Of a stretch of 64,000 bases of DNA, positions 1 through 64,000 are shown one piece after another. This DNA is from a phage, in the sequence record PQ400056.1. One strand, written 5' to 3'. Below the pieces are notes generated by a model. That model made no database searches. It was not told where the DNA came from and worked only from the letters and a program-made list of their open reading frames with translations. The translations under genes and the position numbers were made by a program. How positions within the stretch are numbered: the stretch's first letter is position 1; every line of letters begins with the position of its first letter.

Positions 1-75
1 TAGAATCTACCTTTTATCGCTTTCTGTGTCTCGATATCCCAAAATTTTGTTTTTGCCACAACAAACACCTCACAC

Positions 76-83
76 AATAAATA
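76..83 (+). promoter_or_regulatory. possible T4-type late promoter variant (AATAAATA) upstream of gene 34
   Basis: AATAAATA about 29 nt upstream of the gene 34 ATG; differs from the TATAAATA late core at the first base. Confidence 0.25.
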
Positions 84-111
84 ATTTCATATTATAACAG
101 GAGACCCAATA

Positions 112-3100
112 ATGGCAGATTTTTCTCAACATTTCAAGGCCACATTTGGCTTTGACGCTGGTAATGAAAAGGTCGTCAATGTAGCATACGCAGATAAAAA
201 CACATCAACGGATGCGGTCAACGTTGAATTTTTCAATTACCATAATGGCATTACTCAGTATGACACAACTCGCGGTTATGATCAATACGGAACTACAATC
301 TATCAAAACCGTCCGTATTATGCAAAAGAAGATATCACAAAGCCAGCAGGTGATTTTGACCCGACTAAATGGCAAGCACTGCGCACGGACCCACGTTGGG
401 ATTATATTGCAGCAACTTCCGGTGATACTCCTTTACAGTCTGGTGATTATATCGCAGCAGATGGTCAATTTGCAAACTTGACTTTCTCTATGCCAACTAA
501 GCCAGCAGAGGGAGACACTATAACAGTAAAAGATATCGGTGGCAAGTGTGGTGTTAACGAATTATCGTTCTTGAGTACAGGACATGAGTTTTACCATAAC
601 GGTAATGTGTATAACCGAAAATGGTATTGCACTACCCCGTATGCAATGAACTATTTCATCTTTGTTCGTAATCGTTGGCATGTTTATCAGACAGGAACAG
701 AGCCACGCGGTGTGTACGCACAGCCAGCGATTGATGCTATTCAAATGCAGAATGGTGACCAGGTATTTCGTCGTAGTTCGTTGGGTAATATTACCTTAGT
801 GCTTCCTAAGTTTGCCAACAATGGCGACATGATCCAGACTACAGACCTTGACGGATTAACCGCAACCAACCACGTTACGGTTAAAGTTCATGAGCACGCA
901 GAAGAACAATCAATTGGCACGTCCGGTCTAAAAGAGATTATCGGTAAGCGTAGCGGTCATGGTGTATTCATCTTTGACAAGACGGAAAACTTATGGCGTT
1001 TGTGGGATGGTGATCAGTCTGTTCGTCTTAAACCGATCATCGATGACACTCGCTTGCAACCTAATAGCTATGTTGCTGTATTTGGTGATCGTGATGTTAC
1101 TCTGACGCTGCCGACCAATGTCGAGCCGGGTGATCGTATTCAAGTTTCTATGCAGTATATGAACGGAAACCAGAATTGCCGTATTATCACCGCCACAGAG
1201 GATACAAAAATCCTTATGCAGAAAAACATGGTTCAGTTTCCTAAGCGTAGCGAGTACCCATTCAATGGGACCGATACATGGACGGGAGTATCTGAATTGT
1301 CTTTCAACGCTGCAAATGATTATGTACCTTATCTGGAGTTCTCTTATTCAGAAGGTGATGATGGTAAGAAATACTGGTTGGTGGCACATGCTCACCCGAT
1401 TGTAGAACGAGTAGATCCGACTCGTAAAGATCGTGTTGGTGTAATTGCACTGGCTACCCAAACTGAAACGAATAAAAACCATGAAGAGAATCCTAGCGAC
1501 GAAGTTGCAGTAACACCAAAAATGCTGGCTAATAAAACCGCCAACGAAACTCGACGCGGTATTGCTCGCATTGCGACTCAAGCGGAAACGCATCAAGATA
1601 CTGGTTCCAACTTCCTGGATGATGTTATCGTTACGCCTAAAAAGTTAAATGACTGTGTTGCTACCGAAGCCCGTCGTGGTGTGATGGAAATTGCAACCCA
1701 GCACGAAACCAATGAAGGTTTAGACGATACCCGCGCTATTACTCCTAAGAAATTAGAAGAACGTCGCGCTTCCGAAGATCTCGCTGGTATTGCTGAAATT
1801 GTTCAGGCTGGCGGCAGTGCTGCCGCTCGACGTGGCGAAGCTGGTACAGGGATCTATAACATCAATGACCATGCTAAAATTGTTACGCCAAAAAACATCA
1901 ACGAAGTCAAGGCGACCGAAACTTCCCGTGGTGTTGGCTATCTGGCAACTGACGCGGAAGTGCAAGGGGCTACAGAATCAACCCCGCAAGATGCTTTACT
2001 AATCACGACTCGCACGCTAACGAAACGTACTGCTACCGAATCGCGCACTGGTATCGCTGAAATTGCAACTCAGGAAGAAACAAACTTAGGTCAAAGTGAT
2101 AACCATATCATCACGCCTAAAAAGTTGCATACTCGCCGCGCAACGGAAACTTTACACGGTTTAGCAGAAATTGCAACTCAACCGGAGTTTGACGCAGGTC
2201 GTGACGATTCTCGCATTTCTACCCCATTGAAGATTAAAACCTTCTTTGAGAATGCACAGCGTTTGAAAGTAGATCCGACTCAGGGGCTTAACCTTACTGG
2301 TGATTTGTGGCAAGGTATCATGATCAGCGGTCTGGATGCAACCGAAGACACAAAAGGTGTCGCTAAAGTTGCGACTACTCAGCTTACTGACGCTGGTCAA
2401 GATGATACTACAATCATCACGCCTAAAAAGCTGCAAGGCAAGAAGGCCACCGAAGGTAAAGAAGGCATTATCCGAGTTGGTACTCAAGCCGAAACCGTGG
2501 CTGGTATTATGGACAATGTAGCAATTTCTCCGAAGAACTTCAAATATGTTGTTCAGACAGAGGATACATGGAAAGCAACCGAAGCGCGTCGTGGATTCTT
2601 GAAAGTTGCTACTCAGGAAAACTGTTTTGTTGGTGATAATCTGCAAGGTTCTACTCAAGAACTAGGAAACTACCAGCATGACGGAATTGCTGTTACCCCT
2701 AAAGGATTAAACTACGCACTTGCTAATTTCTTACCTAAGATGGCAACCGCTCAGAATAGTTTGAAATTGGGTAACGTAGAGGCCTCTAAATGGGCGCGTA
2801 GAGACATTGATCAGACCATAGAGAGCAATTACACGTTTAATAAAAACGTTAACGTGAAGGGCGATTTAGAGTGCTTAAAATCAGGTTCCTTTGAAACTCT
2901 GTCTGTGACTAAGAACTCGACCGATGTTCCGAGTAATGGTCATCTGGTGTTGGGTGATCGTGGAGTTGACGGTCACACCGGAATTACTCTGCATGGCACA
3001 ACCGCATCGGAAGGAATGAAAAACTCTTGGTCTATTATCGTTGGTGGTACTGGAACAGCGCAAGTTGTTGATAGTGATGCTATCTCTTTCGGTAAAATCA

Positions 3101-3852
3101 ATGATGGTGGAGTCGTTGAGCATTACGCCTTTGCTATGAAACACAATGGCGACGCGACAGCATATAGAGACTTTATTGCAGGTCGTAACCTGTATGCGAA
3201 ACAAGGCGGTTTATACATTGTTGACCAGTCTAATCCGGCAATGACTCGTTCCCCAGATGGTACGCTGAATATCGGTCACGGTGGAAGTGTTAACATCAAG
3301 GCAGGGCATCAAACGTTAACTACAGAGATCGCCGGACAGAAGTATCAGATCGTACACGCAGGAAACGCCGACGAAGTTCTTAACCGTCAGTTTGTTAAGA
3401 ATGCTGGCGATACAATGGTCGGTAAGCTGACTATGGATAATGCGCCTATTGTTTCTGTTAAGCATGAAGCTAGCGCGGCAACCGCTCCGGCAATCGGTAA
3501 CATCGGTTTCTGGAATATGCGAGTTACTACCCAGAACATCAAAGAAACTTATCCAGAGAAGAAAAACGGTACTCTGATGCAATGGGGTACTGACGCGGAC
3601 GGGCTTACCCAGCTTTGGTCCCCTGATGGTACTCATAAACATTATATCCGTTCCGGTACTGGTGGTCAATGGACCGCATGGGGTGAAATTTACACCAAAC
3701 AGAACAAGCCTACCGCTCAGGAAATTGGGGCAGTGGTTGCCGAAGGTGGTTTGATGAACTCTATGACGGTTCGTGATTGGATCAAAGTTGGTAATGTTAA
3801 AATCATCGCCAATAATCTGACTCGTACCGTAGACTTTATCTGGGAAGACTAA
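112..3852 (+). CDS. 34: long tail fibre proximal subunit gp34
   Basis: 1246 aa; N-terminus and internal ITPKKL-type repeats match the remembered T4 gp34 pattern (PKPAGDFD, GDTITVKDIGGK, IARIATQAET); AGGAG SD at 99-103. Confidence 0.9.
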   Translation: MADFSQHFKATFGFDAGNEKVVNVAYADKNTSTDAVNVEFFNYHNGITQYDTTRGYDQYGTTIYQNRPYYAKEDITKPAGDFDPTKWQALRTDPRWDYIAATSGDTPLQSGDYIAADGQFANLTFSMPTKPAEGDTITVKDIGGKCGVNELSFLSTGHEFYHNGNVYNRKWYCTTPYAMNYFIFVRNRWHVYQTGTEPRGVYAQPAIDAIQMQNGDQVFRRSSLGNITLVLPKFANNGDMIQTTDLDGLTATNHVTVKVHEHAEEQSIGTSGLKEIIGKRSGHGVFIFDKTENLWRLWDGDQSVRLKPIIDDTRLQPNSYVAVFGDRDVTLTLPTNVEPGDRIQVSMQYMNGNQNCRIITATEDTKILMQKNMVQFPKRSEYPFNGTDTWTGVSELSFNAANDYVPYLEFSYSEGDDGKKYWLVAHAHPIVERVDPTRKDRVGVIALATQTETNKNHEENPSDEVAVTPKMLANKTANETRRGIARIATQAETHQDTGSNFLDDVIVTPKKLNDCVATEARRGVMEIATQHETNEGLDDTRAITPKKLEERRASEDLAGIAEIVQAGGSAAARRGEAGTGIYNINDHAKIVTPKNINEVKATETSRGVGYLATDAEVQGATESTPQDALLITTRTLTKRTATESRTGIAEIATQEETNLGQSDNHIITPKKLHTRRATETLHGLAEIATQPEFDAGRDDSRISTPLKIKTFFENAQRLKVDPTQGLNLTGDLWQGIMISGLDATEDTKGVAKVATTQLTDAGQDDTTIITPKKLQGKKATEGKEGIIRVGTQAETVAGIMDNVAISPKNFKYVVQTEDTWKATEARRGFLKVATQENCFVGDNLQGSTQELGNYQHDGIAVTPKGLNYALANFLPKMATAQNSLKLGNVEASKWARRDIDQTIESNYTFNKNVNVKGDLECLKSGSFETLSVTKNSTDVPSNGHLVLGDRGVDGHTGITLHGTTASEGMKNSWSIIVGGTGTAQVVDSDAISFGKINDGGVVEHYAFAMKHNGDATAYRDFIAGRNLYAKQGGLYIVDQSNPAMTRSPDGTLNIGHGGSVNIKAGHQTLTTEIAGQKYQIVHAGNADEVLNRQFVKNAGDTMVGKLTMDNAPIVSVKHEASAATAPAIGNIGFWNMRVTTQNIKETYPEKKNGTLMQWGTDADGLTQLWSPDGTHKHYIRSGTGGQWTAWGEIYTKQNKPTAQEIGAVVAEGGLMNSMTVRDWIKVGNVKIIANNLTRTVDFIWED

Positions 3853-3856
3853 TTAA

Positions 3857-3874
3857 AGGGGGCGAAAGCCCCCT
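3857..3874 (+). promoter_or_regulatory. GC hairpin between genes 34 and 35 (AGGGGGC-GAAA-GCCCCCT)
   Basis: perfect 7-bp stem with GAAA loop immediately after the gene 34 stop; no T-run, so probably an RNA structure rather than a full terminator. Confidence 0.3.
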
Positions 3875-3885
3875 ATGGGGTTATT

Positions 3886-5025
3886 ATGACACAAGATATA
3901 GAATTACGCAATACTGGAATTAGGTTTGCGCATTTCGACGAAGACTCTGCGACATTTACCAGCATTTCAGAAAATAACTCTGTGATGTATAAGCTGGAAG
4001 TGCGCGGATCTAATGCGGATTCTACCAAACCAGCAAGGATTAGATTTAATGGAGTGGAGATCGTTGGCACTGGCTATGAAAATGGCCTAAATTTTAAAGT
4101 TCTTACTCCAACTGGACAACTACACGAAGAAAAGGTATTCTATGGTCGCGGTGCTGTTTTGGCAATGCGTGATTATCTTTCTTTGCTGAAAGGTGACTAT
4201 ATCATTGCGATGGCAACGCATGGAGAATTGTTTGCAGATCCGATCAGTGATGGTGTATTCTCTAAGCTGGGATCTGTATCATTCCCGAATCACATTTTGC
4301 TACAGCAAATGCCTCGTGTATCATATGCAGCAATTTATTCTACTAAAATGGGTAAAATTGTGTGCGAAGGGATGCAAGCAACTCACGGGGAAGGACAAGA
4401 TTCATCTATACAAATTGAGAAAGTCTATGATACTATAGATGATCTTGCTATAACAGGAACACCACAACGATTTTTAGATTATCCGGTTGAGTATGTTAGC
4501 GAAGATGCCGAACATTTCGAGCTAATACAATGGCCTCATGATGAGACCAGCGCCCCACTTGAGGATTTTAACATAAAGGCAGGTGACAAACTATCAATAT
4601 CCTTTGAATTGTTCCGTGATAGTGCCGCAGCCGCAGCCAACGTAACAGCGCGTTTCTATCACAACTACTTCACCGATGGACAATATCAAACTGGTGTTCG
4701 ATACAATGCCAGCAAAAAAGACCAATGGGAAAAGTTTGAAGCCGTCTATACCGTACCGGAAGGAGTTGATAGTGTAGTAACTGGTTGTATCAGATATCCA
4801 ACCAACTCCAATGAAGGTATTGTTAAAATTAGAAACATACTAATAACGCCGATCAGTGGAGTCGTCAAAACTACTGGTCCTACTTCATTTGGTGTTAATG
4901 GTGTTAGAACAACTCATATTCAGGATAACGGTGATTTTACTAACCCTGTAATGAGTCTTCTTAAACTACCCAGAGATAATAAACACATCACATCCAACAA
5001 CTTTAAAGAGTTCGATGTTGATTAA
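3886..5025 (+). CDS. 35: long tail fibre hinge protein gp35
   Basis: 379 aa; position between 34 and 36 and size match T4 gp35 (about 372 aa). Confidence 0.7.
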   Translation: MTQDIELRNTGIRFAHFDEDSATFTSISENNSVMYKLEVRGSNADSTKPARIRFNGVEIVGTGYENGLNFKVLTPTGQLHEEKVFYGRGAVLAMRDYLSLLKGDYIIAMATHGELFADPISDGVFSKLGSVSFPNHILLQQMPRVSYAAIYSTKMGKIVCEGMQATHGEGQDSSIQIEKVYDTIDDLAITGTPQRFLDYPVEYVSEDAEHFELIQWPHDETSAPLEDFNIKAGDKLSISFELFRDSAAAAANVTARFYHNYFTDGQYQTGVRYNASKKDQWEKFEAVYTVPEGVDSVVTGCIRYPTNSNEGIVKIRNILITPISGVVKTTGPTSFGVNGVRTTHIQDNGDFTNPVMSLLKLPRDNKHITSNNFKEFDVD

Positions 5026-5035
5026 CATTTTTAAC

Positions 5036-5066
5036 AAGCCGATCCATGTGGTCGGCTTTATTTTTA
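5036..5066 (+). terminator. rho-independent terminator after gene 35
   Basis: stem AAGCCGA / TCGGCTT with 9-nt loop followed by TTTATTTTT. Confidence 0.6.
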
Positions 5067-5186
5067 TACAGTTGGTTAAATTGTAACCAAAACGAAGAAA
5101 GATCTTTAGAATAATAGAAAATTTGTTTCGGTTAAAAAATAGCCAGTGCCTACGGCACGTCGCGAAGCGATATTTTGTTAACATTC

Positions 5187-5194
5187 TATAAATA
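5187..5194 (+). promoter_or_regulatory. T4-type late promoter TATAAATA for gene 36
   Basis: exact TATAAATA 33 nt upstream of the gene 36 ATG. Confidence 0.55.
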
Positions 5195-5227
5195 CTCGGA
5201 ACTATAACTAATTTTTGAGGTTACTTT

Positions 5228-6718
5228 ATGGCAGATTTGAAATATGGATCTACTGTAGGTGGATCTCCCATTTGGACGCAAGGAAACTTGACGATCCAGC
5301 CAGCGGGGGATCAGCTTTTCTACAAAGGTCATAAAATCTATACCGCTTTTGATAGACCTTCGGCTACCGATTTTGATGCTGTTAGTGCATCCGAAGGTGG
5401 CACATTTCAAAAGCAAGTTCATTTCGAGGAAGGTTTAAGCGTAGGTAGCGCATCGGCTGGAGAAACCAAAAAGAATGGTATCTTTAAAGGTCAGAGCGAC
5501 GCTGCTAATTTTGACGGCGTAAGCTGGGGTTTGCATTCATGGAAGTCAATCGGCTTTGTTAATGCCCGTGATGGCGTTATTATGGCGTATATTGACACCA
5601 CAACGGGCGAATTTAAGTCTAAAGGGACTATCGAAGGGACAACCATTAAAGACACAGGTCAACGTGTCTATAGCCCTGTTAATAAACCAACGAATAATGA
5701 TTTGGATTTAGTTTCCCGTCGCGGTGATACTCTCTCAGGAACGTATAATTTAAACACTGTCACTGTTAAACTATCGGTTGATTCGAAATTAATTGCAAGG
5801 GAACGTGATTTAATTAATTTTGATGCGACTAAGATCTATTATGGTAACGTTCTTGATACGTTGGTCTTCCGAAGTAAAGATGAGCCTACCATTTTTGTTA
5901 ATGGCAGAGAAGGTCGTTTTTATCACACCAACAATAAACCAACTAAAGCCGATGTTGGGCTAGGCAATGTCACCAATGATGCACAGGTTAAACGTGCTGG
6001 TGATATTATGGAAGGTAACTTGCAAGCGCCTAGAATGTTGGCGACAAACGATCCCGCTGGTCCTAATGAATTGGTTCGTTTGAGCTACTTTGAGCGAAAA
6101 TCAATGGTAGCAAATCCAACCATCATTGGAAACGTTGATTGGAACACTCTTATTAATCGCGGTATCTATCGTGTGGAAAATGCTGGGTCAGGTACTAATA
6201 AACCGTCTGATAGCTATTATAACGGCGTTTTGATGGTATATCGACCAGAAGATGCGGTCGGTACTCGTCGAATTGTTCAGGTGTATTATCCTGAATCTAT
6301 TGACCATCCGATGTGCTGGCGTTCGTGTTCTAATGAATCATGGACTGCATGGAACTATGTAGATCACCGTAAATTAGCCGATATTCGCTATGTTAACGTA
6401 ACTGGCGATACCATGACAGGACCGTTAACTGTTCCGGCTGCAAATGGCGTTAGAACAGCTAAAACTAACTATAACGGGGATAACTGTTATGCGGCGTTAA
6501 GCGGTGCTGATGGTACTGCTATGATTCACCGCATTAGTGATATTAAAGGGACCGAAAAGCTGGGGATCACCCACGACTCAAAGGTCGTGTTTTTCCGTTC
6601 TCGAAACAATACTCAAACCGTGGACCGCTATCAGCTTTATCATGAAGGTAATAAACCTACTCCGGCTGATGTTGGAGCGGTTCCACTTAATGCGGTGATT
6701 GATTTTGGTACTTTCTAA
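5228..6718 (+). CDS. 36: long tail fibre distal subunit gp36 (enlarged)
   Basis: 496 aa; N-terminus MADLKYGSTVGGSPIWTQGN matches T4 gp36 MADLKVGSTTGGS; about twice the T4 length (about 221 aa). Confidence 0.8.
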   Translation: MADLKYGSTVGGSPIWTQGNLTIQPAGDQLFYKGHKIYTAFDRPSATDFDAVSASEGGTFQKQVHFEEGLSVGSASAGETKKNGIFKGQSDAANFDGVSWGLHSWKSIGFVNARDGVIMAYIDTTTGEFKSKGTIEGTTIKDTGQRVYSPVNKPTNNDLDLVSRRGDTLSGTYNLNTVTVKLSVDSKLIARERDLINFDATKIYYGNVLDTLVFRSKDEPTIFVNGREGRFYHTNNKPTKADVGLGNVTNDAQVKRAGDIMEGNLQAPRMLATNDPAGPNELVRLSYFERKSMVANPTIIGNVDWNTLINRGIYRVENAGSGTNKPSDSYYNGVLMVYRPEDAVGTRRIVQVYYPESIDHPMCWRSCSNESWTAWNYVDHRKLADIRYVNVTGDTMTGPLTVPAANGVRTAKTNYNGDNCYAALSGADGTAMIHRISDIKGTEKLGITHDSKVVFFRSRNNTQTVDRYQLYHEGNKPTPADVGAVPLNAVIDFGTF

Positions 6719-6722
6719 TTTT

Positions 6723-6747
6723 AGCGGGGATTATCTCCCCGCTTTTC
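6723..6747 (+). terminator. rho-independent terminator after gene 36
   Basis: AGCGGGGA-TTATC-TCCCCGCT followed by TTTC. Confidence 0.5.
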
Positions 6748-6788
6748 TAAATAATATTATTCTAATAACCGTTTAAGGATTTTATAAA

Positions 6789-9719
6789 ATGGCAGATTTA
6801 AGCAGAATCCAATTTAAACGCACTAGCACTAAAGGTCGTAAACCGGATGCTAGTACGATGAATCCGGGGGAATTGGCAATCAACCTTGCGGATCAATATC
6901 TTCTTACTAAAAATGATTCCGGTGATATTATCAATTTAAGTTGTCCTCCGGTGTATGACCGCGATGTTACAATGGCGGGTAAGGTTAAAGGTAATAATTA
7001 TATCTTAAGTAAAACCGCTAACTATCTGGAAGATCAGACAGCGAGAGATCTTAACTACTTTGGTGCTTTCCGTACCAATGGTCTTGATGGTCTTCTCGAA
7101 CTCACGCTAAACGTTCCTCACTCTTCCGGTGTCCAATATGGTCGAGGATTTACTTTCCAGTATGGACATACTGGATCACGAGTAGAAACCTATGGCTATA
7201 ATAGAGAAGGTCAAAAAGCATTTAGCTATAAAATGTATCACGAAGGTGATAAACCAACTCCAGGAGAATTGAACGTCTATAGCAAACAAGAAGTTGACCG
7301 TATGTTTGTTAAGAACGTTAAACTTGCTACATCTCCTCGTGATATCGTTGAAGGCTATTTTAAATTAGCAACTGCAATGATTCCACAAAACGGTCTTAGC
7401 GTATTTTTCCGTATTCATGGCGGTAACGGATATAACGTTACTGCATACGATCAAGTTGATATTGTAGAAATTGTTATTCGCAGTGGAAATGGTCGCCCTA
7501 AAGGTGTTAACGTTATTGCATATCGCCGAAATACAAACAAATCATTTGATGTTTTGGCTGTTAATACTTCTGGTGATAACTATGATATCTATGTGAAATA
7601 TCAGCGTTACACTGATAACGTTATTGTTGAATTTGGTAAAAGTGTTGGTGTTAATCTGGTAGTTCATGACGTTCCAGATTTTGTTGCTGAACGTCCTGCT
7701 GGTGATAATGTTATTGGCGGTCGTGCTGTAACTCTTTTCAACACCGAAAATAAACGTGGTGTGTTAAGTTTTGATGATAACACACAAAACAGCTATGACA
7801 TTGTTCATCTAAGTAATGATAAAGGTACTGGACGGAAATATATTCGTAAATTCCGTAGCAATTATAACGAAATGGTTTGGCATGAAACCGTTCAGGGTGC
7901 TGTATATCGTCTTGCTACTGGTGCTACAGATTCTACAGAAGTTATTAGAATTGATTCTAATAGTGCAATACCGGGTAATTATAAAGGATATGTAATTACT
8001 GGTAAAATGGAATTGCACGGTGGTGGTAATGCGATGACTTTACATCGACAGACTGGTCAAGCTGCATATATGGCGTGGTGGGGTCGTCGTGATGGTAAAA
8101 ACCAACGTAGTGGTTATATCGGTCATGCGGATGGTACTAGTGATGGTTTTGTGTGGCGTAATGATGTTGGTGCTAACTCATTTGATTTGGAAGGTAGTGG
8201 ACAAGTAAATTTGACTACAGGAAAAACAAAAATTGTATATACCAATGGTCAATATTATTCCGCTAACGCTGATGCATTCCGTATGATTTACGGTAAGTAT
8301 GGTGCATTCTGGCGAAATGATGGTGGTAAAGTTTATCTGTTGTCTACTGCCGAAAATGATAGATTTGGTGGTTGGAATACATATCGACCTTTTATCTACG
8401 ATCTTACTTCCGGTAACGTTCAATTAGGTGGTGATGGAAACGAAGATGTATTAACTCTAGAACGCGCAAGCAAGGCCGCTCGATTCTCTGGCAACGCTTA
8501 CATCAAAGGTCAACATTTAACATTTGATGCTGGTGCTGGACAATCCCGCGATTACTTCCGGTTTAACCATTGGGGCGATAGTAATAACGCTCGCGATAAC
8601 ATCCTACAGATTGAAGACAGTCAGGGTGCACACTTTACCACTGAACGCGCTATGGGTACTGGCAATATCACAGCACGTTTTAAAGGCTTTGTGCGTGTAG
8701 AATCCGGTGAGATTGCCTTTGATGCTAATCGTGGATCTGCGTCTCAATTTACCTTACATACATGGGGTAACGAGCAACGCAAACAGGTTTTTGAATGTAA
8801 GGATGCTACTAGTTATCATTGGTATACCGAACGTACAAACGGTGGAACTGGTCCTATCCTGTTCTCTGTTGCTGGTACATTAAAAACTGCGAGCAATATA
8901 CAGGTTGGCGGTGCTGATATTGAGTTTCGTCGCAGTGGTAATAAGCATTTATGGTTTAGAGATCCGAACGGTTTAGAATTAGGTTTGATGTACTGCGATG
9001 ATGCTGGTGTTATCCGCTTCCGTGGTCAGAAACAAGGTCAAACTTGGAAACTTGCTGATAAAATGATTCATCTTGAGGCGGGGACTGTCGGCGGGTCTGA
9101 TAAAGGTTTGATTCGTGGTAATGTTGCTGGTGGTAGCTGGGCTAGCTGGCGTGATCGTTCTGCCGGAATCCTCGTAGACTGTCCGAACTCAACCGATTCC
9201 GCTCATAACATCTGGAAAGCGACTCATTGGGGAAAATATCATATTGCGGCAATGGGTGTGCATGTTCCTAGTGGTACTATTACCAATGCTTTAGCTCGCC
9301 TAAACGTTCACGACGCCAACTTTGACTTTAACGCTGCGGGTGATTTTAGCGCAGGTCGTAACGGTAGCTTTAACGATGTTTATATTCGTTCTGATACTCG
9401 CCTTAAAATCAATAAGGAAGAGTATAAGGAGAATGCCACCGATAAAGTTAATCGCTTGACGGTATACACCTATGACAAGGTTAAATCTTTAACCGACCGT
9501 ACTGTCATTGCTCATGAAGTTGGTATTATTGCTCAGGATCTTGAAAAAGAATTGCCGGAAGCCGTAACAACTTCTAAGATCGGCGATCCAGATAATCCAG
9601 AAGAGATCTTAACAATTTCTAACTCCGCTGTCAACGCTCTTTTAATTAAGGCGTTTCAGGAAATGAGCGAAGAATTGAAAGCCGTTAAAGCTGAACTAGC
9701 GGAACTTAAAAAGAATTAA
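6789..9719 (+). CDS. 37: long tail fibre distal subunit gp37 with C-terminal intramolecular chaperone domain
   Basis: 976 aa; N-terminus MADLSRIQFKRTSTKGRKPDAS matches T4 gp37 MATLKQIQFKRSKIAG; last about 110 aa (9390-9716) carry the SDxRLK ... VGIIAQ ... coiled-coil signature of self-cleaving C-terminal chaperone domains. Confidence 0.85.
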   Translation: MADLSRIQFKRTSTKGRKPDASTMNPGELAINLADQYLLTKNDSGDIINLSCPPVYDRDVTMAGKVKGNNYILSKTANYLEDQTARDLNYFGAFRTNGLDGLLELTLNVPHSSGVQYGRGFTFQYGHTGSRVETYGYNREGQKAFSYKMYHEGDKPTPGELNVYSKQEVDRMFVKNVKLATSPRDIVEGYFKLATAMIPQNGLSVFFRIHGGNGYNVTAYDQVDIVEIVIRSGNGRPKGVNVIAYRRNTNKSFDVLAVNTSGDNYDIYVKYQRYTDNVIVEFGKSVGVNLVVHDVPDFVAERPAGDNVIGGRAVTLFNTENKRGVLSFDDNTQNSYDIVHLSNDKGTGRKYIRKFRSNYNEMVWHETVQGAVYRLATGATDSTEVIRIDSNSAIPGNYKGYVITGKMELHGGGNAMTLHRQTGQAAYMAWWGRRDGKNQRSGYIGHADGTSDGFVWRNDVGANSFDLEGSGQVNLTTGKTKIVYTNGQYYSANADAFRMIYGKYGAFWRNDGGKVYLLSTAENDRFGGWNTYRPFIYDLTSGNVQLGGDGNEDVLTLERASKAARFSGNAYIKGQHLTFDAGAGQSRDYFRFNHWGDSNNARDNILQIEDSQGAHFTTERAMGTGNITARFKGFVRVESGEIAFDANRGSASQFTLHTWGNEQRKQVFECKDATSYHWYTERTNGGTGPILFSVAGTLKTASNIQVGGADIEFRRSGNKHLWFRDPNGLELGLMYCDDAGVIRFRGQKQGQTWKLADKMIHLEAGTVGGSDKGLIRGNVAGGSWASWRDRSAGILVDCPNSTDSAHNIWKATHWGKYHIAAMGVHVPSGTITNALARLNVHDANFDFNAAGDFSAGRNGSFNDVYIRSDTRLKINKEEYKENATDKVNRLTVYTYDKVKSLTDRTVIAHEVGIIAQDLEKELPEAVTTSKIGDPDNPEEILTISNSAVNALLIKAFQEMSEELKAVKAELAELKKN

Positions 9720-9759
9720 GGAAACTCCCAGGGAAGGGAACTACTAAGGAGAAACGGCT

Positions 9760-9999
9760 ATGGTCTATAATATCGTCATTGGTGCTTTGTCTAATTTCGG
9801 AATGAAATTATTGTCAAAGTTAATTAGTGAAAAGATGCTCACTAAAATTTTCTTCTATTGCGCTCGTCGTCTTGCGGCCTATACCAATACGCCAATTGAT
9901 GATCGTTTCGTGGAAGAACTTTATAAGGAGTTTAATAAAGATCAGTCAGAAGATAGTAACGAGCAAGATAAACCTAGTGATAGTCAAGTACCTAAATAA
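9760..9999 (+). CDS. hypothetical protein (79 aa) in the position of gene 38
   Basis: ORF between gene 37 and holin t; no similarity to the T4 gp38 adhesin/chaperone recognised. Confidence 0.35.
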   Translation: MVYNIVIGALSNFGMKLLSKLISEKMLTKIFFYCARRLAAYTNTPIDDRFVEELYKEFNKDQSEDSNEQDKPSDSQVPK

Positions 10000-10032
10000 G
10001 AGTACACTGTCATAGTTATCTTAGGGCATTAT

Positions 10033-10689
10033 ATGCAAGTTTCTGAAAAAGGGAAAGACTTTGCTATCTCAAATGTCCTGCGCGCTATTTTCACAACTAA
10101 AAGCACGGAGTTGCTCGTACTTCGTGTTTTTGCTGCCGTCGTGTTGTCCATATTAGCATTTGTCGTTTATAGTAAAAACGAGTTATTTGCGCTTTATAAA
10201 GAGACTCGTTATGAGACTTATGCTCACATTCTCCAGGTAGAGAAAGACCGCAATTTTGATAATGCAGCACAGGAGCAGTTACAGATAGTTCATGTGTCGG
10301 CTGATGCCGATTTTTCTGCTGTTTTTAGTTTTCGTCCGAAAAACCTAAACTATTTTGTTGATTTGGTGGCATATGAAGGAAAGCTACCGCATACAATCGA
10401 TGAAAAAAATTTAGGCGGATTCCCTATCAATAAAACGAGTGAAGAATATCGTAGGCATCTTTTAGGTAAATCATATTTTACCGATAAAGATTTCCAGTAT
10501 ATTCCATCAAGAGAAAAGAAATTAGAGAATATCGATATAGGTTTCATGTATTCTTGTCCTATATTCAATCTCGATAATGTCTATTCTGGTAGTATCGCCA
10601 TTTCATGGAAGAATAAACCGGATATTGACATTGAGAATTTAGATACTCTTTGCAATCAATCTGCCAGAATCCTCGGAAGGATTAGATAA
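10033..10689 (+). CDS. t: holin T
   Basis: 218 aa, same length as T4 T; motifs LEQLQIVHVSADADFSAVFSFRPKNLNYFVD and YSCPIFNLDNVYSGSI match remembered T4 holin sequence. Confidence 0.9.
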   Translation: MQVSEKGKDFAISNVLRAIFTTKSTELLVLRVFAAVVLSILAFVVYSKNELFALYKETRYETYAHILQVEKDRNFDNAAQEQLQIVHVSADADFSAVFSFRPKNLNYFVDLVAYEGKLPHTIDEKNLGGFPINKTSEEYRRHLLGKSYFTDKDFQYIPSREKKLENIDIGFMYSCPIFNLDNVYSGSIAISWKNKPDIDIENLDTLCNQSARILGRIR

Positions 10690-10695
10690 CTTAAA

Positions 10696-10727
10696 GGGGA
10701 AGCCTTTCGGCCTCCCCTTCTTTTTTA
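10696..10727 (+). terminator. terminator after holin t, between convergent transcription units
   Basis: GGGGAAGCC-TTTC-GGCCTCCCC (one mismatch) followed by TTCTTTTTTATT. Confidence 0.55.
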
Positions 10728-10973
10728 TTGGCGCATAGAAGCCCCTGAATCACATTTTGACGCTGTATGATGAAAACAGGTAGCGTACCAGTCATCGGCT
10801 TGTTTGTCTTCGTCAGAAAACGCGTAATTGCGTTGTATGCCGTTTTCTACTTTGACCAGTGCAATAGCTGTTTCTGGAAGATCAATCAATCGGACAAAAT
10901 CGCCATCTTCCCATTCTACACGAGCAATATCATAACCCATCTCAAAATAAACAATCGCTTGTTCTAATTTCAT
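10725..10973 (-). CDS. hypothetical protein (82 aa)
   Basis: ORF in the coding-dense minus-strand array; start approximate. Confidence 0.45.
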   Translation of the reverse strand: MKLEQAIVYFEMGYDIARVEWEDGDFVRLIDLPETAIALVKVENGIQRNYAFSDEDKQADDWYATCFHHTASKCDSGASMRQ

Positions 10974-11302
10974 TCTGGAAACTTCCCGTAAATGTTCTCT
11001 GCTAACATACGCGCATCGCTAATGATATCTTTCATGCTATGACCGTAGTGTTCAGCCATTGAGTTGACACAATCAACAAAGAAATTATAACGGCGACGGT
11101 TTAAGATTTCTTCTCTGCTATAGTTTTCATATTTGACGGTCGAGTGTGCTTTCTCGATTGCCTTGATTGCTATATTGACTTCATTGATAATGGTTTTAGC
11201 ATTGTATGCGCCACGACGGATCAGGATATTTGTCAATTCTCTTGCAATATCTTGCAATTCTTCATATTCATGTTCAAACATAATCAACCTCTCAAAATAC
11301 AA
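10970..11302 (-). CDS. hypothetical protein (110 aa)
   Basis: ORF with stop-start overlap to neighbours in the minus-strand array. Confidence 0.5.
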   Translation of the reverse strand: MYFERLIMFEHEYEELQDIARELTNILIRRGAYNAKTIINEVNIAIKAIEKAHSTVKYENYSREEILNRRRYNFFVDCVNSMAEHYGHSMKDIISDARMLAENIYGKFPE

Positions 11303-11305
11303 TCC

Positions 11306-11638
11306 TTACAGATGAAAACCTGTTACGATCACCGCATCGATCTTACCGCTAGGAATAAACGGTTCGCCCTCTTTTATTTCAACTTTGAATTGATGCCATT
11401 TCGCTAATACTTCTTCCGGTACACCCAGCGATTCGGCGTCTGCTTTAGTTTCATCCATAATCCAACTAGGCTGCATGAGAGCATAGTTTACATAGTCCAT
11501 TTCTGGGGTCATGTCATCAATGTTAATATATTTGCAGTTGACGCGTTTCAGAATTTCAAATTCTTTATTGTCAACCTGTACCATGTATAATTCAGTAGTT
11601 TCTGGAATCAGTTCCCACACAATCAGTACATTTTTCAT
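11306..11638 (-). CDS. hypothetical protein (110 aa)
   Basis: tightly packed minus-strand ORF. Confidence 0.5.
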   Translation of the reverse strand: MKNVLIVWELIPETTELYMVQVDNKEFEILKRVNCKYINIDDMTPEMDYVNYALMQPSWIMDETKADAESLGVPEEVLAKWHQFKVEIKEGEPFIPSGKIDAVIVTGFHL

Positions 11639-11646
11639 AGTTCACC

Positions 11647-12015
11647 TCACTTAACAAAGATTTTCTTTAATGCTTTCAAGATCGTTGCTTCCGGCGCTTC
11701 TTCCGGTGGAGGAAGCAATTCTACCACTTCCTCTTCCAACTCGATATAGTCTACCAGATATTCTACATAGAATGCAAGTGCTTCCATGAAATTAGATGCT
11801 ACATCCGATTCGCCACACGCGCCCACATGCATTGTATAAACATCACTGCGATCAAGTTTGTGGATGCTTCCCAGATAGTTCCGGTTATACCAGACTTCCC
11901 ACACTTTCAGCTTTCCGGTTTTGGTTGCTGTTTTATAATCGGTTTCGTAATGATGCAATTGACGTTGCAAATCATTGATAATAACACATTTTTCGTAATT
12001 GTTTTGAATTTCCAT
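11647..12015 (-). CDS. hypothetical protein (122 aa)
   Basis: tightly packed minus-strand ORF. Confidence 0.5.
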   Translation of the reverse strand: MEIQNNYEKCVIINDLQRQLHHYETDYKTATKTGKLKVWEVWYNRNYLGSIHKLDRSDVYTMHVGACGESDVASNFMEALAFYVEYLVDYIELEEEVVELLPPPEEAPEATILKALKKIFVK

Positions 12016-12025
12016 GATGTAATCC

Positions 12026-12217
12026 TCACTTATCGTTAAGAAGTTCTAAAACTTTCTGTCGTACTTTGTCAATATTAGTTGATTCAAAAACTGTACGGTA
12101 TCCCCAGCTTTGACCGTATGAGCGGTTGCAATCTCCATATCCCCATTGTTCAACCTGATAGTATTCAAGGAATGGATGCTGCCGAACTATGATACCATCG
12201 CGATTAAAAATTACCAT
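12026..12217 (-). CDS. hypothetical protein (63 aa)
   Basis: ATG at 12217 with GAGG SD. Confidence 0.45.
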   Translation of the reverse strand: MVIFNRDGIIVRQHPFLEYYQVEQWGYGDCNRSYGQSWGYRTVFESTNIDKVRQKVLELLNDK

Positions 12218-12240
12218 AATATAATCCTCACGTCAACAAC

Positions 12241-12528
12241 TTATTTTCGGTTGTGGTCACGATATGTTTTAAAATATCCCTCGTACCACGGTAAAACATC
12301 TGGATTTTTACCACTATACAGACCTTTAACCATCATGTCAATAAGGCCATCTGGTGTTTGATAGTTTCCAGCTTTTATAAGCTCTCTGATTAAAATCTCT
12401 CTGTATATGTCTTTCGGATCTTCGTAATCAACTTGTATTGTGGTTGTGGTCTCATTCAATTTGGTTTCTGGAGTATCTCGCATTGCATCCCACCAATCTT
12501 TTGTGACCTTCATGTTATTGAATTGCAT
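12241..12528 (-). CDS. hypothetical protein (95 aa)
   Basis: minus-strand ORF. Confidence 0.45.
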   Translation of the reverse strand: MQFNNMKVTKDWWDAMRDTPETKLNETTTTIQVDYEDPKDIYREILIRELIKAGNYQTPDGLIDMMVKGLYSGKNPDVLPWYEGYFKTYRDHNRK

Positions 12529-12539
12529 AATTTAACCTC

Positions 12540-13298
12540 TTACTTGCAAACGTATTGATCTACATCAATTGCGCCACCGAATGTGGGATGACGTTTTTCA
12601 AATCGAATAGTTCCGTCGTTTGGTTCGAAAACGGAGTATTCATATAGATCTTTCTTGCCAACATTCTTATAAAACCCGCCTTTCGTCATAACGGTTTCTT
12701 GTACGTTTGCTTTGTGTACGTTGTATTCATCAATGTATACAAAATCAACCATCTTCCCATTTTTAATGGTTACTTTAAGATCCCCTGGCTGGTTTCCATA
12801 TTTTGCATACAGTGGAGCCTCTTTAATTTTTGTGGAAATTCCATCTTTCATACTCCACTCATAACGAACGGTGCATTGATAGGTAAAAGTTTCGACCTTC
12901 GGTTCTTCTACCACTTTTGCTTCCTGTTTCGGTTGTTCTTCTTCAACCTTCGCAGAAGTCTCTGAATCGCTTTCTGACGCGGTTTCTTCTTTAGGTAATA
13001 CATTCATCAAGTTTTGGATTTGAGCGTTATATACAGCCTCCAGTGGCTGAATCTGCCCGATATTGATCATTGTATCACGAACAGTTTTATTCCAGTTTCG
13101 TTGCTCTTGTTTCAGAGACGGATCAATCTTAACAGCCTTAACATACACCTCATGAAGTTTAGAGTCCAGTGCGGAGATAGACTCATTAGCACAAATAAAC
13201 TTCTCTGATTTGGTAGTAGCTTTAGCGCAATCAAAGGACGCAGCGTTAGCACCGAAAGCAGTAGCAGAAAGAACGATAGCAGCGATAATGTTTTTCAT
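12540..13298 (-). CDS. secreted protein with DUF1311/LprI-like N-terminal domain
   Basis: 252 aa; signal peptide MKNIIAAIVLSATAFGANA; ASFDCAKATTKSEKFICANESISALDSKLHEVY resembles the two-cysteine DUF1311 motif; E/K-rich linker then a C-terminal domain; ATG 13298 with GAGGA SD. Confidence 0.6.
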   Translation of the reverse strand: MKNIIAAIVLSATAFGANAASFDCAKATTKSEKFICANESISALDSKLHEVYVKAVKIDPSLKQEQRNWNKTVRDTMINIGQIQPLEAVYNAQIQNLMNVLPKEETASESDSETSAKVEEEQPKQEAKVVEEPKVETFTYQCTVRYEWSMKDGISTKIKEAPLYAKYGNQPGDLKVTIKNGKMVDFVYIDEYNVHKANVQETVMTKGGFYKNVGKKDLYEYSVFEPNDGTIRFEKRHPTFGGAIDVDQYVCK

Positions 13299-13332
13299 AA
13301 TATATTCCTCAGTGTTTTGTCTTGATGGGAGT

Positions 13333-13362
13333 ATCTTACTACTCCCTTAATCCGGTGTCAAC
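13333..13362 (-). promoter_or_regulatory. early promoter cassette copy: GTTGAC, 18 nt, TAAGAT, with conserved leader
   Basis: minus-strand GTTGAC (13362-13357) and TAAGAT (13338-13333); overlaps stem-loop GGGAGTA / TACTCCC (13327-13346); leader ACTCCCATCAAG ... GAGGA before ATG 13298. Confidence 0.5.
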
Positions 13363-13372
13363 TACTTTTAAA

Positions 13373-13693
13373 TTATTTTCGCCATTCACCGGAAACAATA
13401 AAGTTTGTAAAGTGATCGTGGTCCATGATAACGTCATTAAGTACCATATGTGGATACACTTTAGTGATAATTTTACTAAGTACCATATGCGGATATGCTT
13501 TAGTGTAATCACGTTTACGATCAGTCATCCAGCCAACGAAAGTTGGTGCAAAGTACGGTACACCGTCAGACGATGCCATATTAAACCCTTTATCAACCAT
13601 AAATGCAGCCGCCCTAAGATTTTTAATTGAAGTAGTGCGACTAATTTCAAAAACTTTATCGGTAAAATTCATTTTAAGCCCCCGCTCGTGCAT
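13373..13693 (-). CDS. hypothetical protein (106 aa)
   Basis: minus-strand ORF. Confidence 0.45.
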   Translation of the reverse strand: MHERGLKMNFTDKVFEISRTTSIKNLRAAAFMVDKGFNMASSDGVPYFAPTFVGWMTDRKRDYTKAYPHMVLSKIITKVYPHMVLNDVIMDHDHFTNFIVSGEWRK

Positions 13694-13883
13694 TAATACG
13701 CATTTTCTGTATAGCCATGATCTGGTTTACTGCTTCTTCTTTACGTTCTTGCGTGATAATGTGACCAGATTCCGCAAACTCTCCAGCAACTTCTTCTACG
13801 ATCTCGCGAACTTGAGAACGTCCAAAGATGCGGTTTCCTTCGTAGCTCATAAACTCTGTTACTACTTGCTCGATAGATTTCAT
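13674..13883 (-). CDS. hypothetical protein (69 aa)
   Basis: ATG 13883 preceded by conserved leader AAAGGAGAATCAC. Confidence 0.5.
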   Translation of the reverse strand: MKSIEQVVTEFMSYEGNRIFGRSQVREIVEEVAGEFAESGHIITQERKEEAVNQIMAIQKMRINARAGA

Positions 13884-13912
13884 GTGATTCTCCTTTCGTT
13901 TGGTATGGGAGT

Positions 13913-13942
13913 ATGTTACTACTCCCTTATCTTTACGTCAAC
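13913..13942 (-). promoter_or_regulatory. early promoter cassette copy: GTTGAC, 18 nt, TAACAT
   Basis: minus-strand GTTGAC (13942-13937), TAACAT (13918-13913); stem-loop GGGAGTA / TACTCCC 13907-13926; leader ACTCCCATACCAAACGAAAGGAGAATCAC then ATG 13883. Confidence 0.5.
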
Positions 13943-13948
13943 TAGTTT

Positions 13949-14191
13949 TTAGAAATTTTTCGCTTCTTCTTCGGTCATCATAACCGCGCATTCGTGCATA
14001 ACTTTGAAAACCGGATCAATCATGTCGAATGCTTCGCGGGACAGTTTACGAGAAGCGATTTTGATTGCTTCTACGTCTTCTACTACAGGAACAAAAACAG
14101 TTTTCAGTTCGTCGAGGACGGCAGCTTCTTTTTCATTCAGGAAGATCCCAGCGTCGTACAGTGCAACTTCGATAACATTAACTTTAACCAT
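13949..14191 (-). CDS. hypothetical protein (80 aa)
   Basis: track ORF 13949-14254 starts at TTG inside the promoter; first ATG with GGAGGA SD is at 14191. Confidence 0.5.
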   Translation of the reverse strand: MVKVNVIEVALYDAGIFLNEKEAAVLDELKTVFVPVVEDVEAIKIASRKLSREAFDMIDPVFKVMHECAVMMTEEEAKNF

Positions 14192-14225
14192 TTTTATTTC
14201 CTCCAGTTCGTTTCGGTATGGGAGT

Positions 14226-14255
14226 ATAATACTACCGATGACCTTTGGCGTCAAC
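14226..14255 (-). promoter_or_regulatory. early promoter cassette copy: GTTGAC, 18 nt, TATTAT
   Basis: minus-strand GTTGAC (14255-14250), TATTAT (14231-14226); leader ACTCCCATACCGAAACGAACTGGAGGAAATAAAA then ATG 14191. Confidence 0.5.
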
Positions 14256-14455
14256 TAGTTTTTTGTTATTTTCGTGAAATTTTTCGTCGCCTCATGTGCT
14301 TTTCGCTGGGCTTCTTGTTGTGCTTGCTGGCGTGCTGCCTCTTGCGATGTCATAACAGACGCATTTGCAGCAGTTACAGCCGCGACCATCGCTGCGGTAT
14401 TAGCATTTACCGTACATGCACTAGCCAGCAAAGCAATCGCAATCATTTTCTTCAT
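14255..14455 (-). CDS. small secreted protein (66 aa)
   Basis: N-terminal signal peptide MKKMIAIALLASACTVNA; A/Q-rich mature part. Confidence 0.5.
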   Translation of the reverse strand: MKKMIAIALLASACTVNANTAAMVAAVTAANASVMTSQEAARQQAQQEAQRKAHEATKNFTKITKN

Positions 14456-14691
14456 AGTTTCCCCTTTAGGTTATCTTCGACCTTCACCCATTCCGCGTAT
14501 TCTTGCGCGGCTACTTTCGGATTTAAGCCGTCTTCGTACATTGCTTCAAGTAATTCTTCGTCGGTGGGCTTATACCCTAGATAAGCCTCCACCTGATTTT
14601 TCCAAATTTTATACCAGTTCATATTATCACCAATCAAGAGCGCGTGTCTCTGCGTCTTCCCATGCTTGATCCATAACAGCCTTGAAAACAT
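14452..14691 (-). CDS. hypothetical protein (79 aa)
   Basis: minus-strand ORF with ATGA-type overlap to the downstream gene. Confidence 0.45.
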   Translation of the reverse strand: MFSRLLWIKHGKTQRHALLIGDNMNWYKIWKNQVEAYLGYKPTDEELLEAMYEDGLNPKVAAQEYAEWVKVEDNLKGKL

Positions 14692-14899
14692 ATTCTAGAG
14701 TATCATCTTTAGAGAATCCGAAGACCTTAGACGGAATATCTTCAATTGCTACTCCCGCAACTTCTGCATTACGCGCTTGGCAATAATGCAACTCTAAGTT
14801 ATCGAGATAGCGACCGCCTAATTTCTCCATATCATCCCAGCATTTCCAGTAACCTACTTTATCTGCAATTGCCAACACTTTGCTGTTTTCGTTGTTCAT
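14627..14899 (-). CDS. hypothetical protein (90 aa)
   Basis: track ORF starts at 14962 inside the promoter; first ATG with AGGAG SD is at 14899. Confidence 0.45.
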   Translation of the reverse strand: MNNENSKVLAIADKVGYWKCWDDMEKLGGRYLDNLELHYCQARNAEVAGVAIEDIPSKVFGFSKDDTLEYVFKAVMDQAWEDAETRALDW

Positions 14900-14930
14900 C
14901 TTTGATTCTCCTTTTGTTTGGTATGGGTGT

Positions 14931-14960
14931 ATTATGCAATGTTGGATTCTGTAAGTCAAC
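14931..14960 (-). promoter_or_regulatory. early promoter cassette copy: GTTGAC, 18 nt, CATAAT
   Basis: minus-strand GTTGAC (14960-14955), CATAAT (14936-14931); leader ACACCCATACCAAACAAAAGGAGAATCAAAG then ATG 14899. Confidence 0.5.
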
Positions 14961-14970
14961 AACTTTTTAA

Positions 14971-15000
14971 AATAAAAAAGCCGACCACAAGGATCGGCTT
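14971..15000 (-). terminator. rho-independent terminator (minus strand)
   Basis: minus-strand AAGCCGATCC-TTGT-GGTCGGCTT followed by TTTTTATTTT; lies just downstream of the 15010-15405 gene. Confidence 0.6.
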
Positions 15001-15009
15001 AATAATCAG

Positions 15010-15405
15010 TTACTTACTAAATTTCTTTTTGGCTTCGTCTACTGCATGAGATGCCAGCACCGCTGCCGCATGTGCACTTTTATCTGTGTTGCAGAGAACA
15101 CCCAGATAAACATCACGCCAAAGTTTAATCATCTCGTAGATCATATCAATATCATTTTCTTGTTTGTTGGCGATGCTATTCGTCGTTATCTGGTAAGGCA
15201 ACGGCTTGATCTGTACTGGTTCAGCCATCGGGCTAATCGGTTTCGGATCAGTCATAATAGGTGCTGTTGTTGGTGGTGTTTTCCATACACCATTATTCCA
15301 CGGTTTAATCGTTGTGTCGTAAAGTTTATAAGGATTTTTGTCTGGGTCAACCATCCATGCATGATGAGTACCCAAACCATTTGAAGTGATGCGTCGTTCA
15401 GTCAT
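15010..15405 (-). CDS. hypothetical protein (131 aa)
   Basis: minus-strand ORF followed by a terminator. Confidence 0.5.
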   Translation of the reverse strand: MTERRITSNGLGTHHAWMVDPDKNPYKLYDTTIKPWNNGVWKTPPTTAPIMTDPKPISPMAEPVQIKPLPYQITTNSIANKQENDIDMIYEMIKLWRDVYLGVLCNTDKSAHAAAVLASHAVDEAKKKFSK

Positions 15406-15408
15406 AAT

Positions 15409-15612
15409 TTATTTCCTCTCTGAAAATTCTTTCATCAAGCTGTCGATCTTTGCTCTGTGTTCTGGTGTGTTTGTCATCTCTGCTAATTTGCTCAGAGATT
15501 CAATAGTGATCCGGTTGGCTTCTTCCATAGTCTCAACGACCATTGGCACAATCTTTTTATTGTTGTACACAAATGCAATATAACCGCCTTCTGGATATTC
15601 TTTCATAATCAA
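15409..15612 (-). CDS. hypothetical protein (67 aa)
   Basis: minus-strand ORF immediately downstream of gene 52. Confidence 0.45.
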   Translation of the reverse strand: MIMKEYPEGGYIAFVYNNKKIVPMVVETMEEANRITIESLSKLAEMTNTPEHRAKIDSLMKEFSERK

Positions 15613-16955
15613 CCCTTCTTAAGTTCTTTAAGATCTTTCTTATATTCCTTCATTGCGGTCGTCTTTGTCCAATACTCATATTCACTATGATGTTTATCGG
15701 CATCTTTGACCAGTCGATCATACTCTTCTTGAGTAACGCTATACAATGGCATAGAAACTAGCTTATCGGCGTATGGACGCAGTTTTTCATGTCCATTGAT
15801 GGATTGCATTACCTCGGCCTTTTTCTTGCCCTGTAGCTCGATTTCGCCCTTAATTACGCGGTCGATAAATTCGGCTTTAGCCATTGCATAATTGTATGCT
15901 TCCAGCGTTTCCGCTTGCATCAATTCAATGCGTTTATCGACATACCCTAATCGGATTTCGACGAATCGACGGATCAGATCGCTCGCTTTCTCGAATACTT
16001 CTACTAAACCACGTTCATTAACCACTACGATATTCTGGGCTACTAACTGTGTTAGTTTAAAATCCTTCATGATTTGCTCATGTCGAGCGGATTCATCTTC
16101 GCTTTTGAAATAATCGCGTTTCAGTGTTACTTCAAATCTGAATCCGTCCTTAGAGCAACGGTCATTATACGATACAATCAGATCTTTTTCTTCCAGTGCA
16201 TCCAGTACCGCTACATATTCTTCACGGTCGAACTTATAAGGAACTTCTGATATTGTCAGTTTAGTCTTGCCGTTTAGTTCATATGTACCCTCAAGAATCA
16301 CACCATCGCGATCATCTCGCGGGATAACTTTACCCGTGAATTTCGGGAATTGAACATTAGGTTCTTTATCCAGTTTTCCGGCAAGTGCTAGCTCTGTGCA
16401 TTCAATAAGGCTTTCCAGTGAATGCGGTAAAATGTCAGTTTTATACCCTGAAGCAATACCACTAATACCATTAGCCAATACCATTGGCACAACTGGCAAG
16501 TAGAACGCTGGCGGGATGTGTTCCAGATCTTCGTGCTTAGGTGCGCAATTCATATCTTTATAGATTTTAAAGAAGTTTTCATGCACACGAGCAAAGATAT
16601 AACGTGCCGCTCCTGCTTTCTGGACTAAACGCGATCCGAAGTTACCTTGACCGTCAAGCAGTGGAGTATTATTGCTCCATGTATTCGCCATGAGTGATCC
16701 GGCTTCTACGGCATTAGTTTCGCCGTGGTGATACCCCAACTCAGCGACACCAGATCCAATATCTGCCATCTTACGGAATTTCTTACGGTCGCCTTTACTC
16801 TTTTGCAAAGCACATTCCATAACAAAGCGTTGCACTGGTTTAAGCCCATCCACTAATTGAGGAATCCCGCGTTCCTCGGCAGAATAGATCGCATATTCCT
16901 TAGCTTCATTATGTACAATGCTTTCAAGGCTGCGGTAAGTAACTGATTTATTCAT
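15609..16955 (-). CDS. 52: DNA topoisomerase II medium subunit gp52
   Basis: GyrA-like motifs LVDGLKPVQRF, LLDGQGNFGS, ARYIFARV matching remembered T4 gp52; track start 16970 is GTG, first ATG with SD is 16955. Confidence 0.92.
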   Translation of the reverse strand: MNKSVTYRSLESIVHNEAKEYAIYSAEERGIPQLVDGLKPVQRFVMECALQKSKGDRKKFRKMADIGSGVAELGYHHGETNAVEAGSLMANTWSNNTPLLDGQGNFGSRLVQKAGAARYIFARVHENFFKIYKDMNCAPKHEDLEHIPPAFYLPVVPMVLANGISGIASGYKTDILPHSLESLIECTELALAGKLDKEPNVQFPKFTGKVIPRDDRDGVILEGTYELNGKTKLTISEVPYKFDREEYVAVLDALEEKDLIVSYNDRCSKDGFRFEVTLKRDYFKSEDESARHEQIMKDFKLTQLVAQNIVVVNERGLVEVFEKASDLIRRFVEIRLGYVDKRIELMQAETLEAYNYAMAKAEFIDRVIKGEIELQGKKKAEVMQSINGHEKLRPYADKLVSMPLYSVTQEEYDRLVKDADKHHSEYEYWTKTTAMKEYKKDLKELKKG

Positions 16956-16962
16956 CTTCACC

Positions 16963-17325
16963 TCATACACGCTTACAAATCACATTCTTTACTTTATCAG
17001 ATTTATCAGCCCAATCCAATAGCCATTTTAACGGAAGGATTGACACAATAAACGGGGCAGCAATCAAAGCAAACATGATACACCTGATAATCAGGAAAAC
17101 GCAAGTGACAAAACTAGCGATAGTGATCCCGACAAAACAAAATACCATAGAAAACAGAGTAATGATATAGAAAGGCCAGAATACCCACTCCCGCATCTTA
17201 ACGCCTTTGTATTCTCTGAATTGCTTAAAATCTACAAACAACTCTCGGATAGACGCGTACAGGACCGAAAAATCATCTTTCATTGCTCTGAATGAGCAAT
17301 CTTCTATTTTAGAATGACCTAGCAT
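16963..17325 (-). CDS. small membrane protein (120 aa)
   Basis: two long hydrophobic segments (FWPFYIITLFSMVFCFVGITIASFVTCVFLIIRCIMFALIAAPFIVSIL). Confidence 0.5.
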   Translation of the reverse strand: MLGHSKIEDCSFRAMKDDFSVLYASIRELFVDFKQFREYKGVKMREWVFWPFYIITLFSMVFCFVGITIASFVTCVFLIIRCIMFALIAAPFIVSILPLKWLLDWADKSDKVKNVICKRV

Positions 17326-17327
17326 TA

Positions 17328-17621
17328 TTAACCGCCTTTAACCATTGATACAGGAATTGTTTTCTGATTTGTGTATAAGTGGCCTACTTCAATTTTTTCT
17401 TGAATCACCACGACGTTACAATATCCACTGTCTTTAAGTTTTCTGATAATGACTCGCTTTTGTTCGTCGGTGATAGGATTGACTGTTCTCACCAATTCAC
17501 CGCAAATAATAGCACCATCTTTACAATTACCAGTAACTTTCATGCTACGACCGTGAACAACAACCACGTCACCGTAAATCACATTTTCGTCGTCGTATTT
17601 GGTAATAACCGTGACCGTCAT
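17328..17621 (-). CDS. hypothetical protein (97 aa)
   Basis: minus-strand ORF preceded by hairpin 17641-17659 and SD. Confidence 0.45.
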   Translation of the reverse strand: MTVTVITKYDDENVIYGDVVVVHGRSMKVTGNCKDGAIICGELVRTVNPITDEQKRVIIRKLKDSGYCNVVVIQEKIEVGHLYTNQKTIPVSMVKGG

Positions 17622-17666
17622 AATATATTCCCTCTAAGAAAGGCCGCGCAAAGCGGCCTATGTTGA

Positions 17667-17993
17667 TTATTGTTCTACAGTATAACCGTTGTTTTCAAGC
17701 CATGCAATAACAATCTTTTCGCCAATTTCATCGAGCATTTCATCAGAGCCATATTCTTTGATGAAAGTCGATGGATCATTATTGCTTACTACGTGCTGGA
17801 TCACAACATGTTCAGGAATTGCGTCTAGTAGTTCGCTATGATCATACTCATTAACGATATCTTCAACACTAACATTATTAACCAAATCAACATCATCCAT
17901 AGTCACAGTAACGCGACCGGACGGACGCAATGAATATTGGCTACTTTCAACTTCAACATGTGCACTTTCGCAAGTAACTTTCATATCAACCAT
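17667..17993 (-). CDS. hypothetical acidic protein (108 aa)
   Basis: minus-strand ORF. Confidence 0.45.
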   Translation of the reverse strand: MVDMKVTCESAHVEVESSQYSLRPSGRVTVTMDDVDLVNNVSVEDIVNEYDHSELLDAIPEHVVIQHVVSNNDPSTFIKEYGSDEMLDEIGEKIVIAWLENNGYTVEQ

Positions 17994-18007
17994 AATTAAT
18001 TCCTCTG

Positions 18008-19009
18008 TTAGTAATGGCTAAAACCTTCGGTTACATCTTCAACCACATAGTAACGATGACAGCGCATTTTGGCATTCGCATAATCTTTCGGGATACTTAC
18101 AACGTGACGCGGATCAACTTTACATTTAATGATTCGGCCTCGTCCACCGCCATAGTGCGGAATATAGTGTTTAGCTGCAACGTGGAGGCCATTAGAGCAA
18201 GTGCGATCATCATCTGGGTCCACGTCTTTACGCTTCATTTTAACCGTGCGACCTGGGCTATTATCAAACGTATGCGTAAAGAAATCTTTATAATCAACAT
18301 CAACACGTTTCCATGCATAGAAACAACCATCTTCCACGATCTCAATGTCGTTGTGCTCTAAGAAGTCAAATAGACGATCTACGGCCTTACGGCTAGGGTT
18401 TTTCTTGCACTTCTCAAAGAAGTTAAGATAGTGCGTATATGGCTTATTCTCTTTAATCGACTCCACAACTCGACGAGTCAGATTATTATCAAGAACAATA
18501 TTATGATAATACACAATACCATTTTCGATACGGAAAGCGCCGTGATAATATACTTCAACCGCTTTCTTAATGTCAATCAGCGTAATAGCTTTGATGAAAT
18601 CATTATGTTTAATCGCTTCCAGTGCTTCCTTAAAGTTAACATGTGATGGATCAGCAGTATAAACAATGTCACCACATGTAATAGTAATAAACTTAGTTGA
18701 GGCTATGGCTACGATTTTTGAGGAAGTAGTTACGGGCTTTTTTGCGCGTTCACCGCCTTTTCCTTTACTGGTTTTACGGCGTGCTTTACGTTTTTCTAGT
18801 GCCTTGCGACCTTCCGCTACTGCGTCTTTCTGAATCAGTAATACACGGGAGGCAGTGCGACGAGATACACCAAATGCTGCCGCAAGTGCTTCGCGGGTAG
18901 TAAACTTACCTTCGCCCCACTGTTTAGCCAGTTTGATTTGTTTCGCAGAATCCAGACATTGAACGTTACGGTCAGAGACGGTGATTTTTGCTTTAGTCAT
19001 AGTATTCAT
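18008..19009 (-). CDS. rIIB: rIIB protein
   Basis: 333 aa; C-terminal two-thirds (SRLFDFL..NDIEI.EDG.FYAWK ... TFDNSPG ... HPRDVVSIP.DY.AKMR ... VVEDVTE) match remembered T4 rIIB; N-terminal HTH-like segment. Confidence 0.9.
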   Translation of the reverse strand: MNTMTKAKITVSDRNVQCLDSAKQIKLAKQWGEGKFTTREALAAAFGVSRRTASRVLLIQKDAVAEGRKALEKRKARRKTSKGKGGERAKKPVTTSSKIVAIASTKFITITCGDIVYTADPSHVNFKEALEAIKHNDFIKAITLIDIKKAVEVYYHGAFRIENGIVYYHNIVLDNNLTRRVVESIKENKPYTHYLNFFEKCKKNPSRKAVDRLFDFLEHNDIEIVEDGCFYAWKRVDVDYKDFFTHTFDNSPGRTVKMKRKDVDPDDDRTCSNGLHVAAKHYIPHYGGGRGRIIKCKVDPRHVVSIPKDYANAKMRCHRYYVVEDVTEGFSHY

Positions 19010-19062
19010 TCCTCTATTAGTTGGGCGACTATTGCCGCCCGATTCACATCATTATACCAGAA

Positions 19063-19194
19063 TTATTTTGCTTCGACAACCTTGCGGATTGTGCGGTCTG
19101 ATACATTATAGATTCGTGCCAGTTCGCCTTTAGTCAAACCGCGAGCGTATTGTTTACGGATGGTTTCTTTCTGGATGGCGGTCAGTTTAGTCAT
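19063..19194 (-). CDS. small HTH protein (43 aa) resembling the T4 rIIB N-terminus
   Basis: not in the ORF track (under 60 aa); MTKLTAIQKETIRKQYARGLTKGELARIYNVSDRTIRKVVEAK resembles T4 rIIB residues about 8-51 (LTKNEQAEIVKLYSSGNYTQQELADWQGVSVDTIRRVLKNAEEAK). Confidence 0.45.
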   Translation of the reverse strand: MTKLTAIQKETIRKQYARGLTKGELARIYNVSDRTIRKVVEAK

Positions 19195-19205
19195 AATATC
19201 ACCTC

Positions 19206-21320
19206 TTAAAATTTAACATTCTTAACCAGTTTCATAAAGTCTTGTGCGCGTTTGTCATTATGCAGAATACGATACCAGTTATCGACAATATCATACAGTA
19301 ACGGGCTATTCTCTTTAAACTTCGCACAAACTGCTTTAATTCGTTCGTTTGCTACCGTGAATTTTTCATCACAAATCTTTTTAGTTTCTTCGTCCATAAT
19401 CCAACGAGTACGAAGGAGTAACTTGGAAACCTCTTTATTATAATGACGACCGTACAGTCTGTCAATAAATTCTGGAACACAGCGTTCTAGTTCATCGTCA
19501 TGAAACAACATAGTGATCACACCCAGATATTCGCCATACCCCAGATGATTGGTCTTAACCTTCTTAGCCAGACCAGCCAGCTTACCGCGAACAAATTCTA
19601 GCGCACATTCCAATTGTTCGTCAACGAGATATTTTTGTGTCTCGTTTCGAGTAATAATATACTTTGTTACCCCGAAGTAGTCAAGCGCCGTGTGTAATGT
19701 ATTTTCACTATGGATCGATTTACGACTACGGCTTTCGAATGCATCACCTACGCGGAACATGTGCAAGCCTGATAACTCGCGAATCTCTGCCGCTTTCATG
19801 TGATGGCTGGTTTTATGCCAACTGTCACCAATCTTTTCCATGATATACACGTTAGGCAGCTTAGGAGTCGCTTCACGTTGTGTACGTGTACGCTCGGTCT
19901 TCTCCGGTTTAACTGCTTTAGCACGCAGATCATCGGCCTCAGAAACTTTAATCACGGTCATTTCAGAATCATCATAATACTGTTTGATGTACTCGAAAGT
20001 TTCCATATGTTTTTCGTTGCGCTGACGGAACACCAGTACCTTTTTATTGATGCCGTATTCCTGGACCATACCGTTAAGAGTCAGTGCGCGTAGTTTCGGT
20101 TTATCGGTATCATCAATAAGACACATAATATCTTCTTTATGCATCCATACAAAATGCGTAATGTTGTATTGACTGCTAACGAAAGCAGGGCGCAATTTAC
20201 TGATTGTGTGACGAGTACGATACAGAGTATACACCTGACCTTCTACGTCATTAGGCGAATCTTTACCCGCATTCACAAACTTATTATAGATTGCTACCGG
20301 ATCATCCCACTGCCCGATCTTACCCATCTTGCTAATAATATTGCGTTGAGTCGATGAATACTCGCTCATAAATTGCGCAAGTTTACGCTCTGTTTTAATG
20401 TTGGCGATCTTCTCTTTGACCTTTTCCAACATCATTTCATTGATTTCTGCAATGCGTTTTTCGATGTTCGCTTTAGTCTCAATTGACAAGTGAACTTCTT
20501 CACGCGATGGCATCAGGTCCAGATCACCCAACTCAAAATTAATGTAAATGGTCTGGTGCTGGCGGTTTACAGCTTCTAACCATGTTCCGCGAACATATTC
20601 ATACGGGATCGGATACTGGATCTTACCCATGATTGCATATACTACATAGGAATCGTTATCACGCCCATTACAAACATAATAATTATCAAAGCTAGGGAAA
20701 TAATTAATTTCGATTGCATTGATATTAGGTTTGTGTTCCCCAAAATGACGCAGTACAAATTGCGCTTCTCGATGCCATGTCTGAATATCTTTTTCTTTCA
20801 CCGGAATAGTGATTTTCAGACCATTGTCTTCATAGGTCGGTTCGTCGAAAATCTGCACCATTTTCGGCATAGAGTTTTGCACAAATGCCGTAAAGCCATA
20901 AGCGCGACCATTGTAATAGTTTACGATTGTAAAGGTGTCAGTGTAGCTATAAGCAGATTTCTCACCTAAACCAAAAGACCCGATATAGTCATTAGTCTGG
21001 TCTTTTGTTGATTCAAAGTAAACCGTAAACAGTTGTTCTAATTCTTTCTTAGACGGAATACCAGTACCATAATCACGCACAGAGAAATACGGTTCGATTG
21101 CAGTCGGTAAATGAATATCAAACGGACGATCTAAGGTTCCGGCTTCTTTGTGAGTGTCGGTAGCATTGCACGAATACTCACGGACGCAAGCACGCTCACA
21201 ATATTGATAAGTGTTCTTAGAAAGCACCATAAAAGCCTTGCTACTTGCTTTCAGTGAAAAATCAACCGCACCGCTCAGGTCACTGCCAAATACTTCTTCA
21301 TTATCAATATGCATTTTCAT
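19206..21320 (-). CDS. rIIA: rIIA protein (GHKL-type ATPase domain)
   Basis: 704 aa; FGLGEKSAYSYTDTFTI and SREEVHLS motifs match remembered T4 rIIA (FGLGSKSPFSYTDTFSI, SREALSL); ATG 21320. Confidence 0.9.
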   Translation of the reverse strand: MKMHIDNEEVFGSDLSGAVDFSLKASSKAFMVLSKNTYQYCERACVREYSCNATDTHKEAGTLDRPFDIHLPTAIEPYFSVRDYGTGIPSKKELEQLFTVYFESTKDQTNDYIGSFGLGEKSAYSYTDTFTIVNYYNGRAYGFTAFVQNSMPKMVQIFDEPTYEDNGLKITIPVKEKDIQTWHREAQFVLRHFGEHKPNINAIEINYFPSFDNYYVCNGRDNDSYVVYAIMGKIQYPIPYEYVRGTWLEAVNRQHQTIYINFELGDLDLMPSREEVHLSIETKANIEKRIAEINEMMLEKVKEKIANIKTERKLAQFMSEYSSTQRNIISKMGKIGQWDDPVAIYNKFVNAGKDSPNDVEGQVYTLYRTRHTISKLRPAFVSSQYNITHFVWMHKEDIMCLIDDTDKPKLRALTLNGMVQEYGINKKVLVFRQRNEKHMETFEYIKQYYDDSEMTVIKVSEADDLRAKAVKPEKTERTRTQREATPKLPNVYIMEKIGDSWHKTSHHMKAAEIRELSGLHMFRVGDAFESRSRKSIHSENTLHTALDYFGVTKYIITRNETQKYLVDEQLECALEFVRGKLAGLAKKVKTNHLGYGEYLGVITMLFHDDELERCVPEFIDRLYGRHYNKEVSKLLLRTRWIMDEETKKICDEKFTVANERIKAVCAKFKENSPLLYDIVDNWYRILHNDKRAQDFMKLVKNVKF

Positions 21321-21334
21321 AATATAATCCTCAC

Positions 21335-21592
21335 TTAATTAAAATCTTCTTTGTCCATCTCTGCGTAGATTACATCCCACGCCCATAAATCAATAAACGC
21401 ATTATATGTCACGGTGCAATCGTTGTCAATCACTTCTTTCGCATATTTCTTGATGTTTTCGTAGGAAACTTGCGGGTCAATTTTGTGTTTACGAAGGTGC
21501 GCATATTCATATCTCAGACATTTCATAAACAGGTCCATCGATTTCTTTTCTCGATGACACTTGGCGATCATAAAATCAAAACTTCGACTCAT
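21335..21592 (-). CDS. hypothetical protein (85 aa)
   Basis: minus-strand ORF upstream of rIIA. Confidence 0.45.
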   Translation of the reverse strand: MSRSFDFMIAKCHREKKSMDLFMKCLRYEYAHLRKHKIDPQVSYENIKKYAKEVIDNDCTVTYNAFIDLWAWDVIYAEMDKEDFN

Positions 21593-21603
21593 TTTTCTAC
21601 TCC

Positions 21604-21798
21604 TTATACATTTTCAATTACCCATTGCAGATGGGCTTCTGCGTCAACCAGTTCAGCGCGGCTTTTCTCTAAGCACTTGCTGTATTCTTTACGTTCCCAC
21701 TCGGCAATTTCGTTTTTCAGGACTTCTTCATAGTAAGCAATTACGCCTTTCAGGTCTGAAACTTTACGGCTTGCCAATTCGATGTAATGGTTACGCAT
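21604..21798 (-). CDS. hypothetical protein (64 aa)
   Basis: minus-strand ORF. Confidence 0.4.
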   Translation of the reverse strand: MRNHYIELASRKVSDLKGVIAYYEEVLKNEIAEWERKEYSKCLEKSRAELVDAEAHLQWVIENV

Positions 21799-21985
21799 TT
21801 TGATTCTCCTTTGTTACTAGATAACGAATTTGGTCTTGCATTGCGATCAGTTCCCAGCGTGCTACTTTCATCATGGAAACTGACTCTTTGAACATAATAT
21901 TAGCTTTTTCCTTCTCCCCTGTCAAGTAGATTTCTGCAATTTTTTCACAAAATTTTTGAGTTTCTTCATTCTTAAACGGTTTCAT
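21791..21985 (-). CDS. hypothetical protein (64 aa)
   Basis: track start 21994 is TTG; first ATG is 21985; preceded by GTTGAC, 18 nt, CATAAT promoter at 22016-22045. Confidence 0.4.
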   Translation of the reverse strand: MKPFKNEETQKFCEKIAEIYLTGEKEKANIMFKESVSMMKVARWELIAMQDQIRYLVTKENQNA

Positions 21986-22051
21986 ATAAGTCAACCTTTT
22001 GTTTTCGATGGGGACATTATGATATATCCCCGATCCAGTGTCAACAGATTT

Positions 22052-22351
22052 TTAATCTTTTTTCAATGCATCCATTACTCGCTCTGCGATCAGTTCTCGT
22101 AAGCACTGATAACCATGATATTTGATGGCAATGTCACGCAGATCATTAACCAGTTCCCGTACTTCATGGTCTTTCAGATCGTCTCTGTATTTCGATTTAA
22201 CCGTGTCTTTAGGTGGATTGTGGATAACCTGAAAACCTTGTTCTGCAATCACTGCGGCTTCTCGCTGGCGTTCATGTTGTACTGTATTTTTTATCAGGTC
22301 TACTTCCATGAACTTTGTCATACTCATCATCATGTTATTCTTTTTGCTCAT
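22052..22351 (-). CDS. hypothetical protein (99 aa)
   Basis: track ORF extends to 22432 and overlaps the gp39 stop; ATG with GAGGA SD at 22351. Confidence 0.45.
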   Translation of the reverse strand: MSKKNNMMMSMTKFMEVDLIKNTVQHERQREAAVIAEQGFQVIHNPPKDTVKSKYRDDLKDHEVRELVNDLRDIAIKYHGYQCLRELIAERVMDALKKD

Positions 22352-22385
22352 TATTAAATCCTCATAAACGAAAAGGGAGACTCCC

Positions 22386-22413
22386 ATTATAGAGAATCTC
22401 CCTTGTATGTCAA
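22386..22413 (-). promoter_or_regulatory. consensus sigma70-type early promoter TTGACA, 16 nt, TATAAT
   Basis: minus-strand TTGACA (22413-22408) and TATAAT (22391-22386) immediately after the gp39 stop; short inverted repeat GGGAG / CTCCC around the -10. Confidence 0.6.
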
Positions 22414-22416
22414 GTG

Positions 22417-24240
22417 TTATGATTGCATCCAAATTTTGCGGCGGTCTGAATCTTCGCTATAGAGCAAATCGAATAGCTCTTTATAGTTTTCCGGTAACGT
22501 GATGATTTCCATTACAGGATCGTTGATCACGCGATGATAATCTGATTCTGTAAGAGATGCTAACCCTTTGATATATCGAATGCTATAACCTTTGATATTA
22601 TCTCGGTCGTTCTCGAAATCTTCTAGGTCATAATACCATCGAACATCATCACCTTTCTTTGGTTCCGCAATGATAATAGGTGTTTTGATAAACCGGATTC
22701 GTCCATCTTCGAACAATTCAGGCCAACGTGCAAAGAAAGAGATCAGACTAGGTTTAATAGACCCGATCCCGTCAGTATCAGCGTCTGTCATAATCGCAAT
22801 ATTTTTGTATTGCATAACTTCCAATGCATCAACACCAAATTGCAAACCAGTGATCGCCATGATGTTAAAAATTTCGGCGTTCTTAACGATCTTTGCCTCC
22901 GGTTGTTCCCACGTTGTAAGAGTTTTGCCTCGCAACGGGAAACCTCCATGTAAATCTGGATCACGTACAGAGACCAGATAGTTGATCGCGGAATCACCTT
23001 CCGTCAAAAACAGGGTAGTTTCTGCGTCAGTTCCAATAAGGTTAGCTTTAACGTGTTTTGCTACCTTAGCCCGTTTCGCTGCTTTGGCTGCCTTAGTCGC
23101 TGCCGCTTTATCTGCTGCCTCTTTGCGTGCCAGGACTACAGCAATAATAGGCATGATAATGTTTTCTTTCTTCGCAATGACTTTAGCCAGCTTTTTAAAA
23201 TCAAGATCAATATGACGCTTGATATCACCAGTTGGATTAGTCAATCGTTCTTTTGTCTGTGAATCAAAACGAAGGTTAGGCAATTCACGAACAATAAGAA
23301 TACAGGTCAATCCAGACTTAACCGCAGCTTTAGTAACATCAACCTTATGTTCTTTCTTGATTCGTTTTACAATCTCTTCACAAAGATCATCTGTCACGTA
23401 GTCTACGTGTGTTCCCCCGTTTTTGGTAAACAGACCATTAGCAAAGGATACTGATTTAAAACCTTCTCCCTCGACCGCAGGAACTAGGGCAAGTGAAAAG
23501 TTTTTATCTTCAATGACAAACGGATCATCATTGTATAGTTTAGCATAATCCTTGAACTTACTAACAATACGTTTACCATTAAACTTAAACGTGATCTTAG
23601 GAAAGATTACGCTCAATGATTGCAGACGATCATGAACAATATCTAAAACAGAGTTGTCCATCATATAACCTTCGAAGTGGTCGAAGTCTGGACAAAATGT
23701 AACCTTTGTTCCCTTCAATTTTGATGGTTTCGATGACCATGTGATATTTTCAGCACCGTTTGTACATTGAACGGTCATTTCTGTTTCTCCGTCACAGGTC
23801 ACACCAGTAAACCAATCGCTAAAGAAATTTGACAACGACGACCCCACACCGTTCATCCCTTGCGTTAATCGATTGGTATCATCAAAGTTAGACCCTGCTT
23901 TTGTTCGTGTCCATGCGGCTACAGGTTGCGGAATCTGCGTGCCCTCTGGGGTAGTAACCATATGTTGAGGAATACCGCGACCGTTGTCTGTTACCGTAAC
24001 AATATTGTTTTGGATATCGACGCTAATCACATTGGCAAATTCAAAATTAGTGCGAATCGCCTCGTCTACAGAGTTGTCGATGATCTCATCAATGATTTTA
24101 ACCAGTCCTGGAACATATGAAATTTTTGTCCATTTACCGAACAGGAAACGTTGGTGTTCTTCGTAAGTTGTTGATCCTATATACATTCCTGCACGCTTAA
24201 GGACATGTTCACGATCAGATAAAATGCGAAACTCACTCAT
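22417..24240 (-). CDS. 39: DNA topoisomerase II large subunit, fused gp39 + gp60 equivalent
   Basis: 607 aa; GyrB-like ATPase N-terminus (GLVKIIDEIIDNSVDE, GRGIPQ) and TOPRIM C-terminus (NIAIMTDADTDG) in one continuous ORF; T4 splits this into genes 39 and 60. Confidence 0.92.
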   Translation of the reverse strand: MSEFRILSDREHVLKRAGMYIGSTTYEEHQRFLFGKWTKISYVPGLVKIIDEIIDNSVDEAIRTNFEFANVISVDIQNNIVTVTDNGRGIPQHMVTTPEGTQIPQPVAAWTRTKAGSNFDDTNRLTQGMNGVGSSLSNFFSDWFTGVTCDGETEMTVQCTNGAENITWSSKPSKLKGTKVTFCPDFDHFEGYMMDNSVLDIVHDRLQSLSVIFPKITFKFNGKRIVSKFKDYAKLYNDDPFVIEDKNFSLALVPAVEGEGFKSVSFANGLFTKNGGTHVDYVTDDLCEEIVKRIKKEHKVDVTKAAVKSGLTCILIVRELPNLRFDSQTKERLTNPTGDIKRHIDLDFKKLAKVIAKKENIIMPIIAVVLARKEAADKAAATKAAKAAKRAKVAKHVKANLIGTDAETTLFLTEGDSAINYLVSVRDPDLHGGFPLRGKTLTTWEQPEAKIVKNAEIFNIMAITGLQFGVDALEVMQYKNIAIMTDADTDGIGSIKPSLISFFARWPELFEDGRIRFIKTPIIIAEPKKGDDVRWYYDLEDFENDRDNIKGYSIRYIKGLASLTESDYHRVINDPVMEIITLPENYKELFDLLYSEDSDRRKIWMQS

Positions 24241-24339
24241 TATTAAACCTCTTCATAACATAACCATAACTTACTGCAACCGCCACAAAGACGGCTGCAA
24301 CAATCATATTAAAAATTGAGTGATTGTCAAGTATATGAC

Positions 24340-24513
24340 TCATGACACGCGCACATTTTTATCGTAATACCCGCCATTAATCCCGCGCGGGGCAGTTAAT
24401 CCCTGTTTACATTCTTTCCCACATTCAGGGCATTCTGCCTTTTCACGCTCGGAAATTTTGCGGATTTTCTGAAATTGACCGTGTTCTTCACAAGAATAAT
24501 CGTATAATGGCAT
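24340..24513 (-). CDS. zinc-ribbon protein (FmdB-like, 57 aa)
   Basis: MPLYDYSCEEHGQFQ ... CPECGKEC: two CxxC pairs; track ORF 24340-24594 has an upstream extension overlapping dexA, first ATG with SD is 24513. Confidence 0.55.
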   Translation of the reverse strand: MPLYDYSCEEHGQFQKIRKISEREKAECPECGKECKQGLTAPRGINGGYYDKNVRVS

Positions 24514-24514
24514 A

Positions 24515-25183
24515 TTATCCCCTTTGTTTCTTAACTGAATTTGGATCTGGATTTTCTGGTAGGTCTTCCAGACCCATAGCATAACGTTGTGCATAGATTA
24601 GCATAAGAATATCGCGAGCGCAATCATGAATTGCATCATGTGCGATAAAACCATCTAGCGTACCCATTGGTAACGGACACTCACACATCCCGCGATGCAT
24701 CAATGTACGCTCAATGGCGGTGCGAACATCTCGGATATTCCAGAATCGCACAGGTTCAAGATTGAACGTCTCTCGTGTATTGTGTGCACGGCGGATCATA
24801 TCAACTAGTAACGGAATATCAAACGCATTACCGCGTGACCACAATACGGATTTAACCGGATCTACCCCTACGGCTTCACAGAATGCGTTAAAACGCGCTA
24901 AACCTTCTTTAGTTGATACTTCCGTACCATTTGTGATTAATTGCTTTCTCATGCCTTCTGAGGCGGTATTCTTCCACCATTCAACCACACCATGATCAAA
25001 CACCCTTACACCTTTCTGGGAAGGAATATCAAATTTTACCAGAAAGGAATTGTCAACCAGTTCTTTAAATGTAGGTGGGTTGTGCGGATCTTCTTTAAAT
25101 CCGATTGCCGCCATATTGATAACCGCCCCATCAGGCGGATAACCTAAACTTTCAAAGTCAATCATTAAATCCACTGGAAGCAT
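24515..25183 (-). CDS. dexA: exonuclease DexA (DnaQ-like DEDDh 3'-5' exonuclease)
   Basis: LMIDFESLG (DxE motif) and HDAIHDCARD (H/D motif); adjacent to dda as in T4; ATG 25183 with GGAGGA SD. Confidence 0.8.
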   Translation of the reverse strand: MLPVDLMIDFESLGYPPDGAVINMAAIGFKEDPHNPPTFKELVDNSFLVKFDIPSQKGVRVFDHGVVEWWKNTASEGMRKQLITNGTEVSTKEGLARFNAFCEAVGVDPVKSVLWSRGNAFDIPLLVDMIRRAHNTRETFNLEPVRFWNIRDVRTAIERTLMHRGMCECPLPMGTLDGFIAHDAIHDCARDILMLIYAQRYAMGLEDLPENPDPNSVKKQRG

Positions 25184-25184
25184 T

Positions 25185-25604
25185 TTAAATATCCTCCGCG
25201 ATATGCCGGAACAACTCCAGATCGTTTTTATCCAGAATGAAACCGCTACAATCAATAATCCCGTTACCGTAATTATCGGTTAACAGTCGTTCCGTTGCCA
25301 TGTATGCGCGTACTTTGTTGTTAAAATTCATTACATGTTGTGCATAGTCACAATGAATCTTTTGACGGTTCCACGCGACAATTGATTGTAGATGTATTAC
25401 ATTAGCCACATTATTAATAACAACCATATCAAAACCCTCGCTTAGTGGAATGTTCTGACATTTTATTGATACATACAGCTTGGTAGTCACGAGATTTTTT
25501 GACGAATTAAGAGCTACGGCCAAAAAATCCTGTAACTGTTCGTTTGTCATTGTTGGCTTACACCGCGTATCTAAACTCTTCTTTCTTCTAGCTTCATTAG
25601 CCAT
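25185..25604 (-). CDS. hypothetical protein (139 aa)
   Basis: minus-strand ORF; contains copy B of a 57-bp direct repeat (25425-25481). Confidence 0.4.
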   Translation of the reverse strand: MANEARRKKSLDTRCKPTMTNEQLQDFLAVALNSSKNLVTTKLYVSIKCQNIPLSEGFDMVVINNVANVIHLQSIVAWNRQKIHCDYAQHVMNFNNKVRAYMATERLLTDNYGNGIIDCSGFILDKNDLELFRHIAEDI

Positions 25605-25605
25605 A

Positions 25606-25773
25606 TCAAAACCCTCGCTTAGTGAAATATTCGATCATTTTATTGATACATTCAGCTTCACTGTCGCCGGATACGTTCCATCCATAATGACCCCAACTAA
25701 AACACATGGTAACAGTTCCATTGTGACGGCGTACCGTCACTTCGTCAAATTCGGGGATACTTCGCATAATCAT
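25606..25773 (-). CDS. small hypothetical protein (55 aa)
   Basis: not in the ORF track; ATG 25773 with GAGGA SD; stop overlaps the next start (TGATATG); ends in copy A of the 57-bp repeat. Confidence 0.35.
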   Translation of the reverse strand: MIMRSIPEFDEVTVRRHNGTVTMCFSWGHYGWNVSGDSEAECINKMIEYFTKRGF

Positions 25774-25783
25774 AATAATTTCC

Positions 25784-27175
25784 TCAAATATAGTCTACTC
25801 GATACCTCGCACGGGTAACACCAACATATAATAACTGCATTGCCAATTCAAAGTCAACATTGTCTGTACACATGCAAGGAGTATACAGGAACACGCGGTC
25901 TACGCTGATCCCTTGTGACTTATGAATGGTGCAAGCTGGTAATGCTTTTACATTCAAGAACATACGCTTCATCGTCCAGAATGAATCCCAATCTGGTTTA
26001 AATTTTGGATTCTCTTTCTTCATTTCGCGATATTGTCCGGCAACCGTATTCAGATAGATAGAGAAAATGTTCTTCTGACGTTGTTCTGTCAGAATGTTGA
26101 TTTCTACCAAATCCGGTTTATCTGTAGTGATTCCGACTGTATCTAAACCGACTTTCTGATTTAGGATTTCTTTGTCTTCGTCATCATCGACGCTTTCCAC
26201 TTTCAGAGTATAGCCTAAAACTGGTTGCGGATCTACCCCCGTGCAACGTAATGTAAATTCGCGCGGTATAACCTCTTTAACTCGGATCATCTCACCATTG
26301 TTAAAAATAACATTGGGGATCTTCTTCCCGCGTTCATCTCGCAGATATTCGATCAATGGTTCCTGAGTAACCAGAATTTCATCTACAATCACTGGTTCAT
26401 CGGTGTTATAAACGCGCTTACGCACAATTTCATTGAGTTTTTCGACGCTCTTGTTAGTGTAGGCCAGAATACGGTTTTCTAGAAGGTCTTCCGGCGTTTT
26501 AACGGTTTCGAAATAATGCTTCATAAACTCCGGCAGAGTTGAGCTATGGAATACACCCTCGTTGCCGCACTGCTTTTCGAATACCCATTTACCATTACGG
26601 ACAGCGGTCGCCACATCAATTATTGGCGCATTAGATCGTTTAATCTCTGTAAGTTCTACATTCTGAAACCTTTCATCGGTGAAGAAAGGAGAGATCGACG
26701 TTGCACCGCTCGGATCAACTGGTCGTAACTGGTACAGATCACCCACGGCAATAATAACAATTCGACCGTTGATACTCTTCATGAGAATATCAAATAGTTT
26801 CTTATCGACCATACTCGCTTCATCAACAATGATGATCTGAACATCATCTAGCTTAGGAGTATCTTTTTGCTCAAATACTTGAGTATCTTCATAGTTGGTC
26901 GGGTTTAGTCGCAGTAGTGCATGTAAAGTAAATGCTTGACGACCTACCGCTTTACTCAAAACTTTTTTAGCCTGGTGGGTAGGCGTTGCCAAAACCACAC
27001 CAGTTACACCACGGCGGACCATTTCCTGAACAATGAATTTCATCATTGCGGTTTTACCAGTACCCGCCGCACCACGGACAGTTGTATGCTTCTTTTGTTC
27101 AATACGTTTCATTAGAACATCAAAAGCATGTTTTTGCCCGTCTGTTAACATATCGAAAGTTAATACTCTGCTCAT
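25784..27175 (-). CDS. dda: DNA helicase Dda (SF1)
   Basis: 463 aa; Walker A VRGAAGTGKT, then IIVDEASM, KRSNAPIIDVATAVRNGKW, YTPCMCTDNVDFELAMQLLYVGVTRARYRVDYI match remembered T4 Dda. Confidence 0.92.
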   Translation of the reverse strand: MSRVLTFDMLTDGQKHAFDVLMKRIEQKKHTTVRGAAGTGKTAMMKFIVQEMVRRGVTGVVLATPTHQAKKVLSKAVGRQAFTLHALLRLNPTNYEDTQVFEQKDTPKLDDVQIIIVDEASMVDKKLFDILMKSINGRIVIIAVGDLYQLRPVDPSGATSISPFFTDERFQNVELTEIKRSNAPIIDVATAVRNGKWVFEKQCGNEGVFHSSTLPEFMKHYFETVKTPEDLLENRILAYTNKSVEKLNEIVRKRVYNTDEPVIVDEILVTQEPLIEYLRDERGKKIPNVIFNNGEMIRVKEVIPREFTLRCTGVDPQPVLGYTLKVESVDDDEDKEILNQKVGLDTVGITTDKPDLVEINILTEQRQKNIFSIYLNTVAGQYREMKKENPKFKPDWDSFWTMKRMFLNVKALPACTIHKSQGISVDRVFLYTPCMCTDNVDFELAMQLLYVGVTRARYRVDYI

Positions 27176-27489
27176 TATCCTAAAATCCTCACCTTGCGAA
27201 CACAGATAGTATTGAGTTCTCGCCGTACCCGTTCTTTTTCATATTCAGGAATTTTATATTCGATACCATCCCGAACAATTTCAGAAGACCGGATTATGCC
27301 AAATTTTCGTTTAGGTACAACCTTGTATTTCGGTTCACCAGCCAATAGACTCTCACAATAATCTATCTGATCACACATTGACGCTAACGCAGCATCATGT
27401 GTTTCGCAAGTTAGGACGCGACCTTTCGCGTCCACTGAGTATTGAAAGAATCCGTCTTTATCACGATAACATACAGCAAATACATGCAT
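27175..27489 (-). CDS. hypothetical protein (104 aa), dda.1 position
   Basis: ORF with ATG/stop overlap to dda. Confidence 0.5.
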   Translation of the reverse strand: MHVFAVCYRDKDGFFQYSVDAKGRVLTCETHDAALASMCDQIDYCESLLAGEPKYKVVPKRKFGIIRSSEIVRDGIEYKIPEYEKERVRRELNTICVRKVRILG

Positions 27490-28244
27490 TATAAACCTAC
27501 CTTCGCTTTCATCAATTCAATCCACGACGCATCAATCGGAAGCCCGTATTTCACGCGTTCTTTTTGTGCTGGCGTTAAGTTCTCATACTTAGAAAGAGAT
27601 TCAATCAAAACGCTGGTATATTTTAGCACGATTTCGGTATTGTTTGCAATAGCCTTAAGTTTTTCTTCTTTCTTGTTGATTTCGCTAAGGGCTTGCTTGA
27701 GATCTGCAATTTTCTGATAACGTTCTTCCATACGGAAGAGAGTATTTTTAATCGCTCGCTCGGCTGCCTCTGCTTTCTCCGGTTCGTTGTGCTTTTTATG
27801 GCGCTCGATTGCTAATTTCTTTTCTTCGATTGCCATTTCCTGATTTTTGATGCGATTCTCGTTAAGTTCGATCCACTCGATGTACTTCGCACGTAGGGCA
27901 ATTTCATCATCAGAAAGTTTACCGTTAGTTCCTAGTTCCTGGATCTCTTTAAGAGATTCGATAGTGTGATTGCCACGGAAAGAATTGTATTTCAGTTTAA
28001 CCGGAATTACATTGCCATCAACATATCCCAGATTGCAATCAATGCGCTCTAAGGAGAGTCCGTCATCACCTTCACCGAAAGCCTCACCTGAATAGGCACA
28101 ATGAGTCTGACGGTAAATGTTACGAACAGTGACTAAGCTCATAGAGAAGTCTTTGTTGCGACGTGAAGCACCAGCCATGATAGAGTTCAGCCGGAAAACA
28201 ACCAGCGCCAATTCTTCGTTAGATTTAAAAGCAAACAGTTTCAT
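27489..28244 (-). CDS. hypothetical protein (251 aa), in the position and size of T4 Srd
   Basis: position after dda and size resemble T4 srd; CAYSGEAF...LSLERID..NLGY..GNV stretch of unclear affinity; coiled-coil C-terminus; assignment is tentative. Confidence 0.4.
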   Translation of the reverse strand: MKLFAFKSNEELALVVFRLNSIMAGASRRNKDFSMSLVTVRNIYRQTHCAYSGEAFGEGDDGLSLERIDCNLGYVDGNVIPVKLKYNSFRGNHTIESLKEIQELGTNGKLSDDEIALRAKYIEWIELNENRIKNQEMAIEEKKLAIERHKKHNEPEKAEAAERAIKNTLFRMEERYQKIADLKQALSEINKKEEKLKAIANNTEIVLKYTSVLIESLSKYENLTPAQKERVKYGLPIDASWIELMKAKVGL

Positions 28245-28305
28245 AATTGATTCTCCTTAGTTGGTATGTGTGTATTATTGTCTATCTGGTTTGTGCTGTC
28301 AACAC

Positions 28306-28809
28306 TTAAATTAAAGAAAATTTGTAAATCTCTATCAGATCGCCGTTACACGCGTAAACTTCCTCGATCTCATCAAGGATCATGGTCGTCCCTGTCTTGT
28401 ATATGCACTCGCGCTCATCTGCCAACATAGCATACAAAGACAGTCGAGTAGTCGGATTGTCATACTCTTTAGACACCACTCGGTCAATAGCATGTTCGTA
28501 ATAATTCATGCAAGGCTTGGTAGGTTTTATTGCAATAATCTTTCCTGTTGCATAAACATCGGTTGCAAAGTCCTCTGCTGTTGATTGTAGTGGCGTAAAG
28601 CTCATAGGACGCTCTACAACGAAAGAATCACCCACAATTAAGGTATCCAGCTTACGGCCTTCTCTTTTGCTCACACCGCGATACAAGGCTTCATGATGCA
28701 CTAACCGCTCAGTCTTTTCAATCAATCCATTAAGGATCGACATATCGATATTTTCTTTAGAGTTCATCACTTCATCAATGATGTTAAGTTCTTCTGGTGT
28801 AAATTGCAT
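28306..28809 (-). CDS. putative ADP-ribosyltransferase-like protein (ModA/ModB position)
   Basis: 167 aa; spacing of YRG ... QST ... ERE resembles the R / S-T / E-x-E arrangement of ADP-ribosyltransferases; between the Srd-like gene and gene 56 as in T4. Confidence 0.4.
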   Translation of the reverse strand: MQFTPEELNIIDEVMNSKENIDMSILNGLIEKTERLVHHEALYRGVSKREGRKLDTLIVGDSFVVERPMSFTPLQSTAEDFATDVYATGKIIAIKPTKPCMNYYEHAIDRVVSKEYDNPTTRLSLYAMLADERECIYKTGTTMILDEIEEVYACNGDLIEIYKFSLI

Positions 28810-28842
28810 AATAAAAAAGCCTCCAATCTTTCGACGGGAGGC

Positions 28843-28872
28843 ATAATAAAACCATTATAGAGTAGTGTCAAC
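28843..28872 (-). promoter_or_regulatory. early promoter GTTGAC, 18 nt, TATTAT followed by an SD-containing hairpin
   Basis: minus-strand GTTGAC (28872-28867), TATTAT (28848-28843); hairpin GCCTCC / GGAGGC (28819-28841) includes the SD for ATG 28809. Confidence 0.45.
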
Positions 28873-28878
28873 TAATTT

Positions 28879-29397
28879 TTAGTAGCCGCGTTCTTGACGG
28901 GCGAAGTTTTCAGCATTTTTCAGATAGTACAGAATAAAGAGTTCTTGAGCGTCAATACCCAGCGGGATCATCTTTGACAGAATGAAGTGGATCGCGTCCA
29001 CAAATTCAAATTTCACTTCAAGCTGATCTTCCGGTGACAGTTCAGAGAATTTACGCGCTCGCGCTTCTCCGTGGTTCTTTTTCCACATTTTCCAGATTGC
29101 ACTTGCATCTTTACCATTGGACATTCCACCCAGCGATGTGTAAAGCTCTCGTGTTTCGTCTGCGATAGCGTCATCCATCCGTTGCATCCAATCCAGCATT
29201 TCACCGCAAGTCTCTAGCTTAGTTGGATTTGGGACCCAATCAAATTTTTCGGATAATGCAACCTGCAAACCAGTTTGCATTTCGAGCATCACCTGAAACG
29301 GATCTTTACCTTCTGCAATAGCGTGATGATATGCGGCGATAGCCGCGTTAATATCTTTTTCGTTAACCAGACCAGCACAAGAATTAAATTCTGACAT
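28879..29397 (-). CDS. 56: dCTP pyrophosphatase gp56 (MazG-like)
   Basis: DPFQVMLEMQ, KLETCGEMLDWM, SPEDQLEVKFEFVDAIHFIL, YYLKNAENFARQERGY closely match remembered T4 gp56; track start is GTG, ATG at 29397. Confidence 0.88.
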   Translation of the reverse strand: MSEFNSCAGLVNEKDINAAIAAYHHAIAEGKDPFQVMLEMQTGLQVALSEKFDWVPNPTKLETCGEMLDWMQRMDDAIADETRELYTSLGGMSNGKDASAIWKMWKKNHGEARARKFSELSPEDQLEVKFEFVDAIHFILSKMIPLGIDAQELFILYYLKNAENFARQERGY

Positions 29398-29411
29398 ATT
29401 CACCTCATTAA

Positions 29412-30440
29412 TTAAAATTTACAATATTTCATAAACCGCATTTTAGCCATCAGACCTTGTACGGTGTTCTCTTTGATGTATTCCATGATCTGGTCGCGTG
29501 TAGCGCCCTCGTCCTGAATCATGGCGTTAACGTCTTTAGAATGCCACGGGCAGCGATCCCACAAAACAATCTTTTCCCCTGCATTGATAAACTTTTCCAG
29601 TCGGTGCATTGTATCGGCAGACCGTGGTTCCGCATCAAGTACAAACACTCGCTGGTCTGGGAAAGGGATTTCATCTAATCCCAACGTACCGCCAGTAATT
29701 GCACACCCGTTATCAATAAACAATGAATCGATCGGACCTTCTAAGAAATACACTGGTTTACTCGGATCGGCGCGTTCAAGACCATAGACCTTACTCGCTA
29801 ACTCGTGAGTTTTAATCGTCATATATTTGGTCTTTCCGTAATCCTTTCTCAATGCTCGCCCCTGAACGGATTCTATCTTGTTCTCGCGGTTAAAGATAGG
29901 AATAACTAAACGCGGTTCAGGTTGTGGATTCTTGAAAGTATCAGCCTTAATGTGATTTGCTACCTTTTGCCATTCTCTCGTGAAATACAGAAGATCCCAT
30001 TTATCGTGGGGAATGCAACGATCACTGACATACTTTATTATAGGATGATTAGCCGGAAGAGTATCTAATCTCTCGCAGAAAGGCAATGTTTGCACTTTCT
30101 TAATCTCCGGCTTTTCTACCTTTTTCAGTGGCTTGAACGTGGTGTTCTTGTGGTCGCCTTGTTCCTTCCGTCGTTCCATAAGCCATTCCCTGAATAGGTC
30201 CGGCTTATACTGTTTGAGAAATTCACCTAACGGCTGATTGTAGTTACAGTTGAAACAGCCGCAACGCAAACTATCTTTATAGGTATAGATACGGAATCGC
30301 GCTTGAGTATGATTTTTCTTTGAGTCACCGCAGATCGGACAACTACAGACCAGCGTAAATGAGCTAGTATGCAACCGTTTAAAATTTCGTTCGCCGTATA
30401 TGGCTTTTTCCGCTATTTCATAATCTGCGTAGTAAATCAT
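29412..30440 (-). CDS. 61: DNA primase gp61
   Basis: 342 aa, same as T4 gp61; zinc-finger CPICGDSKKN, PRLVIPIFN, LEGPIDSLFI, EGATRDQIMEYIKEN. Confidence 0.92.
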   Translation of the reverse strand: MIYYADYEIAEKAIYGERNFKRLHTSSFTLVCSCPICGDSKKNHTQARFRIYTYKDSLRCGCFNCNYNQPLGEFLKQYKPDLFREWLMERRKEQGDHKNTTFKPLKKVEKPEIKKVQTLPFCERLDTLPANHPIIKYVSDRCIPHDKWDLLYFTREWQKVANHIKADTFKNPQPEPRLVIPIFNRENKIESVQGRALRKDYGKTKYMTIKTHELASKVYGLERADPSKPVYFLEGPIDSLFIDNGCAITGGTLGLDEIPFPDQRVFVLDAEPRSADTMHRLEKFINAGEKIVLWDRCPWHSKDVNAMIQDEGATRDQIMEYIKENTVQGLMAKMRFMKYCKF

Positions 30441-30449
30441 AATAACCTC

Positions 30450-30653
30450 TTATAGCTCAAATTTCATGAAAGTTCCTACACTTTCATTTTCATTCTCTCC
30501 GTTTTCATCTAAGCCAAATTTGTATACACTACCATCTGGCGATGTGTAAGAGAATACACGAAAACGGCCTACCGAATCAAGTTCTGTAAATTCATATTCT
30601 TTTCCGGCTTCAAAAAGTGCATATGTGCTTTTAAGACATTTCATCGTAATCAT
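30450..30653 (-). CDS. hypothetical protein (67 aa)
   Basis: ORF immediately downstream of gene 61. Confidence 0.45.
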   Translation of the reverse strand: MITMKCLKSTYALFEAGKEYEFTELDSVGRFRVFSYTSPDGSVYKFGLDENGENENESVGTFMKFEL

Positions 30654-30973
30654 TTAAGCGCCACCGACAACAGAATGAGAACTACACCAACATACATTGT
30701 GATCTCGGATAACTTTTCTGTTTTTGTTTTGTGTCCAGATAATCCGAAAACAACAACACCGATAATAGCGGACAGCAAGCCAACGATAAACATGATGATA
30801 CTAAGCACCGTCTTTCTCCTTTTTGCGTTTTTCTTTACCCGCTACACTAGGTCCACGATTGGTAATAGATCCGCTCGTTTCCCCTGCTGCGATCTTCTCA
30901 GGATTGCCGCCAGCATCGCCAGCGGTCATATCTTCTTTGAGTTTATTTTCTTCAACAAACTGTTTAAATCCAA

Positions 30974-31351
30974 TCATAGAATAATCTCTTTCAGTAAGTC
31001 AACAATCTGGTCTTTCGTCAGTTTATCCTGATTCTCTACAATCTTGATAACACAAGCATTAACATCTTTTCGAGTCACGCGGGAGATCGTTTTAATACGA
31101 TGAAACGGTTCGTAGAAATATACTGCTTCATTATAGAGCGCAGCAATTTTTCGACGCATTTGATCTTTATCTGACAAGAAAACAAGTGCTGTTTTATGAC
31201 CTTCTACACCCGCCACGTTATATAGTTCAGCAACACCCCAGCGACCTTCCGGTTCAATCATTCCGGCGTGTTTACCGTCGATAAAAATAAGAATATCTCC
31301 GTTGAATGCGGTTTTGAATGCTACATCTTCCGGCGTAATCATATTTTTCAT
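30974..31351 (-). CDS. hypothetical protein (125 aa)
   Basis: minus-strand ORF; two further sub-60-aa ORFs (one hydrophobic) lie at 30650-30978. Confidence 0.5.
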   Translation of the reverse strand: MKNMITPEDVAFKTAFNGDILIFIDGKHAGMIEPEGRWGVAELYNVAGVEGHKTALVFLSDKDQMRRKIAALYNEAVYFYEPFHRIKTISRVTRKDVNACVIKIVENQDKLTKDQIVDLLKEIIL

Positions 31352-31381
31352 AATATCGTCTCCTTAGAGTTTCATTATAGA

Positions 31382-32017
31382 TCAAGCGAATGTAGAAAGC
31401 AAACGTTTTGTTTCTTTCAGTTGTCGTTCAAGATCTTTGCGTTTCTCTTTAAGTTGCATTTTAGCATTATTTCGCTCTCTTGTAACCTCTTTATCAATGC
31501 TCTTATTCCAGTTATCAATATCAGAATAAGTTGGCATACCCAATTCTAGACCTAATGCGGTTGGATACAGGGTAACAGTCCATAAACCGCTAATCTTCTT
31601 AAATAGGTCGGGGTGTAGTGTACTATCTACATCTTCCGGTGTCAACTCTTTTTCTTCTTTCAGTGGTGGGATCTCGTCATATGGTTCCAGTGCATTTACT
31701 TTAATATCAGATACCTCATCAAAGAATCCGCGTACATCCGCAGGAAATACACAAGCAATTTCCCAACCGTGATCACGCAGAGAAGTAATATTTTTCACTC
31801 CCCCACCATGTGTGATGATTGATGTGACATTGCCATCAAGGTCCACCGAATTTACGAGAAATGGCTTATCGTCTGTCAGATCATTATAAAACTGTGCTTC
31901 GGCTGTAGTCATCTCCAGAAACAGATCTCGGATCGGACGACCATCAGGTGCGTTACCTTCCTTGAGAGTATAAAAGCGACTTACGATCCATTTTGGCGGT
32001 AAAGCATTAGCGATCAT
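31382..32017 (-). CDS. hypothetical protein (211 aa)
   Basis: minus-strand ORF between genes 41 and 61. Confidence 0.5.
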   Translation of the reverse strand: MIANALPPKWIVSRFYTLKEGNAPDGRPIRDLFLEMTTAEAQFYNDLTDDKPFLVNSVDLDGNVTSIITHGGGVKNITSLRDHGWEIACVFPADVRGFFDEVSDIKVNALEPYDEIPPLKEEKELTPEDVDSTLHPDLFKKISGLWTVTLYPTALGLELGMPTYSDIDNWNKSIDKEVTRERNNAKMQLKEKRKDLERQLKETKRLLSTFA

Positions 32018-32067
32018 GTTATATCTCCTATCAAATCATTCACCAGCGCCCCGTAGGGCGCATTTTA

Positions 32068-33480
32068 TTAGAAAGTCATGTTATTTGCTAGCTCGTCGAG
32101 TTTTTCTCGTTTCTCGGCTTGCTGTGCGCTTTGTGGTTTAACTTGTGCATTCTCCTGATCTGCGATCTGGTTTGGGACTTCATACCAACGCTGATTGCCT
32201 TTTTTCACACCAACGTTAAACCGTGAATAATAGTTCTTATCACCGTAACGAGACTTGATCTGCTTCATGAGTTGGACGCCCATTTTAGCCAGGTCTTCGG
32301 TTTCGATAACACCCAACATAAAGTCGGCAGTAGCCGGAAGACCTGCTGATTCAGCGGTATCACTCATGTTAAGGTCGGAAGCATCCCAACCAGCACGGGT
32401 AGTTTGTGCCGCAGTCCAACCAACAACATCCCACTTAACAAAAAATCCGCGAAGTTCTTCCGCAATCGCTTTAACGAGAGTGTAGCTATTCTCAGAGTAT
32501 ACACGCAAGCGAGACGATGCGCAAATCCCCAGATAGTCAACAATCACAACATCAGGTTTAAACTGTTTCTTGAGTCGCAATTCATTCATTAACGCCTCAA
32601 AGTGATTGGAGTTCGCGCCACCAGTCGGATACTGCTTGATCATCAATTTTCCAACCGGACGATCTCCGATCTTCTTATTCTTAACACGCTTCATACGTGC
32701 GGAATATTCCGCAAAAGAAACATTACCATTATCCAATTCATCTAATGTAATGTCAAGCAAGTTTGCGTCGATACGTTTGGCTACGACATGCTCTGCCATC
32801 TCCATTGAGATATACAATACATCATAACCACATTCCATATAATCCGCAGCAAGAGAACATAATCCAAGCGATTTACCAACATTTACACCAGCAAGCAACA
32901 CATTTAGCGTTTTTCTTTCCGCACCTCCTTTCGTGATTTTATTCAACATCGGCAGCTTAAACGGGATCTTATTCGCCTTAGTCTGATATAGCAAGAATCG
33001 TTTTTCAAAGTCATTAAACCAGTCATGACCTACATCAGAATCAAACGTAATGGATAGTGCTTCCTGCATGATCTCAGGAATAGCACCCTCACTCGGCAAT
33101 TTCTTATTCTGTTTCTCTTTTGGTAGTTGTGCGTTCGCCTGAATCTCTAGCGCCCGTGACATTGCATTATACATGGCACGGTCACGAATAAATTTTTCGG
33201 TTTCCTTCATTAACCAATCAAGGTCTTCCGGTGTATTCTCAAGCGAATCAAGAAGAGTTTTAGCCCCTTCATATGTTGTCTGATTGCCTCTCTCCTTGTC
33301 TAAAGCAATCTGTAATGCAGTTGGCGTAGGAATGTTGGAATATTCGTCTACGTGCTTTTTAATCAGCTTATAAATCAGTTTTTCTTCGTCTTCGGTGAAG
33401 TAGTCCGCTTTAAGGTGAGGCCATACATTCGTAAAGAATGCGCCATTGTAAATCAACTGTGAAAAGATAGTTTTAATCAT
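32068..33480 (-). CDS. 41: replicative DNA helicase gp41 (DnaB-like)
   Basis: 470 aa; Walker A LAGVNVGKSLGLCSLAADY, YISMEMAE, IVDYLGIC, KQIKSRYGDKN match remembered T4 gp41. Confidence 0.92.
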   Translation of the reverse strand: MIKTIFSQLIYNGAFFTNVWPHLKADYFTEDEEKLIYKLIKKHVDEYSNIPTPTALQIALDKERGNQTTYEGAKTLLDSLENTPEDLDWLMKETEKFIRDRAMYNAMSRALEIQANAQLPKEKQNKKLPSEGAIPEIMQEALSITFDSDVGHDWFNDFEKRFLLYQTKANKIPFKLPMLNKITKGGAERKTLNVLLAGVNVGKSLGLCSLAADYMECGYDVLYISMEMAEHVVAKRIDANLLDITLDELDNGNVSFAEYSARMKRVKNKKIGDRPVGKLMIKQYPTGGANSNHFEALMNELRLKKQFKPDVVIVDYLGICASSRLRVYSENSYTLVKAIAEELRGFFVKWDVVGWTAAQTTRAGWDASDLNMSDTAESAGLPATADFMLGVIETEDLAKMGVQLMKQIKSRYGDKNYYSRFNVGVKKGNQRWYEVPNQIADQENAQVKPQSAQQAEKREKLDELANNMTF

Positions 33481-33794
33481 ACATAGCCCCCAACTACACG
33501 CATAACAAAGGTCTTGAGTTTATACCAGAAAGTTTCTTTTTTCAACTTTTCTTCTGCTTCTTTGATCTGCGCGGTTAACGCCTTAATGACGTGTGGATAT
33601 ACCACATCACGATCTGACGGCGTGGAGTAGTCGACCACAATACCTTTAGTGTCTGTATCGTATTCAACATTATGAATATAGACAATATGATGTTCTCCCT
33701 CTTCATCAACAATTATCAGTTCCTGAATAACTGTCTTCATTGCTTCTTGAATCAAGCCGTGTGCTTCTTCTAAACTTGTTGGTTTCTTATCCAT
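33477..33794 (-). CDS. 40: gp40-position protein (105 aa)
   Basis: position between uvsX and 41 as in T4; sequence identity to T4 gp40 not verified. Confidence 0.45.
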   Translation of the reverse strand: MDKKPTSLEEAHGLIQEAMKTVIQELIIVDEEGEHHIVYIHNVEYDTDTKGIVVDYSTPSDRDVVYPHVIKALTAQIKEAEEKLKKETFWYKLKTFVMRVVGGYV

Positions 33795-33815
33795 AATATA
33801 ATCCTCTCTAGATAT

Positions 33816-33837
33816 GAAAAAGGGGCACGTAGCCCCT
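33816..33837 (-). terminator. hairpin with T-run after uvsX (minus strand)
   Basis: minus-strand AGGGGC-TACGT-GCCCCT followed by TTTTT. Confidence 0.45.
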
Positions 33838-33849
33838 TTACTACCATTG

Positions 33850-34920
33850 TTATGCTAACATATCTTCGATTTCTTTGTCAACTGCTTCGTCGCTGATCAC
33901 TTGCCCCAGCTTATAATGATCGTTGATTGCTTCGTTAAACTTATCGTTTGTCAGAAGTGGTTTCCAGAACTCAATGCTATTGGTTTCTTTAGCACGGAAC
34001 TTGCGTTCTTCGGTTTCCATCTCTCCGGTCTCGGTATTTAGGATTGAACGAGAATACCAGCCGTTTGACGGTTTCACTACCCAGCCTAAATCTACAGCCA
34101 ATTCCAGCAACCCGGAATAAGGATCGATACCACCGCTAAATGTTACGCTAATCGGGAACTTAGATTTTTCTTTAACGGTTCGTGATTTTTCCGCATTCAG
34201 GATAAAATCATAACCAGTAATTTCGGTTCCTTCTTTCTGCTGACGACGACCAATAATGAAAACTTCATTGGCTGAATACATCGCGCCCGTACCGCCGGAC
34301 ATAACGGTCTTACTAAACATTTCTTGCGTTTCGTAAGTGTGGTTAATAGCGATGCACGGGATATCATTCATAGTCAGATACGGCGTAACCATACGGAACA
34401 AGCCTTTAAGTGCTTTAGCTCGCGTCATATCCTGCGCTGATTTCTCATTAATCGCGTCTTCAACTTCTTTTTTGCTTGCTAAGTTACCGATTGAGTCAAT
34501 AAAGATGATCACTTTATCTTCACGGGTAATTTGCTCAAGCTGGTTCATGATTTCAAATTTCAGTTCTTCGATGTTCTTGATTGGAACATGCACCACGCGA
34601 TCAGGATCTACACCCATAGATTCAAGATAAGCGGACGTAATACCAAACTCAGAATCAAAGAACAAGCACGCCGCATCAGGATTCTGTTTCATGTATGCAC
34701 TAACGCAAGTTAATCCCATGTTTGATTTAAAGTGCTTAGACGGACCAGCAAAGAAAATCAGACCAGATTGAAAGCCTTTTTTAAGATCACCTGAAAACGC
34801 AATATTCAGCATCGGGATCTTAGTGCGAGTATTTGTTTTTTCGTTAAAGAAGCTGGATTTAGACAGTACCGCAGTAGTTTTCAGGGTAGAGTTCTTTTTC
34901 AGTTTTTCCAGTACAGACAT
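33850..34920 (-). CDS. uvsX: recombinase UvsX (RecA-like)
   Basis: 356 aa; Walker A FAGPSKHFKSN, IPCIAINHTYETQEMFSKTVMSGGTG, KSRTVKEKSKF match remembered T4 UvsX. Confidence 0.92.
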   Translation of the reverse strand: MSVLEKLKKNSTLKTTAVLSKSSFFNEKTNTRTKIPMLNIAFSGDLKKGFQSGLIFFAGPSKHFKSNMGLTCVSAYMKQNPDAACLFFDSEFGITSAYLESMGVDPDRVVHVPIKNIEELKFEIMNQLEQITREDKVIIFIDSIGNLASKKEVEDAINEKSAQDMTRAKALKGLFRMVTPYLTMNDIPCIAINHTYETQEMFSKTVMSGGTGAMYSANEVFIIGRRQQKEGTEITGYDFILNAEKSRTVKEKSKFPISVTFSGGIDPYSGLLELAVDLGWVVKPSNGWYSRSILNTETGEMETEERKFRAKETNSIEFWKPLLTNDKFNEAINDHYKLGQVISDEAVDKEIEDMLA

Positions 34921-34931
34921 TATTAATACCT

Positions 34932-35120
34932 CTATTCAGTTAATCCGTAATACTTTAATTGCTTCATTGTTATTCGATCTTTGTAGTGCTCTTGAATTAA
35001 CTTTTTCATCGCATCAACATCGATCGTCACAAATACTTCGTTGCTGTGATTTCCGTGAACTTTCTTGAAATGCTCTATGCCTTCCTCACGTTCACGTTTA
35101 ATCTTTTCAATGTCTCTCAT
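34932..35120 (-). CDS. hypothetical protein (62 aa)
   Basis: track ORF 34932-35159 starts at GTG; first ATG at 35120; the only ORF between uvsX and 43. Confidence 0.4.
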   Translation of the reverse strand: MRDIEKIKREREEGIEHFKKVHGNHSNEVFVTIDVDAMKKLIQEHYKDRITMKQLKYYGLTE

Positions 35121-35164
35121 CGTATATTTCTCACGTTGGCGGGTATCGTCACCCAACACCCGCC

Positions 35165-35192
35165 ATTATACACACTTTATCTTAAATGTCAA
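35165..35192 (-). promoter_or_regulatory. consensus sigma70-type promoter TTGACA, 16 nt, TATAAT downstream of gene 43
   Basis: minus-strand TTGACA (35192-35187), TATAAT (35170-35165); followed by hairpin GGCGGGT / ACCCGCC (35137-35163). Confidence 0.55.
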
Positions 35193-37860
35193 ACAGGTCA
35201 GTCAGAGAAGCAACTTTCTCATATTGCAGCTTTGCAGCCGTGGTAATGTTCTCCAGTGGTTTGACGAAAGTCTTATTAAACAACAAAGGCCAGTCTAACC
35301 ACTTTAACACCTCTGATTCAATTTCTGGAGGAATACGAGTACCGGACAACCAACCAAAACAGATTTCTCCAAACGGATTTCGATCTTTCAGCGGTACAAT
35401 CATAACCTTCTCGCCCTCACGAATTGGATCTAGTCCGAATTTTCGAGCATTACGATTATAACACAATACACTCTTAACCGCATACGGACAACCCTTAATC
35501 GGATACCCGTTTGAATCGCTGTATTTCTGTAGGTTGTTTGCAGATGATACCGCAGCAACCTCAAGATAATCAAGTTTTCTAAATTCTTGCTCAAAAATAC
35601 CGTAGTATTCCTGCAATGACTCTTCACCTTCCTGCAACATACGGCGAATACATTCTTTCAGTGATTTCTGACATGCTTTAGGGGTGGAGCTACGTTGCGT
35701 TTCCAAGCCCATGATTTTTAGCTTAGGTTCAGCAAAGCGCGTTCCTTCCATATCCCAAACATTAAGAGCATAACGCTTTTTGCCAGTCCAGAATCCACCG
35801 ATACCCGCAGATTTCAACGGAGGACCAGCAATTGCCTCACGGTCCATAAACATCAAGTGCTCATAGTTGTTCATGTACTCGCATAACTCGCGATATCCCT
35901 TGTCGATAATAGGTTCCATTCGATGTTTACCGAAATTATCAAGGAAGTCAACAAGTTTTTCGGTATCGTCGAAACGGTCTTCCCCGCCAACCTTATCAAC
36001 AACATTGTTAACCAGCACATAAACGGAGTCAGTATCACAATAACGAACATATGCAAAATCGGTTGTTCCGCAAAGCTCGTTTAAGTATTCGTTAATCTTA
36101 CGCTCAATCCACTGAATTGCAAGCTGACCAAACAAGGTGATCGCACTAGCGTTACGGAGATCATAAAAACGGAATTTAGGATTCCCCAACGCACCATAAA
36201 GGGAGTTGATCAAAACTTTTCGAGAAAGCTGGTTTGTATTGCACAAGATCGACTCGTCTTTACATTCTTCCAGCAATTTCTCTAAGGCATCTTTACTTAA
36301 TTCAGAAAGCATCGATTTAAACGCTTCATCAAAGTCGTGACGTACTTCAACGCTATAGCTAATGGTTCCCCCATAAACATGATTTTCATCGTGTAGAATC
36401 GCTTTACAGAGTTCAGCATTGCGATCACATGCCAACATCATGTTTTTGTACTGCTTACGCTGATCGAATACCTTTTTAATCTCAATCGGTACGATACCGT
36501 GAATATCTTTTCTATACATCCATCCGTTAGGAGAGCAAGAATACTCATCACTCGGACGTGGTGCAGTTTTATTGATATACTCGTGCATCGGTGCAGCATC
36601 AAAAGATCCGGCGATTGTTTCCGGCGAAATGTTAACCTGTCGAATAATAGATGGGTACAGACTTGTTAAGTCAAAGCTCATCATCCAACGGTAAGCATTC
36701 GGCACAGGTTCTTTTACGAATGCGCCTGGATACGTCTGCTTAGGCTGTATCTTATTTTCCGGTACTACTTTACCCTCAGCTTTCAGAGATCCGAAGATAA
36801 TAGCATCCCATACTTTCATCGGGTTATAAACATGGTTAAATTTAATCTTTGCATAGAAACATAGACTATACACAAGATCGATAAATCCACGCTTTTTATC
36901 AATCGCCAGCACACGATCAACGTCGCCGATGTTATAATCGATGTAAAGTTGATGGTTGTCATCACGCAATTTCTTTAACGGACCATCATAATCAACCTTA
37001 CCGATTCCTGTCTCATATTCAGCAACATAATCTAACGCATATGTTGGTTGAGTCGTAAAGCTAAATTTCTTGTACAGGTCAATATAATCAAGGCTTTCGA
37101 TCCCCATGATCGTAAATGCTTCACGCTCGTTGCCAAAATCATCCTGTGAGATTCGGGATTTAATCTTACCGCACGGGCTTAGACGGTTAGCGGTTCTACT
37201 TCCGAACTTATTACTGATACGTTTAATGATATATGGAATATCGAATGTTTCTGTGTTCCAGCCAGTGAAACCAACGGGTCGGTTTTCCTCAAAGAATCGG
37301 ATGTATTCTAACAGCAATTCATCTTCTGTGTCATAGACGTTATAAACAACGCGCTCTACAATATCAGGTCGAAGAATAGACTTGCTTGCTTCCCAGATTT
37401 CACCGTTTTTTCCCTTCAAATCAAATACAAAGAAACGATCATGTACTGAATCATAATGCGTAATTGCATCGATAGGATATTTCGCTTCTTCTGGTTTAGG
37501 AAATTCTGGGGCAGTGACCTCGATATCAACCCATGCTACACGGATTTTATTTCGGTCATATCGAATCTCTCCTTTATACGTATCAGACAGATAGGAGATG
37601 ATAAAATCATCCATCCCTAGCGCCTCTTGCCCCATTTCTCCCATCTTTTTACGCCATTTGTTGGCCTCGTTCATAGAGGGGAATTTTTTAGCAATGCAAG
37701 GCTTGCCATAGATATCTTTATAATTCGTAACCATACCAGGCGCGGCATGATGAAATAAAGTTGGCGTATATTCAACGTAACGCTCTTGTTCTTGTCCAGC
37801 ATCATCAATATAACGCTCGTAGATCTTATCACCTACTCGCTCACATGACAGAAAATACAT
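35182..37860 (-). CDS. 43: DNA polymerase gp43 (family B)
   Basis: VGDKIYERYID, GWNTETFDIPYI, MSFDLTSLYPSIIRQVNISPETI, YCDTDSVYV, KKRYALNVWDMEG match remembered T4 gp43; track start 37890 is GTG, ATG with AAGGAG SD at 37860. Confidence 0.95.
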   Translation of the reverse strand: MYFLSCERVGDKIYERYIDDAGQEQERYVEYTPTLFHHAAPGMVTNYKDIYGKPCIAKKFPSMNEANKWRKKMGEMGQEALGMDDFIISYLSDTYKGEIRYDRNKIRVAWVDIEVTAPEFPKPEEAKYPIDAITHYDSVHDRFFVFDLKGKNGEIWEASKSILRPDIVERVVYNVYDTEDELLLEYIRFFEENRPVGFTGWNTETFDIPYIIKRISNKFGSRTANRLSPCGKIKSRISQDDFGNEREAFTIMGIESLDYIDLYKKFSFTTQPTYALDYVAEYETGIGKVDYDGPLKKLRDDNHQLYIDYNIGDVDRVLAIDKKRGFIDLVYSLCFYAKIKFNHVYNPMKVWDAIIFGSLKAEGKVVPENKIQPKQTYPGAFVKEPVPNAYRWMMSFDLTSLYPSIIRQVNISPETIAGSFDAAPMHEYINKTAPRPSDEYSCSPNGWMYRKDIHGIVPIEIKKVFDQRKQYKNMMLACDRNAELCKAILHDENHVYGGTISYSVEVRHDFDEAFKSMLSELSKDALEKLLEECKDESILCNTNQLSRKVLINSLYGALGNPKFRFYDLRNASAITLFGQLAIQWIERKINEYLNELCGTTDFAYVRYCDTDSVYVLVNNVVDKVGGEDRFDDTEKLVDFLDNFGKHRMEPIIDKGYRELCEYMNNYEHLMFMDREAIAGPPLKSAGIGGFWTGKKRYALNVWDMEGTRFAEPKLKIMGLETQRSSTPKACQKSLKECIRRMLQEGEESLQEYYGIFEQEFRKLDYLEVAAVSSANNLQKYSDSNGYPIKGCPYAVKSVLCYNRNARKFGLDPIREGEKVMIVPLKDRNPFGEICFGWLSGTRIPPEIESEVLKWLDWPLLFNKTFVKPLENITTAAKLQYEKVASLTDLFDI

Positions 37861-37892
37861 AATATAAACTCCTTCACTTACGAAAGACACTC

Positions 37893-37921
37893 ATTATAGG
37901 GGAATCGACTTAGTTTGTCAA
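37893..37921 (-). promoter_or_regulatory. consensus sigma70-type promoter TTGACA, 17 nt, TATAAT for gene 43, embedded in an inverted repeat
   Basis: minus-strand TTGACA (37921-37916), TATAAT (37898-37893); flanked by inverted repeat ATAGGGG / CCCCTAT (37896-37930). Confidence 0.6.
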
Positions 37922-37942
37922 TACCCCTATCCCATCAGTATC

Positions 37943-38305
37943 TTATCGCCCGATCTGATATTTCTCGATCAGCGTCCACTCTTCTTTCTGTTTGAAAGAC
38001 AATACACGGAAATTATTAACTTCGGTAGTTTCAAAATCACTATCAATCAGGGTACACAGATTCCACTGCGCCAGAAGTTTTGCAATGTTATTACGGCGTA
38101 ATTCATCTTCCCACGTCATTTTAACACTACGACCATCTAATTTCAACAACTCCTTGAAATGAACGATGTAATAGCGCCCTTTCTTCTGGAGAATATGACA
38201 AGACTGATACAGTGTCTTGTCTCGATTGTTGGCAATGCCGCAGCGGGTTAAAGTTTCCTTAATTTTAAGGAAGTTTTCAGGACTAATCAAATTAATTTCA
38301 ATCAT
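37943..38305 (-). CDS. regA: translational repressor RegA
   Basis: 120 aa; IKETLTRCGIANNRDKTLYQSCHILQKKGRYYIVHFKELLKLDGR and NNFRVLSFKQKEEW match remembered T4 RegA. Confidence 0.92.
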   Translation of the reverse strand: MIEINLISPENFLKIKETLTRCGIANNRDKTLYQSCHILQKKGRYYIVHFKELLKLDGRSVKMTWEDELRRNNIAKLLAQWNLCTLIDSDFETTEVNNFRVLSFKQKEEWTLIEKYQIGR

Positions 38306-38306
38306 T

Positions 38307-38885
38307 TTACCACCTTTCTATAATCTTTTTAAGTCGTTTCCTTTCTGTCTGATTCTTAGTAACACCCGCCAAAAGTTCATCGGTCGCATACGGTTTAATG
38401 TGCTTCAATAACTTGTCCATATATCCCTTTTCATTAGCCAAATCGAGATAAAACCGGGCGTCATCCATATTTACACAATATGCTTTCGCCACTGCCATTA
38501 AAACCAATTTTTGGTCCAATTCTTCTGTTAGTTTAGCCCATTTACCGTATCGTTTCCCCTTAGAAATACTCTGTAAGAGATAATCAAAATGCATTTGATC
38601 TGGGAGGCCATGACCGATTAAATTCATCACATACGCGCTATATAGGCAATCTGCGTGCTGGGAAAGAGCGGTGTTAATCCATCTCTGGTTATATGCAGAA
38701 TTGTTTCCCACATTAACGCGCTGTTTATCTAAGGTGATATGATCCATCAGAGCAAATAATGCATTGTCGGTTTTCTCGGTGAATGTGTCCGCTAATTCAG
38801 ACACCTTTTCCCAATCACGAGAGCGCCATGCAATTTCATGCTCGTTTAATTGTGTATCATCTTCACCGAAAAATTGACCTAACAT
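38307..38885 (-). CDS. 62: clamp loader small subunit gp62
   Basis: 192 aa; QLNEHEIAW, YVMNLIGHGL, KGKRYGKWAKL match remembered T4 gp62. Confidence 0.88.
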   Translation of the reverse strand: MLGQFFGEDDTQLNEHEIAWRSRDWEKVSELADTFTEKTDNALFALMDHITLDKQRVNVGNNSAYNQRWINTALSQHADCLYSAYVMNLIGHGLPDQMHFDYLLQSISKGKRYGKWAKLTEELDQKLVLMAVAKAYCVNMDDARFYLDLANEKGYMDKLLKHIKPYATDELLAGVTKNQTERKRLKKIIERW

Positions 38886-39859
38886 TATACGAACTCCAAT
38901 TCAACCATTAATTGCATTAACAAAAAGACAATGTGAATCTCTTTATCAGCCGCGTGCGCAAACATCTGATTATTTTCACCAATAATCTCGGTCAGACGAA
39001 TAATAGACGCTGGCTTAACTTGAGTATACAACTCATTATAAAGTTTCTTGACAAATTGAGCGTATGTATTGGTATAGCGTGGCGCGAGTTTACGCACATT
39101 AGCAAACTGTTTAGTTTTAAGTGCTTCCACCACATCGGTTACTTCGGTATTGCTACTTTCGATAACCATGCTCAATACGCCAGCATCAATTTTACCATGT
39201 TTAGCGTAGCGGTCCAAAAGTTTCATTACGCGTCGGAAGTCTGGGAAGTTCTGCTTAACCAATTCCGCTAATACGCGCATTTCTTCTACTGGTACACCTT
39301 CTTTATCAAGAATTGCTTTACACCGGACGATCATTTCTTTCATCATGCGAAGCTGATCATCTTTAGTCGGAGATCCAAACGTGATGGGGTCAAAACGAGA
39401 TCGTAACGCTGGGATAATACCTTCTAGATCGTTTGCTGTGATAATGAATGTTACATTGTTTGAGTATGCCTCAGAGAAACTACGCAAGTGTCTTTGAGCA
39501 TCAGCTAGCCCCGCTCGGTCATACTCATCGATAATAACAACTTTGCCTTTTTCTCGTTTTTCTTCATCGAGTGATACACTCTGCGCAAAGCGTGTAATCT
39601 CATCTCGGATAAAATCAATCTTACAATCTGCGCCGTTAACAAACAGATAATCAACACCCACATCTTCGCAAAGCGCCTTAGCAACGGTTGTTTTACCAGT
39701 ACCCGGCGATGGGCTATGCAGAATCATTGAAGGGATTCGGCCTTGCTTAACAATCTGCGCGAAGATCTTTTTATCTGCTTCCGGCAGAATACATTCAGAA
39801 ATTGATTTCGGACGGTATTTCTGTTCCCACTGAAACTCATTTTCATTAACACTCAGCAT
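38885..39859 (-). CDS. 44: clamp loader large subunit gp44 (AAA+)
   Basis: EQKYRP, ILHSPSPGTGKTTVAKAL, VIIDEYDR, PDFRRVM, HIVFLLMQL match remembered T4 gp44; ATG with GAGGTG SD at 39859 (track start 39874 is GTG). Confidence 0.92.
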   Translation of the reverse strand: MLSVNENEFQWEQKYRPKSISECILPEADKKIFAQIVKQGRIPSMILHSPSPGTGKTTVAKALCEDVGVDYLFVNGADCKIDFIRDEITRFAQSVSLDEEKREKGKVVIIDEYDRAGLADAQRHLRSFSEAYSNNVTFIITANDLEGIIPALRSRFDPITFGSPTKDDQLRMMKEMIVRCKAILDKEGVPVEEMRVLAELVKQNFPDFRRVMKLLDRYAKHGKIDAGVLSMVIESSNTEVTDVVEALKTKQFANVRKLAPRYTNTYAQFVKKLYNELYTQVKPASIIRLTEIIGENNQMFAHAADKEIHIVFLLMQLMVELEFV

Positions 39860-39925
39860 ATAATCACCTCTCACAAATTACATCATTAAAACGGGGAGTA
39901 TTTTATACTCCCCACAAACATTATA

Positions 39926-40612
39926 TTAGTCGGTGTAGCTGGAGTCAAGGTCACACGCGATCATATAAGATACGGTTTCACTTGCCAGCCATACAGCCTT
40001 ACGGCGAGTGAAGCTCAGTTTGTAATCGCCGAAGTCAGTAGCAACCAGTTTCATGTTATCTTTACGAATAAAGAAATGGAAGTCTGCGGTTCCGGTATAT
40101 TCGCCCATATCAAGACAAAACATCTCATTAGGATTATTTTTGTCAATCTCTTCCCAACCTTTGATCATCAGACGACCATCAATCGGAAGAAATTCAAGGC
40201 GGTCCACTTTAAGCTGATTGCTCATTTTCATAAGCTGTTTCAGATCGTCGTTGCTCAGTTCGTAATCTACATCGCTTGCAGGTGGAGTAACTCGGCCTTT
40301 CGGTGATACGATAGCAGCAGCACTAGCACCAGGATAATTAATTTTCAGACGATCATTAGACACACGAATGTTTCCGGTGCGGTCATCAACCGTAATATCT
40401 GCTTCATCGCCTACCAGATTCAGAATACCCAGGAAAGAGTTAAGATCATAGATCCCAATTTCGTGTTCCAGTTCTTGATTCAGAGTCGCTTCACCATATA
40501 CAACGTTTGTCATGTTTTTGGTGATTAGGACGTTTCCTTTTTTCAGGATGATACCTGGGTTAATAGCGGAAAAGTTTTTCAGGGTAGCAATGGTTTCTTT
40601 AGTCAGTTTCAT
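39926..40612 (-). CDS. 45: sliding clamp gp45
   Basis: LKNFSAINPGIILKKG, IGIYDLNSFLGILNLVGDEADI match remembered T4 gp45. Confidence 0.9.
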   Translation of the reverse strand: MKLTKETIATLKNFSAINPGIILKKGNVLITKNMTNVVYGEATLNQELEHEIGIYDLNSFLGILNLVGDEADITVDDRTGNIRVSNDRLKINYPGASAAAIVSPKGRVTPPASDVDYELSNDDLKQLMKMSNQLKVDRLEFLPIDGRLMIKGWEEIDKNNPNEMFCLDMGEYTGTADFHFFIRKDNMKLVATDFGDYKLSFTRRKAVWLASETVSYMIACDLDSSYTD

Positions 40613-40642
40613 CAAATCACCTTTATCATGTTAATCAATTAA

Positions 40643-41041
40643 TTACGGGTTTACTTCGTGCTCATTTTGAATCTTTAGCATTCTTTCGATAAATTTTTTC
40701 TCGGCTTCCTTGTCGGATGAGTGAGTATACTTCAATCCAATGTAAGCTGTCAAGTATTGTTGCAGAGCATAGACAGTAACAGGATTCTTTGCGGTCTTTT
40801 TGCCGTCGAGATATACCAGATCACCACGAACATCAAACGCAAGTTTACGACGAATCACATCATCAACAAATTTATCTAGAACAAAATACCACTCAATACA
40901 CTCTATCCCGTGACGGTAGTTCATTACATCATTATCTTTGATATAGTCAAACGGAATATGACATAATTTACTATTTTGTAGGATGAATAGCATTTGTTCT
41001 TTTAAGCTCATACGTTTCATTCTATCACTTCCCATCAGCAA
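40643..41041 (-). CDS. hypothetical protein (132 aa), rpbA position
   Basis: position after gene 45 and size (T4 RpbA about 129 aa) only; sequence not verified. Confidence 0.4.
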   Translation of the reverse strand: MLMGSDRMKRMSLKEQMLFILQNSKLCHIPFDYIKDNDVMNYRHGIECIEWYFVLDKFVDDVIRRKLAFDVRGDLVYLDGKKTAKNPVTVYALQQYLTAYIGLKYTHSSDKEAEKKFIERMLKIQNEHEVNP

Positions 41042-41417
41042 TTGCGATCAGACGAGTTACTACTACGCTAGCGGCTTCAATCAGCAGTTCATCAGTGTCA
41101 ATCTGATAACCCTTTTCGAGAATATCTTTACCTCGAATAGTTTTAGCGCCTTTAGCAATTGAATCATCGTAATACTTGCGCATTGCCGCGATCCATTCTT
41201 TTTGCACCATATCATCAATATGCGCGTACAGTTCAAAGCGTGCTTGCTGCGGGATAACCTTCATTTTAGCTTTCTCGCTTTCCGGCATTTGTAGTACCCA
41301 CGCTTTACGGATCTTGTTCATTGCTCGGTCAAATTCGAGACTGGTTTTCTTGTTCTGAATGTCTGCTACAGTAATTTTAGCCAGGTTTGCGGAAGTAGTC
41401 ATAATATTAATCTCCAA
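41025..41417 (-). CDS. hypothetical protein (130 aa)
   Basis: minus-strand ORF between rpbA-position gene and gene 46. Confidence 0.45.
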   Translation of the reverse strand: MEINIMTTSANLAKITVADIQNKKTSLEFDRAMNKIRKAWVLQMPESEKAKMKVIPQQARFELYAHIDDMVQKEWIAAMRKYYDDSIAKGAKTIRGKDILEKGYQIDTDELLIEAASVVVTRLIAIADGK

Positions 41418-41432
41418 AATAAAATCAGTATA

Positions 41433-41663
41433 TCACGTTCTAAAGTTTGTTGCAACCCCAGCATCAGGGTAATCGAGTTTATCAAAGTTGGGGACCAGCA
41501 TAAACTCATGATGACGACAAGACAACATTTTTGTTATGTCTGCATCGCTGTATATGCTGTTTTTCATATCCCCCATACTAACTACATATTCTTCACCGGA
41601 ATATAGATTGATTAAGGTATACAATTCTAACTCCGGCTGCGTTACTCTGTCAAATGTTAACAT
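41433..41663 (-). CDS. hypothetical protein (76 aa)
   Basis: minus-strand ORF overlapping the gene 46 stop. Confidence 0.4.
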   Translation of the reverse strand: MLTFDRVTQPELELYTLINLYSGEEYVVSMGDMKNSIYSDADITKMLSCRHHEFMLVPNFDKLDYPDAGVATNFRT

Positions 41664-43332
41664 TCATTTCAGTGAATCGCCCACGTTTAACCATCTTGAG
41701 ATGACGGCTAAAATCATCAGGGTTATGGTCACGATGGCTGATAATATACACGTTATCATCTAACTTGTCAATGATGGAATCAAGTGCTTTTACGCCTTGA
41801 ACGTCCGTAGCCCCATCATAAATTTCGTCGAGTACCAACAAAGAAATGTTAGTACCAGATACTTTACCAGCAACATCACGCCATGTAAAGAGCATCGCAA
41901 GGTCAATACGTGCTTTTTCGCCTTGACTGAACGATGTATACGAAAACGATTCACGCCCCCGTGATTTGATTGTTTCGTTAAACTCTTCATCTAGCGTAAA
42001 GATATAATCCGCTTCCATGATATCAAGATAATACGCAATCCGATCATTGAAATATGGAATATATTTCTTGACGATAGACGCCTTAACACCGGAATCCTTC
42101 AACATTTCTGTTACAAATCCACGGTGATATTTTTCAAGAACTAGCTTTGATTTTTCATTAGTAATCTCTACCAGTTCGTGTTCCAGTTTAGCAAGTTCTT
42201 CGGAATTGTCAACCCTTTCTTTTTGTAATTCCTGAATTGCTTTCTGGATCTGTTTAGCCCGACCTACAGATGCCGTTAAATTCGCTCTCTGTGACTCTAT
42301 AGCGCGTTTAATTTCCAAGACCTTAGTTTGTGCTGTCTGGAAAGAATTGGCTTTCTCTGCGTATTCTACGCGTTTCTCGTCAATAAGAGACAGTTTATGT
42401 TCGGCTTGTGCTTTTTGTTCGCGTACAGCCTGATCATTACCCTGAATGATCGGTTGTGTGCACGTAGGACAGATCCCGCCTTTCTCGTGCATATGGATAA
42501 CACGGTCAAAGTTCTGGATCTGCGCACCAATCTGTGCGATAGCAGTATTAATTTTAGCCAATGCTGCGCTAGGATCTTCCGGCATAACAACAGCCAATAG
42601 CTCATCGGTCAAGCGCGTTTCTTCGGCTTTAAACGCTTTAGCTGATTCTACTTCTTTCTCGTACATATTCTGCAAACGCTGTAGATTCTCGGCACTCGCC
42701 TTGCTAGCGTCTTCTATGTACTTTTTATGAGTGTTGATTTGTTGCTGAACGTGATTAGCTTTCATTTCCTGCATTTGGATATTCTGGGTAATCTCTCGCA
42801 CATACGCTTTATTCAGTTTATCCATTTCGCCTAGCGTAGCAATATCAAGCAAATCCTCGACCAGTTTACGGCGACCCGCTGCCGGAAGACTCATAAACGG
42901 AACATAACCAGCAGTGCCTAAAACAACGATCTGTTTAAAGCTGGCTAGGTTCATGCCTATGATACCTTCAAAATATTCCTGAAAGTCTTTGGTGCTTGCG
43001 CTCTCGTCGATCTTTTGACCGTCGCGATGCACTTCGAATACTTCCGGTTTTTGACCACGTTTGATATAAAACTCTTTCCCGTCCAGTTCAAACCAGACTT
43101 CGACTAACAGTTTCTTTTTGTTGACGCTGTTAATCAATTGGCCTTTCTTGATACTACGAAACGGTTTACCGAACAACACAAAGCAAAGCGCCTCGATCAT
43201 TGTTGATTTACCAGCACCGTTAACACCAGTGATTAGTGTCTTTTTGAATCCGTCTAGCTGAATCTCTACAGGTTCAGCACCCACGCTCATTATATTTTGA
43301 TAGCGCAAGGTTTTAAAATTTAACTTTGCCAT
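41650..43332 (-). CDS. 46: recombination endonuclease subunit gp46 (Rad50/SbcC-like)
   Basis: Walker A ITGVNGAGKSTMIEAL, central coiled coil with CPTC zinc hook, C-terminal FSYTSFSQGEKARIDLAMLFTWRDV and LLVLDEIYDG match remembered T4 gp46; ATG at 43332 (track start is TTG). Confidence 0.92.
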   Translation of the reverse strand: MAKLNFKTLRYQNIMSVGAEPVEIQLDGFKKTLITGVNGAGKSTMIEALCFVLFGKPFRSIKKGQLINSVNKKKLLVEVWFELDGKEFYIKRGQKPEVFEVHRDGQKIDESASTKDFQEYFEGIIGMNLASFKQIVVLGTAGYVPFMSLPAAGRRKLVEDLLDIATLGEMDKLNKAYVREITQNIQMQEMKANHVQQQINTHKKYIEDASKASAENLQRLQNMYEKEVESAKAFKAEETRLTDELLAVVMPEDPSAALAKINTAIAQIGAQIQNFDRVIHMHEKGGICPTCTQPIIQGNDQAVREQKAQAEHKLSLIDEKRVEYAEKANSFQTAQTKVLEIKRAIESQRANLTASVGRAKQIQKAIQELQKERVDNSEELAKLEHELVEITNEKSKLVLEKYHRGFVTEMLKDSGVKASIVKKYIPYFNDRIAYYLDIMEADYIFTLDEEFNETIKSRGRESFSYTSFSQGEKARIDLAMLFTWRDVAGKVSGTNISLLVLDEIYDGATDVQGVKALDSIIDKLDDNVYIISHRDHNPDDFSRHLKMVKRGRFTEMNVNI

Positions 43333-43576
43333 TAATCCACTCCGCAATCACACATTCCATAATATTAAATGCTAACACATCTTCATCAATGTTGTAAACA
43401 CTTGCCGCCTTCACTTTAACTAATGTGTCTCTGCGATCTGGCAACATGATCACATAATCCAGTGTCGCAGGATCATATGTCATAAAGGGATCAACATAAA
43501 TCCCTTTATTCAATGCCAGATATTCGTGAAGACCTTCTATAACCCTGTGTCTAAGGTAGGTCATCGATAGAATCAT
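43313..43576 (-). CDS. hypothetical protein (87 aa)
   Basis: minus-strand ORF between 47 and 46. Confidence 0.45.
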   Translation of the reverse strand: MILSMTYLRHRVIEGLHEYLALNKGIYVDPFMTYDPATLDYVIMLPDRRDTLVKVKAASVYNIDEDVLAFNIMECVIAEWINGKVKF

Positions 43577-44169
43577 TTTAGTTTATGTTCCTCTAAAAAT
43601 TCTTCAATTTCACCTTGCAGGTCTTCCGCTTGCTGTTCCAGAATATCGCGAAATTCACCTACAGTCAAGCGGTGATCACATTTCACCAGTCGATGCGGGA
43701 GAATATATCCCTTGTACATTGTCTCTGACGCTTCCAGGAATACACCGCTATGCATGACAGAGATCCAACCTGTTAGCGTCAATGGAGTATTCGGAAAATA
43801 ATACTTGCTGGATTGTATCCACTGGACGAAAGCACCATATACAATCGGATTATATTCACCAACCACACTCTTAATAATTGCTTCTACTTTGTCTTTTACA
43901 AAGTCGCCAATGTCCATAGTTACCATCAAATCCTGTGGATGAATAACTTTAAGGTAACGACGGTAGCCGTCATCATACCACATCTTAACCACTGGCTGAC
44001 CCCACATTTTAGCAATACGCGCTTTCAGATAGCCATAGATTGGATTCTTGTGATATGATTGTTTTATTGTGTATTTGTTCACCAATTCAATAAAATGTTC
44101 AATTACCAGCGAATCAGAATCAGCCGCGACCATAGTCATATTCATAATATGTTCCTCGTTCAATCTCAT
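43573..44169 (-). CDS. hypothetical protein (198 aa)
   Basis: minus-strand ORF between 47 and 46. Confidence 0.5.
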   Translation of the reverse strand: MRLNEEHIMNMTMVAADSDSLVIEHFIELVNKYTIKQSYHKNPIYGYLKARIAKMWGQPVVKMWYDDGYRRYLKVIHPQDLMVTMDIGDFVKDKVEAIIKSVVGEYNPIVYGAFVQWIQSSKYYFPNTPLTLTGWISVMHSGVFLEASETMYKGYILPHRLVKCDHRLTVGEFRDILEQQAEDLQGEIEEFLEEHKLK

Positions 44170-44437
44170 ATTGTTTCAGGTCTTCTAAAAGTTCATCCAT
44201 TGCTTGTTTCAGCACATGACGCAGCGTAAAGTAATAGCTTTCATCAAATTCTATCTCCTCGCGAGGAATAGAACGAATCTTACACTTAACGGTAGTGTCA
44301 GTGAGTCGCTTTTCTAGCATCATCCGAACTTCTTCATGCTCTTTGGAATACCATACGTCAACGGAGATCCCCTTACGGCGAGCGAACATCGGCAACGCTG
44401 CATTAAATTCCATTACTTTTTGTGTAAGTGTTTTCAT
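44120..44437 (-). CDS. hypothetical protein (105 aa)
   Basis: minus-strand ORF. Confidence 0.45.
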   Translation of the reverse strand: MKTLTQKVMEFNAALPMFARRKGISVDVWYSKEHEEVRMMLEKRLTDTTVKCKIRSIPREEIEFDESYYFTLRHVLKQAMDELLEDLKQYEIERGTYYEYDYGRG

Positions 44438-44685
44438 CGTACAGACTCCATAGATCCACGCGCAATAACATTCTGGGTAATATCAGCAATCTTACGGGAT
44501 ACAATGGTTGCTAGTTCCAGTCTAGTGATATTGTCTCGGTCGAAAGGAATTTCGTCATGTGTCCACATCCCGTAGTTAGAACGGAAGGATAGCATATGTT
44601 GACCATTCCGAACAACCTCAAAAACTCGGATCTTAGTAAACTTCTCTAAACTTGCGTTAAATTCTTTCAGTGCATCAGTAATCAT
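44434..44685 (-). CDS. hypothetical protein (83 aa)
   Basis: ATG with GGAGG SD at 44685 (track start 44697 is TTG). Confidence 0.45.
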   Translation of the reverse strand: MITDALKEFNASLEKFTKIRVFEVVRNGQHMLSFRSNYGMWTHDEIPFDRDNITRLELATIVSRKIADITQNVIARGSMESVR

Positions 44686-44710
44686 AATAACCTCCAATCA
44701 ATTTTTAATG

Positions 44711-44740
44711 AGTATAACGGGGATTTCTCCCCGCGTCAAC
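44711..44740 (-). promoter_or_regulatory. early promoter GTTGAC, 18 nt, TATACT
   Basis: minus-strand GTTGAC (44740-44735), TATACT (44716-44711); spacer contains hairpin CGGGGA / TCCCCG. Confidence 0.45.
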
Positions 44741-45765
44741 TAACTTTTTGCGCTATTTACTTCTGCTAAAAGTTCATCAGAGATACGCTTAACTGCCGCA
44801 AGTTCTTCCGGTTCTAGGTTTTGTTCTTCCAGATATTCATAGACCATCTGAATAGTGCTTTTAACTTCAATAACACCTGTTTCCTGTGATGCGCTACTCT
44901 CCAGTTTATGGACCACTTTTAGCTTGTGTACAACGGCCTCTAACGCGCTTTCTAACTTAGTTAACCCATTATCAGCAACCGTTGCAATAAGACGCACACT
45001 AAGCCCCTTAAAGCGTTCTACATCGATTTTATCATCTGACGGGTAAGTGATACGCACATGATAAGTTTTGTCATTCTGGATAAACTCTTTTTTGTGTGTA
45101 TCGGTATCGAATACCCAAAACCCACGCGGATCGTTTTCGTCACCCGCCGTTAGTGTGTATGGTGTACCGATATACGTTACATTACCGCCATCGCTGATAG
45201 TATGAAAATGACCGGAAAACACTTCACGGTATTTCTTGAGGAAGTCCGCGCTATAACCTTCGGATTTTAGCCCTTTATAGAAATAGTAACCGGACAATTC
45301 CCAATGGCCTACACAATATTCGCTGAATGAGTTTTGAATAAACTCTAAAATCTCTGATTTATTGTCATCACAAAACCACGGGAACAGATCAAATGATACA
45401 CCATCAAAGGTAACTGTTTCCGGTTTATCGATAACCTTAATGCAATCATACTGGCTTAACACTTCACGCGGTGCGTTAGGCTGGATCTTGTTTCGTTTAA
45501 ACATATCATGGTTCCCGACCGTGATATAACAAGTAATTCCAGCCTCTTCCAGTAATGGGATGACCTTAGTACGGTTAAATTTCATGGTTTCATGGGTAAT
45601 TGCTTTTCGGCAATCAAACCAATCCCCTGTTTGAATCCATGTCTTAATATTATGCTCTTTGGAGTATTCAACCGCCTTCTTGATGGTATCAAGAATATAC
45701 TCATGCACCCACGGATCATCGCCACCGATACCAGTATGCAGATCACCTAAAAGCAAAATTTTCAT
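44740..45765 (-). CDS. 47: recombination nuclease gp47 (Mre11/SbcD-like)
   Basis: 341 aa; MKILLLGDLH, GDWFD, TVGNHD, GHWELSGYYFYKG, GHFHTIS, GDENDPRGFWVFDT match remembered T4 gp47. Confidence 0.92.
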   Translation of the reverse strand: MKILLLGDLHTGIGGDDPWVHEYILDTIKKAVEYSKEHNIKTWIQTGDWFDCRKAITHETMKFNRTKVIPLLEEAGITCYITVGNHDMFKRNKIQPNAPREVLSQYDCIKVIDKPETVTFDGVSFDLFPWFCDDNKSEILEFIQNSFSEYCVGHWELSGYYFYKGLKSEGYSADFLKKYREVFSGHFHTISDGGNVTYIGTPYTLTAGDENDPRGFWVFDTDTHKKEFIQNDKTYHVRITYPSDDKIDVERFKGLSVRLIATVADNGLTKLESALEAVVHKLKVVHKLESSASQETGVIEVKSTIQMVYEYLEEQNLEPEELAAVKRISDELLAEVNSAKS

Positions 45766-45855
45766 AGTCTCTTCCTCTCTTCGTTTTCGATGCTCTCACT
45801 ATATCACAGAAAAATAAAAAGGGAAACCCCTTTCAGAGTCTCCCTTATAAAGCCA

Positions 45856-46143
45856 TTACAGCATACTTAATACCGTTTGCCGTGTACTAATCCACATAGC
45901 AGAAAGCAGTTCTGGCGTGTGTGGCTGTTTGTAGATATCACGTAACTTTCCGATAGCGTAGATATACGCATCACGGTTATCATCGATGATAGCTTGTTCA
46001 GCCCACCGCTTAAGGCGTGCAATCTCTCGCGAGTTCTTACGCAAGATCTTTTCCGCTTTCTTAGCGGCTTTAGCCTCTAGTTCTGCTTGTACTTTGTCTA
46101 CTTCATTCACTGCAATCTGGTCATGCTGTTCATTGCAAGTCAT
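45856..46143 (-). CDS. hypothetical protein (95 aa)
   Basis: minus-strand ORF between 55 and 47; no alpha-glucosyltransferase-sized gene here. Confidence 0.45.
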   Translation of the reverse strand: MTCNEQHDQIAVNEVDKVQAELEAKAAKKAEKILRKNSREIARLKRWAEQAIIDDNRDAYIYAIGKLRDIYKQPHTPELLSAMWISTRQTVLSML

Positions 46144-46144
46144 A

Positions 46145-46378
46145 TTATTTTACCTCTGGGATATAATCAATTATTAAAGAAAATTCATCTTCTGATACAT
46201 TATAGCTATGTGAGATTGTACCCGTAAAGACCTCAAGATCCGGTGATTTGATATTGCACGGATCGATAATCACCGGAACGCCGCAATCTCTCAAAAATAA
46301 TTTGGCGAAATACGGCACAAGGTCAGTTTCAAACTCTGCTTCTTCCAGCAAACGGGAAATGTTAATTTTCAATCTCAT
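46145..46378 (-). CDS. hypothetical protein (77 aa)
   Basis: minus-strand ORF. Confidence 0.4.
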
Positions 46379-46895
46379 AAAATTGGTCCAAGCTAGGCAA
46401 TTCCTCGGTCAATACATCTTCAACCTTTGGCGCTTTCGGTTTATTGACCGATTCCTCGTAGTTGTTGATTTTATCGTAAATGTCCTGTATGAATGCCTCA
46501 TCAGCAATCTGGCACATATCAGCGTCGCGTTCGTCATATACATGATGCACAAAATATTTGTATTTTGCGGCTGTCGCTGTTCTCTCTTTTTTAATGCGCT
46601 GTACAAAAGCATTAAAGCACGCTTGCGTGATGTAAGCATGAGGATTTTTATACTTTGTCTCGTCAAAATTAATCAAACCCTTGACCGCCGCTTCGATTCC
46701 GTCGTCGATCATTTCTTCGCGCCACGTTTGACTATAACCAGAAAAGTTAAAACGACGTGATAGATTTTTAGAGATTTGCATAATTGCTAGGCCGATTTGA
46801 TCGCTCATTGGAACTTGCCGACCTTCTGCTGCAATTTGTTGTTTCCAACGGCAAATTTCTTCGTAAAGCTCTTTATTGTTTACATAATCAGACAC
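46362..46895 (-). CDS. 55: late sigma factor gp55
   Basis: [60 protein letters not shown] is near-identical to remembered T4 gp55; GTG start with GAGGGTG SD. Confidence 0.92.
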
Positions 46896-46935
46896 TTCGC
46901 ACCCTCGCTATTATTTAGGAAATAACCCTTTCGGG

Positions 46936-48405
46936 CTATTCCCCATTACCATTATACTTTCTTTGCTTAGTTATCCACACTCTAACCATCTCTACAGATT
47001 CGCCGTCAGACGGATCAAGAGTTTTTCCTTTTTTCTTCATGCGGTACTTAAATCCGTTAAATCTTGCATTCTCTTGCTCGTTAAAGTCGAACATCTTTTT
47101 AAATGATTTTCGCCCTTTACGTTCACCACATTCTAGCGGAATCATTCGATCTGTTATTACATTGGCATTAGGCAGAAACGTTTTTAGATAATCCACCAAC
47201 GCCCAATCAGGAACATATAGATTAACATTCTCCTTGCTCTCGTTGTCTCTCAGGTTACAACGCAAACATAATTGAAATGCTGGTTCCAGATAATCAGACA
47301 CATGACGCGCTTTCAAAAACTCGTTTGTCGGGAGATCACAACTATTAGCAAGACCTTTTAAAATATCAATCTCCCATCGTTGAGGGTTAAAGCTGAACAT
47401 CACAGCAACATTTTTATGATGAATGTAAGAGTTAAGACCATAAGACCCGTAAGGTATCCGCTCACCAATACCATTTGTACACGCTTCACGGTCCCGATTC
47501 ACGGTATAAATGAAGTCATCGCCACATTCATTTTTAACCATATCAACAAGACGTTCAAAGGTATTGTTTGTTTCTGACTGGTGACGCGACCATCGTTCAG
47601 AGTCCGTCATAAGGATGATATTAACTCTATCTGTATTTTTATACTCTTTGAAATATAGTCTGGATTCTAGCGCACTCGGAACAAAATCGCAATTTGCATA
47701 GTATCGTAGATACTTCCCACTATATGTATCAAAGAGATTTGCACATGCTATCGTAACCTTTTTAAAGTCTCCCCACGTACCGTGTTTGTTATCGTTCAAG
47801 AAAACAATTTTCGACCCATTCTTCCGGTGTCCTTCGTTATGTTTTACCATAACGTTGATTTTCTTCTCTAATAACGCCTCATAAAGCCCTCTAAGAGAAG
47901 AATCGATCATATCAGTACCATCCTTCGCACTTTCTATCTTTTCTTTGATAGCGGCCTTCTCAGAGTCTTTTAGAACTAAGTTCTGTAGGCATTCCGATTC
48001 GTCGGCGATTGGTTCGCAATGCTTCGTGATAAGTTCAAGATTAGACTTAAACGGATACTCATTAAATTCAACCAGTTGAGGAACTTCATCAATGTAAAGA
48101 GCATAATCACCAAACATTTTTGAACGTTCCATATTAGATAACGCTGTATGTGTAATGAATATCACATCAGCACCATCTTTAACTGATTGCATTATCGACG
48201 CTTGCACTGTCTTAAGGCTTCTTAGTCTTGTGCTATCAATCAAGACAGCACGACCGCCCATTCTTTTAAACTTATTGTAAGATTGTTCACTTAAAACACG
48301 AGATGGCGAAGCAATAACCGCTTTTTCTTTTGTCTCTAGGACGTGGGAAAGTATAGCATCAGTTTTCCCCGCCGCTGGCAATGCGATTAATGTTTCAATC
48401 TTCAT
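46936..48405 (-). CDS. P-loop NTPase of unknown function (489 aa)
   Basis: N-terminal Walker A IALPAAGKTD (residues 7-16), Walker B-like LYIDEVPQ about 95 aa later; no counterpart remembered at this position in T4; ATG 48405 with SD. Confidence 0.6.
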   Translation of the reverse strand: MKIETLIALPAAGKTDAILSHVLETKEKAVIASPSRVLSEQSYNKFKRMGGRAVLIDSTRLRSLKTVQASIMQSVKDGADVIFITHTALSNMERSKMFGDYALYIDEVPQLVEFNEYPFKSNLELITKHCEPIADESECLQNLVLKDSEKAAIKEKIESAKDGTDMIDSSLRGLYEALLEKKINVMVKHNEGHRKNGSKIVFLNDNKHGTWGDFKKVTIACANLFDTYSGKYLRYYANCDFVPSALESRLYFKEYKNTDRVNIILMTDSERWSRHQSETNNTFERLVDMVKNECGDDFIYTVNRDREACTNGIGERIPYGSYGLNSYIHHKNVAVMFSFNPQRWEIDILKGLANSCDLPTNEFLKARHVSDYLEPAFQLCLRCNLRDNESKENVNLYVPDWALVDYLKTFLPNANVITDRMIPLECGERKGRKSFKKMFDFNEQENARFNGFKYRMKKKGKTLDPSDGESVEMVRVWITKQRKYNGNGE

Positions 48406-48710
48406 TAGAAACCCTTACGTCGTGCTTTCTGGCATTTCTTGATCATTTTATCAGAAATTTCGCGCTTAGGTGCAATCTCTTTCACACCGAAAGCACTAAT
48501 GCCAAATTCAGAGAGAATATATTCAACAAACAATTCACGCACACGCGCTTTACCGATATTCACGCCGTTATTTTTCAGATATGTCTGGCCTTCGACTTGC
48601 ATCAGATCTAAATCTGCGTCGGTAATATTGATTTCTTCCATGCGCCCAAATCGAGAATAAACCATGTGTGCGATTGCATTGTGTACTAACATAATATATT
48701 CCTCACTCAA
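48405..48710 (-). CDS. hypothetical protein (101 aa)
   Basis: minus-strand ORF with TAATG overlap to the P-loop gene. Confidence 0.45.
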   Translation of the reverse strand: MSEEYIMLVHNAIAHMVYSRFGRMEEINITDADLDLMQVEGQTYLKNNGVNIGKARVRELFVEYILSEFGISAFGVKEIAPKREISDKMIKKCQKARRKGF

Positions 48711-48713
48711 GAA

Positions 48714-48872
48714 TTACTTAATGATACTTACTTTACCAGATCCATGACAATGAGCGCAACACCCATCACCACGCAATCCTGTTCCGTTACAGTGTTTACA
48801 CTTCTTCAACGGTAAAGCCATTATAGCAAATAAAGCAATAATGAATACCGAAACTAAATTCTCAATAATCAT
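48714..48872 (-). CDS. small membrane-anchored DnaJ-type zinc-finger protein (52 aa)
   Basis: not in the ORF track; hydrophobic N-terminus then CKHCNGTG and CAHCHGSG (two CxxCxGxG repeats); ATG 48872 with GAGGG SD, overlaps the nrdH stop by 11 nt. Confidence 0.4.
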   Translation of the reverse strand: MIIENLVSVFIIALFAIMALPLKKCKHCNGTGLRGDGCCAHCHGSGKVSIIK

Positions 48873-49131
48873 AAATCGCCCTCAGTTCTTTATAGCCTCC
48901 AATGTGCTCGTTGTCAATGAATATCTGGGGGTATACAAACCGGAGGCTCTTTGAGTTTAGCCTCCCCGCCAGTTCTTCAATCATATCACGGTCGGGAATA
49001 ATGTCAACCCCGACCTGCTTGAATACTGGTTTAAGTGTATACGGAATACCCAGATCATCCAGTAGCTTCATTGCACTAATACAACCATAACAATGATAAG
49101 CCTCTTTCGGTATACCGTATATCTCGATCAT
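48862..49131 (-). CDS. nrdH: NrdH-like glutaredoxin
   Basis: 89 aa; redox motif CYGC near N-terminus; position upstream of nrdG/nrdD as in T4. Confidence 0.7.
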   Translation of the reverse strand: MIEIYGIPKEAYHCYGCISAMKLLDDLGIPYTLKPVFKQVGVDIIPDRDMIEELAGRLNSKSLRFVYPQIFIDNEHIGGYKELRAIYDY

Positions 49132-49625
49132 TTCTCAGCCTTTAATCTTTCTAGTTCTTCTTCCAGTTCCTTGATCCGTTGGTCACGTTCAAAGTCACGC
49201 TGTAGCTTAGTGGCAAATACTCGCTTAAACTGATTGTAATCATCGATTTTAAACACTTCTTCTTCGCCATAGCGACGTACAGAAACTTCGTAGTTGTTGA
49301 AAAATTGTTCCAACATTGCATCAGTAGTCAGTTCTGACGACACCACTTTAAAATAACGTTCTTCTGATTGCAAAAACCAGTTGTGCGCGTATTCCCGTAC
49401 ATCATCAACATCTCGACAGGTGTATGTTTTTCCATCAATTTCAATCGCAGAAACATATTCGATATCTGACGCAATTTTTTCAAAAGCGATAACTTTAAAT
49501 GTACGGTCACCGATAAAGTCTGCTATTGCATCATTTGCAACACTGGTTGCAAATGCTTTCCGCGCTCGCTCGTTTTTCCACTGATAGGTCATACCAACAA
49601 CAAACATATTACCATCAACAAACAT
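49128..49625 (-). CDS. paralogous-family protein (WExGKTY family), member 1
   Basis: MTYQWKNERARKAF...FKVIAFEKI...IEIDGKTY...RYFKVV resembles the neighbouring paralogs; N-terminus has an 18-bp tandem duplication; start uncertain (several in-frame ATGs 49592-49649). Confidence 0.45.
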   Translation of the reverse strand: MFVDGNMFVVGMTYQWKNERARKAFATSVANDAIADFIGDRTFKVIAFEKIASDIEYVSAIEIDGKTYTCRDVDDVREYAHNWFLQSEERYFKVVSSELTTDAMLEQFFNNYEVSVRRYGEEEVFKIDDYNQFKRVFATKLQRDFERDQRIKELEEELERLKAEK

Positions 49626-49634
49626 ATTACCAAC
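49599..49634 (-). repeat. 18-bp tandem duplication (2 copies, 17/18 identical)
   Basis: plus-strand AACAAACATATTACCATC then AACAAACATATTACCAAC; duplicates GNMFVD/GNMFVV codons. Confidence 0.8.
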
Positions 49635-50451
49635 CTCGCTCTTTACCAATCAAAAATTCAACTTCACGACGTTTAATGTCTTCTTGAAGGTCTTTAATCT
49701 TCTGGCGATCTTGCATGATTTCATCCATCTTGTCAAGTGCCGCAATGAAATCATCGAAACGTTCAAAGGTTTTACCTTCATTTGCTTCGCCAAATTTAAC
49801 CATTGTCAGGCCGTAACGACTACTAAACAGACGTTTCAACTGTCCAACGATCTTAGAATCAGTGGTTATAACTTCCAATTCTTCTACTTCACGAAAGAAT
49901 TTTCTATCAGAATCAATAAACCAGCTAGTTCCTTTATGGTCTCTATCTTCGGTTGCGCTCATTAGAGTATGGTCTTTACCATCAATTTCAATTACATCAA
50001 TTTGCCCACATGGACTAACATTTTTAACAGTAAAAGGTCTATAATTTATTGCTCGTGCAATAACATAATTAAGGTTAGATACGTTTTCAGCATAATGGCA
50101 GAAGTCGGTCATAGCATTCGCATCTTTCCAAGTATAAGTTTTACCAACTTCCCATTTCTGGGGAACTTCTTCAACTTCACGAAAGAATTTTCTATCGAAT
50201 GGACTAAAGAAATATGTGGCAGTCCAAATGTCTTTTCCTGTAGCAGTTTTCGCCGTATGATAAACACCGTCTAGCTCTATTGCATCAATCCAACCGTTAC
50301 CATCGATCTCGATGATGGTAAATGGCTTGTCACCAATAGCTGCACTAATATCGCTGTTAAGTGGAGAAAGAACACCTTCTCCGTTAGTAATAAACTCAGT
50401 TTTAGCGTTTTCATCTTTCCAGGTGTAGGTTTTACCAATTTCCCATTTCAT
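49627..50451 (-). CDS. paralogous-family protein, member 2 (internal two-fold repeat)
   Basis: 274 aa; MKWEIGKTYTWKDENA ... DRKFFREVEE repeated as QKWEVGKTYTWKDANA ... DRKFFREVEE. Confidence 0.55.
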   Translation of the reverse strand: MKWEIGKTYTWKDENAKTEFITNGEGVLSPLNSDISAAIGDKPFTIIEIDGNGWIDAIELDGVYHTAKTATGKDIWTATYFFSPFDRKFFREVEEVPQKWEVGKTYTWKDANAMTDFCHYAENVSNLNYVIARAINYRPFTVKNVSPCGQIDVIEIDGKDHTLMSATEDRDHKGTSWFIDSDRKFFREVEELEVITTDSKIVGQLKRLFSSRYGLTMVKFGEANEGKTFERFDDFIAALDKMDEIMQDRQKIKDLQEDIKRREVEFLIGKERGW

Positions 50452-50463
50452 AATATATTCCCC

Positions 50464-50964
50464 TTAACCGATTTTATCAAGTTCGTTTAATGCTTTCTCT
50501 GCTTCCTGTATAGCTTGCACTCTTTCCGGCATTTTGTCAAGAAAATCTTTCAACTCTTCAAAACTGGAGATATGACGCAAGGCATTAGCACCGATAGCCG
50601 CATGTGATTTGCATTCAAAGCGAATTTTATAATTATCCATCGCCAATTTGAGAAGGTCTATTAGATCATATTCATGACCAGGCAATAAAACTTCTTTGAA
50701 GCACGCTCGGTCGCCATCGGAAAACCATATATTATCACCAACATCGATAGAACTAATATAATCCCCTTCGTGATTATAGATTGAACGTACATTACCCCAA
50801 CGGTCTACCGTAGCGACAGTAAATGGTTTATCTAGATATGTAAACACACCATCAATATTAGGTTTTTGTTCGTAACGCCAACAATCACGCAAAATGCGCT
50901 TTTCGTCCTCACCAACCAACTTATATGTCTTCCCTTCTTCCCATTTCATAATATCATCTCTCAT
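50464..50964 (-). CDS. paralogous-family protein, member 3
   Basis: 166 aa; MKWEEGKTYKL ... DRACFKEV plus coiled-coil C-terminus. Confidence 0.55.
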   Translation of the reverse strand: MRDDIMKWEEGKTYKLVGEDEKRILRDCWRYEQKPNIDGVFTYLDKPFTVATVDRWGNVRSIYNHEGDYISSIDVGDNIWFSDGDRACFKEVLLPGHEYDLIDLLKLAMDNYKIRFECKSHAAIGANALRHISSFEELKDFLDKMPERVQAIQEAEKALNELDKIG

Positions 50965-51491
50965 TTTTTGATACGTGATTCTAATTGGATCATACGGTCG
51001 CGCGTTTGCTTGTATTCGCGGATAGCACCGATCCGGCTAGGCATACCATCAAGCACGCTCTTAATCCCTTCTAGGGTAGTGATTTTAGCAATGCTATTAT
51101 GTAACCCCATCTTATCGATCAACTGAATGTCGTAGGCTTCCATAAGCAGACCCAGACGTTCTAAAGTTAGGTCTTCTTCTTTTTCTTCCGATTCTGGAAT
51201 CTTAGGTTCAATAATAACTTCGGTAAAGAAACGACGCTCACCCGACCAAAACCACACACCGGAACAGCCAATAGGGGATTCTTTTAACGTCATAGAGTCG
51301 AAATCACTACCGATAATAGTAATTTCTCTAACATCACCATCATCGTCAATGTCTTCTACCCTAAACGGGCGACCAGCCAACAAGTCAACAATACATCTGT
51401 TAATAGACGACGAAAATTTAGTCAGTTCGGCTTTCGACGCTTCGCATTCAATCTTGTAAGTTTTACCAACTTCCCATTCCATAATAATCAC
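50961..51491 (-). CDS. paralogous-family protein, member 4
   Basis: 176 aa; MEWEVGKTYKI ... ERRFFTEV plus coiled-coil C-terminus. Confidence 0.55.
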   Translation of the reverse strand: MIIMEWEVGKTYKIECEASKAELTKFSSSINRCIVDLLAGRPFRVEDIDDDGDVREITIIGSDFDSMTLKESPIGCSGVWFWSGERRFFTEVIIEPKIPESEEKEEDLTLERLGLLMEAYDIQLIDKMGLHNSIAKITTLEGIKSVLDGMPSRIGAIREYKQTRDRMIQLESRIKK

Positions 51492-51492
51492 C

Positions 51493-51996
51493 TCAAATAA
51501 TTTTCACTGGAATACTATTAACAATCTTGTATTGTACTTGATTGTCAGACCCCCGCCACGGCTTCTTCGTTGGCATATCTTTAATATAACGCCCATCGAT
51601 GAACATGTCAACTGATTCTACAATTTTTCTTTGCTCATCATTCAATTGGTCAAGGGTATAACCGGACCATAGCCAAATATCTTTATTTGGCATCCATGAT
51701 TTTACTTCATCGATGATCCGCTGTACACCCTTTAAATTGCGTTTATACAGTGGATCGCCACCTAAGAATGTTAGCCCCTGAATAAAATCAGGTCTAAGCA
51801 GGTCCAGAATCAATCCCATTGTATCATCGGTGAATGGTTCCCCGTTCTTAGGATTGAGTAGGCTAGCATTAAAGCAACCATCACATGCGTGTGAACATCC
51901 GGTAACGTAAAGGGAGACTCTCACTCCCTCACCGTTAACCATATCACAATCTTTAATATCGGCATAGCGTAGTTTGCCGTATGTATCAGAACTCAT
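51493..51996 (-). CDS. nrdG: anaerobic ribonucleotide reductase activating protein NrdG (radical SAM)
   Basis: CSHACDGC (CxxxCxxC), GLTFLGGDPLY, KDIWLWSGY, KPWRGSDNQ match remembered T4 NrdG; ATG 51996 (track start is TTG). Confidence 0.88.
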   Translation of the reverse strand: MSSDTYGKLRYADIKDCDMVNGEGVRVSLYVTGCSHACDGCFNASLLNPKNGEPFTDDTMGLILDLLRPDFIQGLTFLGGDPLYKRNLKGVQRIIDEVKSWMPNKDIWLWSGYTLDQLNDEQRKIVESVDMFIDGRYIKDMPTKKPWRGSDNQVQYKIVNSIPVKII

Positions 51997-52213
51997 ATTC
52001 AATTACCCCGAACTCGTTTACAATCTGCGCTTTATAGTAACCACCGCGAGATGCTAATAGATAAGCTGGGCTTAGGTATTCGTATTCACGGATTTCTACT
52101 TGTGCGTTTTCAGTTTCCCAAATCAGTAAAGTCCACATATTTGATTCTCCTGTAAAGTTGTATCTCGTCTTGATGAATATAGTATAGGGGATCTCGCGAT
52201 CCCCGTCAAGCAT
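51986..52213 (-). CDS. hypothetical protein (75 aa)
   Basis: minus-strand ORF just outside the inverted-repeat arm. Confidence 0.4.
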   Translation of the reverse strand: MLDGDREIPYTIFIKTRYNFTGESNMWTLLIWETENAQVEIREYEYLSPAYLLASRGGYYKAQIVNEFGVIEYEF

Positions 52214-52741
52214 TTATTTTAAATTTTTTCGAATGTAGTCAGACCATTCCTTCCCTGTCAGTTCGGTCCCATTCTGGAAACTGAAATATTCATACGGCAT
52301 CGAGTCAAGATAAAACAGGATCATACATCGCGCCATATAATACCAATCACGATTAAAGTAAACTACGTTATCGCCAGTACCATCAGCACCTTTATCATAA
52401 CCATCGCGGGTACGGGCGACCCATTGAATAGTATCATTTTTCTCACGGATCGTAACAGGTTCCCAATATCCAGCACATCCAGCATGACCACACGAACAAG
52501 TAATGAAATATTGTCCTTTTGCTTTGTTGTCATCCCATTCACGATGGATTGGTTCGATCTCGTGAAACAGTGCTAAGCAATCATGATTATGCAACACTGG
52601 CTTACCATCAATCAATGCATGGAATGTATACAAACGACCCGTAGACAAATAGCTATCCTCACGCTCAACCAGTTCAATAGCAATCTTTTTAGCTCGTTCT
52701 TTGTGTCGTTGTGCTTTACGCTTACGGTTTAATGATTTCAT
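52214..52741 (-). CDS. hypothetical Cys/His-rich protein (175 aa)
   Basis: basic N-terminus MKSLNRKRKAQRHKERAKK; HNHDCLALFHEIEPIHREW and CSCGHAGCAGYW suggest metal binding; ATG 52741 with GAGGTGA SD. Confidence 0.5.
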   Translation of the reverse strand: MKSLNRKRKAQRHKERAKKIAIELVEREDSYLSTGRLYTFHALIDGKPVLHNHDCLALFHEIEPIHREWDDNKAKGQYFITCSCGHAGCAGYWEPVTIREKNDTIQWVARTRDGYDKGADGTGDNVVYFNRDWYYMARCMILFYLDSMPYEYFSFQNGTELTGKEWSDYIRKNLK

Positions 52742-52758
52742 ATTCACCTCACACATTA

Positions 52759-53298
52759 TCAAAGGTCGCGATATAGTACATTATGAAAATGAGAACTTGC
52801 ATTACCAATATTGTAGATAATAAATTCTTCATCCGGCGCTTGCGCTACAAATTGAGTATGAGCAACCGCCACAACCTTAAAAATACGATCCGTGATCTTG
52901 TGTTTAATTTCTGCCCCTACTTCCATAGGAACATATTCATTTGTTTCTGTTTCAGTCGCAAAACAGCCATCTTCTTCATAAGCACGAACAAATCGATCGC
53001 AATCAGTACGCTTAACAAATTCAAGAGTATACAATTCTCGTGAATTGTCGGTATAGACCAATACAGAATTATTATGATAGCGAATCACATACAGGTTATT
53101 ATCATCGTCAATTACGCAAAAGCTACGGATTCCTTCGCCTTTACTCCAGCAGATATTAACCACCGTTCCTCTAATAAAAAAACTTTCCTTTAAATTAAAA
53201 CTAGTCAATGTGCTAGCGTGCATTTTAACAACAACACCATCGCCAATTTCCAGTTTACGAAGTTTAACTTCTTTGTTCAGTACACAAAACATCATCAT
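52759..53298 (-). CDS. hypothetical protein (179 aa)
   Basis: first gene after the nrdD terminator-promoter pair; ATG 53298 with GAGAGG SD. Confidence 0.5.
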   Translation of the reverse strand: MMMFCVLNKEVKLRKLEIGDGVVVKMHASTLTSFNLKESFFIRGTVVNICWSKGEGIRSFCVIDDDNNLYVIRYHNNSVLVYTDNSRELYTLEFVKRTDCDRFVRAYEEDGCFATETETNEYVPMEVGAEIKHKITDRIFKVVAVAHTQFVAQAPDEEFIIYNIGNASSHFHNVLYRDL

Positions 53299-53327
53299 GT
53301 TGTCCTCTCGTTGTTTTCGATGTGAGC

Positions 53328-53355
53328 ATTATACATTAGCTAATCATGTTGTCAA
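53328..53355 (-). promoter_or_regulatory. consensus sigma70-type promoter TTGACA, 16 nt, TATAAT
   Basis: minus-strand TTGACA (53355-53350), TATAAT (53333-53328); mirrored on the plus strand at 56596-56623 in the inverted copy. Confidence 0.6.
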
Positions 53356-53361
53356 CACCCC

Positions 53362-53393
53362 AAAACGAAAAAGCCGACCCTTTCGGATCGGCT
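53362..53393 (-). terminator. rho-independent terminator after nrdD
   Basis: minus-strand AGCCGATCCGAAAGGGTCGGCT followed by TTTTCGTTTT. Confidence 0.6.
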
Positions 53394-53398
53394 GAAAT

Positions 53399-55262
53399 TT
53401 ACATGTGCTTAACGCGGTTTACCATCTCGGAGTGTTTCCCGTGGTTGAATGGACGCAGATCAACAGATCCAAGATATCCACTAACGCGACGGATAACATT
53501 CATCTTTTCCAGATTGTCATTACCGCAATCAGGACAAACAAAACCAGACTCGGTCGCTCTCATTTCCTTAGTAGATCCGCATACATGACATACATCAGAA
53601 GGAGTATTAACACCGAAGTAGTGCAATTTATCCATTGCATAGTCTACTACAGTTTCAAGACCTTTCAGGTTGTTTTTCATGTCTGGGAACTCAACATAAG
53701 AGATCATGCCACCGGACGCCAGCCAGTGATAATCTTTCTCAAAGTCAATTTTCTCAAATGGAGTGACTTTCCGGTCTACGTCAAGGTGGAATGAGTTGGT
53801 GTACCAGTCTTTATCGGTAGCACCCTTAACAATACCAAATTGCTCTCGGTCCAGTCGATTAAATCGATAGCAAAGGCTCTCGGCTGGAGTACCGTAAAGA
53901 CTAAACCCAAGTCCGGTTTCGTCCTTCCATTTTTCAGTATAATGACGCAAGATCTTAAGAATATGTTTACCGTATCGCTGCGCATCTTCCGAATCAAACG
54001 GATGAACACCAAACAGGACGCTCAATACCTCATGTAAACCAATATATCCAAGAGAGATACTAGCGCGACCATCTTTCAACACTTCCAAAATTTCATCGTT
54101 TTGATGAATACGGAAAAACGCACCTTCGGTATACAGCACCGGAGCAACATTGGCTTTAGCCCCTTTTAAAGCGTCTACGCGACTCATGAGCGCATCAAAG
54201 CAAATAGGCATACGATTGGCTAGCTCTTGTTCGAATAGCTCAATTCTGCGCATTACAGACGCTTTACCAGCACGACGCGCGGCAATAAGGGCAATACGCG
54301 GAAGATTCAGGGTCACAACACCCAAGTTATTACGTCCGTCTAATACTTCTTCTCCTTTCTCATTATGCCACACACCCAGGAAGCTACGACAACCCATCGG
54401 GCTAACCGGAACACTAGATCCGGTGATACTACGGTTATTCTTCGCAGAGATATAATCAGGGTAAAGACGCTTACTAGAACATTCCAATGCAAGTTGCTTA
54501 ATGTCGTAGTTCGGATCTTCCGGTTTAAGGTTTAATCCTTCTTCTAAGAACATCACCAGCTTAGGAAACACCGGAGTGATACCATCTTTACCTAAACCTT
54601 TAGTTCGAACGTTCAGGATCGCTTTCTGAATCAGTTTTTTCTTCCCAGCTAGTACCCATACCAAAGGTTAAAGTCACAAAAGGCGTTTGACCGTTGGTGG
54701 AGAACAAAGTGTTGATTTCATATTCCAACGCCTGATATCCGTCTAACGTTTCTTTTTCTGTTTTCTCTTGTGCATAGAGAGTATCAGCTTTGATTCCGTA
54801 GGTTTCGGCATCAGCAAGGTGTTTATAATATGTTTTCTCAACATACGGTGCTAACACCTGATCGATGTTTGCGATTGTGGTCCCGCCATATTGATGACTT
54901 GCCACCTGTGCGATAATTTGAGCGGTTACAGCACAAGCAACGCCGATTGATTTCGGACTTTCGATTTGTGCGCTACCCAATTTAAAACCATTCTCTAACA
55001 TGTCTTTGAGATTAACAAGACAGCAGTTAGTAAACGGCATAGCGGGTGCATAATCCATATCATGATAATGAATGTCACCGTCTACATGCGCTTTATAGAT
55101 GTGCTCAGGTAACACGGTTTTAGCAATCTGTTTAGACACAGCACCAGCAATCAGATCTCGACGTGTCGGGAATGTTCGCGCGTCTTTGTTCGCGTTCTCT
55201 TTGCTTACTTCGTTTTCTTTACCCGTTGCGATCTCTGTAATGTCTTTGATTAGTTTTTCCAT
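53399..55262 (-). pseudogene. nrdD: anaerobic ribonucleotide reductase NrdD, interrupted by a 1-nt frameshift in an A6 run
   Basis: N-terminal ORF 54600-55262 (ENANKDARTFPTRRDL, FTNCCLVNLKDMLENGFKLG, TFGMGTSW) and C-terminal ORF 53399-54664 (LIQKAILNVRTKGLGKDGITPVFPKLV ... C-terminal CPDCG zinc ribbon) match remembered T4 NrdD; frames join if the A run at 54635-54640 (minus strand) is 5 nt; no intron. Confidence 0.85.
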
Positions 55263-55404
55263 TGTATCACCTATGAAAAAGCGGGATTTCTCCCGCTCGT
55301 TGATAGTTATTTTACCAGTTCTGCTAATTCTTTTTCTTTAGCTTCTAGTTCAGCTTTAAGCTGTTTAATCTCTTGTCGCTTCTTATTCATATTACGCTAA
55401 AGAA

Positions 55405-57721
55405 TAGAAGAAGGATTAAACCTTAAACCGGAAGATCCGAACTACGACATTAAGCAACTTGCATTGGAATGTTCTAGTAAGCGTCTTTACCCTGATTATA
55501 TCTCTGCGAAGAATAACCGTAGTATCACCGGATCTAGTGTTCCGGTTAGCCCGATGGGTTGTCGTAGCTTCCTGGGTGTGTGGCATAATGAGAAAGGAGA
55601 AGAAGTATTAGACGGACGTAATAACTTGGGTGTTGTGACCCTGAATCTTCCGCGTATTGCCCTTATTGCCGCGCGTCGTGCTGGTAAAGCGTCTGTAATG
55701 CGCAGAATTGAGCTATTCGAACAAGAGCTAGCCAATCGTATGCCTATTTGCTTTGATGCGCTCATGAGTCGCGTAGACGCTTTAAAAGGGGCTAAAGCCA
55801 ATGTTGCTCCGGTGCTGTATACCGAAGGTGCGTTTTTCCGTATTCATCAAAACGATGAAATTTTGGAAGTGTTGAAAGATGGTCGCGCTAGTATCTCTCT
55901 TGGATATATTGGTTTACATGAGGTATTGAGCGTCCTGTTTGGTGTTCATCCGTTTGATTCGGAAGATGCGCAGCGATACGGTAAACATATTCTTAAGATC
56001 TTGCGTCATTATACTGAAAAATGGAAGGACGAAACCGGACTTGGGTTTAGTCTTTACGGTACTCCAGCCGAGAGCCTTTGCTATCGATTTAATCGACTGG
56101 ACCGAGAGCAATTTGGTATTGTTAAGGGTGCTACCGATAAAGACTGGTACACCAACTCATTCCACCTTGACGTAGACCGGAAAGTCACTCCATTTGAGAA
56201 AATTGACTTTGAGAAAGATTATCACTGGCTGGCGTCCGGTGGCATGATCTCTTATGTTGAGTTCCCAGACATGAAAAACAACCTGAAAGGTCTTGAAACT
56301 GTAGTAGACTATGCAATGGATAAATTGCACTACTTCGGTGTTAATACTCCTTCTGATGTATGTCATGTATGCGGATCTACTAAGGAAATGAGAGCGACCG
56401 AGTCTGGTTTTGTTTGTCCTGATTGCGGTAATGACAATCTGGAAAAGATGAATGTTATCCGTCGCGTTAGTGGATATCTTGGATCTGTTGATCTGCGTCC
56501 ATTCAACCACGGGAAACACTCCGAGATGGTAAACCGCGTTAAGCACATGTAAATTTCAGCCGATCCGAAAGGGTCGGCTTTTTCGTTTTGGGGTGTTGAC
56601 AACATGATTAGCTAATGTATAATGCTCACATCGAAAACAACGAGAGGACAACATGATGATGTTTTGTGTACTGAACAAAGAAGTTAAACTTCGTAAACTG
56701 GAAATTGGCGATGGTGTTGTTGTTAAAATGCACGCTAGCACATTGACTAGTTTTAATTTAAAGGAAAGTTTTTTTATTAGAGGAACGGTGGTTAATATCT
56801 GCTGGAGTAAAGGCGAAGGAATCCGTAGCTTTTGCGTAATTGACGATGATAATAACCTGTATGTGATTCGCTATCATAATAATTCTGTATTGGTCTATAC
56901 CGACAATTCACGAGAATTGTATACTCTTGAATTTGTTAAGCGTACTGATTGCGATCGATTTGTTCGTGCTTATGAAGAAGATGGCTGTTTTGCGACTGAA
57001 ACAGAAACAAATGAATATGTTCCTATGGAAGTAGGGGCAGAAATTAAACACAAGATCACGGATCGTATTTTTAAGGTTGTGGCGGTTGCTCATACTCAAT
57101 TTGTAGCGCAAGCGCCGGATGAAGAATTTATTATCTACAATATTGGTAATGCAAGTTCTCATTTTCATAATGTACTATATCGCGACCTTTGATAATGTGT
57201 GAGGTGAATATGAAATCATTAAACCGTAAGCGTAAAGCACAACGACACAAAGAACGAGCTAAAAAGATTGCTATTGAACTGGTTGAGCGTGAGGATAGCT
57301 ATTTGTCTACGGGTCGTTTGTATACATTCCATGCATTGATTGATGGTAAGCCAGTGTTGCATAATCATGATTGCTTAGCACTGTTTCACGAGATCGAACC
57401 AATCCATCGTGAATGGGATGACAACAAAGCAAAAGGACAATATTTCATTACTTGTTCGTGTGGTCATGCTGGATGTGCTGGATATTGGGAACCTGTTACG
57501 ATCCGTGAGAAAAATGATACTATTCAATGGGTCGCCCGTACCCGCGATGGTTATGATAAAGGTGCTGATGGTACTGGCGATAACGTAGTTTACTTTAATC
57601 GTGATTGGTATTATATGGCGCGATGTATGATCCTGTTTTATCTTGACTCGATGCCGTATGAATATTTCAGTTTCCAGAATGGGACCGAACTGACAGGGAA
57701 GGAATGGTCTGACTACATTCG
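55405..57721. repeat. inverted repeat arm 2: inverted duplicate of nrdD 3' part, terminator, promoter and two ORFs
   Basis: track ORFs 55464-56552, 56653-57192 and 57189-57800 duplicate the 53399-54664, 52759-53298 and 52214-52762 products; the last acquires a different C-terminus past the repeat boundary at 57721. Confidence 0.9.
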
Positions 57722-57800
57722 CCATCTGATGGTTGCTTTTAGTGATTGCCGACAGCATCCGGGGAAGTACAATAATAAATGGGAATTGATGACCTGTTAA

Positions 57801-58060
57801 GACCTGATTTATTGGGGTAAATTTTAGGTGAAATCACTGTATAAAAAATTAAAGGGGCTGAGGATATAAATAAAATAAAATGGAGAGCCAAAGAGTCTCA
57901 GGGAACCTCCAGAAAAAAAGGGGAGGGGGGGGGGGAGAGAGTATTTATTAGTGGGTGTGGCTGTCGGGGAATTTTTATGAGGGGAATTGATGGTTCAAAT
58001 TGATTAAAAAGATGGGCTGCATATAAAAAGGGATCGGGAAAAAATATCTAAAACAGTAAC
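57801..58060. other. purine-rich low-complexity bridge with no coding capacity (probable chimeric junction)
   Basis: strong A/G bias with very few C, G run of 11 at 57925-57935, GGGGAGAGAG-type strings; separates AT-rich phage sequence from GC-rich P2-like sequence. Confidence 0.6.
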
Positions 58061-58166
58061 TCATCCAAGCATCACACATCACTATGCCGACACAGAAGAC
58101 ACCGTGCTGGAAATTCAGCGGCTGGCTACCGTCTGCCGCGACACCCTGAATGGCATGACGAAGTAA
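58061..58166 (+). other. 3' fragment of a truncated upstream ORF of the P2-like replication region
   Basis: open frame ...HPSITHHYADTEDTVLEIQRLATVCRDTLNGMTK ending 7 nt before the gene A start; 5' part absent. Confidence 0.3.
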
Positions 58167-58172
58167 ATCACT

Positions 58173-60938
58173 ATGACGGCAGAGCACATCAGGGACTGGC
58201 AACAACCGCGCCACGCAGTGGGGCGTGAAGGAACGGGGATCCCCGCTCCTGAATCCGCGCTTTCCTCCTGGCTGGATGCCTACCGGGCAGAGAACGAGCG
58301 CCGCAAGGAAATGGCTGATGCGGCGTTCTCCGCCACGCCGCTGGGCAACCTGATTAATAAAAGCCTGGACGCACAGGAAAAACAGGACAAAACCATCACA
58401 CTGGCAGGAGACGCCAGAAAACAGGCACGCGGCGCAGTGGATGAAGCCATGGCCTCGCTGCGCCTGCTGCCGTCCTATCTGCGCGATCCGCTTATTCGCC
58501 ACCTCTCCTTCCTGCGCAAAAAACAGGAAGCCGATCGCCGGAAAGGCAAAAAGAGCTGGCAGGCGGAACGCTATGCACGCGGAACCCTGCGCAAAATATT
58601 CGAACGTCTGGACCGCACCGATCACCGCTGGCTGACACCGGGTTATCGCTCCCTTGCCGGACGCGAACGCCTGGACGATTTGCTTTACCTGCCGCAGCTC
58701 AACAAACACCAGATACAGACGCTGGCCACCATGACGGCGGCGATGTTCAGCAGCACCTTCGAAAAACTCTGCGATGGCTTTGGCGCGACCGATGGCGAGC
58801 TGACCATGGATGTAACGCTGAAGGCGTATCAGATGCTGGCCCGCATGGCGTTACACCTGCACGCCATGCCTCCACATTATGACGCACTGACAACAGACAA
58901 AGACCGGAGGAACGAACCAGACACGGAGCTGCTGCCGGGCGCAATCCTTCGCCTGACCTGTGCGGAATGGTGGAAACGCAAACTGTGGCTGTTACGTTGC
59001 GAGTGGCGGGAAGAACAACTCCGCGCCGCCTGTCTGGTTTCCAGAAAAACATCGCCCTATCTGAGCCAGGACGCGTTAAGCGAGTTTCGCGCACAGCGCG
59101 AGAAAACACGCGATTTCCTGAAAAGTTTCATGCTGGAAAATGAAGACGGGTTCACGATTGATCTCGAGACGGTGTATTACGCGGGAGTAAGTAACCCGGT
59201 TCACCGTAAGGCAGAAATGATGGCCACCATGAAGGGACTGGAACTTCTGGCCGAAGCCCGTGGCGACAGAGCGGTGTTTCTGACCGTCACCTGCCCGTCA
59301 AAATACCACGCAACAACGGAGAACGGTCATCCGAACCCCAAATGGAACGGGGCCACCATGCGCGACTCCAGCGATTACCTGGTTAACACGTTTTTTGCGG
59401 CGGTCCGCAAAAAACTGAACCGCGACGGCCTGCGCTGGTATGGCATCCGCACGGTGGAGCCTCACCATGACGGCACTGTGCACTGGCATATGATGGTCTT
59501 TGCACATCCGGACGAGATTGAAACCATCGTGTCCCACGTCTGCGATATTGCCATTCAGGAGGACCGCCACGAGCTGGGCGATGACATAACTCCGCGTTTT
59601 AAGGCGGAGTATGTCGACGGCTCAAAAGGCACACCAACCAGCTACATCGCCACCTACATCGGAAAGAACCTGGACAGCCGCGCCGTGGATGGCATCGACC
59701 CGAAAACGGGCAAGCCACGCGTTGACCACGAAACCGGAAAATCAATGGCCGAGAGCGTGGAGCGCGCCATCGGCTGGGCGCGCCTTCACCGGGTCCGTCA
59801 GTTCCAGTTCTTTGGCATCCCCTCCCGTCAGGTGTGGCGTGAACTGCGCCGCCTTGCCAGCCAGATGGCACGCAATCCGGAAGGCCCGCAACGGCTGAAA
59901 GATGATGCAATGGATGCGGTACTCGCTGCCGCCGATGCCGGGTGTTTTGCCACCTACATTGAAAAACAGGGTGGCGTGCTTGTTCCACGCAAGGACTACC
60001 TGATTCGCACCGCCTACGACCTCGCAGATGAGCTGAACGATTACGGCGAACAGAGCGTACAGATTTACGGGATCTGGTCACCACTCATCGGGGAATCCTC
60101 CCGTGTGTGCACGCATCCGGATAACTGGAAATTGGTAAGACGTAAACCAGAACCAGAAGACAACGCCCACGAAAATGGTTTTGACCTTCAGGGCGGCCCT
60201 GCCGCCCCTTGGACTCGTGGCAATAACTGTCCCCGTGTACAGGAAACAGGCAACAGCGGGACAGAACAGTCGGAAGAACGGCCAGCACCGTGGCCGCAGC
60301 TTCCTGACGGCGTTGATGTGGATGAATGGATGCGCTCACTGAAACGGCACGAACGCCGGGCGCTGATGCGTTCGCTGCGTGACAAACAGGCAAAAAACAA
60401 CAGTGATGAAATGCAGAACTGGACACAGAGCCGCAAACAGCCGCGGCCTTTGCCTGATAACCACGAGTTACTCGCTAAAGAATGGCGGGAGTCTGCCGAA
60501 TCTCTCGGCCTGCATATCGGTGAACAACAGATGCTGCACCTGTTACGGGGCGGCAGTCTGTACGTTGACGGCAGCATCATTGCGCCGCAGGGATATGAAA
60601 TTGTATGTAAACCGGATACCCGACCGGACAGCCGAATCACGCAACTCTGGCAGCGCCTGAGTCGTAATCACAGCGTAAACAGCACGGAAATCCGCCATAA
60701 CCCGGTTTCCAGCTATCTGAAACAGCTCGGGGCATCAGACCCAGAAGCCGCCGCACGCCTGGCATCCACAATTCAGCAGGACCAGAACACCATGAAAACT
60801 CCCGTTACCGTGCTTTCTGACATGCTGCGCGCCATCCGTGACGCAGAGCACGCACAGAGAATCAATGAAACCACTGAACGCGCACGTCACAAGGCGGGTC
60901 TGTTGCAGGGCAAAGGCAATAGCGAGAAGAAAAAATAA
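58173..60938 (+). CDS. A: P2-type replication initiation protein A (HUH rolling-circle endonuclease)
   Basis: 921 aa, GC-rich; HUH motif VHWHMMVF and dual-tyrosine motif YIATYIGKN typical of the P2/186 gpA family; minus-strand track ORFs inside it are judged spurious. Confidence 0.85.
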   Translation: MTAEHIRDWQQPRHAVGREGTGIPAPESALSSWLDAYRAENERRKEMADAAFSATPLGNLINKSLDAQEKQDKTITLAGDARKQARGAVDEAMASLRLLPSYLRDPLIRHLSFLRKKQEADRRKGKKSWQAERYARGTLRKIFERLDRTDHRWLTPGYRSLAGRERLDDLLYLPQLNKHQIQTLATMTAAMFSSTFEKLCDGFGATDGELTMDVTLKAYQMLARMALHLHAMPPHYDALTTDKDRRNEPDTELLPGAILRLTCAEWWKRKLWLLRCEWREEQLRAACLVSRKTSPYLSQDALSEFRAQREKTRDFLKSFMLENEDGFTIDLETVYYAGVSNPVHRKAEMMATMKGLELLAEARGDRAVFLTVTCPSKYHATTENGHPNPKWNGATMRDSSDYLVNTFFAAVRKKLNRDGLRWYGIRTVEPHHDGTVHWHMMVFAHPDEIETIVSHVCDIAIQEDRHELGDDITPRFKAEYVDGSKGTPTSYIATYIGKNLDSRAVDGIDPKTGKPRVDHETGKSMAESVERAIGWARLHRVRQFQFFGIPSRQVWRELRRLASQMARNPEGPQRLKDDAMDAVLAAADAGCFATYIEKQGGVLVPRKDYLIRTAYDLADELNDYGEQSVQIYGIWSPLIGESSRVCTHPDNWKLVRRKPEPEDNAHENGFDLQGGPAAPWTRGNNCPRVQETGNSGTEQSEERPAPWPQLPDGVDVDEWMRSLKRHERRALMRSLRDKQAKNNSDEMQNWTQSRKQPRPLPDNHELLAKEWRESAESLGLHIGEQQMLHLLRGGSLYVDGSIIAPQGYEIVCKPDTRPDSRITQLWQRLSRNHSVNSTEIRHNPVSSYLKQLGASDPEAAARLASTIQQDQNTMKTPVTVLSDMLRAIRDAEHAQRINETTERARHKAGLLQGKGNSEKKK

Positions 60939-61118
60939 CCAAGAAAGAAATCATCAATTGTATGAAGGTAGAGTTTAGACATGGTAAGGACGTTCCATGA
61001 GGCACACTGTAATTTCATATAGTATTCCTCTTCCCTGTTTGATAAAAAAGTGCAATACTATAAATAGTCCAGTTAAATGTTTTTTCAATTCACTTAAAAT
61101 CAAGAGGTTACAGTTAAG

Positions 61119-62240
61119 ATGGGCGACTTAGGTGGTATTCAGTCAGATTTAGCCCAACTAGTTAGACTGGTAATAACTGAACAGTATGATGACGTTCGGT
61201 TATATGTCGCTCGCTTGGTGCGTAAATATCGGGAAACTATGCCTGCTCTATCCGAGCAGCTTGATCTTTATCTACGAAATAAACCGCAAAAGCCTGCACA
61301 AAGCCTGCGTAAGGTTACCGCACCAAAACAAGCGCTGCCTCAAACCATGCCTGTGGACGAGGAGTCAAGGCTTACCTTGCTTAAAGCACCAAATGAAAAG
61401 ATTGTGAGCAAACCTCTACTGTCCAGTCAGATAGAAGACTCACTGGATCAAATTATTCTTGAGCGGAAGCACATCGATCGCCTCAAGACTCTCGGCTTAC
61501 AACCAACACGCTCTGCCATTTTTGTTGGCCCTCCGGGTGTAGGTAAAACACTTACGGCAAGCTGGTTAGCTCAGAAATTAGGGGTTCCTTTTTACGTTCT
61601 TGATTTAACGGCAGTAATGAGCAGCTATCTGGGCAAAAGCGGAAATAACCTTCGGGCAGCTCTAGATTTTGCGAAGAAAGGGCCGTGCGTTCTTCTGTTA
61701 GATGAAATTGATTCAATCGCCAAAAAGAGAAGTGATGATTCTGATGTTGGAGAATTAAAAAGACTTGTTACCGTAATACTCCAGGAGGTTGACGAATGGC
61801 CGTCTTCTAGTTTGCTACTTGCTGCAACTAACTTCGCTGAGTTGATTGATCCAGCACTATGGAGACGTTTTGATTTAGTGCTCAATTTTGAGAAGCCAGA
61901 TAGCGAAAGTATTAAAGAAGCAATTAAACGCTTTTCAGGTCCCGACTACGCGATTTTTGCACGTTGGATAGATCTACTGGCTATTATGTTCAAAAATGAA
62001 TCTTTTAGTAATATTGAGCGTTCTATCAACAAATTCCGACGTTCGGTCGCTTTAGGTATTTCCTCAGATGAAGAGTTGATTGGGTCGTTCATTAAAGATG
62101 GTTTATCAGAATTAGACAGGAATGAACGTAAAGAAATTGCAGTTACTCTAAAAAGAAATTCTAAATTATCCCAGCATGCCATATCAGACTTAACCGGAGT
62201 CAGTAGGGATACAATTAGAAAATACAGTCAAAAAATGTAA
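61119..62240 (+). CDS. AAA+ ATPase (373 aa), candidate defence-module component
   Basis: Walker A GPPGVGKT, Walker B VLLLDEID, sensor-1 LLLAATN, arginine-finger region PALWRRFD; AAGAGG SD; AT-rich island directly downstream of GC-rich gene A. Confidence 0.85.
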   Translation: MGDLGGIQSDLAQLVRLVITEQYDDVRLYVARLVRKYRETMPALSEQLDLYLRNKPQKPAQSLRKVTAPKQALPQTMPVDEESRLTLLKAPNEKIVSKPLLSSQIEDSLDQIILERKHIDRLKTLGLQPTRSAIFVGPPGVGKTLTASWLAQKLGVPFYVLDLTAVMSSYLGKSGNNLRAALDFAKKGPCVLLLDEIDSIAKKRSDDSDVGELKRLVTVILQEVDEWPSSSLLLAATNFAELIDPALWRRFDLVLNFEKPDSESIKEAIKRFSGPDYAIFARWIDLLAIMFKNESFSNIERSINKFRRSVALGISSDEELIGSFIKDGLSELDRNERKEIAVTLKRNSKLSQHAISDLTGVSRDTIRKYSQKM

Positions 62241-62263
62241 TACAGCATAGATAAGGAGTATGT

Positions 62264-62521
62264 ATGGCGAAAACTAATTTTCTGATTGGACGCGGCGAAT
62301 TATTAACCAGCGATATTCCTGGTCCTAAAAGAGTGCCCGGAAAAGCTGAGGTTTATTCTCTTTACGAATCGAAACAACGTTTATTGCCGCAAATTGCATC
62401 TACTATAGAAAATTTTGATGATTTACCCAGTCAGGCATGTCCTTATGATTATGCTGTGGCTAAGTTGACGTTGAATCCGAGCTATATTGCACGCTCTTTT
62501 TTTTCCTGCAAAAATGCTTAA
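62264..62521 (+). CDS. small ORF (85 aa), possibly the frameshifted N-terminus of the downstream subtilase
   Basis: strong AAGGAG SD; ends 3' of a T8 run (62497-62504); removing one T fuses it in frame to the subtilase ORF. Confidence 0.45.
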   Translation: MAKTNFLIGRGELLTSDIPGPKRVPGKAEVYSLYESKQRLLPQIASTIENFDDLPSQACPYDYAVAKLTLNPSYIARSFFSCKNA

Positions 62522-64000
62522 GTCTACCGGGTTAACGTCTATTGGCAGCAGGACGGTAAAAATTACGCCTCAAAGCTGGAAGCGAAAAGTTACTGTGTCA
62601 GAAGTAACTACGACACAAATGTTTGTTGCTGGTAAAAGAGAATCCTTCAAAGAGTTACCTCATTGGGTGTCAGGACTCAAAGAGTTTTCTGACGAAGCGA
62701 TTGATTTTGCACGCATAGAACGGTTCGATGCCTATTTACCCGAAGAGCGTATTATTACCATTGGTGAGCAGGATTCTTCGTATTTTGAGGTTGGTGTTCA
62801 TTTACTGCCAGATAATGAACAAGACTTGGTTCAGCAACAATTTGTTCAGTTTGCATCAAATTTGAACATCAAAGTACATACTTCATTAGCTTTTACCGCT
62901 GGTACATTATGGTTCGTGCCAATCCAGGCCGATAGAATTACTATTAGTAAGCTTGCGAAATTTACATTTGTACGAGTAATAAGACCGGTTCCAAGATTGC
63001 GTGGGATTAGACCAATACAAAGGAACTACGGTCCTTTAGCTCAGTGTAAATTGCCTGCTGAGGGCCCCGTATCTTCAGAAATAAAAGTTGCGATTCTTGA
63101 TGGTGGTTTACCATCAGAGCACGCTATATCGCCATGGTTAAAATCCTATAGAGTTTTGGACGATCATGCAGAGGATGATCCAGACGGTTTAGAGCATGGT
63201 TTAGCTGTGTCTTCAGCCTTTTTATTTGGACCAATAAGTAATAAATCGGAAGCGAAAAGACCATACTCTTATATTGATAACTTAAGAGTTTTGGACAACA
63301 AGACCTGCCAAGAAGATCCGCTGGAACTATATCGAACTTTGGGCTTTATTGAAGAGGTATTGTTGTCTCGCCAGTATCAGTTTATCAATCTAAGTTTAGG
63401 TCCAGACCTACCAATTGAAGATACGGAAGTTCATGCATGGACTTCCGTTATTGATGATTTGTTAAGTGATGGTGAAACATTAATGACTGTTGCTGTTGGC
63501 AACAATGGAGAAATGGATCGCAAGTCTGGTAATGCAAGAATTCAAGTACCAGCCGATTGCGTTAATGCTCTTGCTGTTGGTGCTTGTGATACAGTTAATG
63601 ATACGGAATGGAAACGAGCACCATATAGCGCCATTGGGCCAGGCAGAAGTCCTGGCGTGATGAAACCGGATTTAGTTGCGTTTGGTGGTGACACAGACGA
63701 GTACTTTCATGTTTTAGGTAAAGGTAAGAAGCCTGTAATCATACCCCAGCTAGGAACAAGCTTTGCCTCTCCTTACGCCTTACGAGCAGCTGTTGGTGTT
63801 CGGGCAATTTTAGGGAACGATTTGAGCCTACTAGCAATCAAAGCTTTGTTAATTCATGCGTCAAAACAGCTTGATCATCCTTGTACAGAAGTTGGCTGGG
63901 GAAAACTTCCTGAAGACTTGAACGACATTATAGTCAGCCCTGATGGTGTTGCCCCGCTCGGAAGGTTACACAAACCCTGGACAAGGTCTCGTGGGCTCGG
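62514..64000 (+). CDS. subtilisin-like serine protease (peptidase S8), partial at window end
   Basis: catalytic motifs in D-H-S order: VAILDGG, LEHGLAV, VAVGNNGE (oxyanion Asn), GTSFASPY; ORF remains open to 64000; no SD before its own ATG. Confidence 0.8.
   Translation, partial: MLKSTGLTSIGSRTVKITPQSWKRKVTVSEVTTTQMFVAGKRESFKELPHWVSGLKEFSDEAIDFARIERFDAYLPEERIITIGEQDSSYFEVGVHLLPDNEQDLVQQQFVQFASNLNIKVHTSLAFTAGTLWFVPIQADRITISKLAKFTFVRVIRPVPRLRGIRPIQRNYGPLAQCKLPAEGPVSSEIKVAILDGGLPSEHAISPWLKSYRVLDDHAEDDPDGLEHGLAVSSAFLFGPISNKSEAKRPYSYIDNLRVLDNKTCQEDPLELYRTLGFIEEVLLSRQYQFINLSLGPDLPIEDTEVHAWTSVIDDLLSDGETLMTVAVGNNGEMDRKSGNARIQVPADCVNALAVGACDTVNDTEWKRAPYSAIGPGRSPGVMKPDLVAFGGDTDEYFHVLGKGKKPVIIPQLGTSFASPYALRAAVGVRAILGNDLSLLAIKALLIHASKQLDHPCTEVGWGKLPEDLNDIIVSPDGVAPLGRLHKPWTRSRGL

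Follow-up and report, generated by a model that had tools for sequence, protein, structure and literature searches.

The 64,000-nt stretch of phage DNA analysed here (PQ400056.1, hereafter the window) ends with a P2-type replication gene A followed by genes for an AAA+ ATPase and a subtilisin-like (S8) peptidase. This arrangement raises the questions of what the pair is and whether it belongs to the phage in whose record it stands. We consider it highly probable, taking all parts of the reading together, that the pair at 61119-63954 is the already known IetAS system in one broken copy, that the system acts by the mechanism proposed below, and that the junctions around it are artefactual.

Composition of the window

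An earlier note, made from the letters alone, had placed the pair in a P2 genome. The surroundings turned out to be different: everything left of 58062 is T4-like Krischvirus sequence, followed by a fold-back and degraded sequence (Table 1). Over its last 9 kb, the window is a patchwork in which a fold-back, a degraded linker, a piece of host prophage and one more breakpoint follow each other. Therefore, synteny- or integrity-based claims about this region are unsafe; examples are a "P2 prophage", "three ORFs" and a module "truncated by the window end".

Table 1. Features of the window, with positions counted from its first nucleotide
Feature	Position	Strand	Description
Krischvirus (RB49/T4-like) genome	1-55387		
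Fold-back	55405..57721	.	Perfect reverse-complement copy of window 52230-54546
Degraded linker	57722..58061	.	340 nt, C-poor, G-runs
P88-type (Xuanwuvirus, P2-like) E. coli prophage fragment	58062..63954	.	5.9 kb
P2-type replication gene A	58173..60938	+	921 aa; PF05840 Phage_GPA 1.7e-129
AT-rich intergenic region, presumed promoter region of ietA	60939..61118	+	Single sigma-70-like match 61039-61068
ietA, AAA+ ATPase, putative antitoxin/regulator component	61119..62240	+	373 aa; PADLOC IetA 1e-77
ietS, S8 subtilase, putative toxin/effector	62264..63954	+	Codons 1-563 of 741; frame broken at 62497
T-run with one extra T	62489..62497	+	T8 here, T7 in 11/11 reference loci
IetS D279	63087-63107	+	Catalytic residue, in VAILDGG
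IetS H311	63189-63209	+	Catalytic residue, in LEHG
IetS N413	63495-63512	+	Catalytic residue, in VGNNGE
IetS S499	63753-63773	+	Catalytic residue, in GTSFASP
Tail	63955..64000	.	46 nt unlike reference ietS continuation; further breakpoint

Specifically, the fold-back contains the 3' part of the Krischvirus nrdD gene and two small genes. Its inverted repeat measures 2317 nt, is 100% complementary and has an 858-nt spacer between the arms, and both arms map onto one single-copy interval in phage kaaroe. Near the fold-back, at 54640, the phage nrdD gene is also broken by one additional T in a T-run. Part of the linker (A121, G98, T86 and C35) copies the nrdG region of the phage itself, with many indels and an alignment score of 52 compared with 15 ± 2 in shuffles. 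Additionally, the linker holds a 20-nt exact island of prophage sequence, and a CATCC microhomology is present there.

The prophage fragment begins 111 nt before gene A and stops inside ietS. It aligned to E. coli UMNK88 (NC_017641) over 5893 nt with 0 mismatches and 2 indels; the source of the UMNK88 prophage is a porcine ETEC. When the 46-nt tail was aligned as a degraded continuation of ietS, the score (7) was no better than the shuffle mean (6.3), and the last 56 nt gave only chance 24-nt matches in E. coli genomes. The junction at 63941-63979, searched as an exact pattern, had 0 matches in viral, genome and metagenome collections. Altogether, five breakpoints lie inside 9 kb, and every one of them cuts a gene.

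Because of this anatomy, namely the fold-back, the degraded linker and the abrupt breakpoints, the joining of the prophage fragment to Krischvirus appears to be an artefact, most likely of host-DNA contamination and chimeric assembly, rather than biology. Alternatively, the physical link might be genuine, with a virulent phage or a defective or transducing particle carrying a host P88-type piece with gene A and ietAS. Krischvirus sequence does lie on the same molecule, the lack of substitutions relative to the porcine ETEC prophage is what recent capture from the propagation host would produce, and the 20-nt island and the CATCC microhomology could suggest template switching. However, a perfect fold-back of single-copy phage DNA, a linker that is C-depleted, rich in G-runs and riddled with indels, and the clustering of five gene-cutting breakpoints all argue against it, as does an ietS gene that is both frameshifted and truncated. 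Moreover, the junction is shared by no public contig in the collections above, and ietAS DNA of this kind was absent from the 50,697 phage records examined. A genuine link is thus very improbable. If it were true, a lytic phage, or a particle derived from one, would have gained a replication gene foreign to it, together with a defence cassette, from an enterotoxigenic E. coli host.

Gene A and ietA

Gene A, annotated in UMNK88 as replication endonuclease WP_000123142, anchors the gpA-gpQ cargo hotspot on its left side. The sharp drop in composition that had been noticed behind it was borne out, with a GC content of 0.55-0.60 along the gene and 0.37-0.47 beyond. The AT-rich region that follows is presumed to hold the promoter of ietA; the count of sigma-70-like matches in it was not above chance, and promoter and terminator scans near ietA and 3' of ietS likewise stayed at chance level.

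IetA shares 100% identity with E. coli WP_000502620 and matched the PADLOC model PDLC02196 over nearly its full length (protein 9-372, profile 5-370 of 374). A Pfam search placed it among the classical AAA proteins (PF00004, 2.6e-30), in agreement with the motifs from which a classical AAA+ ATPase had first been proposed: Walker A GPPGVGKT (aa 137-144, K143), Walker B LLLDEID (192-198, D195/E196), LLLAATN (232-238, sensor-1 N238) and RRFD, which lies in WRRFD (248-252, R249/R250). The stretch DPALWRRFD aligns to DPALxRxGRFD, and the pore loop Y170-L171-G172 aligns to KYYG/KWVG/MWFG of VAT and Cdc48. The IetA sequence has the marks of classical-clade AAA+ unfoldases of the Cdc48/VAT/Rpt/FtsH type (PF00004, pore loop 1 and Arg fingers), and a PDB sequence search with it returned Cdc48/p97-type AAA domains. 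Because the aromatic pore loop and the arginine fingers are intact, IetA may well form a hexameric protein unfoldase. Additionally, a C-terminal helix-turn-helix at about aa 339-370, with weak matches to HTH_11/HTH_23, might link IetA to DNA, for autoregulation or sensing.

A TRIP13/Pch2 remodeller, a CBASS accessory, was considered as another identity and rejected: TRIP13 scored just 2e-15 compared with 1e-77 for IetA, and ietA is flanked by gene A and an S8 peptidase gene instead of HORMA/CD-NTase genes.

Damage in ietS

Three ORFs, including a separate one of 85 aa between the ATPase and the subtilase, had been listed in the earlier note. This small ORF dissolved on comparison with the reference: the first 80 residues encoded at 62264-62521 equal residues 1-80 of the reference IetS, from the rest of which the extra T at 62497 separates them, and the true count is two genes. 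The reference loci, 11 of 11, encode IetS in one uninterrupted ORF of 741 aa. The Peptidase_S8 frame runs from about 62505 (PF00082, 9.7e-20), and once one T is removed, the translation agrees with WP_001140702 at 563 of 563 residues. The PADLOC IetS model matched the part in the window at 2.5e-36 (profile 98-562 of 749) and the intact reference protein at 6.7e-52 (profile 38-733 of 749). The description of a subtilase with an intact Asp/His/Asn/Ser set was correct: all four motifs were found, and D279, H311, N413 and S499 are invariant across 47 homologues.

The module had also been described as simply cut by the end of the window, whereas identity to the reference already ends 46 nt earlier, in codon 563. 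The window copy lacks the last 178 codons (564-741) in addition to carrying a +1 frameshift at codon 80; its two genes are not both complete and in frame, whereas the reference copies, such as the UMNK88 cassette at 1028717-1032156 of NC_017641, are intact. Because ietS is frameshifted and truncated, the copy is non-functional; judged from its sequence, it cannot work.

The extra T could be a true mutation; ietS of the source strain would then be a pseudogene, or a phase-variable gene prone to slippage. Within the 5.9 kb there is no other internal difference from the reference, and homopolymer runs are natural indel hotspots. Yet the run is T7 in all 11 reference loci, each with an intact 741-aa IetS, a second T-run with one T too many lies in the phage nrdD gene, and the neighbouring sequence is visibly poor in quality, so that a true mutation is improbable.

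An AlphaFold model of IetS had a mean pLDDT of 57 (below 50 in the catalytic core) and suggests with low confidence a pro-subtilisin-like layout, in which N-terminal ferredoxin-like, propeptide-like domains would be followed by the S8 core and a C-terminal beta-jelly-roll. Its best Foldseek match was the Tk-SP pro-subtilisin of Thermococcus kodakaraensis (PDB 3afg; E 8.3e-7, the catalytic core being of low confidence), and other matches were ACT/ferredoxin-like and jelly-roll structures. The model shares with Tk-SP the order of an N-terminal propeptide-like part, the S8 core and the C-terminal beta-jelly-roll. Unlike IetS, Tk-SP is secreted and self-activating and has no ATPase partner, and the identity between the two is about 11%. 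A PDB sequence search with IetS gave generic subtilisins alone (E about 1e-4), and no solved structure of either IetA or IetS was found by such searches.

Identity and natural locus of the pair

The two genes are co-oriented with the ATPase gene first, and a 23-nt gap separates the ietA stop (62240) from the ietS start (62264). Both the ATPase motifs and the Asp/His/Ser triad are intact. Together with the PADLOC scores for IetA and IetS, these findings uphold the proposal of IetAS-like defence cargo downstream of a P2-type gene A. The NCBIfam anti-phage IteA and IteS models were the best matches for the two proteins and aligned end to end, with scores below the equivalog cut-offs for both IetA (NF042959, IteA_antiphage: 223 bits, cut-off 510) and IetS (NF042956, IteS_antiphage: 137 bits, cut-off 900). 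Since the scores are far below these cut-offs, the pair represents a diverged subfamily of the same family, which explains the generic RefSeq names and means that results obtained with other homologues might not hold for it.

Gene A (GPA), IetA (373 aa), IetS (741 aa) and portal follow one another in 10 of 10 public loci encoding an identical IetA, within P2-type prophages that occupy at least five chromosomal sites. In these reference loci, gene A and the portal gene flank a cassette of exactly two genes. The natural place of the cassette is the variable slot that separates gene A from portal gene Q in P88-type P2-like prophages of E. coli. The window keeps only the gene A side, and unrelated sequence replaces the portal side. 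The same slot holds ParM-type cargo in phage P88 and phage 520873. Among 5426 complete E. coli genomes, 44 carry the cassette and 1443 carry gene A, and this difference, along with the ParM-type cargo, bears out the variability of the hotspot that the first reading had put forward for checking. The exact IetA protein was found in about 5000 blocks of public assemblies. Meanwhile, a search of the 50,697 phage records for the same ietAS DNA found none. The cassette is known from prophages within bacterial genomes and not from sequenced P2-like virions of that collection. Outside P2, it occurs with the same gene layout in Nitrosomonas and Photorhabdus.

Alternatively, the ATPase and protease could serve housekeeping or belong to the P2 core, for example as a Lon-, FtsH- or Clp-like quality control system or a virion maturation protease. 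The AAA domain of IetA does resemble those of Cdc48, proteasomal ATPases and FtsH. However, the patchy distribution relative to the neighbouring gene A (44 of 5426 genomes compared with 1443) refutes a conserved P2 core or housekeeping pair, and the cassette is absent from phages P88 and 520873. In addition, housekeeping models scored far below their own cut-offs and below the IetA models, and the composition is atypical of the prophage. This agrees with the first impression that neither protein has an obvious housekeeping role in P2, and the probability of such a role is close to nil.

Comparison with known systems

The name IetAS has stood for a toxin-antitoxin system since 2009 and for a defence system since 2020, and the system is detected by standard tools. 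The closest known system is ietAS itself (DefenseFinder "Gao_Iet"; Gao et al. 2020) in the gpA-gpQ form of Rousset 2022, which has the identical protein pair, gene order, slot and anchor genes. In that work, an AAA/HTH_50 plus Peptidase_S8 system in the gpA-gpQ hotspot is labelled "ietAS", and Tables S5A/S5B list WP_000502620 and WP_001140702 among the hotspot loci of E. coli P2-like prophages. A literature search for these two accessions found them in no main text; they came up in the supplementary tables of Rousset 2022 alone. The exact pair at the exact prophage slot is thus already in a published hotspot catalogue, and nothing in its identity is new. Consequently, the IetAS part of the original proposal stands, whereas its description as a "candidate" system does not. 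The reference form shows no differences from the catalogued ietAS, whereas the window copy is +1 frameshifted and lacks codons 564-741 and the portal-side anchor.

The founding pair, IetA/IetS of the Agrobacterium tumefaciens pTiC58 type, likewise has the AAA ATPase gene directly upstream of the S8 peptidase gene. Its IetA is 35% identical to E. coli IetA across the AAA core (E 1e-41), and the IetS proteins of both match PADLOC IetS models. In contrast, E. coli IetA is 45 aa longer, with its C-terminal HTH, and IetS (741 aa in E. coli, 836 aa for pTi) has almost no pairwise similarity (E 0.01) and differs in the best PADLOC sub-model (PDLC02197 in E. coli, PDLC02198 for pTi). The location also differs: the E. 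coli pair lies in a prophage hotspot and the Agrobacterium pair on a plasmid. The helicase-containing variant ietHAS (Liu-DS4; PMC13069673) has the ATPase and S8 protease core in common with the E. coli cassette; its protease is needed for defence, and its ietA acts as antitoxin. Unlike the E. coli cassette, it includes an SNF2 helicase gene.

Proposed mechanism and role

Based on literature on homologues and on the motifs, IetAS is most likely a toxin protease checked by an AAA+ antitoxin. IetS, a subtilisin-type serine protease, would be the toxic effector, and IetA, a classical-clade AAA+ ATPase, would hold it harmless while hydrolysing ATP. A phage-encoded cue, sensed directly or indirectly, would lift this restraint, and the freed IetS would degrade cellular or phage proteins. 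The infected cell would then halt growth or die ahead of phage maturation (abortive infection). In PMC13069673 (NAR 2026), the protease was the toxin and the ATPase the antitoxin, the protease site was required for defence, and an ietA mutant was not clonable. Moreover, a Bacillus IetAS homologue, triggered by a single phage protein, has been shown to cause abortive infection.

A possible though unlikely alternative is that prophage ietAS mainly stabilises its prophage by addiction (post-segregational killing), with defence secondary or weak. According to papers citing Yamamoto et al. 2009, IetAS was first found as a toxin-antitoxin system for stability and incompatibility of pTiC58. IetS/IetA are a toxin-antitoxin pair on both pTiC58 and SGI1, and a homologue stabilises SGI1. 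Additionally, plasmid-partition genes occupy the gpA-gpQ slot in about a quarter of P2-like prophages (Rousset 2022), and an E. coli ietAS from ECOR52, which may or may not be the same allele, gave limited protection by itself. However, defence and abortive infection have been demonstrated for homologues, and the slot is a documented defence hotspot with old/tin, retrons and restriction enzymes (Rousset 2022). The two roles are also compatible and not mutually exclusive.

The very common P88-type allele of E. coli, present in the roughly 5000 assembly blocks mentioned above, would offer a convenient model in which to study the IetAS mechanism, including the restraint of the subtilase, its trigger and its substrates.

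Identity of the ATPase and subtilase genes

The earlier note had described three co-oriented ORFs, encoding an AAA+ ATPase, an 85-aa product and a subtilase, behind a sharp compositional drop after a P2-type gene A. The composition step was reproduced (GC 0.55-0.60 over gene A, then 0.37-0.47 downstream). Both Pfam domains were recovered together with the ATPase motifs, and D279, H311, N413 and S499 of IetS sit in the subtilase motifs quoted there (VAILDGG, LEHG, VGNNGE and GTSFASP). The count of three ORFs did not hold. In the reference, the P2-like, P88-type prophage of E. coli UMNK88 (NC_017641), the S8 peptidase gene begins 23 nt past the end of the ATPase gene, and its product has 741 aa. 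The 85-aa ORF is split off IetS because of one extra T in the T-run at 62489-62497 (T8 in the window versus T7 in 11 of 11 reference loci). Removing one T joins the ietS frames, so that two genes are present, and the 85-aa ORF is ruled out as a separate gene. With this correction, IetS was identical to WP_001140702 at 563/563 residues, and IetA was 100% identical to WP_000502620.

Features of the window, with positions or residues and supporting matches
Feature	Position or residues	Match or content
Krischvirus genes	1-55387	long tail fibre genes, rIIA/rIIB, topoisomerase, DNA polymerase, gp46/47-type endonucleases, sigma gp55
Gene A, 921 aa	58173-60938	Phage_GPA 1.7e-129
ietA, 373 aa, classical AAA ATPase	61119-62240	PF00004 2.6e-30
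IetA Walker A	K143	GPPGVGKT
IetA pore loop	Y170	SYLGKS
IetA Walker B	D195/E196	LLLDEID
IetA motif	N238	LLLAATN
IetA motif	R249/R250	WRRFD
IetA helix-turn-helix	residues 339-370	weak matches
85-aa ORF	62264-62521	identical to residues 1-80 of reference 741-aa IetS
Peptidase_S8 frame	from ~62505 to window end	9.7e-20

The proposal that the pair is IetAS-like was supported by PADLOC, which matched window IetA over the full profile (1e-77), the partial window IetS at 2.5e-36 and the intact reference IetS at 6.7e-52 (profile 38-733 of 749). The NCBIfam anti-phage IteA and IteS families were the top matches, aligned end to end. Their scores were far under the equivalog cut-offs (223 versus 510 bits for IetA and 137 versus 900 bits for IetS), which explains the generic RefSeq names of the pair; judged by these scores, the E. 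coli pair is a diverged subfamily. The founding Agrobacterium Ti-plasmid pair shares its gene order with E. coli ietAS; the two IetA proteins are 35% identical (1e-41), and the IetS proteins are related at profile level only. Cassettes of the same make-up (AAA of 373-376 aa, 23-nt gap, S8 of 738-741 aa) were found outside P2 contexts in Nitrosomonas and Photorhabdus, and IetS homologues sharing 65-77% identity occur widely among Proteobacteria.

The natural locus

An index search found the exact IetA protein in 4998 blocks of public assemblies. All ten places read showed the order integrase, C, Cox, further early genes, gene A, IetA, IetS, portal and terminase, with the prophage inserted at no fewer than five different places in the chromosome, in agreement with the suggestion of defence cargo downstream of gene A. 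The expected hotspot variability was also observed: ietAS was present at >=99.5% identity in 44 of 5426 complete E. coli genomes, versus 1443 for the neighbouring gene A, and a ParM-like and partition-protein pair fills the slot in phages P88 (8856-10131 of its locus) and 520873 (8952-10227). This fits the plasmid-partition genes reported at this slot in about a quarter of P2-like prophages (Rousset et al. 2022). The same study defined the gpA-gpQ hotspot (18,150 loci, 1,650 arrangements), where P2's own cargo is old and tin. Its Table S5A contains the entry 'AAA/HTH_50 + Peptidase_S8: WP_000502620 + WP_001140702', and Table S5B names this hotspot system 'ietAS (Gao et al, 2020)'. Additionally, 35 porcine ETEC strains were reported with ietAS, and E. 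coli ietAS has been noted as prophage-borne. Therefore, ietAS at the gpA-gpQ hotspot is already known in every respect. The UMNK88 prophage carrying it is probably defective, because an IS3-family transposase (27139-29090 of that locus) interrupts a virion morphogenesis gene.

Possible mechanism of IetAS

The best PDB matches of IetA were Cdc48, VAT and p97, and we infer that it is a classical-clade AAA+ protein. IetA probably threads a polypeptide, because an aromatic-hydrophobic-glycine pore loop and Arg fingers are retained; the obvious candidate client is IetS itself. The C-terminal helix-turn-helix suggests autoregulation or DNA association. The low-confidence IetS model (mean pLDDT 57) is reliable only for residues 30-240 and for parts of 560-730. 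Its best match, Tk-SP pro-subtilisin, and further matches to tandem ferredoxin/ACT-like and jelly-roll folds hint that IetS may consist of propeptide-like domains followed by an S8 core and a beta-jelly-roll.

On pTiC58 and SGI1, IetS acts as the toxin, with IetA as its antitoxin. Prophage addiction is compatible with defence as a second function, but is unlikely to be the main role of ietAS. Work on homologues has shown that defence needs the protease active site, that an ietA mutant was not clonable, and that the phenotype is abortive infection; in a Bacillus system, expression of one phage protein sets off toxicity. An E. coli ietAS by itself gave weak protection and acted in synergy with Zorya II against T3. 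In our working model, ATP-driven engagement by IetA would hold IetS inactive, a phage cue would block or divert IetA, and freed IetS would degrade essential proteins, aborting infection; the details of this model could equally well prove right or wrong.

A probably chimeric tail in the phage record

The earlier note had placed the pair in a P2 genome. Window positions 1-55387 are instead collinear with phage kaaroe (Krischvirus; RB49-like, T4-type) and relatives at 96.5-99% identity, and the main prophage match occupies 58062-63954. Four intervals (7648-9362, 11096-11302, 25482-25600 and 50664-50922) gave no high-stringency alignment to kaaroe; the first is the distal tail-fibre subunit, where the mismatch probably reflects host-range variation. 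An extra T at 54640 (T6 versus T5 in kaaroe) splits nrdD, encoding anaerobic ribonucleotide reductase, into ORFs 53399-54664 and 54600-55262, a second homopolymer frameshift, near the chimeric region.

The segment 55405-57721 is a perfect reverse complement of 52230-54546 (2317 nt, 858-nt spacer). It holds the 3' part of nrdD plus two small ORFs, and both arms map to one single-copy kaaroe interval. T4-type genomes are not known to have such inverted repeats, so the fold-back looks artefactual, arising from a chimeric read or from the assembly. The following 340-nt linker (57722-58061) is C-poor, with G-runs such as ggggagggggggggggagagag, and has CATCC repeated at both edges. Within this linker, 57771-57892 repeats the nrdG region of the same phage with many indels and a shift in register of about 340 nt (alignment score 52; shuffles 15 +/- 2). 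A 20-nt stretch identical to the UMNK88 prophage, GTGATTGCCGACAGCATCCG, lies at ~57741-57760, 300 nt before the main match. That match, 58062-63954, has no mismatches and two indels, and runs from mid-ORF upstream of gene A to IetS codon 563. An AA insertion at 58067-58068, 5 nt inside its left edge, would fit sequence of low quality around this junction. The module is thus not simply cut by the window end, as had been supposed: the last 46 nt (63955-64000) have no match in the ietS continuation, in Krischvirus or in the complete E. coli genomes, and mark a further breakpoint.

Five breakpoints, the fold-back, degraded sequence and homopolymer indels in the last 9 kb point to a chimeric, low-quality assembly tail in which host DNA is a contaminant. 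By comparison, a genuine recombinant is much less likely, indeed very improbable. The junction at the window end (63941-63979) was not found in viral, genome or metagenome collections. The use of this analysis is as a warning that the region from 55.4 to 64 kb is a chimeric patchwork.

Follow-up and report, generated by a model that had tools for sequence, protein, structure and literature searches.

The ietAS gene pair was reportedly first described on the Agrobacterium plasmid pTiC58, and IetA-IetS is said to have been listed later, by Gao et al. 2020, as a defence system. IetAS has been described as a toxin-antitoxin pair, the toxin being the protease IetS and the antitoxin the ATPase IetA (PMC5006074; PMC13069673). 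The pair is also listed as an anti-phage system with an abortive-infection-like character, and for a Bacillus homologue a phage trigger protein has been identified (bioRxiv 10.1101/2022.08.27.505566). An abortive-infection mode is suspected for IetAS, its mechanism being described as still unknown (PMC5006074; PMC13069673; bioRxiv 10.1101/2022.08.27.505566). All these statements on IetS toxicity, neutralisation by IetA and protection against phages refer to homologues other than the one reported here (PMC5006074; PMC13069673; 10.1101/2022.08.27.505566).

Here we analyse an ietAS locus found near the end of the window, by which we mean the whole stretch of 64,000 nucleotides of the phage record PQ400056.1 that was examined. 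In it ietA is complete, while ietS is spread over two reading frames that meet at a run of eight T and is cut short before the end of the window. The identity of the gene and the single base by which it departs from its relatives can be read directly from the alignments; that this base is an artefact rather than a mutation is what we infer from its surroundings.

Results

Layout of the two frames around the T8 run

The initial annotation had pointed to an 85-aa ORF preceded by an AAGGAG Shine-Dalgarno (SD) sequence and ending just after a T8 run, and all these elements are present where it had placed them (Table 1). It had also remarked that the ATG of the downstream subtilase lacks an SD and that the subtilase frame is closed upstream, which is equally visible in the sequence: the bases located 5' of the ATG at 62514, CTCTTTTTTTTCCTGCAAAA, contain no SD, and a TGA at 62472-62474 shuts the frame. 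The TAA that ends the small ORF (62519-62521) lies 2 nt past the codon at 62514-62516. When one T is removed, the conceptual fusion is an open frame with no stop, so that the predicted joining of the two ORFs stands, whereas the predicted size of at least 580 aa does not: the fused frame has 578 codons to base 64000, of which only the first 563, to base 63954, belong to ietS, the final 46 bases being unrelated. In this 563-aa conceptual translation the motifs AILDGG at 276, HGLAV at 311 and GTSFASP at 497 correspond to the Asp, His and Ser of the S8 proteases.

Under a model of independent bases with the composition of the window, about 3 T runs of eight or more would be expected in 64 kb; the window itself contains a single T8 and a G11. 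By itself, the T8 run is therefore statistically unremarkable; the significant point is its location, exactly where the frames swap, with both frames matching one known protein. Within the prophage segment that carries the locus, the T8 is the longest homopolymer, all others being of 6 or shorter.

Table 1. Features of the window and of the split ietS gene.
Feature	Position	Strand	Remarks
T4-type genes (DNA polymerase, gp46-like ATPase, NrdD)	first 55 kb, to 55387		Krischvirus (RB49-like) homology ends at 55387
Inverted duplicate, 2,317 bp	55405-57721		100% reverse-complement copy of 52230-54546; copies 858 bp apart
20-nt UMNK88 match	57741-57760		equals the 20 nt directly 5' of 58069 in UMNK88
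Purine-rich, C-poor 308 bp (A117 G89 T74 C28) with G11 run	57761-58068		no match; interrupts E. coli sequence
E. coli prophage piece	58069-63954		from alignment with UMNK88
ietA, AAA+ ATPase, antitoxin partner, 373 aa, intact	61119-62240	+	PADLOC IetA 1e-77; Pfam AAA 2.6e-30
SD sequence AAGGAG of ietS	62253-62258	+	5 nt 5' of ATG 62264; read from sequence; RefSeq S8 peptidase starts at the same ATG
85-aa ORF	62264-62521	+	first 80 codons of ietS, followed by five codons out of frame (SCKNA) and a TAA; not an independent gene
T8 tract	62497-62504	+	spans codons S78-F79-F80 plus base 1 of codon 81
Second-frame part of ietS, codons 81-563	62505-63954	+	rest of N-terminal domain and S8 protease domain; ietS interrupted at A563 of 741
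Internal Met84 codon of ietS ('subtilase ATG')	62514-62516	+	no SD upstream; taken as the start by gene callers when the frame is interrupted
46 bases unrelated to ietS	63955-64000	+	truncate ietS in the window; UMNK88 alignment stops at 63954

The split gene is ietS of a P2-like prophage

In a full local alignment, the 5,886 bp of the prophage piece differ from a P2-like prophage of E. coli UMNK88 (NC_017641.1) solely in the extra T; UMNK88 and ETEC1734 both have T7 where the window has T8. The S8 family peptidase of UMNK88 (WP_001140702.1, 741 aa) starts at the ATG of the small ORF and is translated without interruption, residues 1-80 of the small ORF are identical to it, and the two frames of the window jointly reproduce IetS residues 1-563 exactly. 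The proposal that the N-terminus of the subtilase has been frameshifted is thus confirmed by near-identical loci having T7 and a single 741-aa gene that begins at the small ORF's ATG. The small ORF and the 'subtilase' are one gene, ietS, which encodes 741 residues when intact.

When 61119-64000 was compared by megablast with 5,426 complete E. coli genomes, matches were obtained in 44, and in 43 of these 44 the identity was at least 99% over query positions 1-2836, with the query one base longer than the subject. The matches at 100.0% identity among these complete genomes came from four porcine strains and one avian strain.

The gene order in UMNK88 is a replication endonuclease (P2 gpA family; Pfam Phage_GPA, 1.7e-129), an AAA family ATPase of 373 aa and the S8 family peptidase of 741 aa, followed on the opposite strand by the portal and terminase genes; the locus is a P2-like prophage with ietAS as cargo between gpA and the portal gene. 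In phage P2 the gpA-portal position is the variable cargo site holding tin/old. Inside the prophage piece we also observed a composition step (58173-62240 versus 61119-63954), with gpA at about 57% GC and the ietAS cargo at about 41-48% GC, as expected for cargo that is horizontally swapped at this site. The underlying locus, the IetAS cargo of an E. coli P2-like prophage, is already present in RefSeq in identical form, and as a finding it is ordinary.

ietA adjoins ietS upstream, in the same orientation, and its product covers positions 5-370 of the 374 of the PADLOC profile. Exact copies of the window's IetA protein occur on at least 1000 public contigs, and in UMNK88 it is annotated as 'AAA family ATPase' (WP_000502620.1). 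The IetS encoded by the T7 allele (741 aa) matches the PADLOC IetS profile at 6.7e-52, with residues 36-726 on profile positions 38-733 of 749, and Pfam Peptidase_S8 at 2.5e-19 over residues 271-546. The window, on the other hand, contains no uninterrupted complete ietS frame, the frame being broken after codon 80 and truncated at codon 563; judged by its predicted translation, ietS as written there cannot encode a functional IetS.

The break falls within a predicted N-terminal domain

A search with the first 250 IetS residues returned homologues at 45-64% identity, many of them over the whole query, from sources that include Enterobacter, Burkholderiaceae, Gallionella, Pseudomonas syringae and Rhodoferax. 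At the site of the tract, NPSYIA(R/K)S(F/Y)FP runs unbroken in homologues at 48-60% identity, and S78, F80 and P81 are invariant in the 24 sequences of the homologue alignment. Residues 1-83 of IetS are among the most conserved of the N-terminal region. If the small ORF were the displaced start of the subtilase, its first 80 residues should match the N-terminal ends of IetS homologues, both full-length and diverged; the initial annotation had proposed this comparison, and the alignment gave that result.

IetS residues 1-250 (62264-63014 after removal of one T) match no Pfam family, yet are strongly conserved (MSQTNFLIGRGELLT, ACPxD, NPSYIARSFFP), and the region is predicted to form a confident alpha/beta domain. 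In the AlphaFold model, which was built on the homologue alignment, a helix at 33-52 and a strand at 63-70 lie inside a confident N-terminal domain of about residues 30-245, the pLDDT being 93-98 for residues 31-70. Since this helix and this strand belong to one predicted domain, a break at residue 80 would cut through the domain, not between domains. Foldseek matches of the domain model were tandem-ACT-like but weak, with E of about 5e-4, TM scores of 0.16-0.33 and an rmsd exceeding 10 A, so that we assign no fold to it.

Tract length in other genomes and assemblies

Among the complete E. coli genomes, 42 contain the 101-nt tract region, and every one of them has T7, aligning 100 bases to the 101-base query. 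The tract is likewise T7, in its 39-nt form, in 4 of 4 IMG/VR contigs and 2 of 2 metagenome contigs matching the flanks, none of these six carrying an indel in the tract, and the exact intact 741-aa IetS is found on at least 1000 contigs. In contrast, a collection of about 15 billion proteins includes no exact match to the 85-aa product, the product expected from T9 is also absent from the protein collection, and the small ORF has no Pfam or PADLOC match of its own. No copy of the ietS tract was found in the GTDB representative genomes by an exact-pattern scan, nor in the phages collection.

The product expected from T6 (89 aa, ...SFFLQKCLSLPG) was found in the protein collection, on 11 contigs. 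Of the 10 T6 loci that were fetched, 6 have also lost single bases from other homopolymers no more than a few kb away (such as A6 to A5, T6 to T5 and C3 to C2), and some of these losses split ietA or ietS again; in three loci (L011, L016 and L019) the tract is the sole indel seen. Because most T6 contigs carry other homopolymer deletions, the T6 database entries are probably artefacts as well, and the six loci with such deletions mark the ietS tract as a recurrent miscalling site. We therefore read the T6 pattern as homopolymer undercalling and not as a contingency locus.

The T6 contigs (L011-L020, including CP164163.1, JAUANL010000002.1 and Logan runs) are annotated with an 89-aa 'hypothetical protein' (MDM4996446.1, XJJ98188.1) and a 631- or 658-aa 'S8 peptidase', the gene callers having chosen on them the same Met84 start (658-aa product). 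ietS is also found disrupted in other ways, by an ISKpn26 insertion in E. coli strain E06 (NZ_CM143910.1) and by a split into 222 + 515 aa (ENU5312572.1/ENU5312571.1); other independent disruptions of the gene thus exist, in nature or in assemblies.

The sequence around the prophage piece

The GC content rises from about 0.40 to 0.57 at 58 kb. Before this step, the stretch 46000-55387 is 97.5-98.5% identical to the best-matching Krischvirus (RB49-like) records, and the inverted duplicate that follows it is arranged in a way that resembles a snap-back or amplification chimera, or else a misjoin, where a phage contig ends. The 340 bp at 57722-58061 were aligned with the sequences that would continue the inverted phage copy and the UMNK88 segment, to see whether they are a noisy version of either, and the scores were no better than those of shuffles; this segment has no match in the phages collection, and the purine-rich stretch is unmatched in the fetched loci too. 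At the other end, the last 60 nt of the window have no match in 5,426 E. coli genomes, and the only phage match of the final 46 bases is one of 24 nt, exact, to Escherichia phage ERS-1 (E = 2e-3). An IS element at the 63955 break may be suspected from the ISKpn26 insertion in E06 and a GGAAGGT in the tail; the matches of the tail, none in the 5,426 E. coli genomes and one of 24 nt in phages, lend this no support.

The T8 is not the only private length change in the window. On the minus strand, nrdD (anaerobic ribonucleotide reductase) has a private +1 T at 54635-54640, where the window reads T6 and all 59 Krischvirus records read T5, and is broken by it into the ORFs 53399-54664 and 54600-55262. 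A third +1 T is found at 50964, with T6 in the window and T5 in 56 of 57 Krischvirus records; it falls where two small phage genes meet and causes no obvious disruption. A 1-nt indel at 44702 relative to phage ELT3 was also considered as an error and turned out to be natural variation, the region being 100% identical to phage FL37. The tail of the window is chimeric, and consists of Krischvirus sequence, an inverted duplicate, purine-rich junk, an E. coli prophage piece and an unrelated end.

Discussion

We estimate at roughly 0.7 the probability that the extra T is a homopolymer-length error of sequencing or assembly. The initial annotation had offered three alternatives, a homopolymer error, a phase-variable or programmed frameshift and genuinely overlapping genes, and the first is the best supported of them, by the position of the T in the longest homopolymer, by the chimeric tail and by the second private +1 T. 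In this scheme, one extra T in the T7 that codes for Ser78-Phe79-Phe80-Pro81 would make the frame be lost after Phe80, and translation from the genuine start (SD AAGGAG, ATG 62264) would run into a stop five codons beyond Phe80, giving a predicted T8 product of 85 residues. The prophage piece would probably represent low-coverage, co-purified DNA of a P2-like prophage that was misjoined to the end of the Krischvirus assembly. Judging by the strains matched at 100.0% identity, an E. coli propagation host of porcine or avian origin is a plausible source of this DNA. Some observations sit less comfortably with an artefact: the prophage segment contains no other error in its 5.9 kb, as would be unusual if the data were truly poor, public assemblies miscall the tract by deletion (T6) and not by insertion, and the T6 loci in which the tract is the sole indel suggest that some length variants may be real.

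Homopolymers are mutation hot spots in living cells too, and the toxin genes of toxin-antitoxin and abortive-infection modules are often inactivated. A genuine private frameshift, in which slipped-strand addition of one T in the source DNA left ietS as a pseudogene beside an intact ietA, would produce the same sequence facts as the error, and we consider it unlikely, albeit as the alternative that retains most weight. An inactive toxin could be tolerated or even favoured, for example in a phage-propagation strain, and the role of toxin in the pair has been ascribed to IetS (PMC5006074; PMC13069673); moreover, the ISKpn26 insertion of E06 and the 222 + 515 aa split would be other natural disruptions of ietS, and some T6 loci carry no other indel. 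However, T8 is unique among more than 1000 contigs, and it is found in a chimeric, junk-containing tail where another private +1 T breaks an unrelated phage gene, both of which argue against a genuine mutation.

In enterobacteria, RNA polymerase can slip on T or A runs once these reach about 8-9 bases or more, the T9 of Shigella mxiE being an example. The tract could, on this model, be a functional switch, working by phase variation, by programmed +1 ribosomal frameshifting or by slippage in a U8 transcript that tunes the dose of toxin through a little full-length IetS, and it is true that tract-length variants (T6) exist in public assemblies. We regard such a switch as very improbable. The T6 variants mostly co-occur with other homopolymer errors, and diverged homologues keep SFFP or SYFP in one frame, with no slippery site serving two ORFs. 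Length polymorphism in otherwise clean genomes, by which a phase-variable locus would be recognised, was not observed: T7 is uniform in the 42 RefSeq complete genomes, and neither the T8 nor the T9 product is present in the protein collection. Folding of 62505-62600 revealed no stimulatory RNA structure downstream of the tract (z = 0.15 versus shuffles), and its context, GCACGCTC-T8-CCTGC, has no SD-like element, no in-frame stop and no rare or hungry codon. As the 42 complete genomes and the 6 contigs without exception keep the tract at T7 and in frame, and as there is neither a stimulatory structure nor a +1 signal, the suggestion of a phase-variable or programmed frameshift is left unsupported.

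Just as improbable, in our opinion, is that a lytic Krischvirus captured a piece of the P2-like prophage of its host, with an intact ietA and a frameshifted, truncated ietS, the extra T having been selected because it inactivates the toxin and the hijacked antitoxin serving to neutralise the IetAS of the host. A weaker variant of this capture scenario would have T8 as a real allele that is partly rescued by transcriptional slippage. Were the T8 and the phage-prophage junctions physically real, they would indicate that a toxin had been inactivated or an antitoxin captured by a lytic phage, and in that case only would the locus be of biological interest; otherwise, the matter is mainly one of annotation.

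Finally, the notion of two separate, overlapping genes, an 85-aa protein and an N-terminally shorter subtilase starting at ATG 62514, to which the stop of the small ORF 2 nt past the ATG (62514-62516) could lend a termination-reinitiation mechanism, has next to no chance of being right and is refuted by the single frame seen in the intact E. coli protein and in the homologues at 48-60% identity, given also that a separate small protein is present at no homologous locus except the frameshifted T6 contigs, that the 85-aa product is absent from the protein collection, that no SD precedes 62514, that the split would cut a confidently predicted domain and that residues 1-83 are among the best conserved of the N-terminal region.

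Returning to the homopolymer error, the consequences are practical. No gene should be called at the 85-aa ORF, and the proper annotation of the subtilase is ietS, marked as frameshifted or as containing a sequencing error, in place of a protein that begins at Met84. Reinitiation at Met84 is conceivable to some degree, as the TAA lies 2 nt beyond the Met84 codon, and the product, deprived of the conserved N-terminal helix and strand and, in the window, of residues 564-741, would probably be inactive. Beyond about 55388, the final 8.6 kb or so of the window are best regarded as a probable misassembly.

How does this locus compare with the systems that it resembles? (i) It shares with the known IetAS systems the same pair in the same order, an AAA+ ATPase followed by an S8 subtilase of about 750 aa, and the S8 catalytic motifs are present in the window; in contrast to them, its ietS is broken after codon 80 and cut at codon 563. 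(ii) Genes that use slippage or programmed frameshifting, such as Shigella mxiE, prfB and dnaX, likewise have a run of identical bases at the frame junction, whereas the ietS tract shows no conserved two-frame arrangement and no stimulatory signals, and its homologues are in frame. (iii) With the UMNK88 prophage (WP_001140702.1, WP_000502620.1) the DNA is 100% identical over 58069-63954 bar one T, and the same gpA neighbour lies upstream; the differences are T8 in place of T7 and, in the window, the loss of the last 178 codons and of the portal side. (iv) Compared with public miscalls at the same tract, the window has an insertion where these have deletions (T6). It otherwise resembles the homopolymer errors of assemblies, with a 1-base change that is private and sits at the longest homopolymer, with the nrdD indel and the chimeric junctions nearby, and at an ietS tract that is itself miscalled as T6 in error-prone public assemblies.
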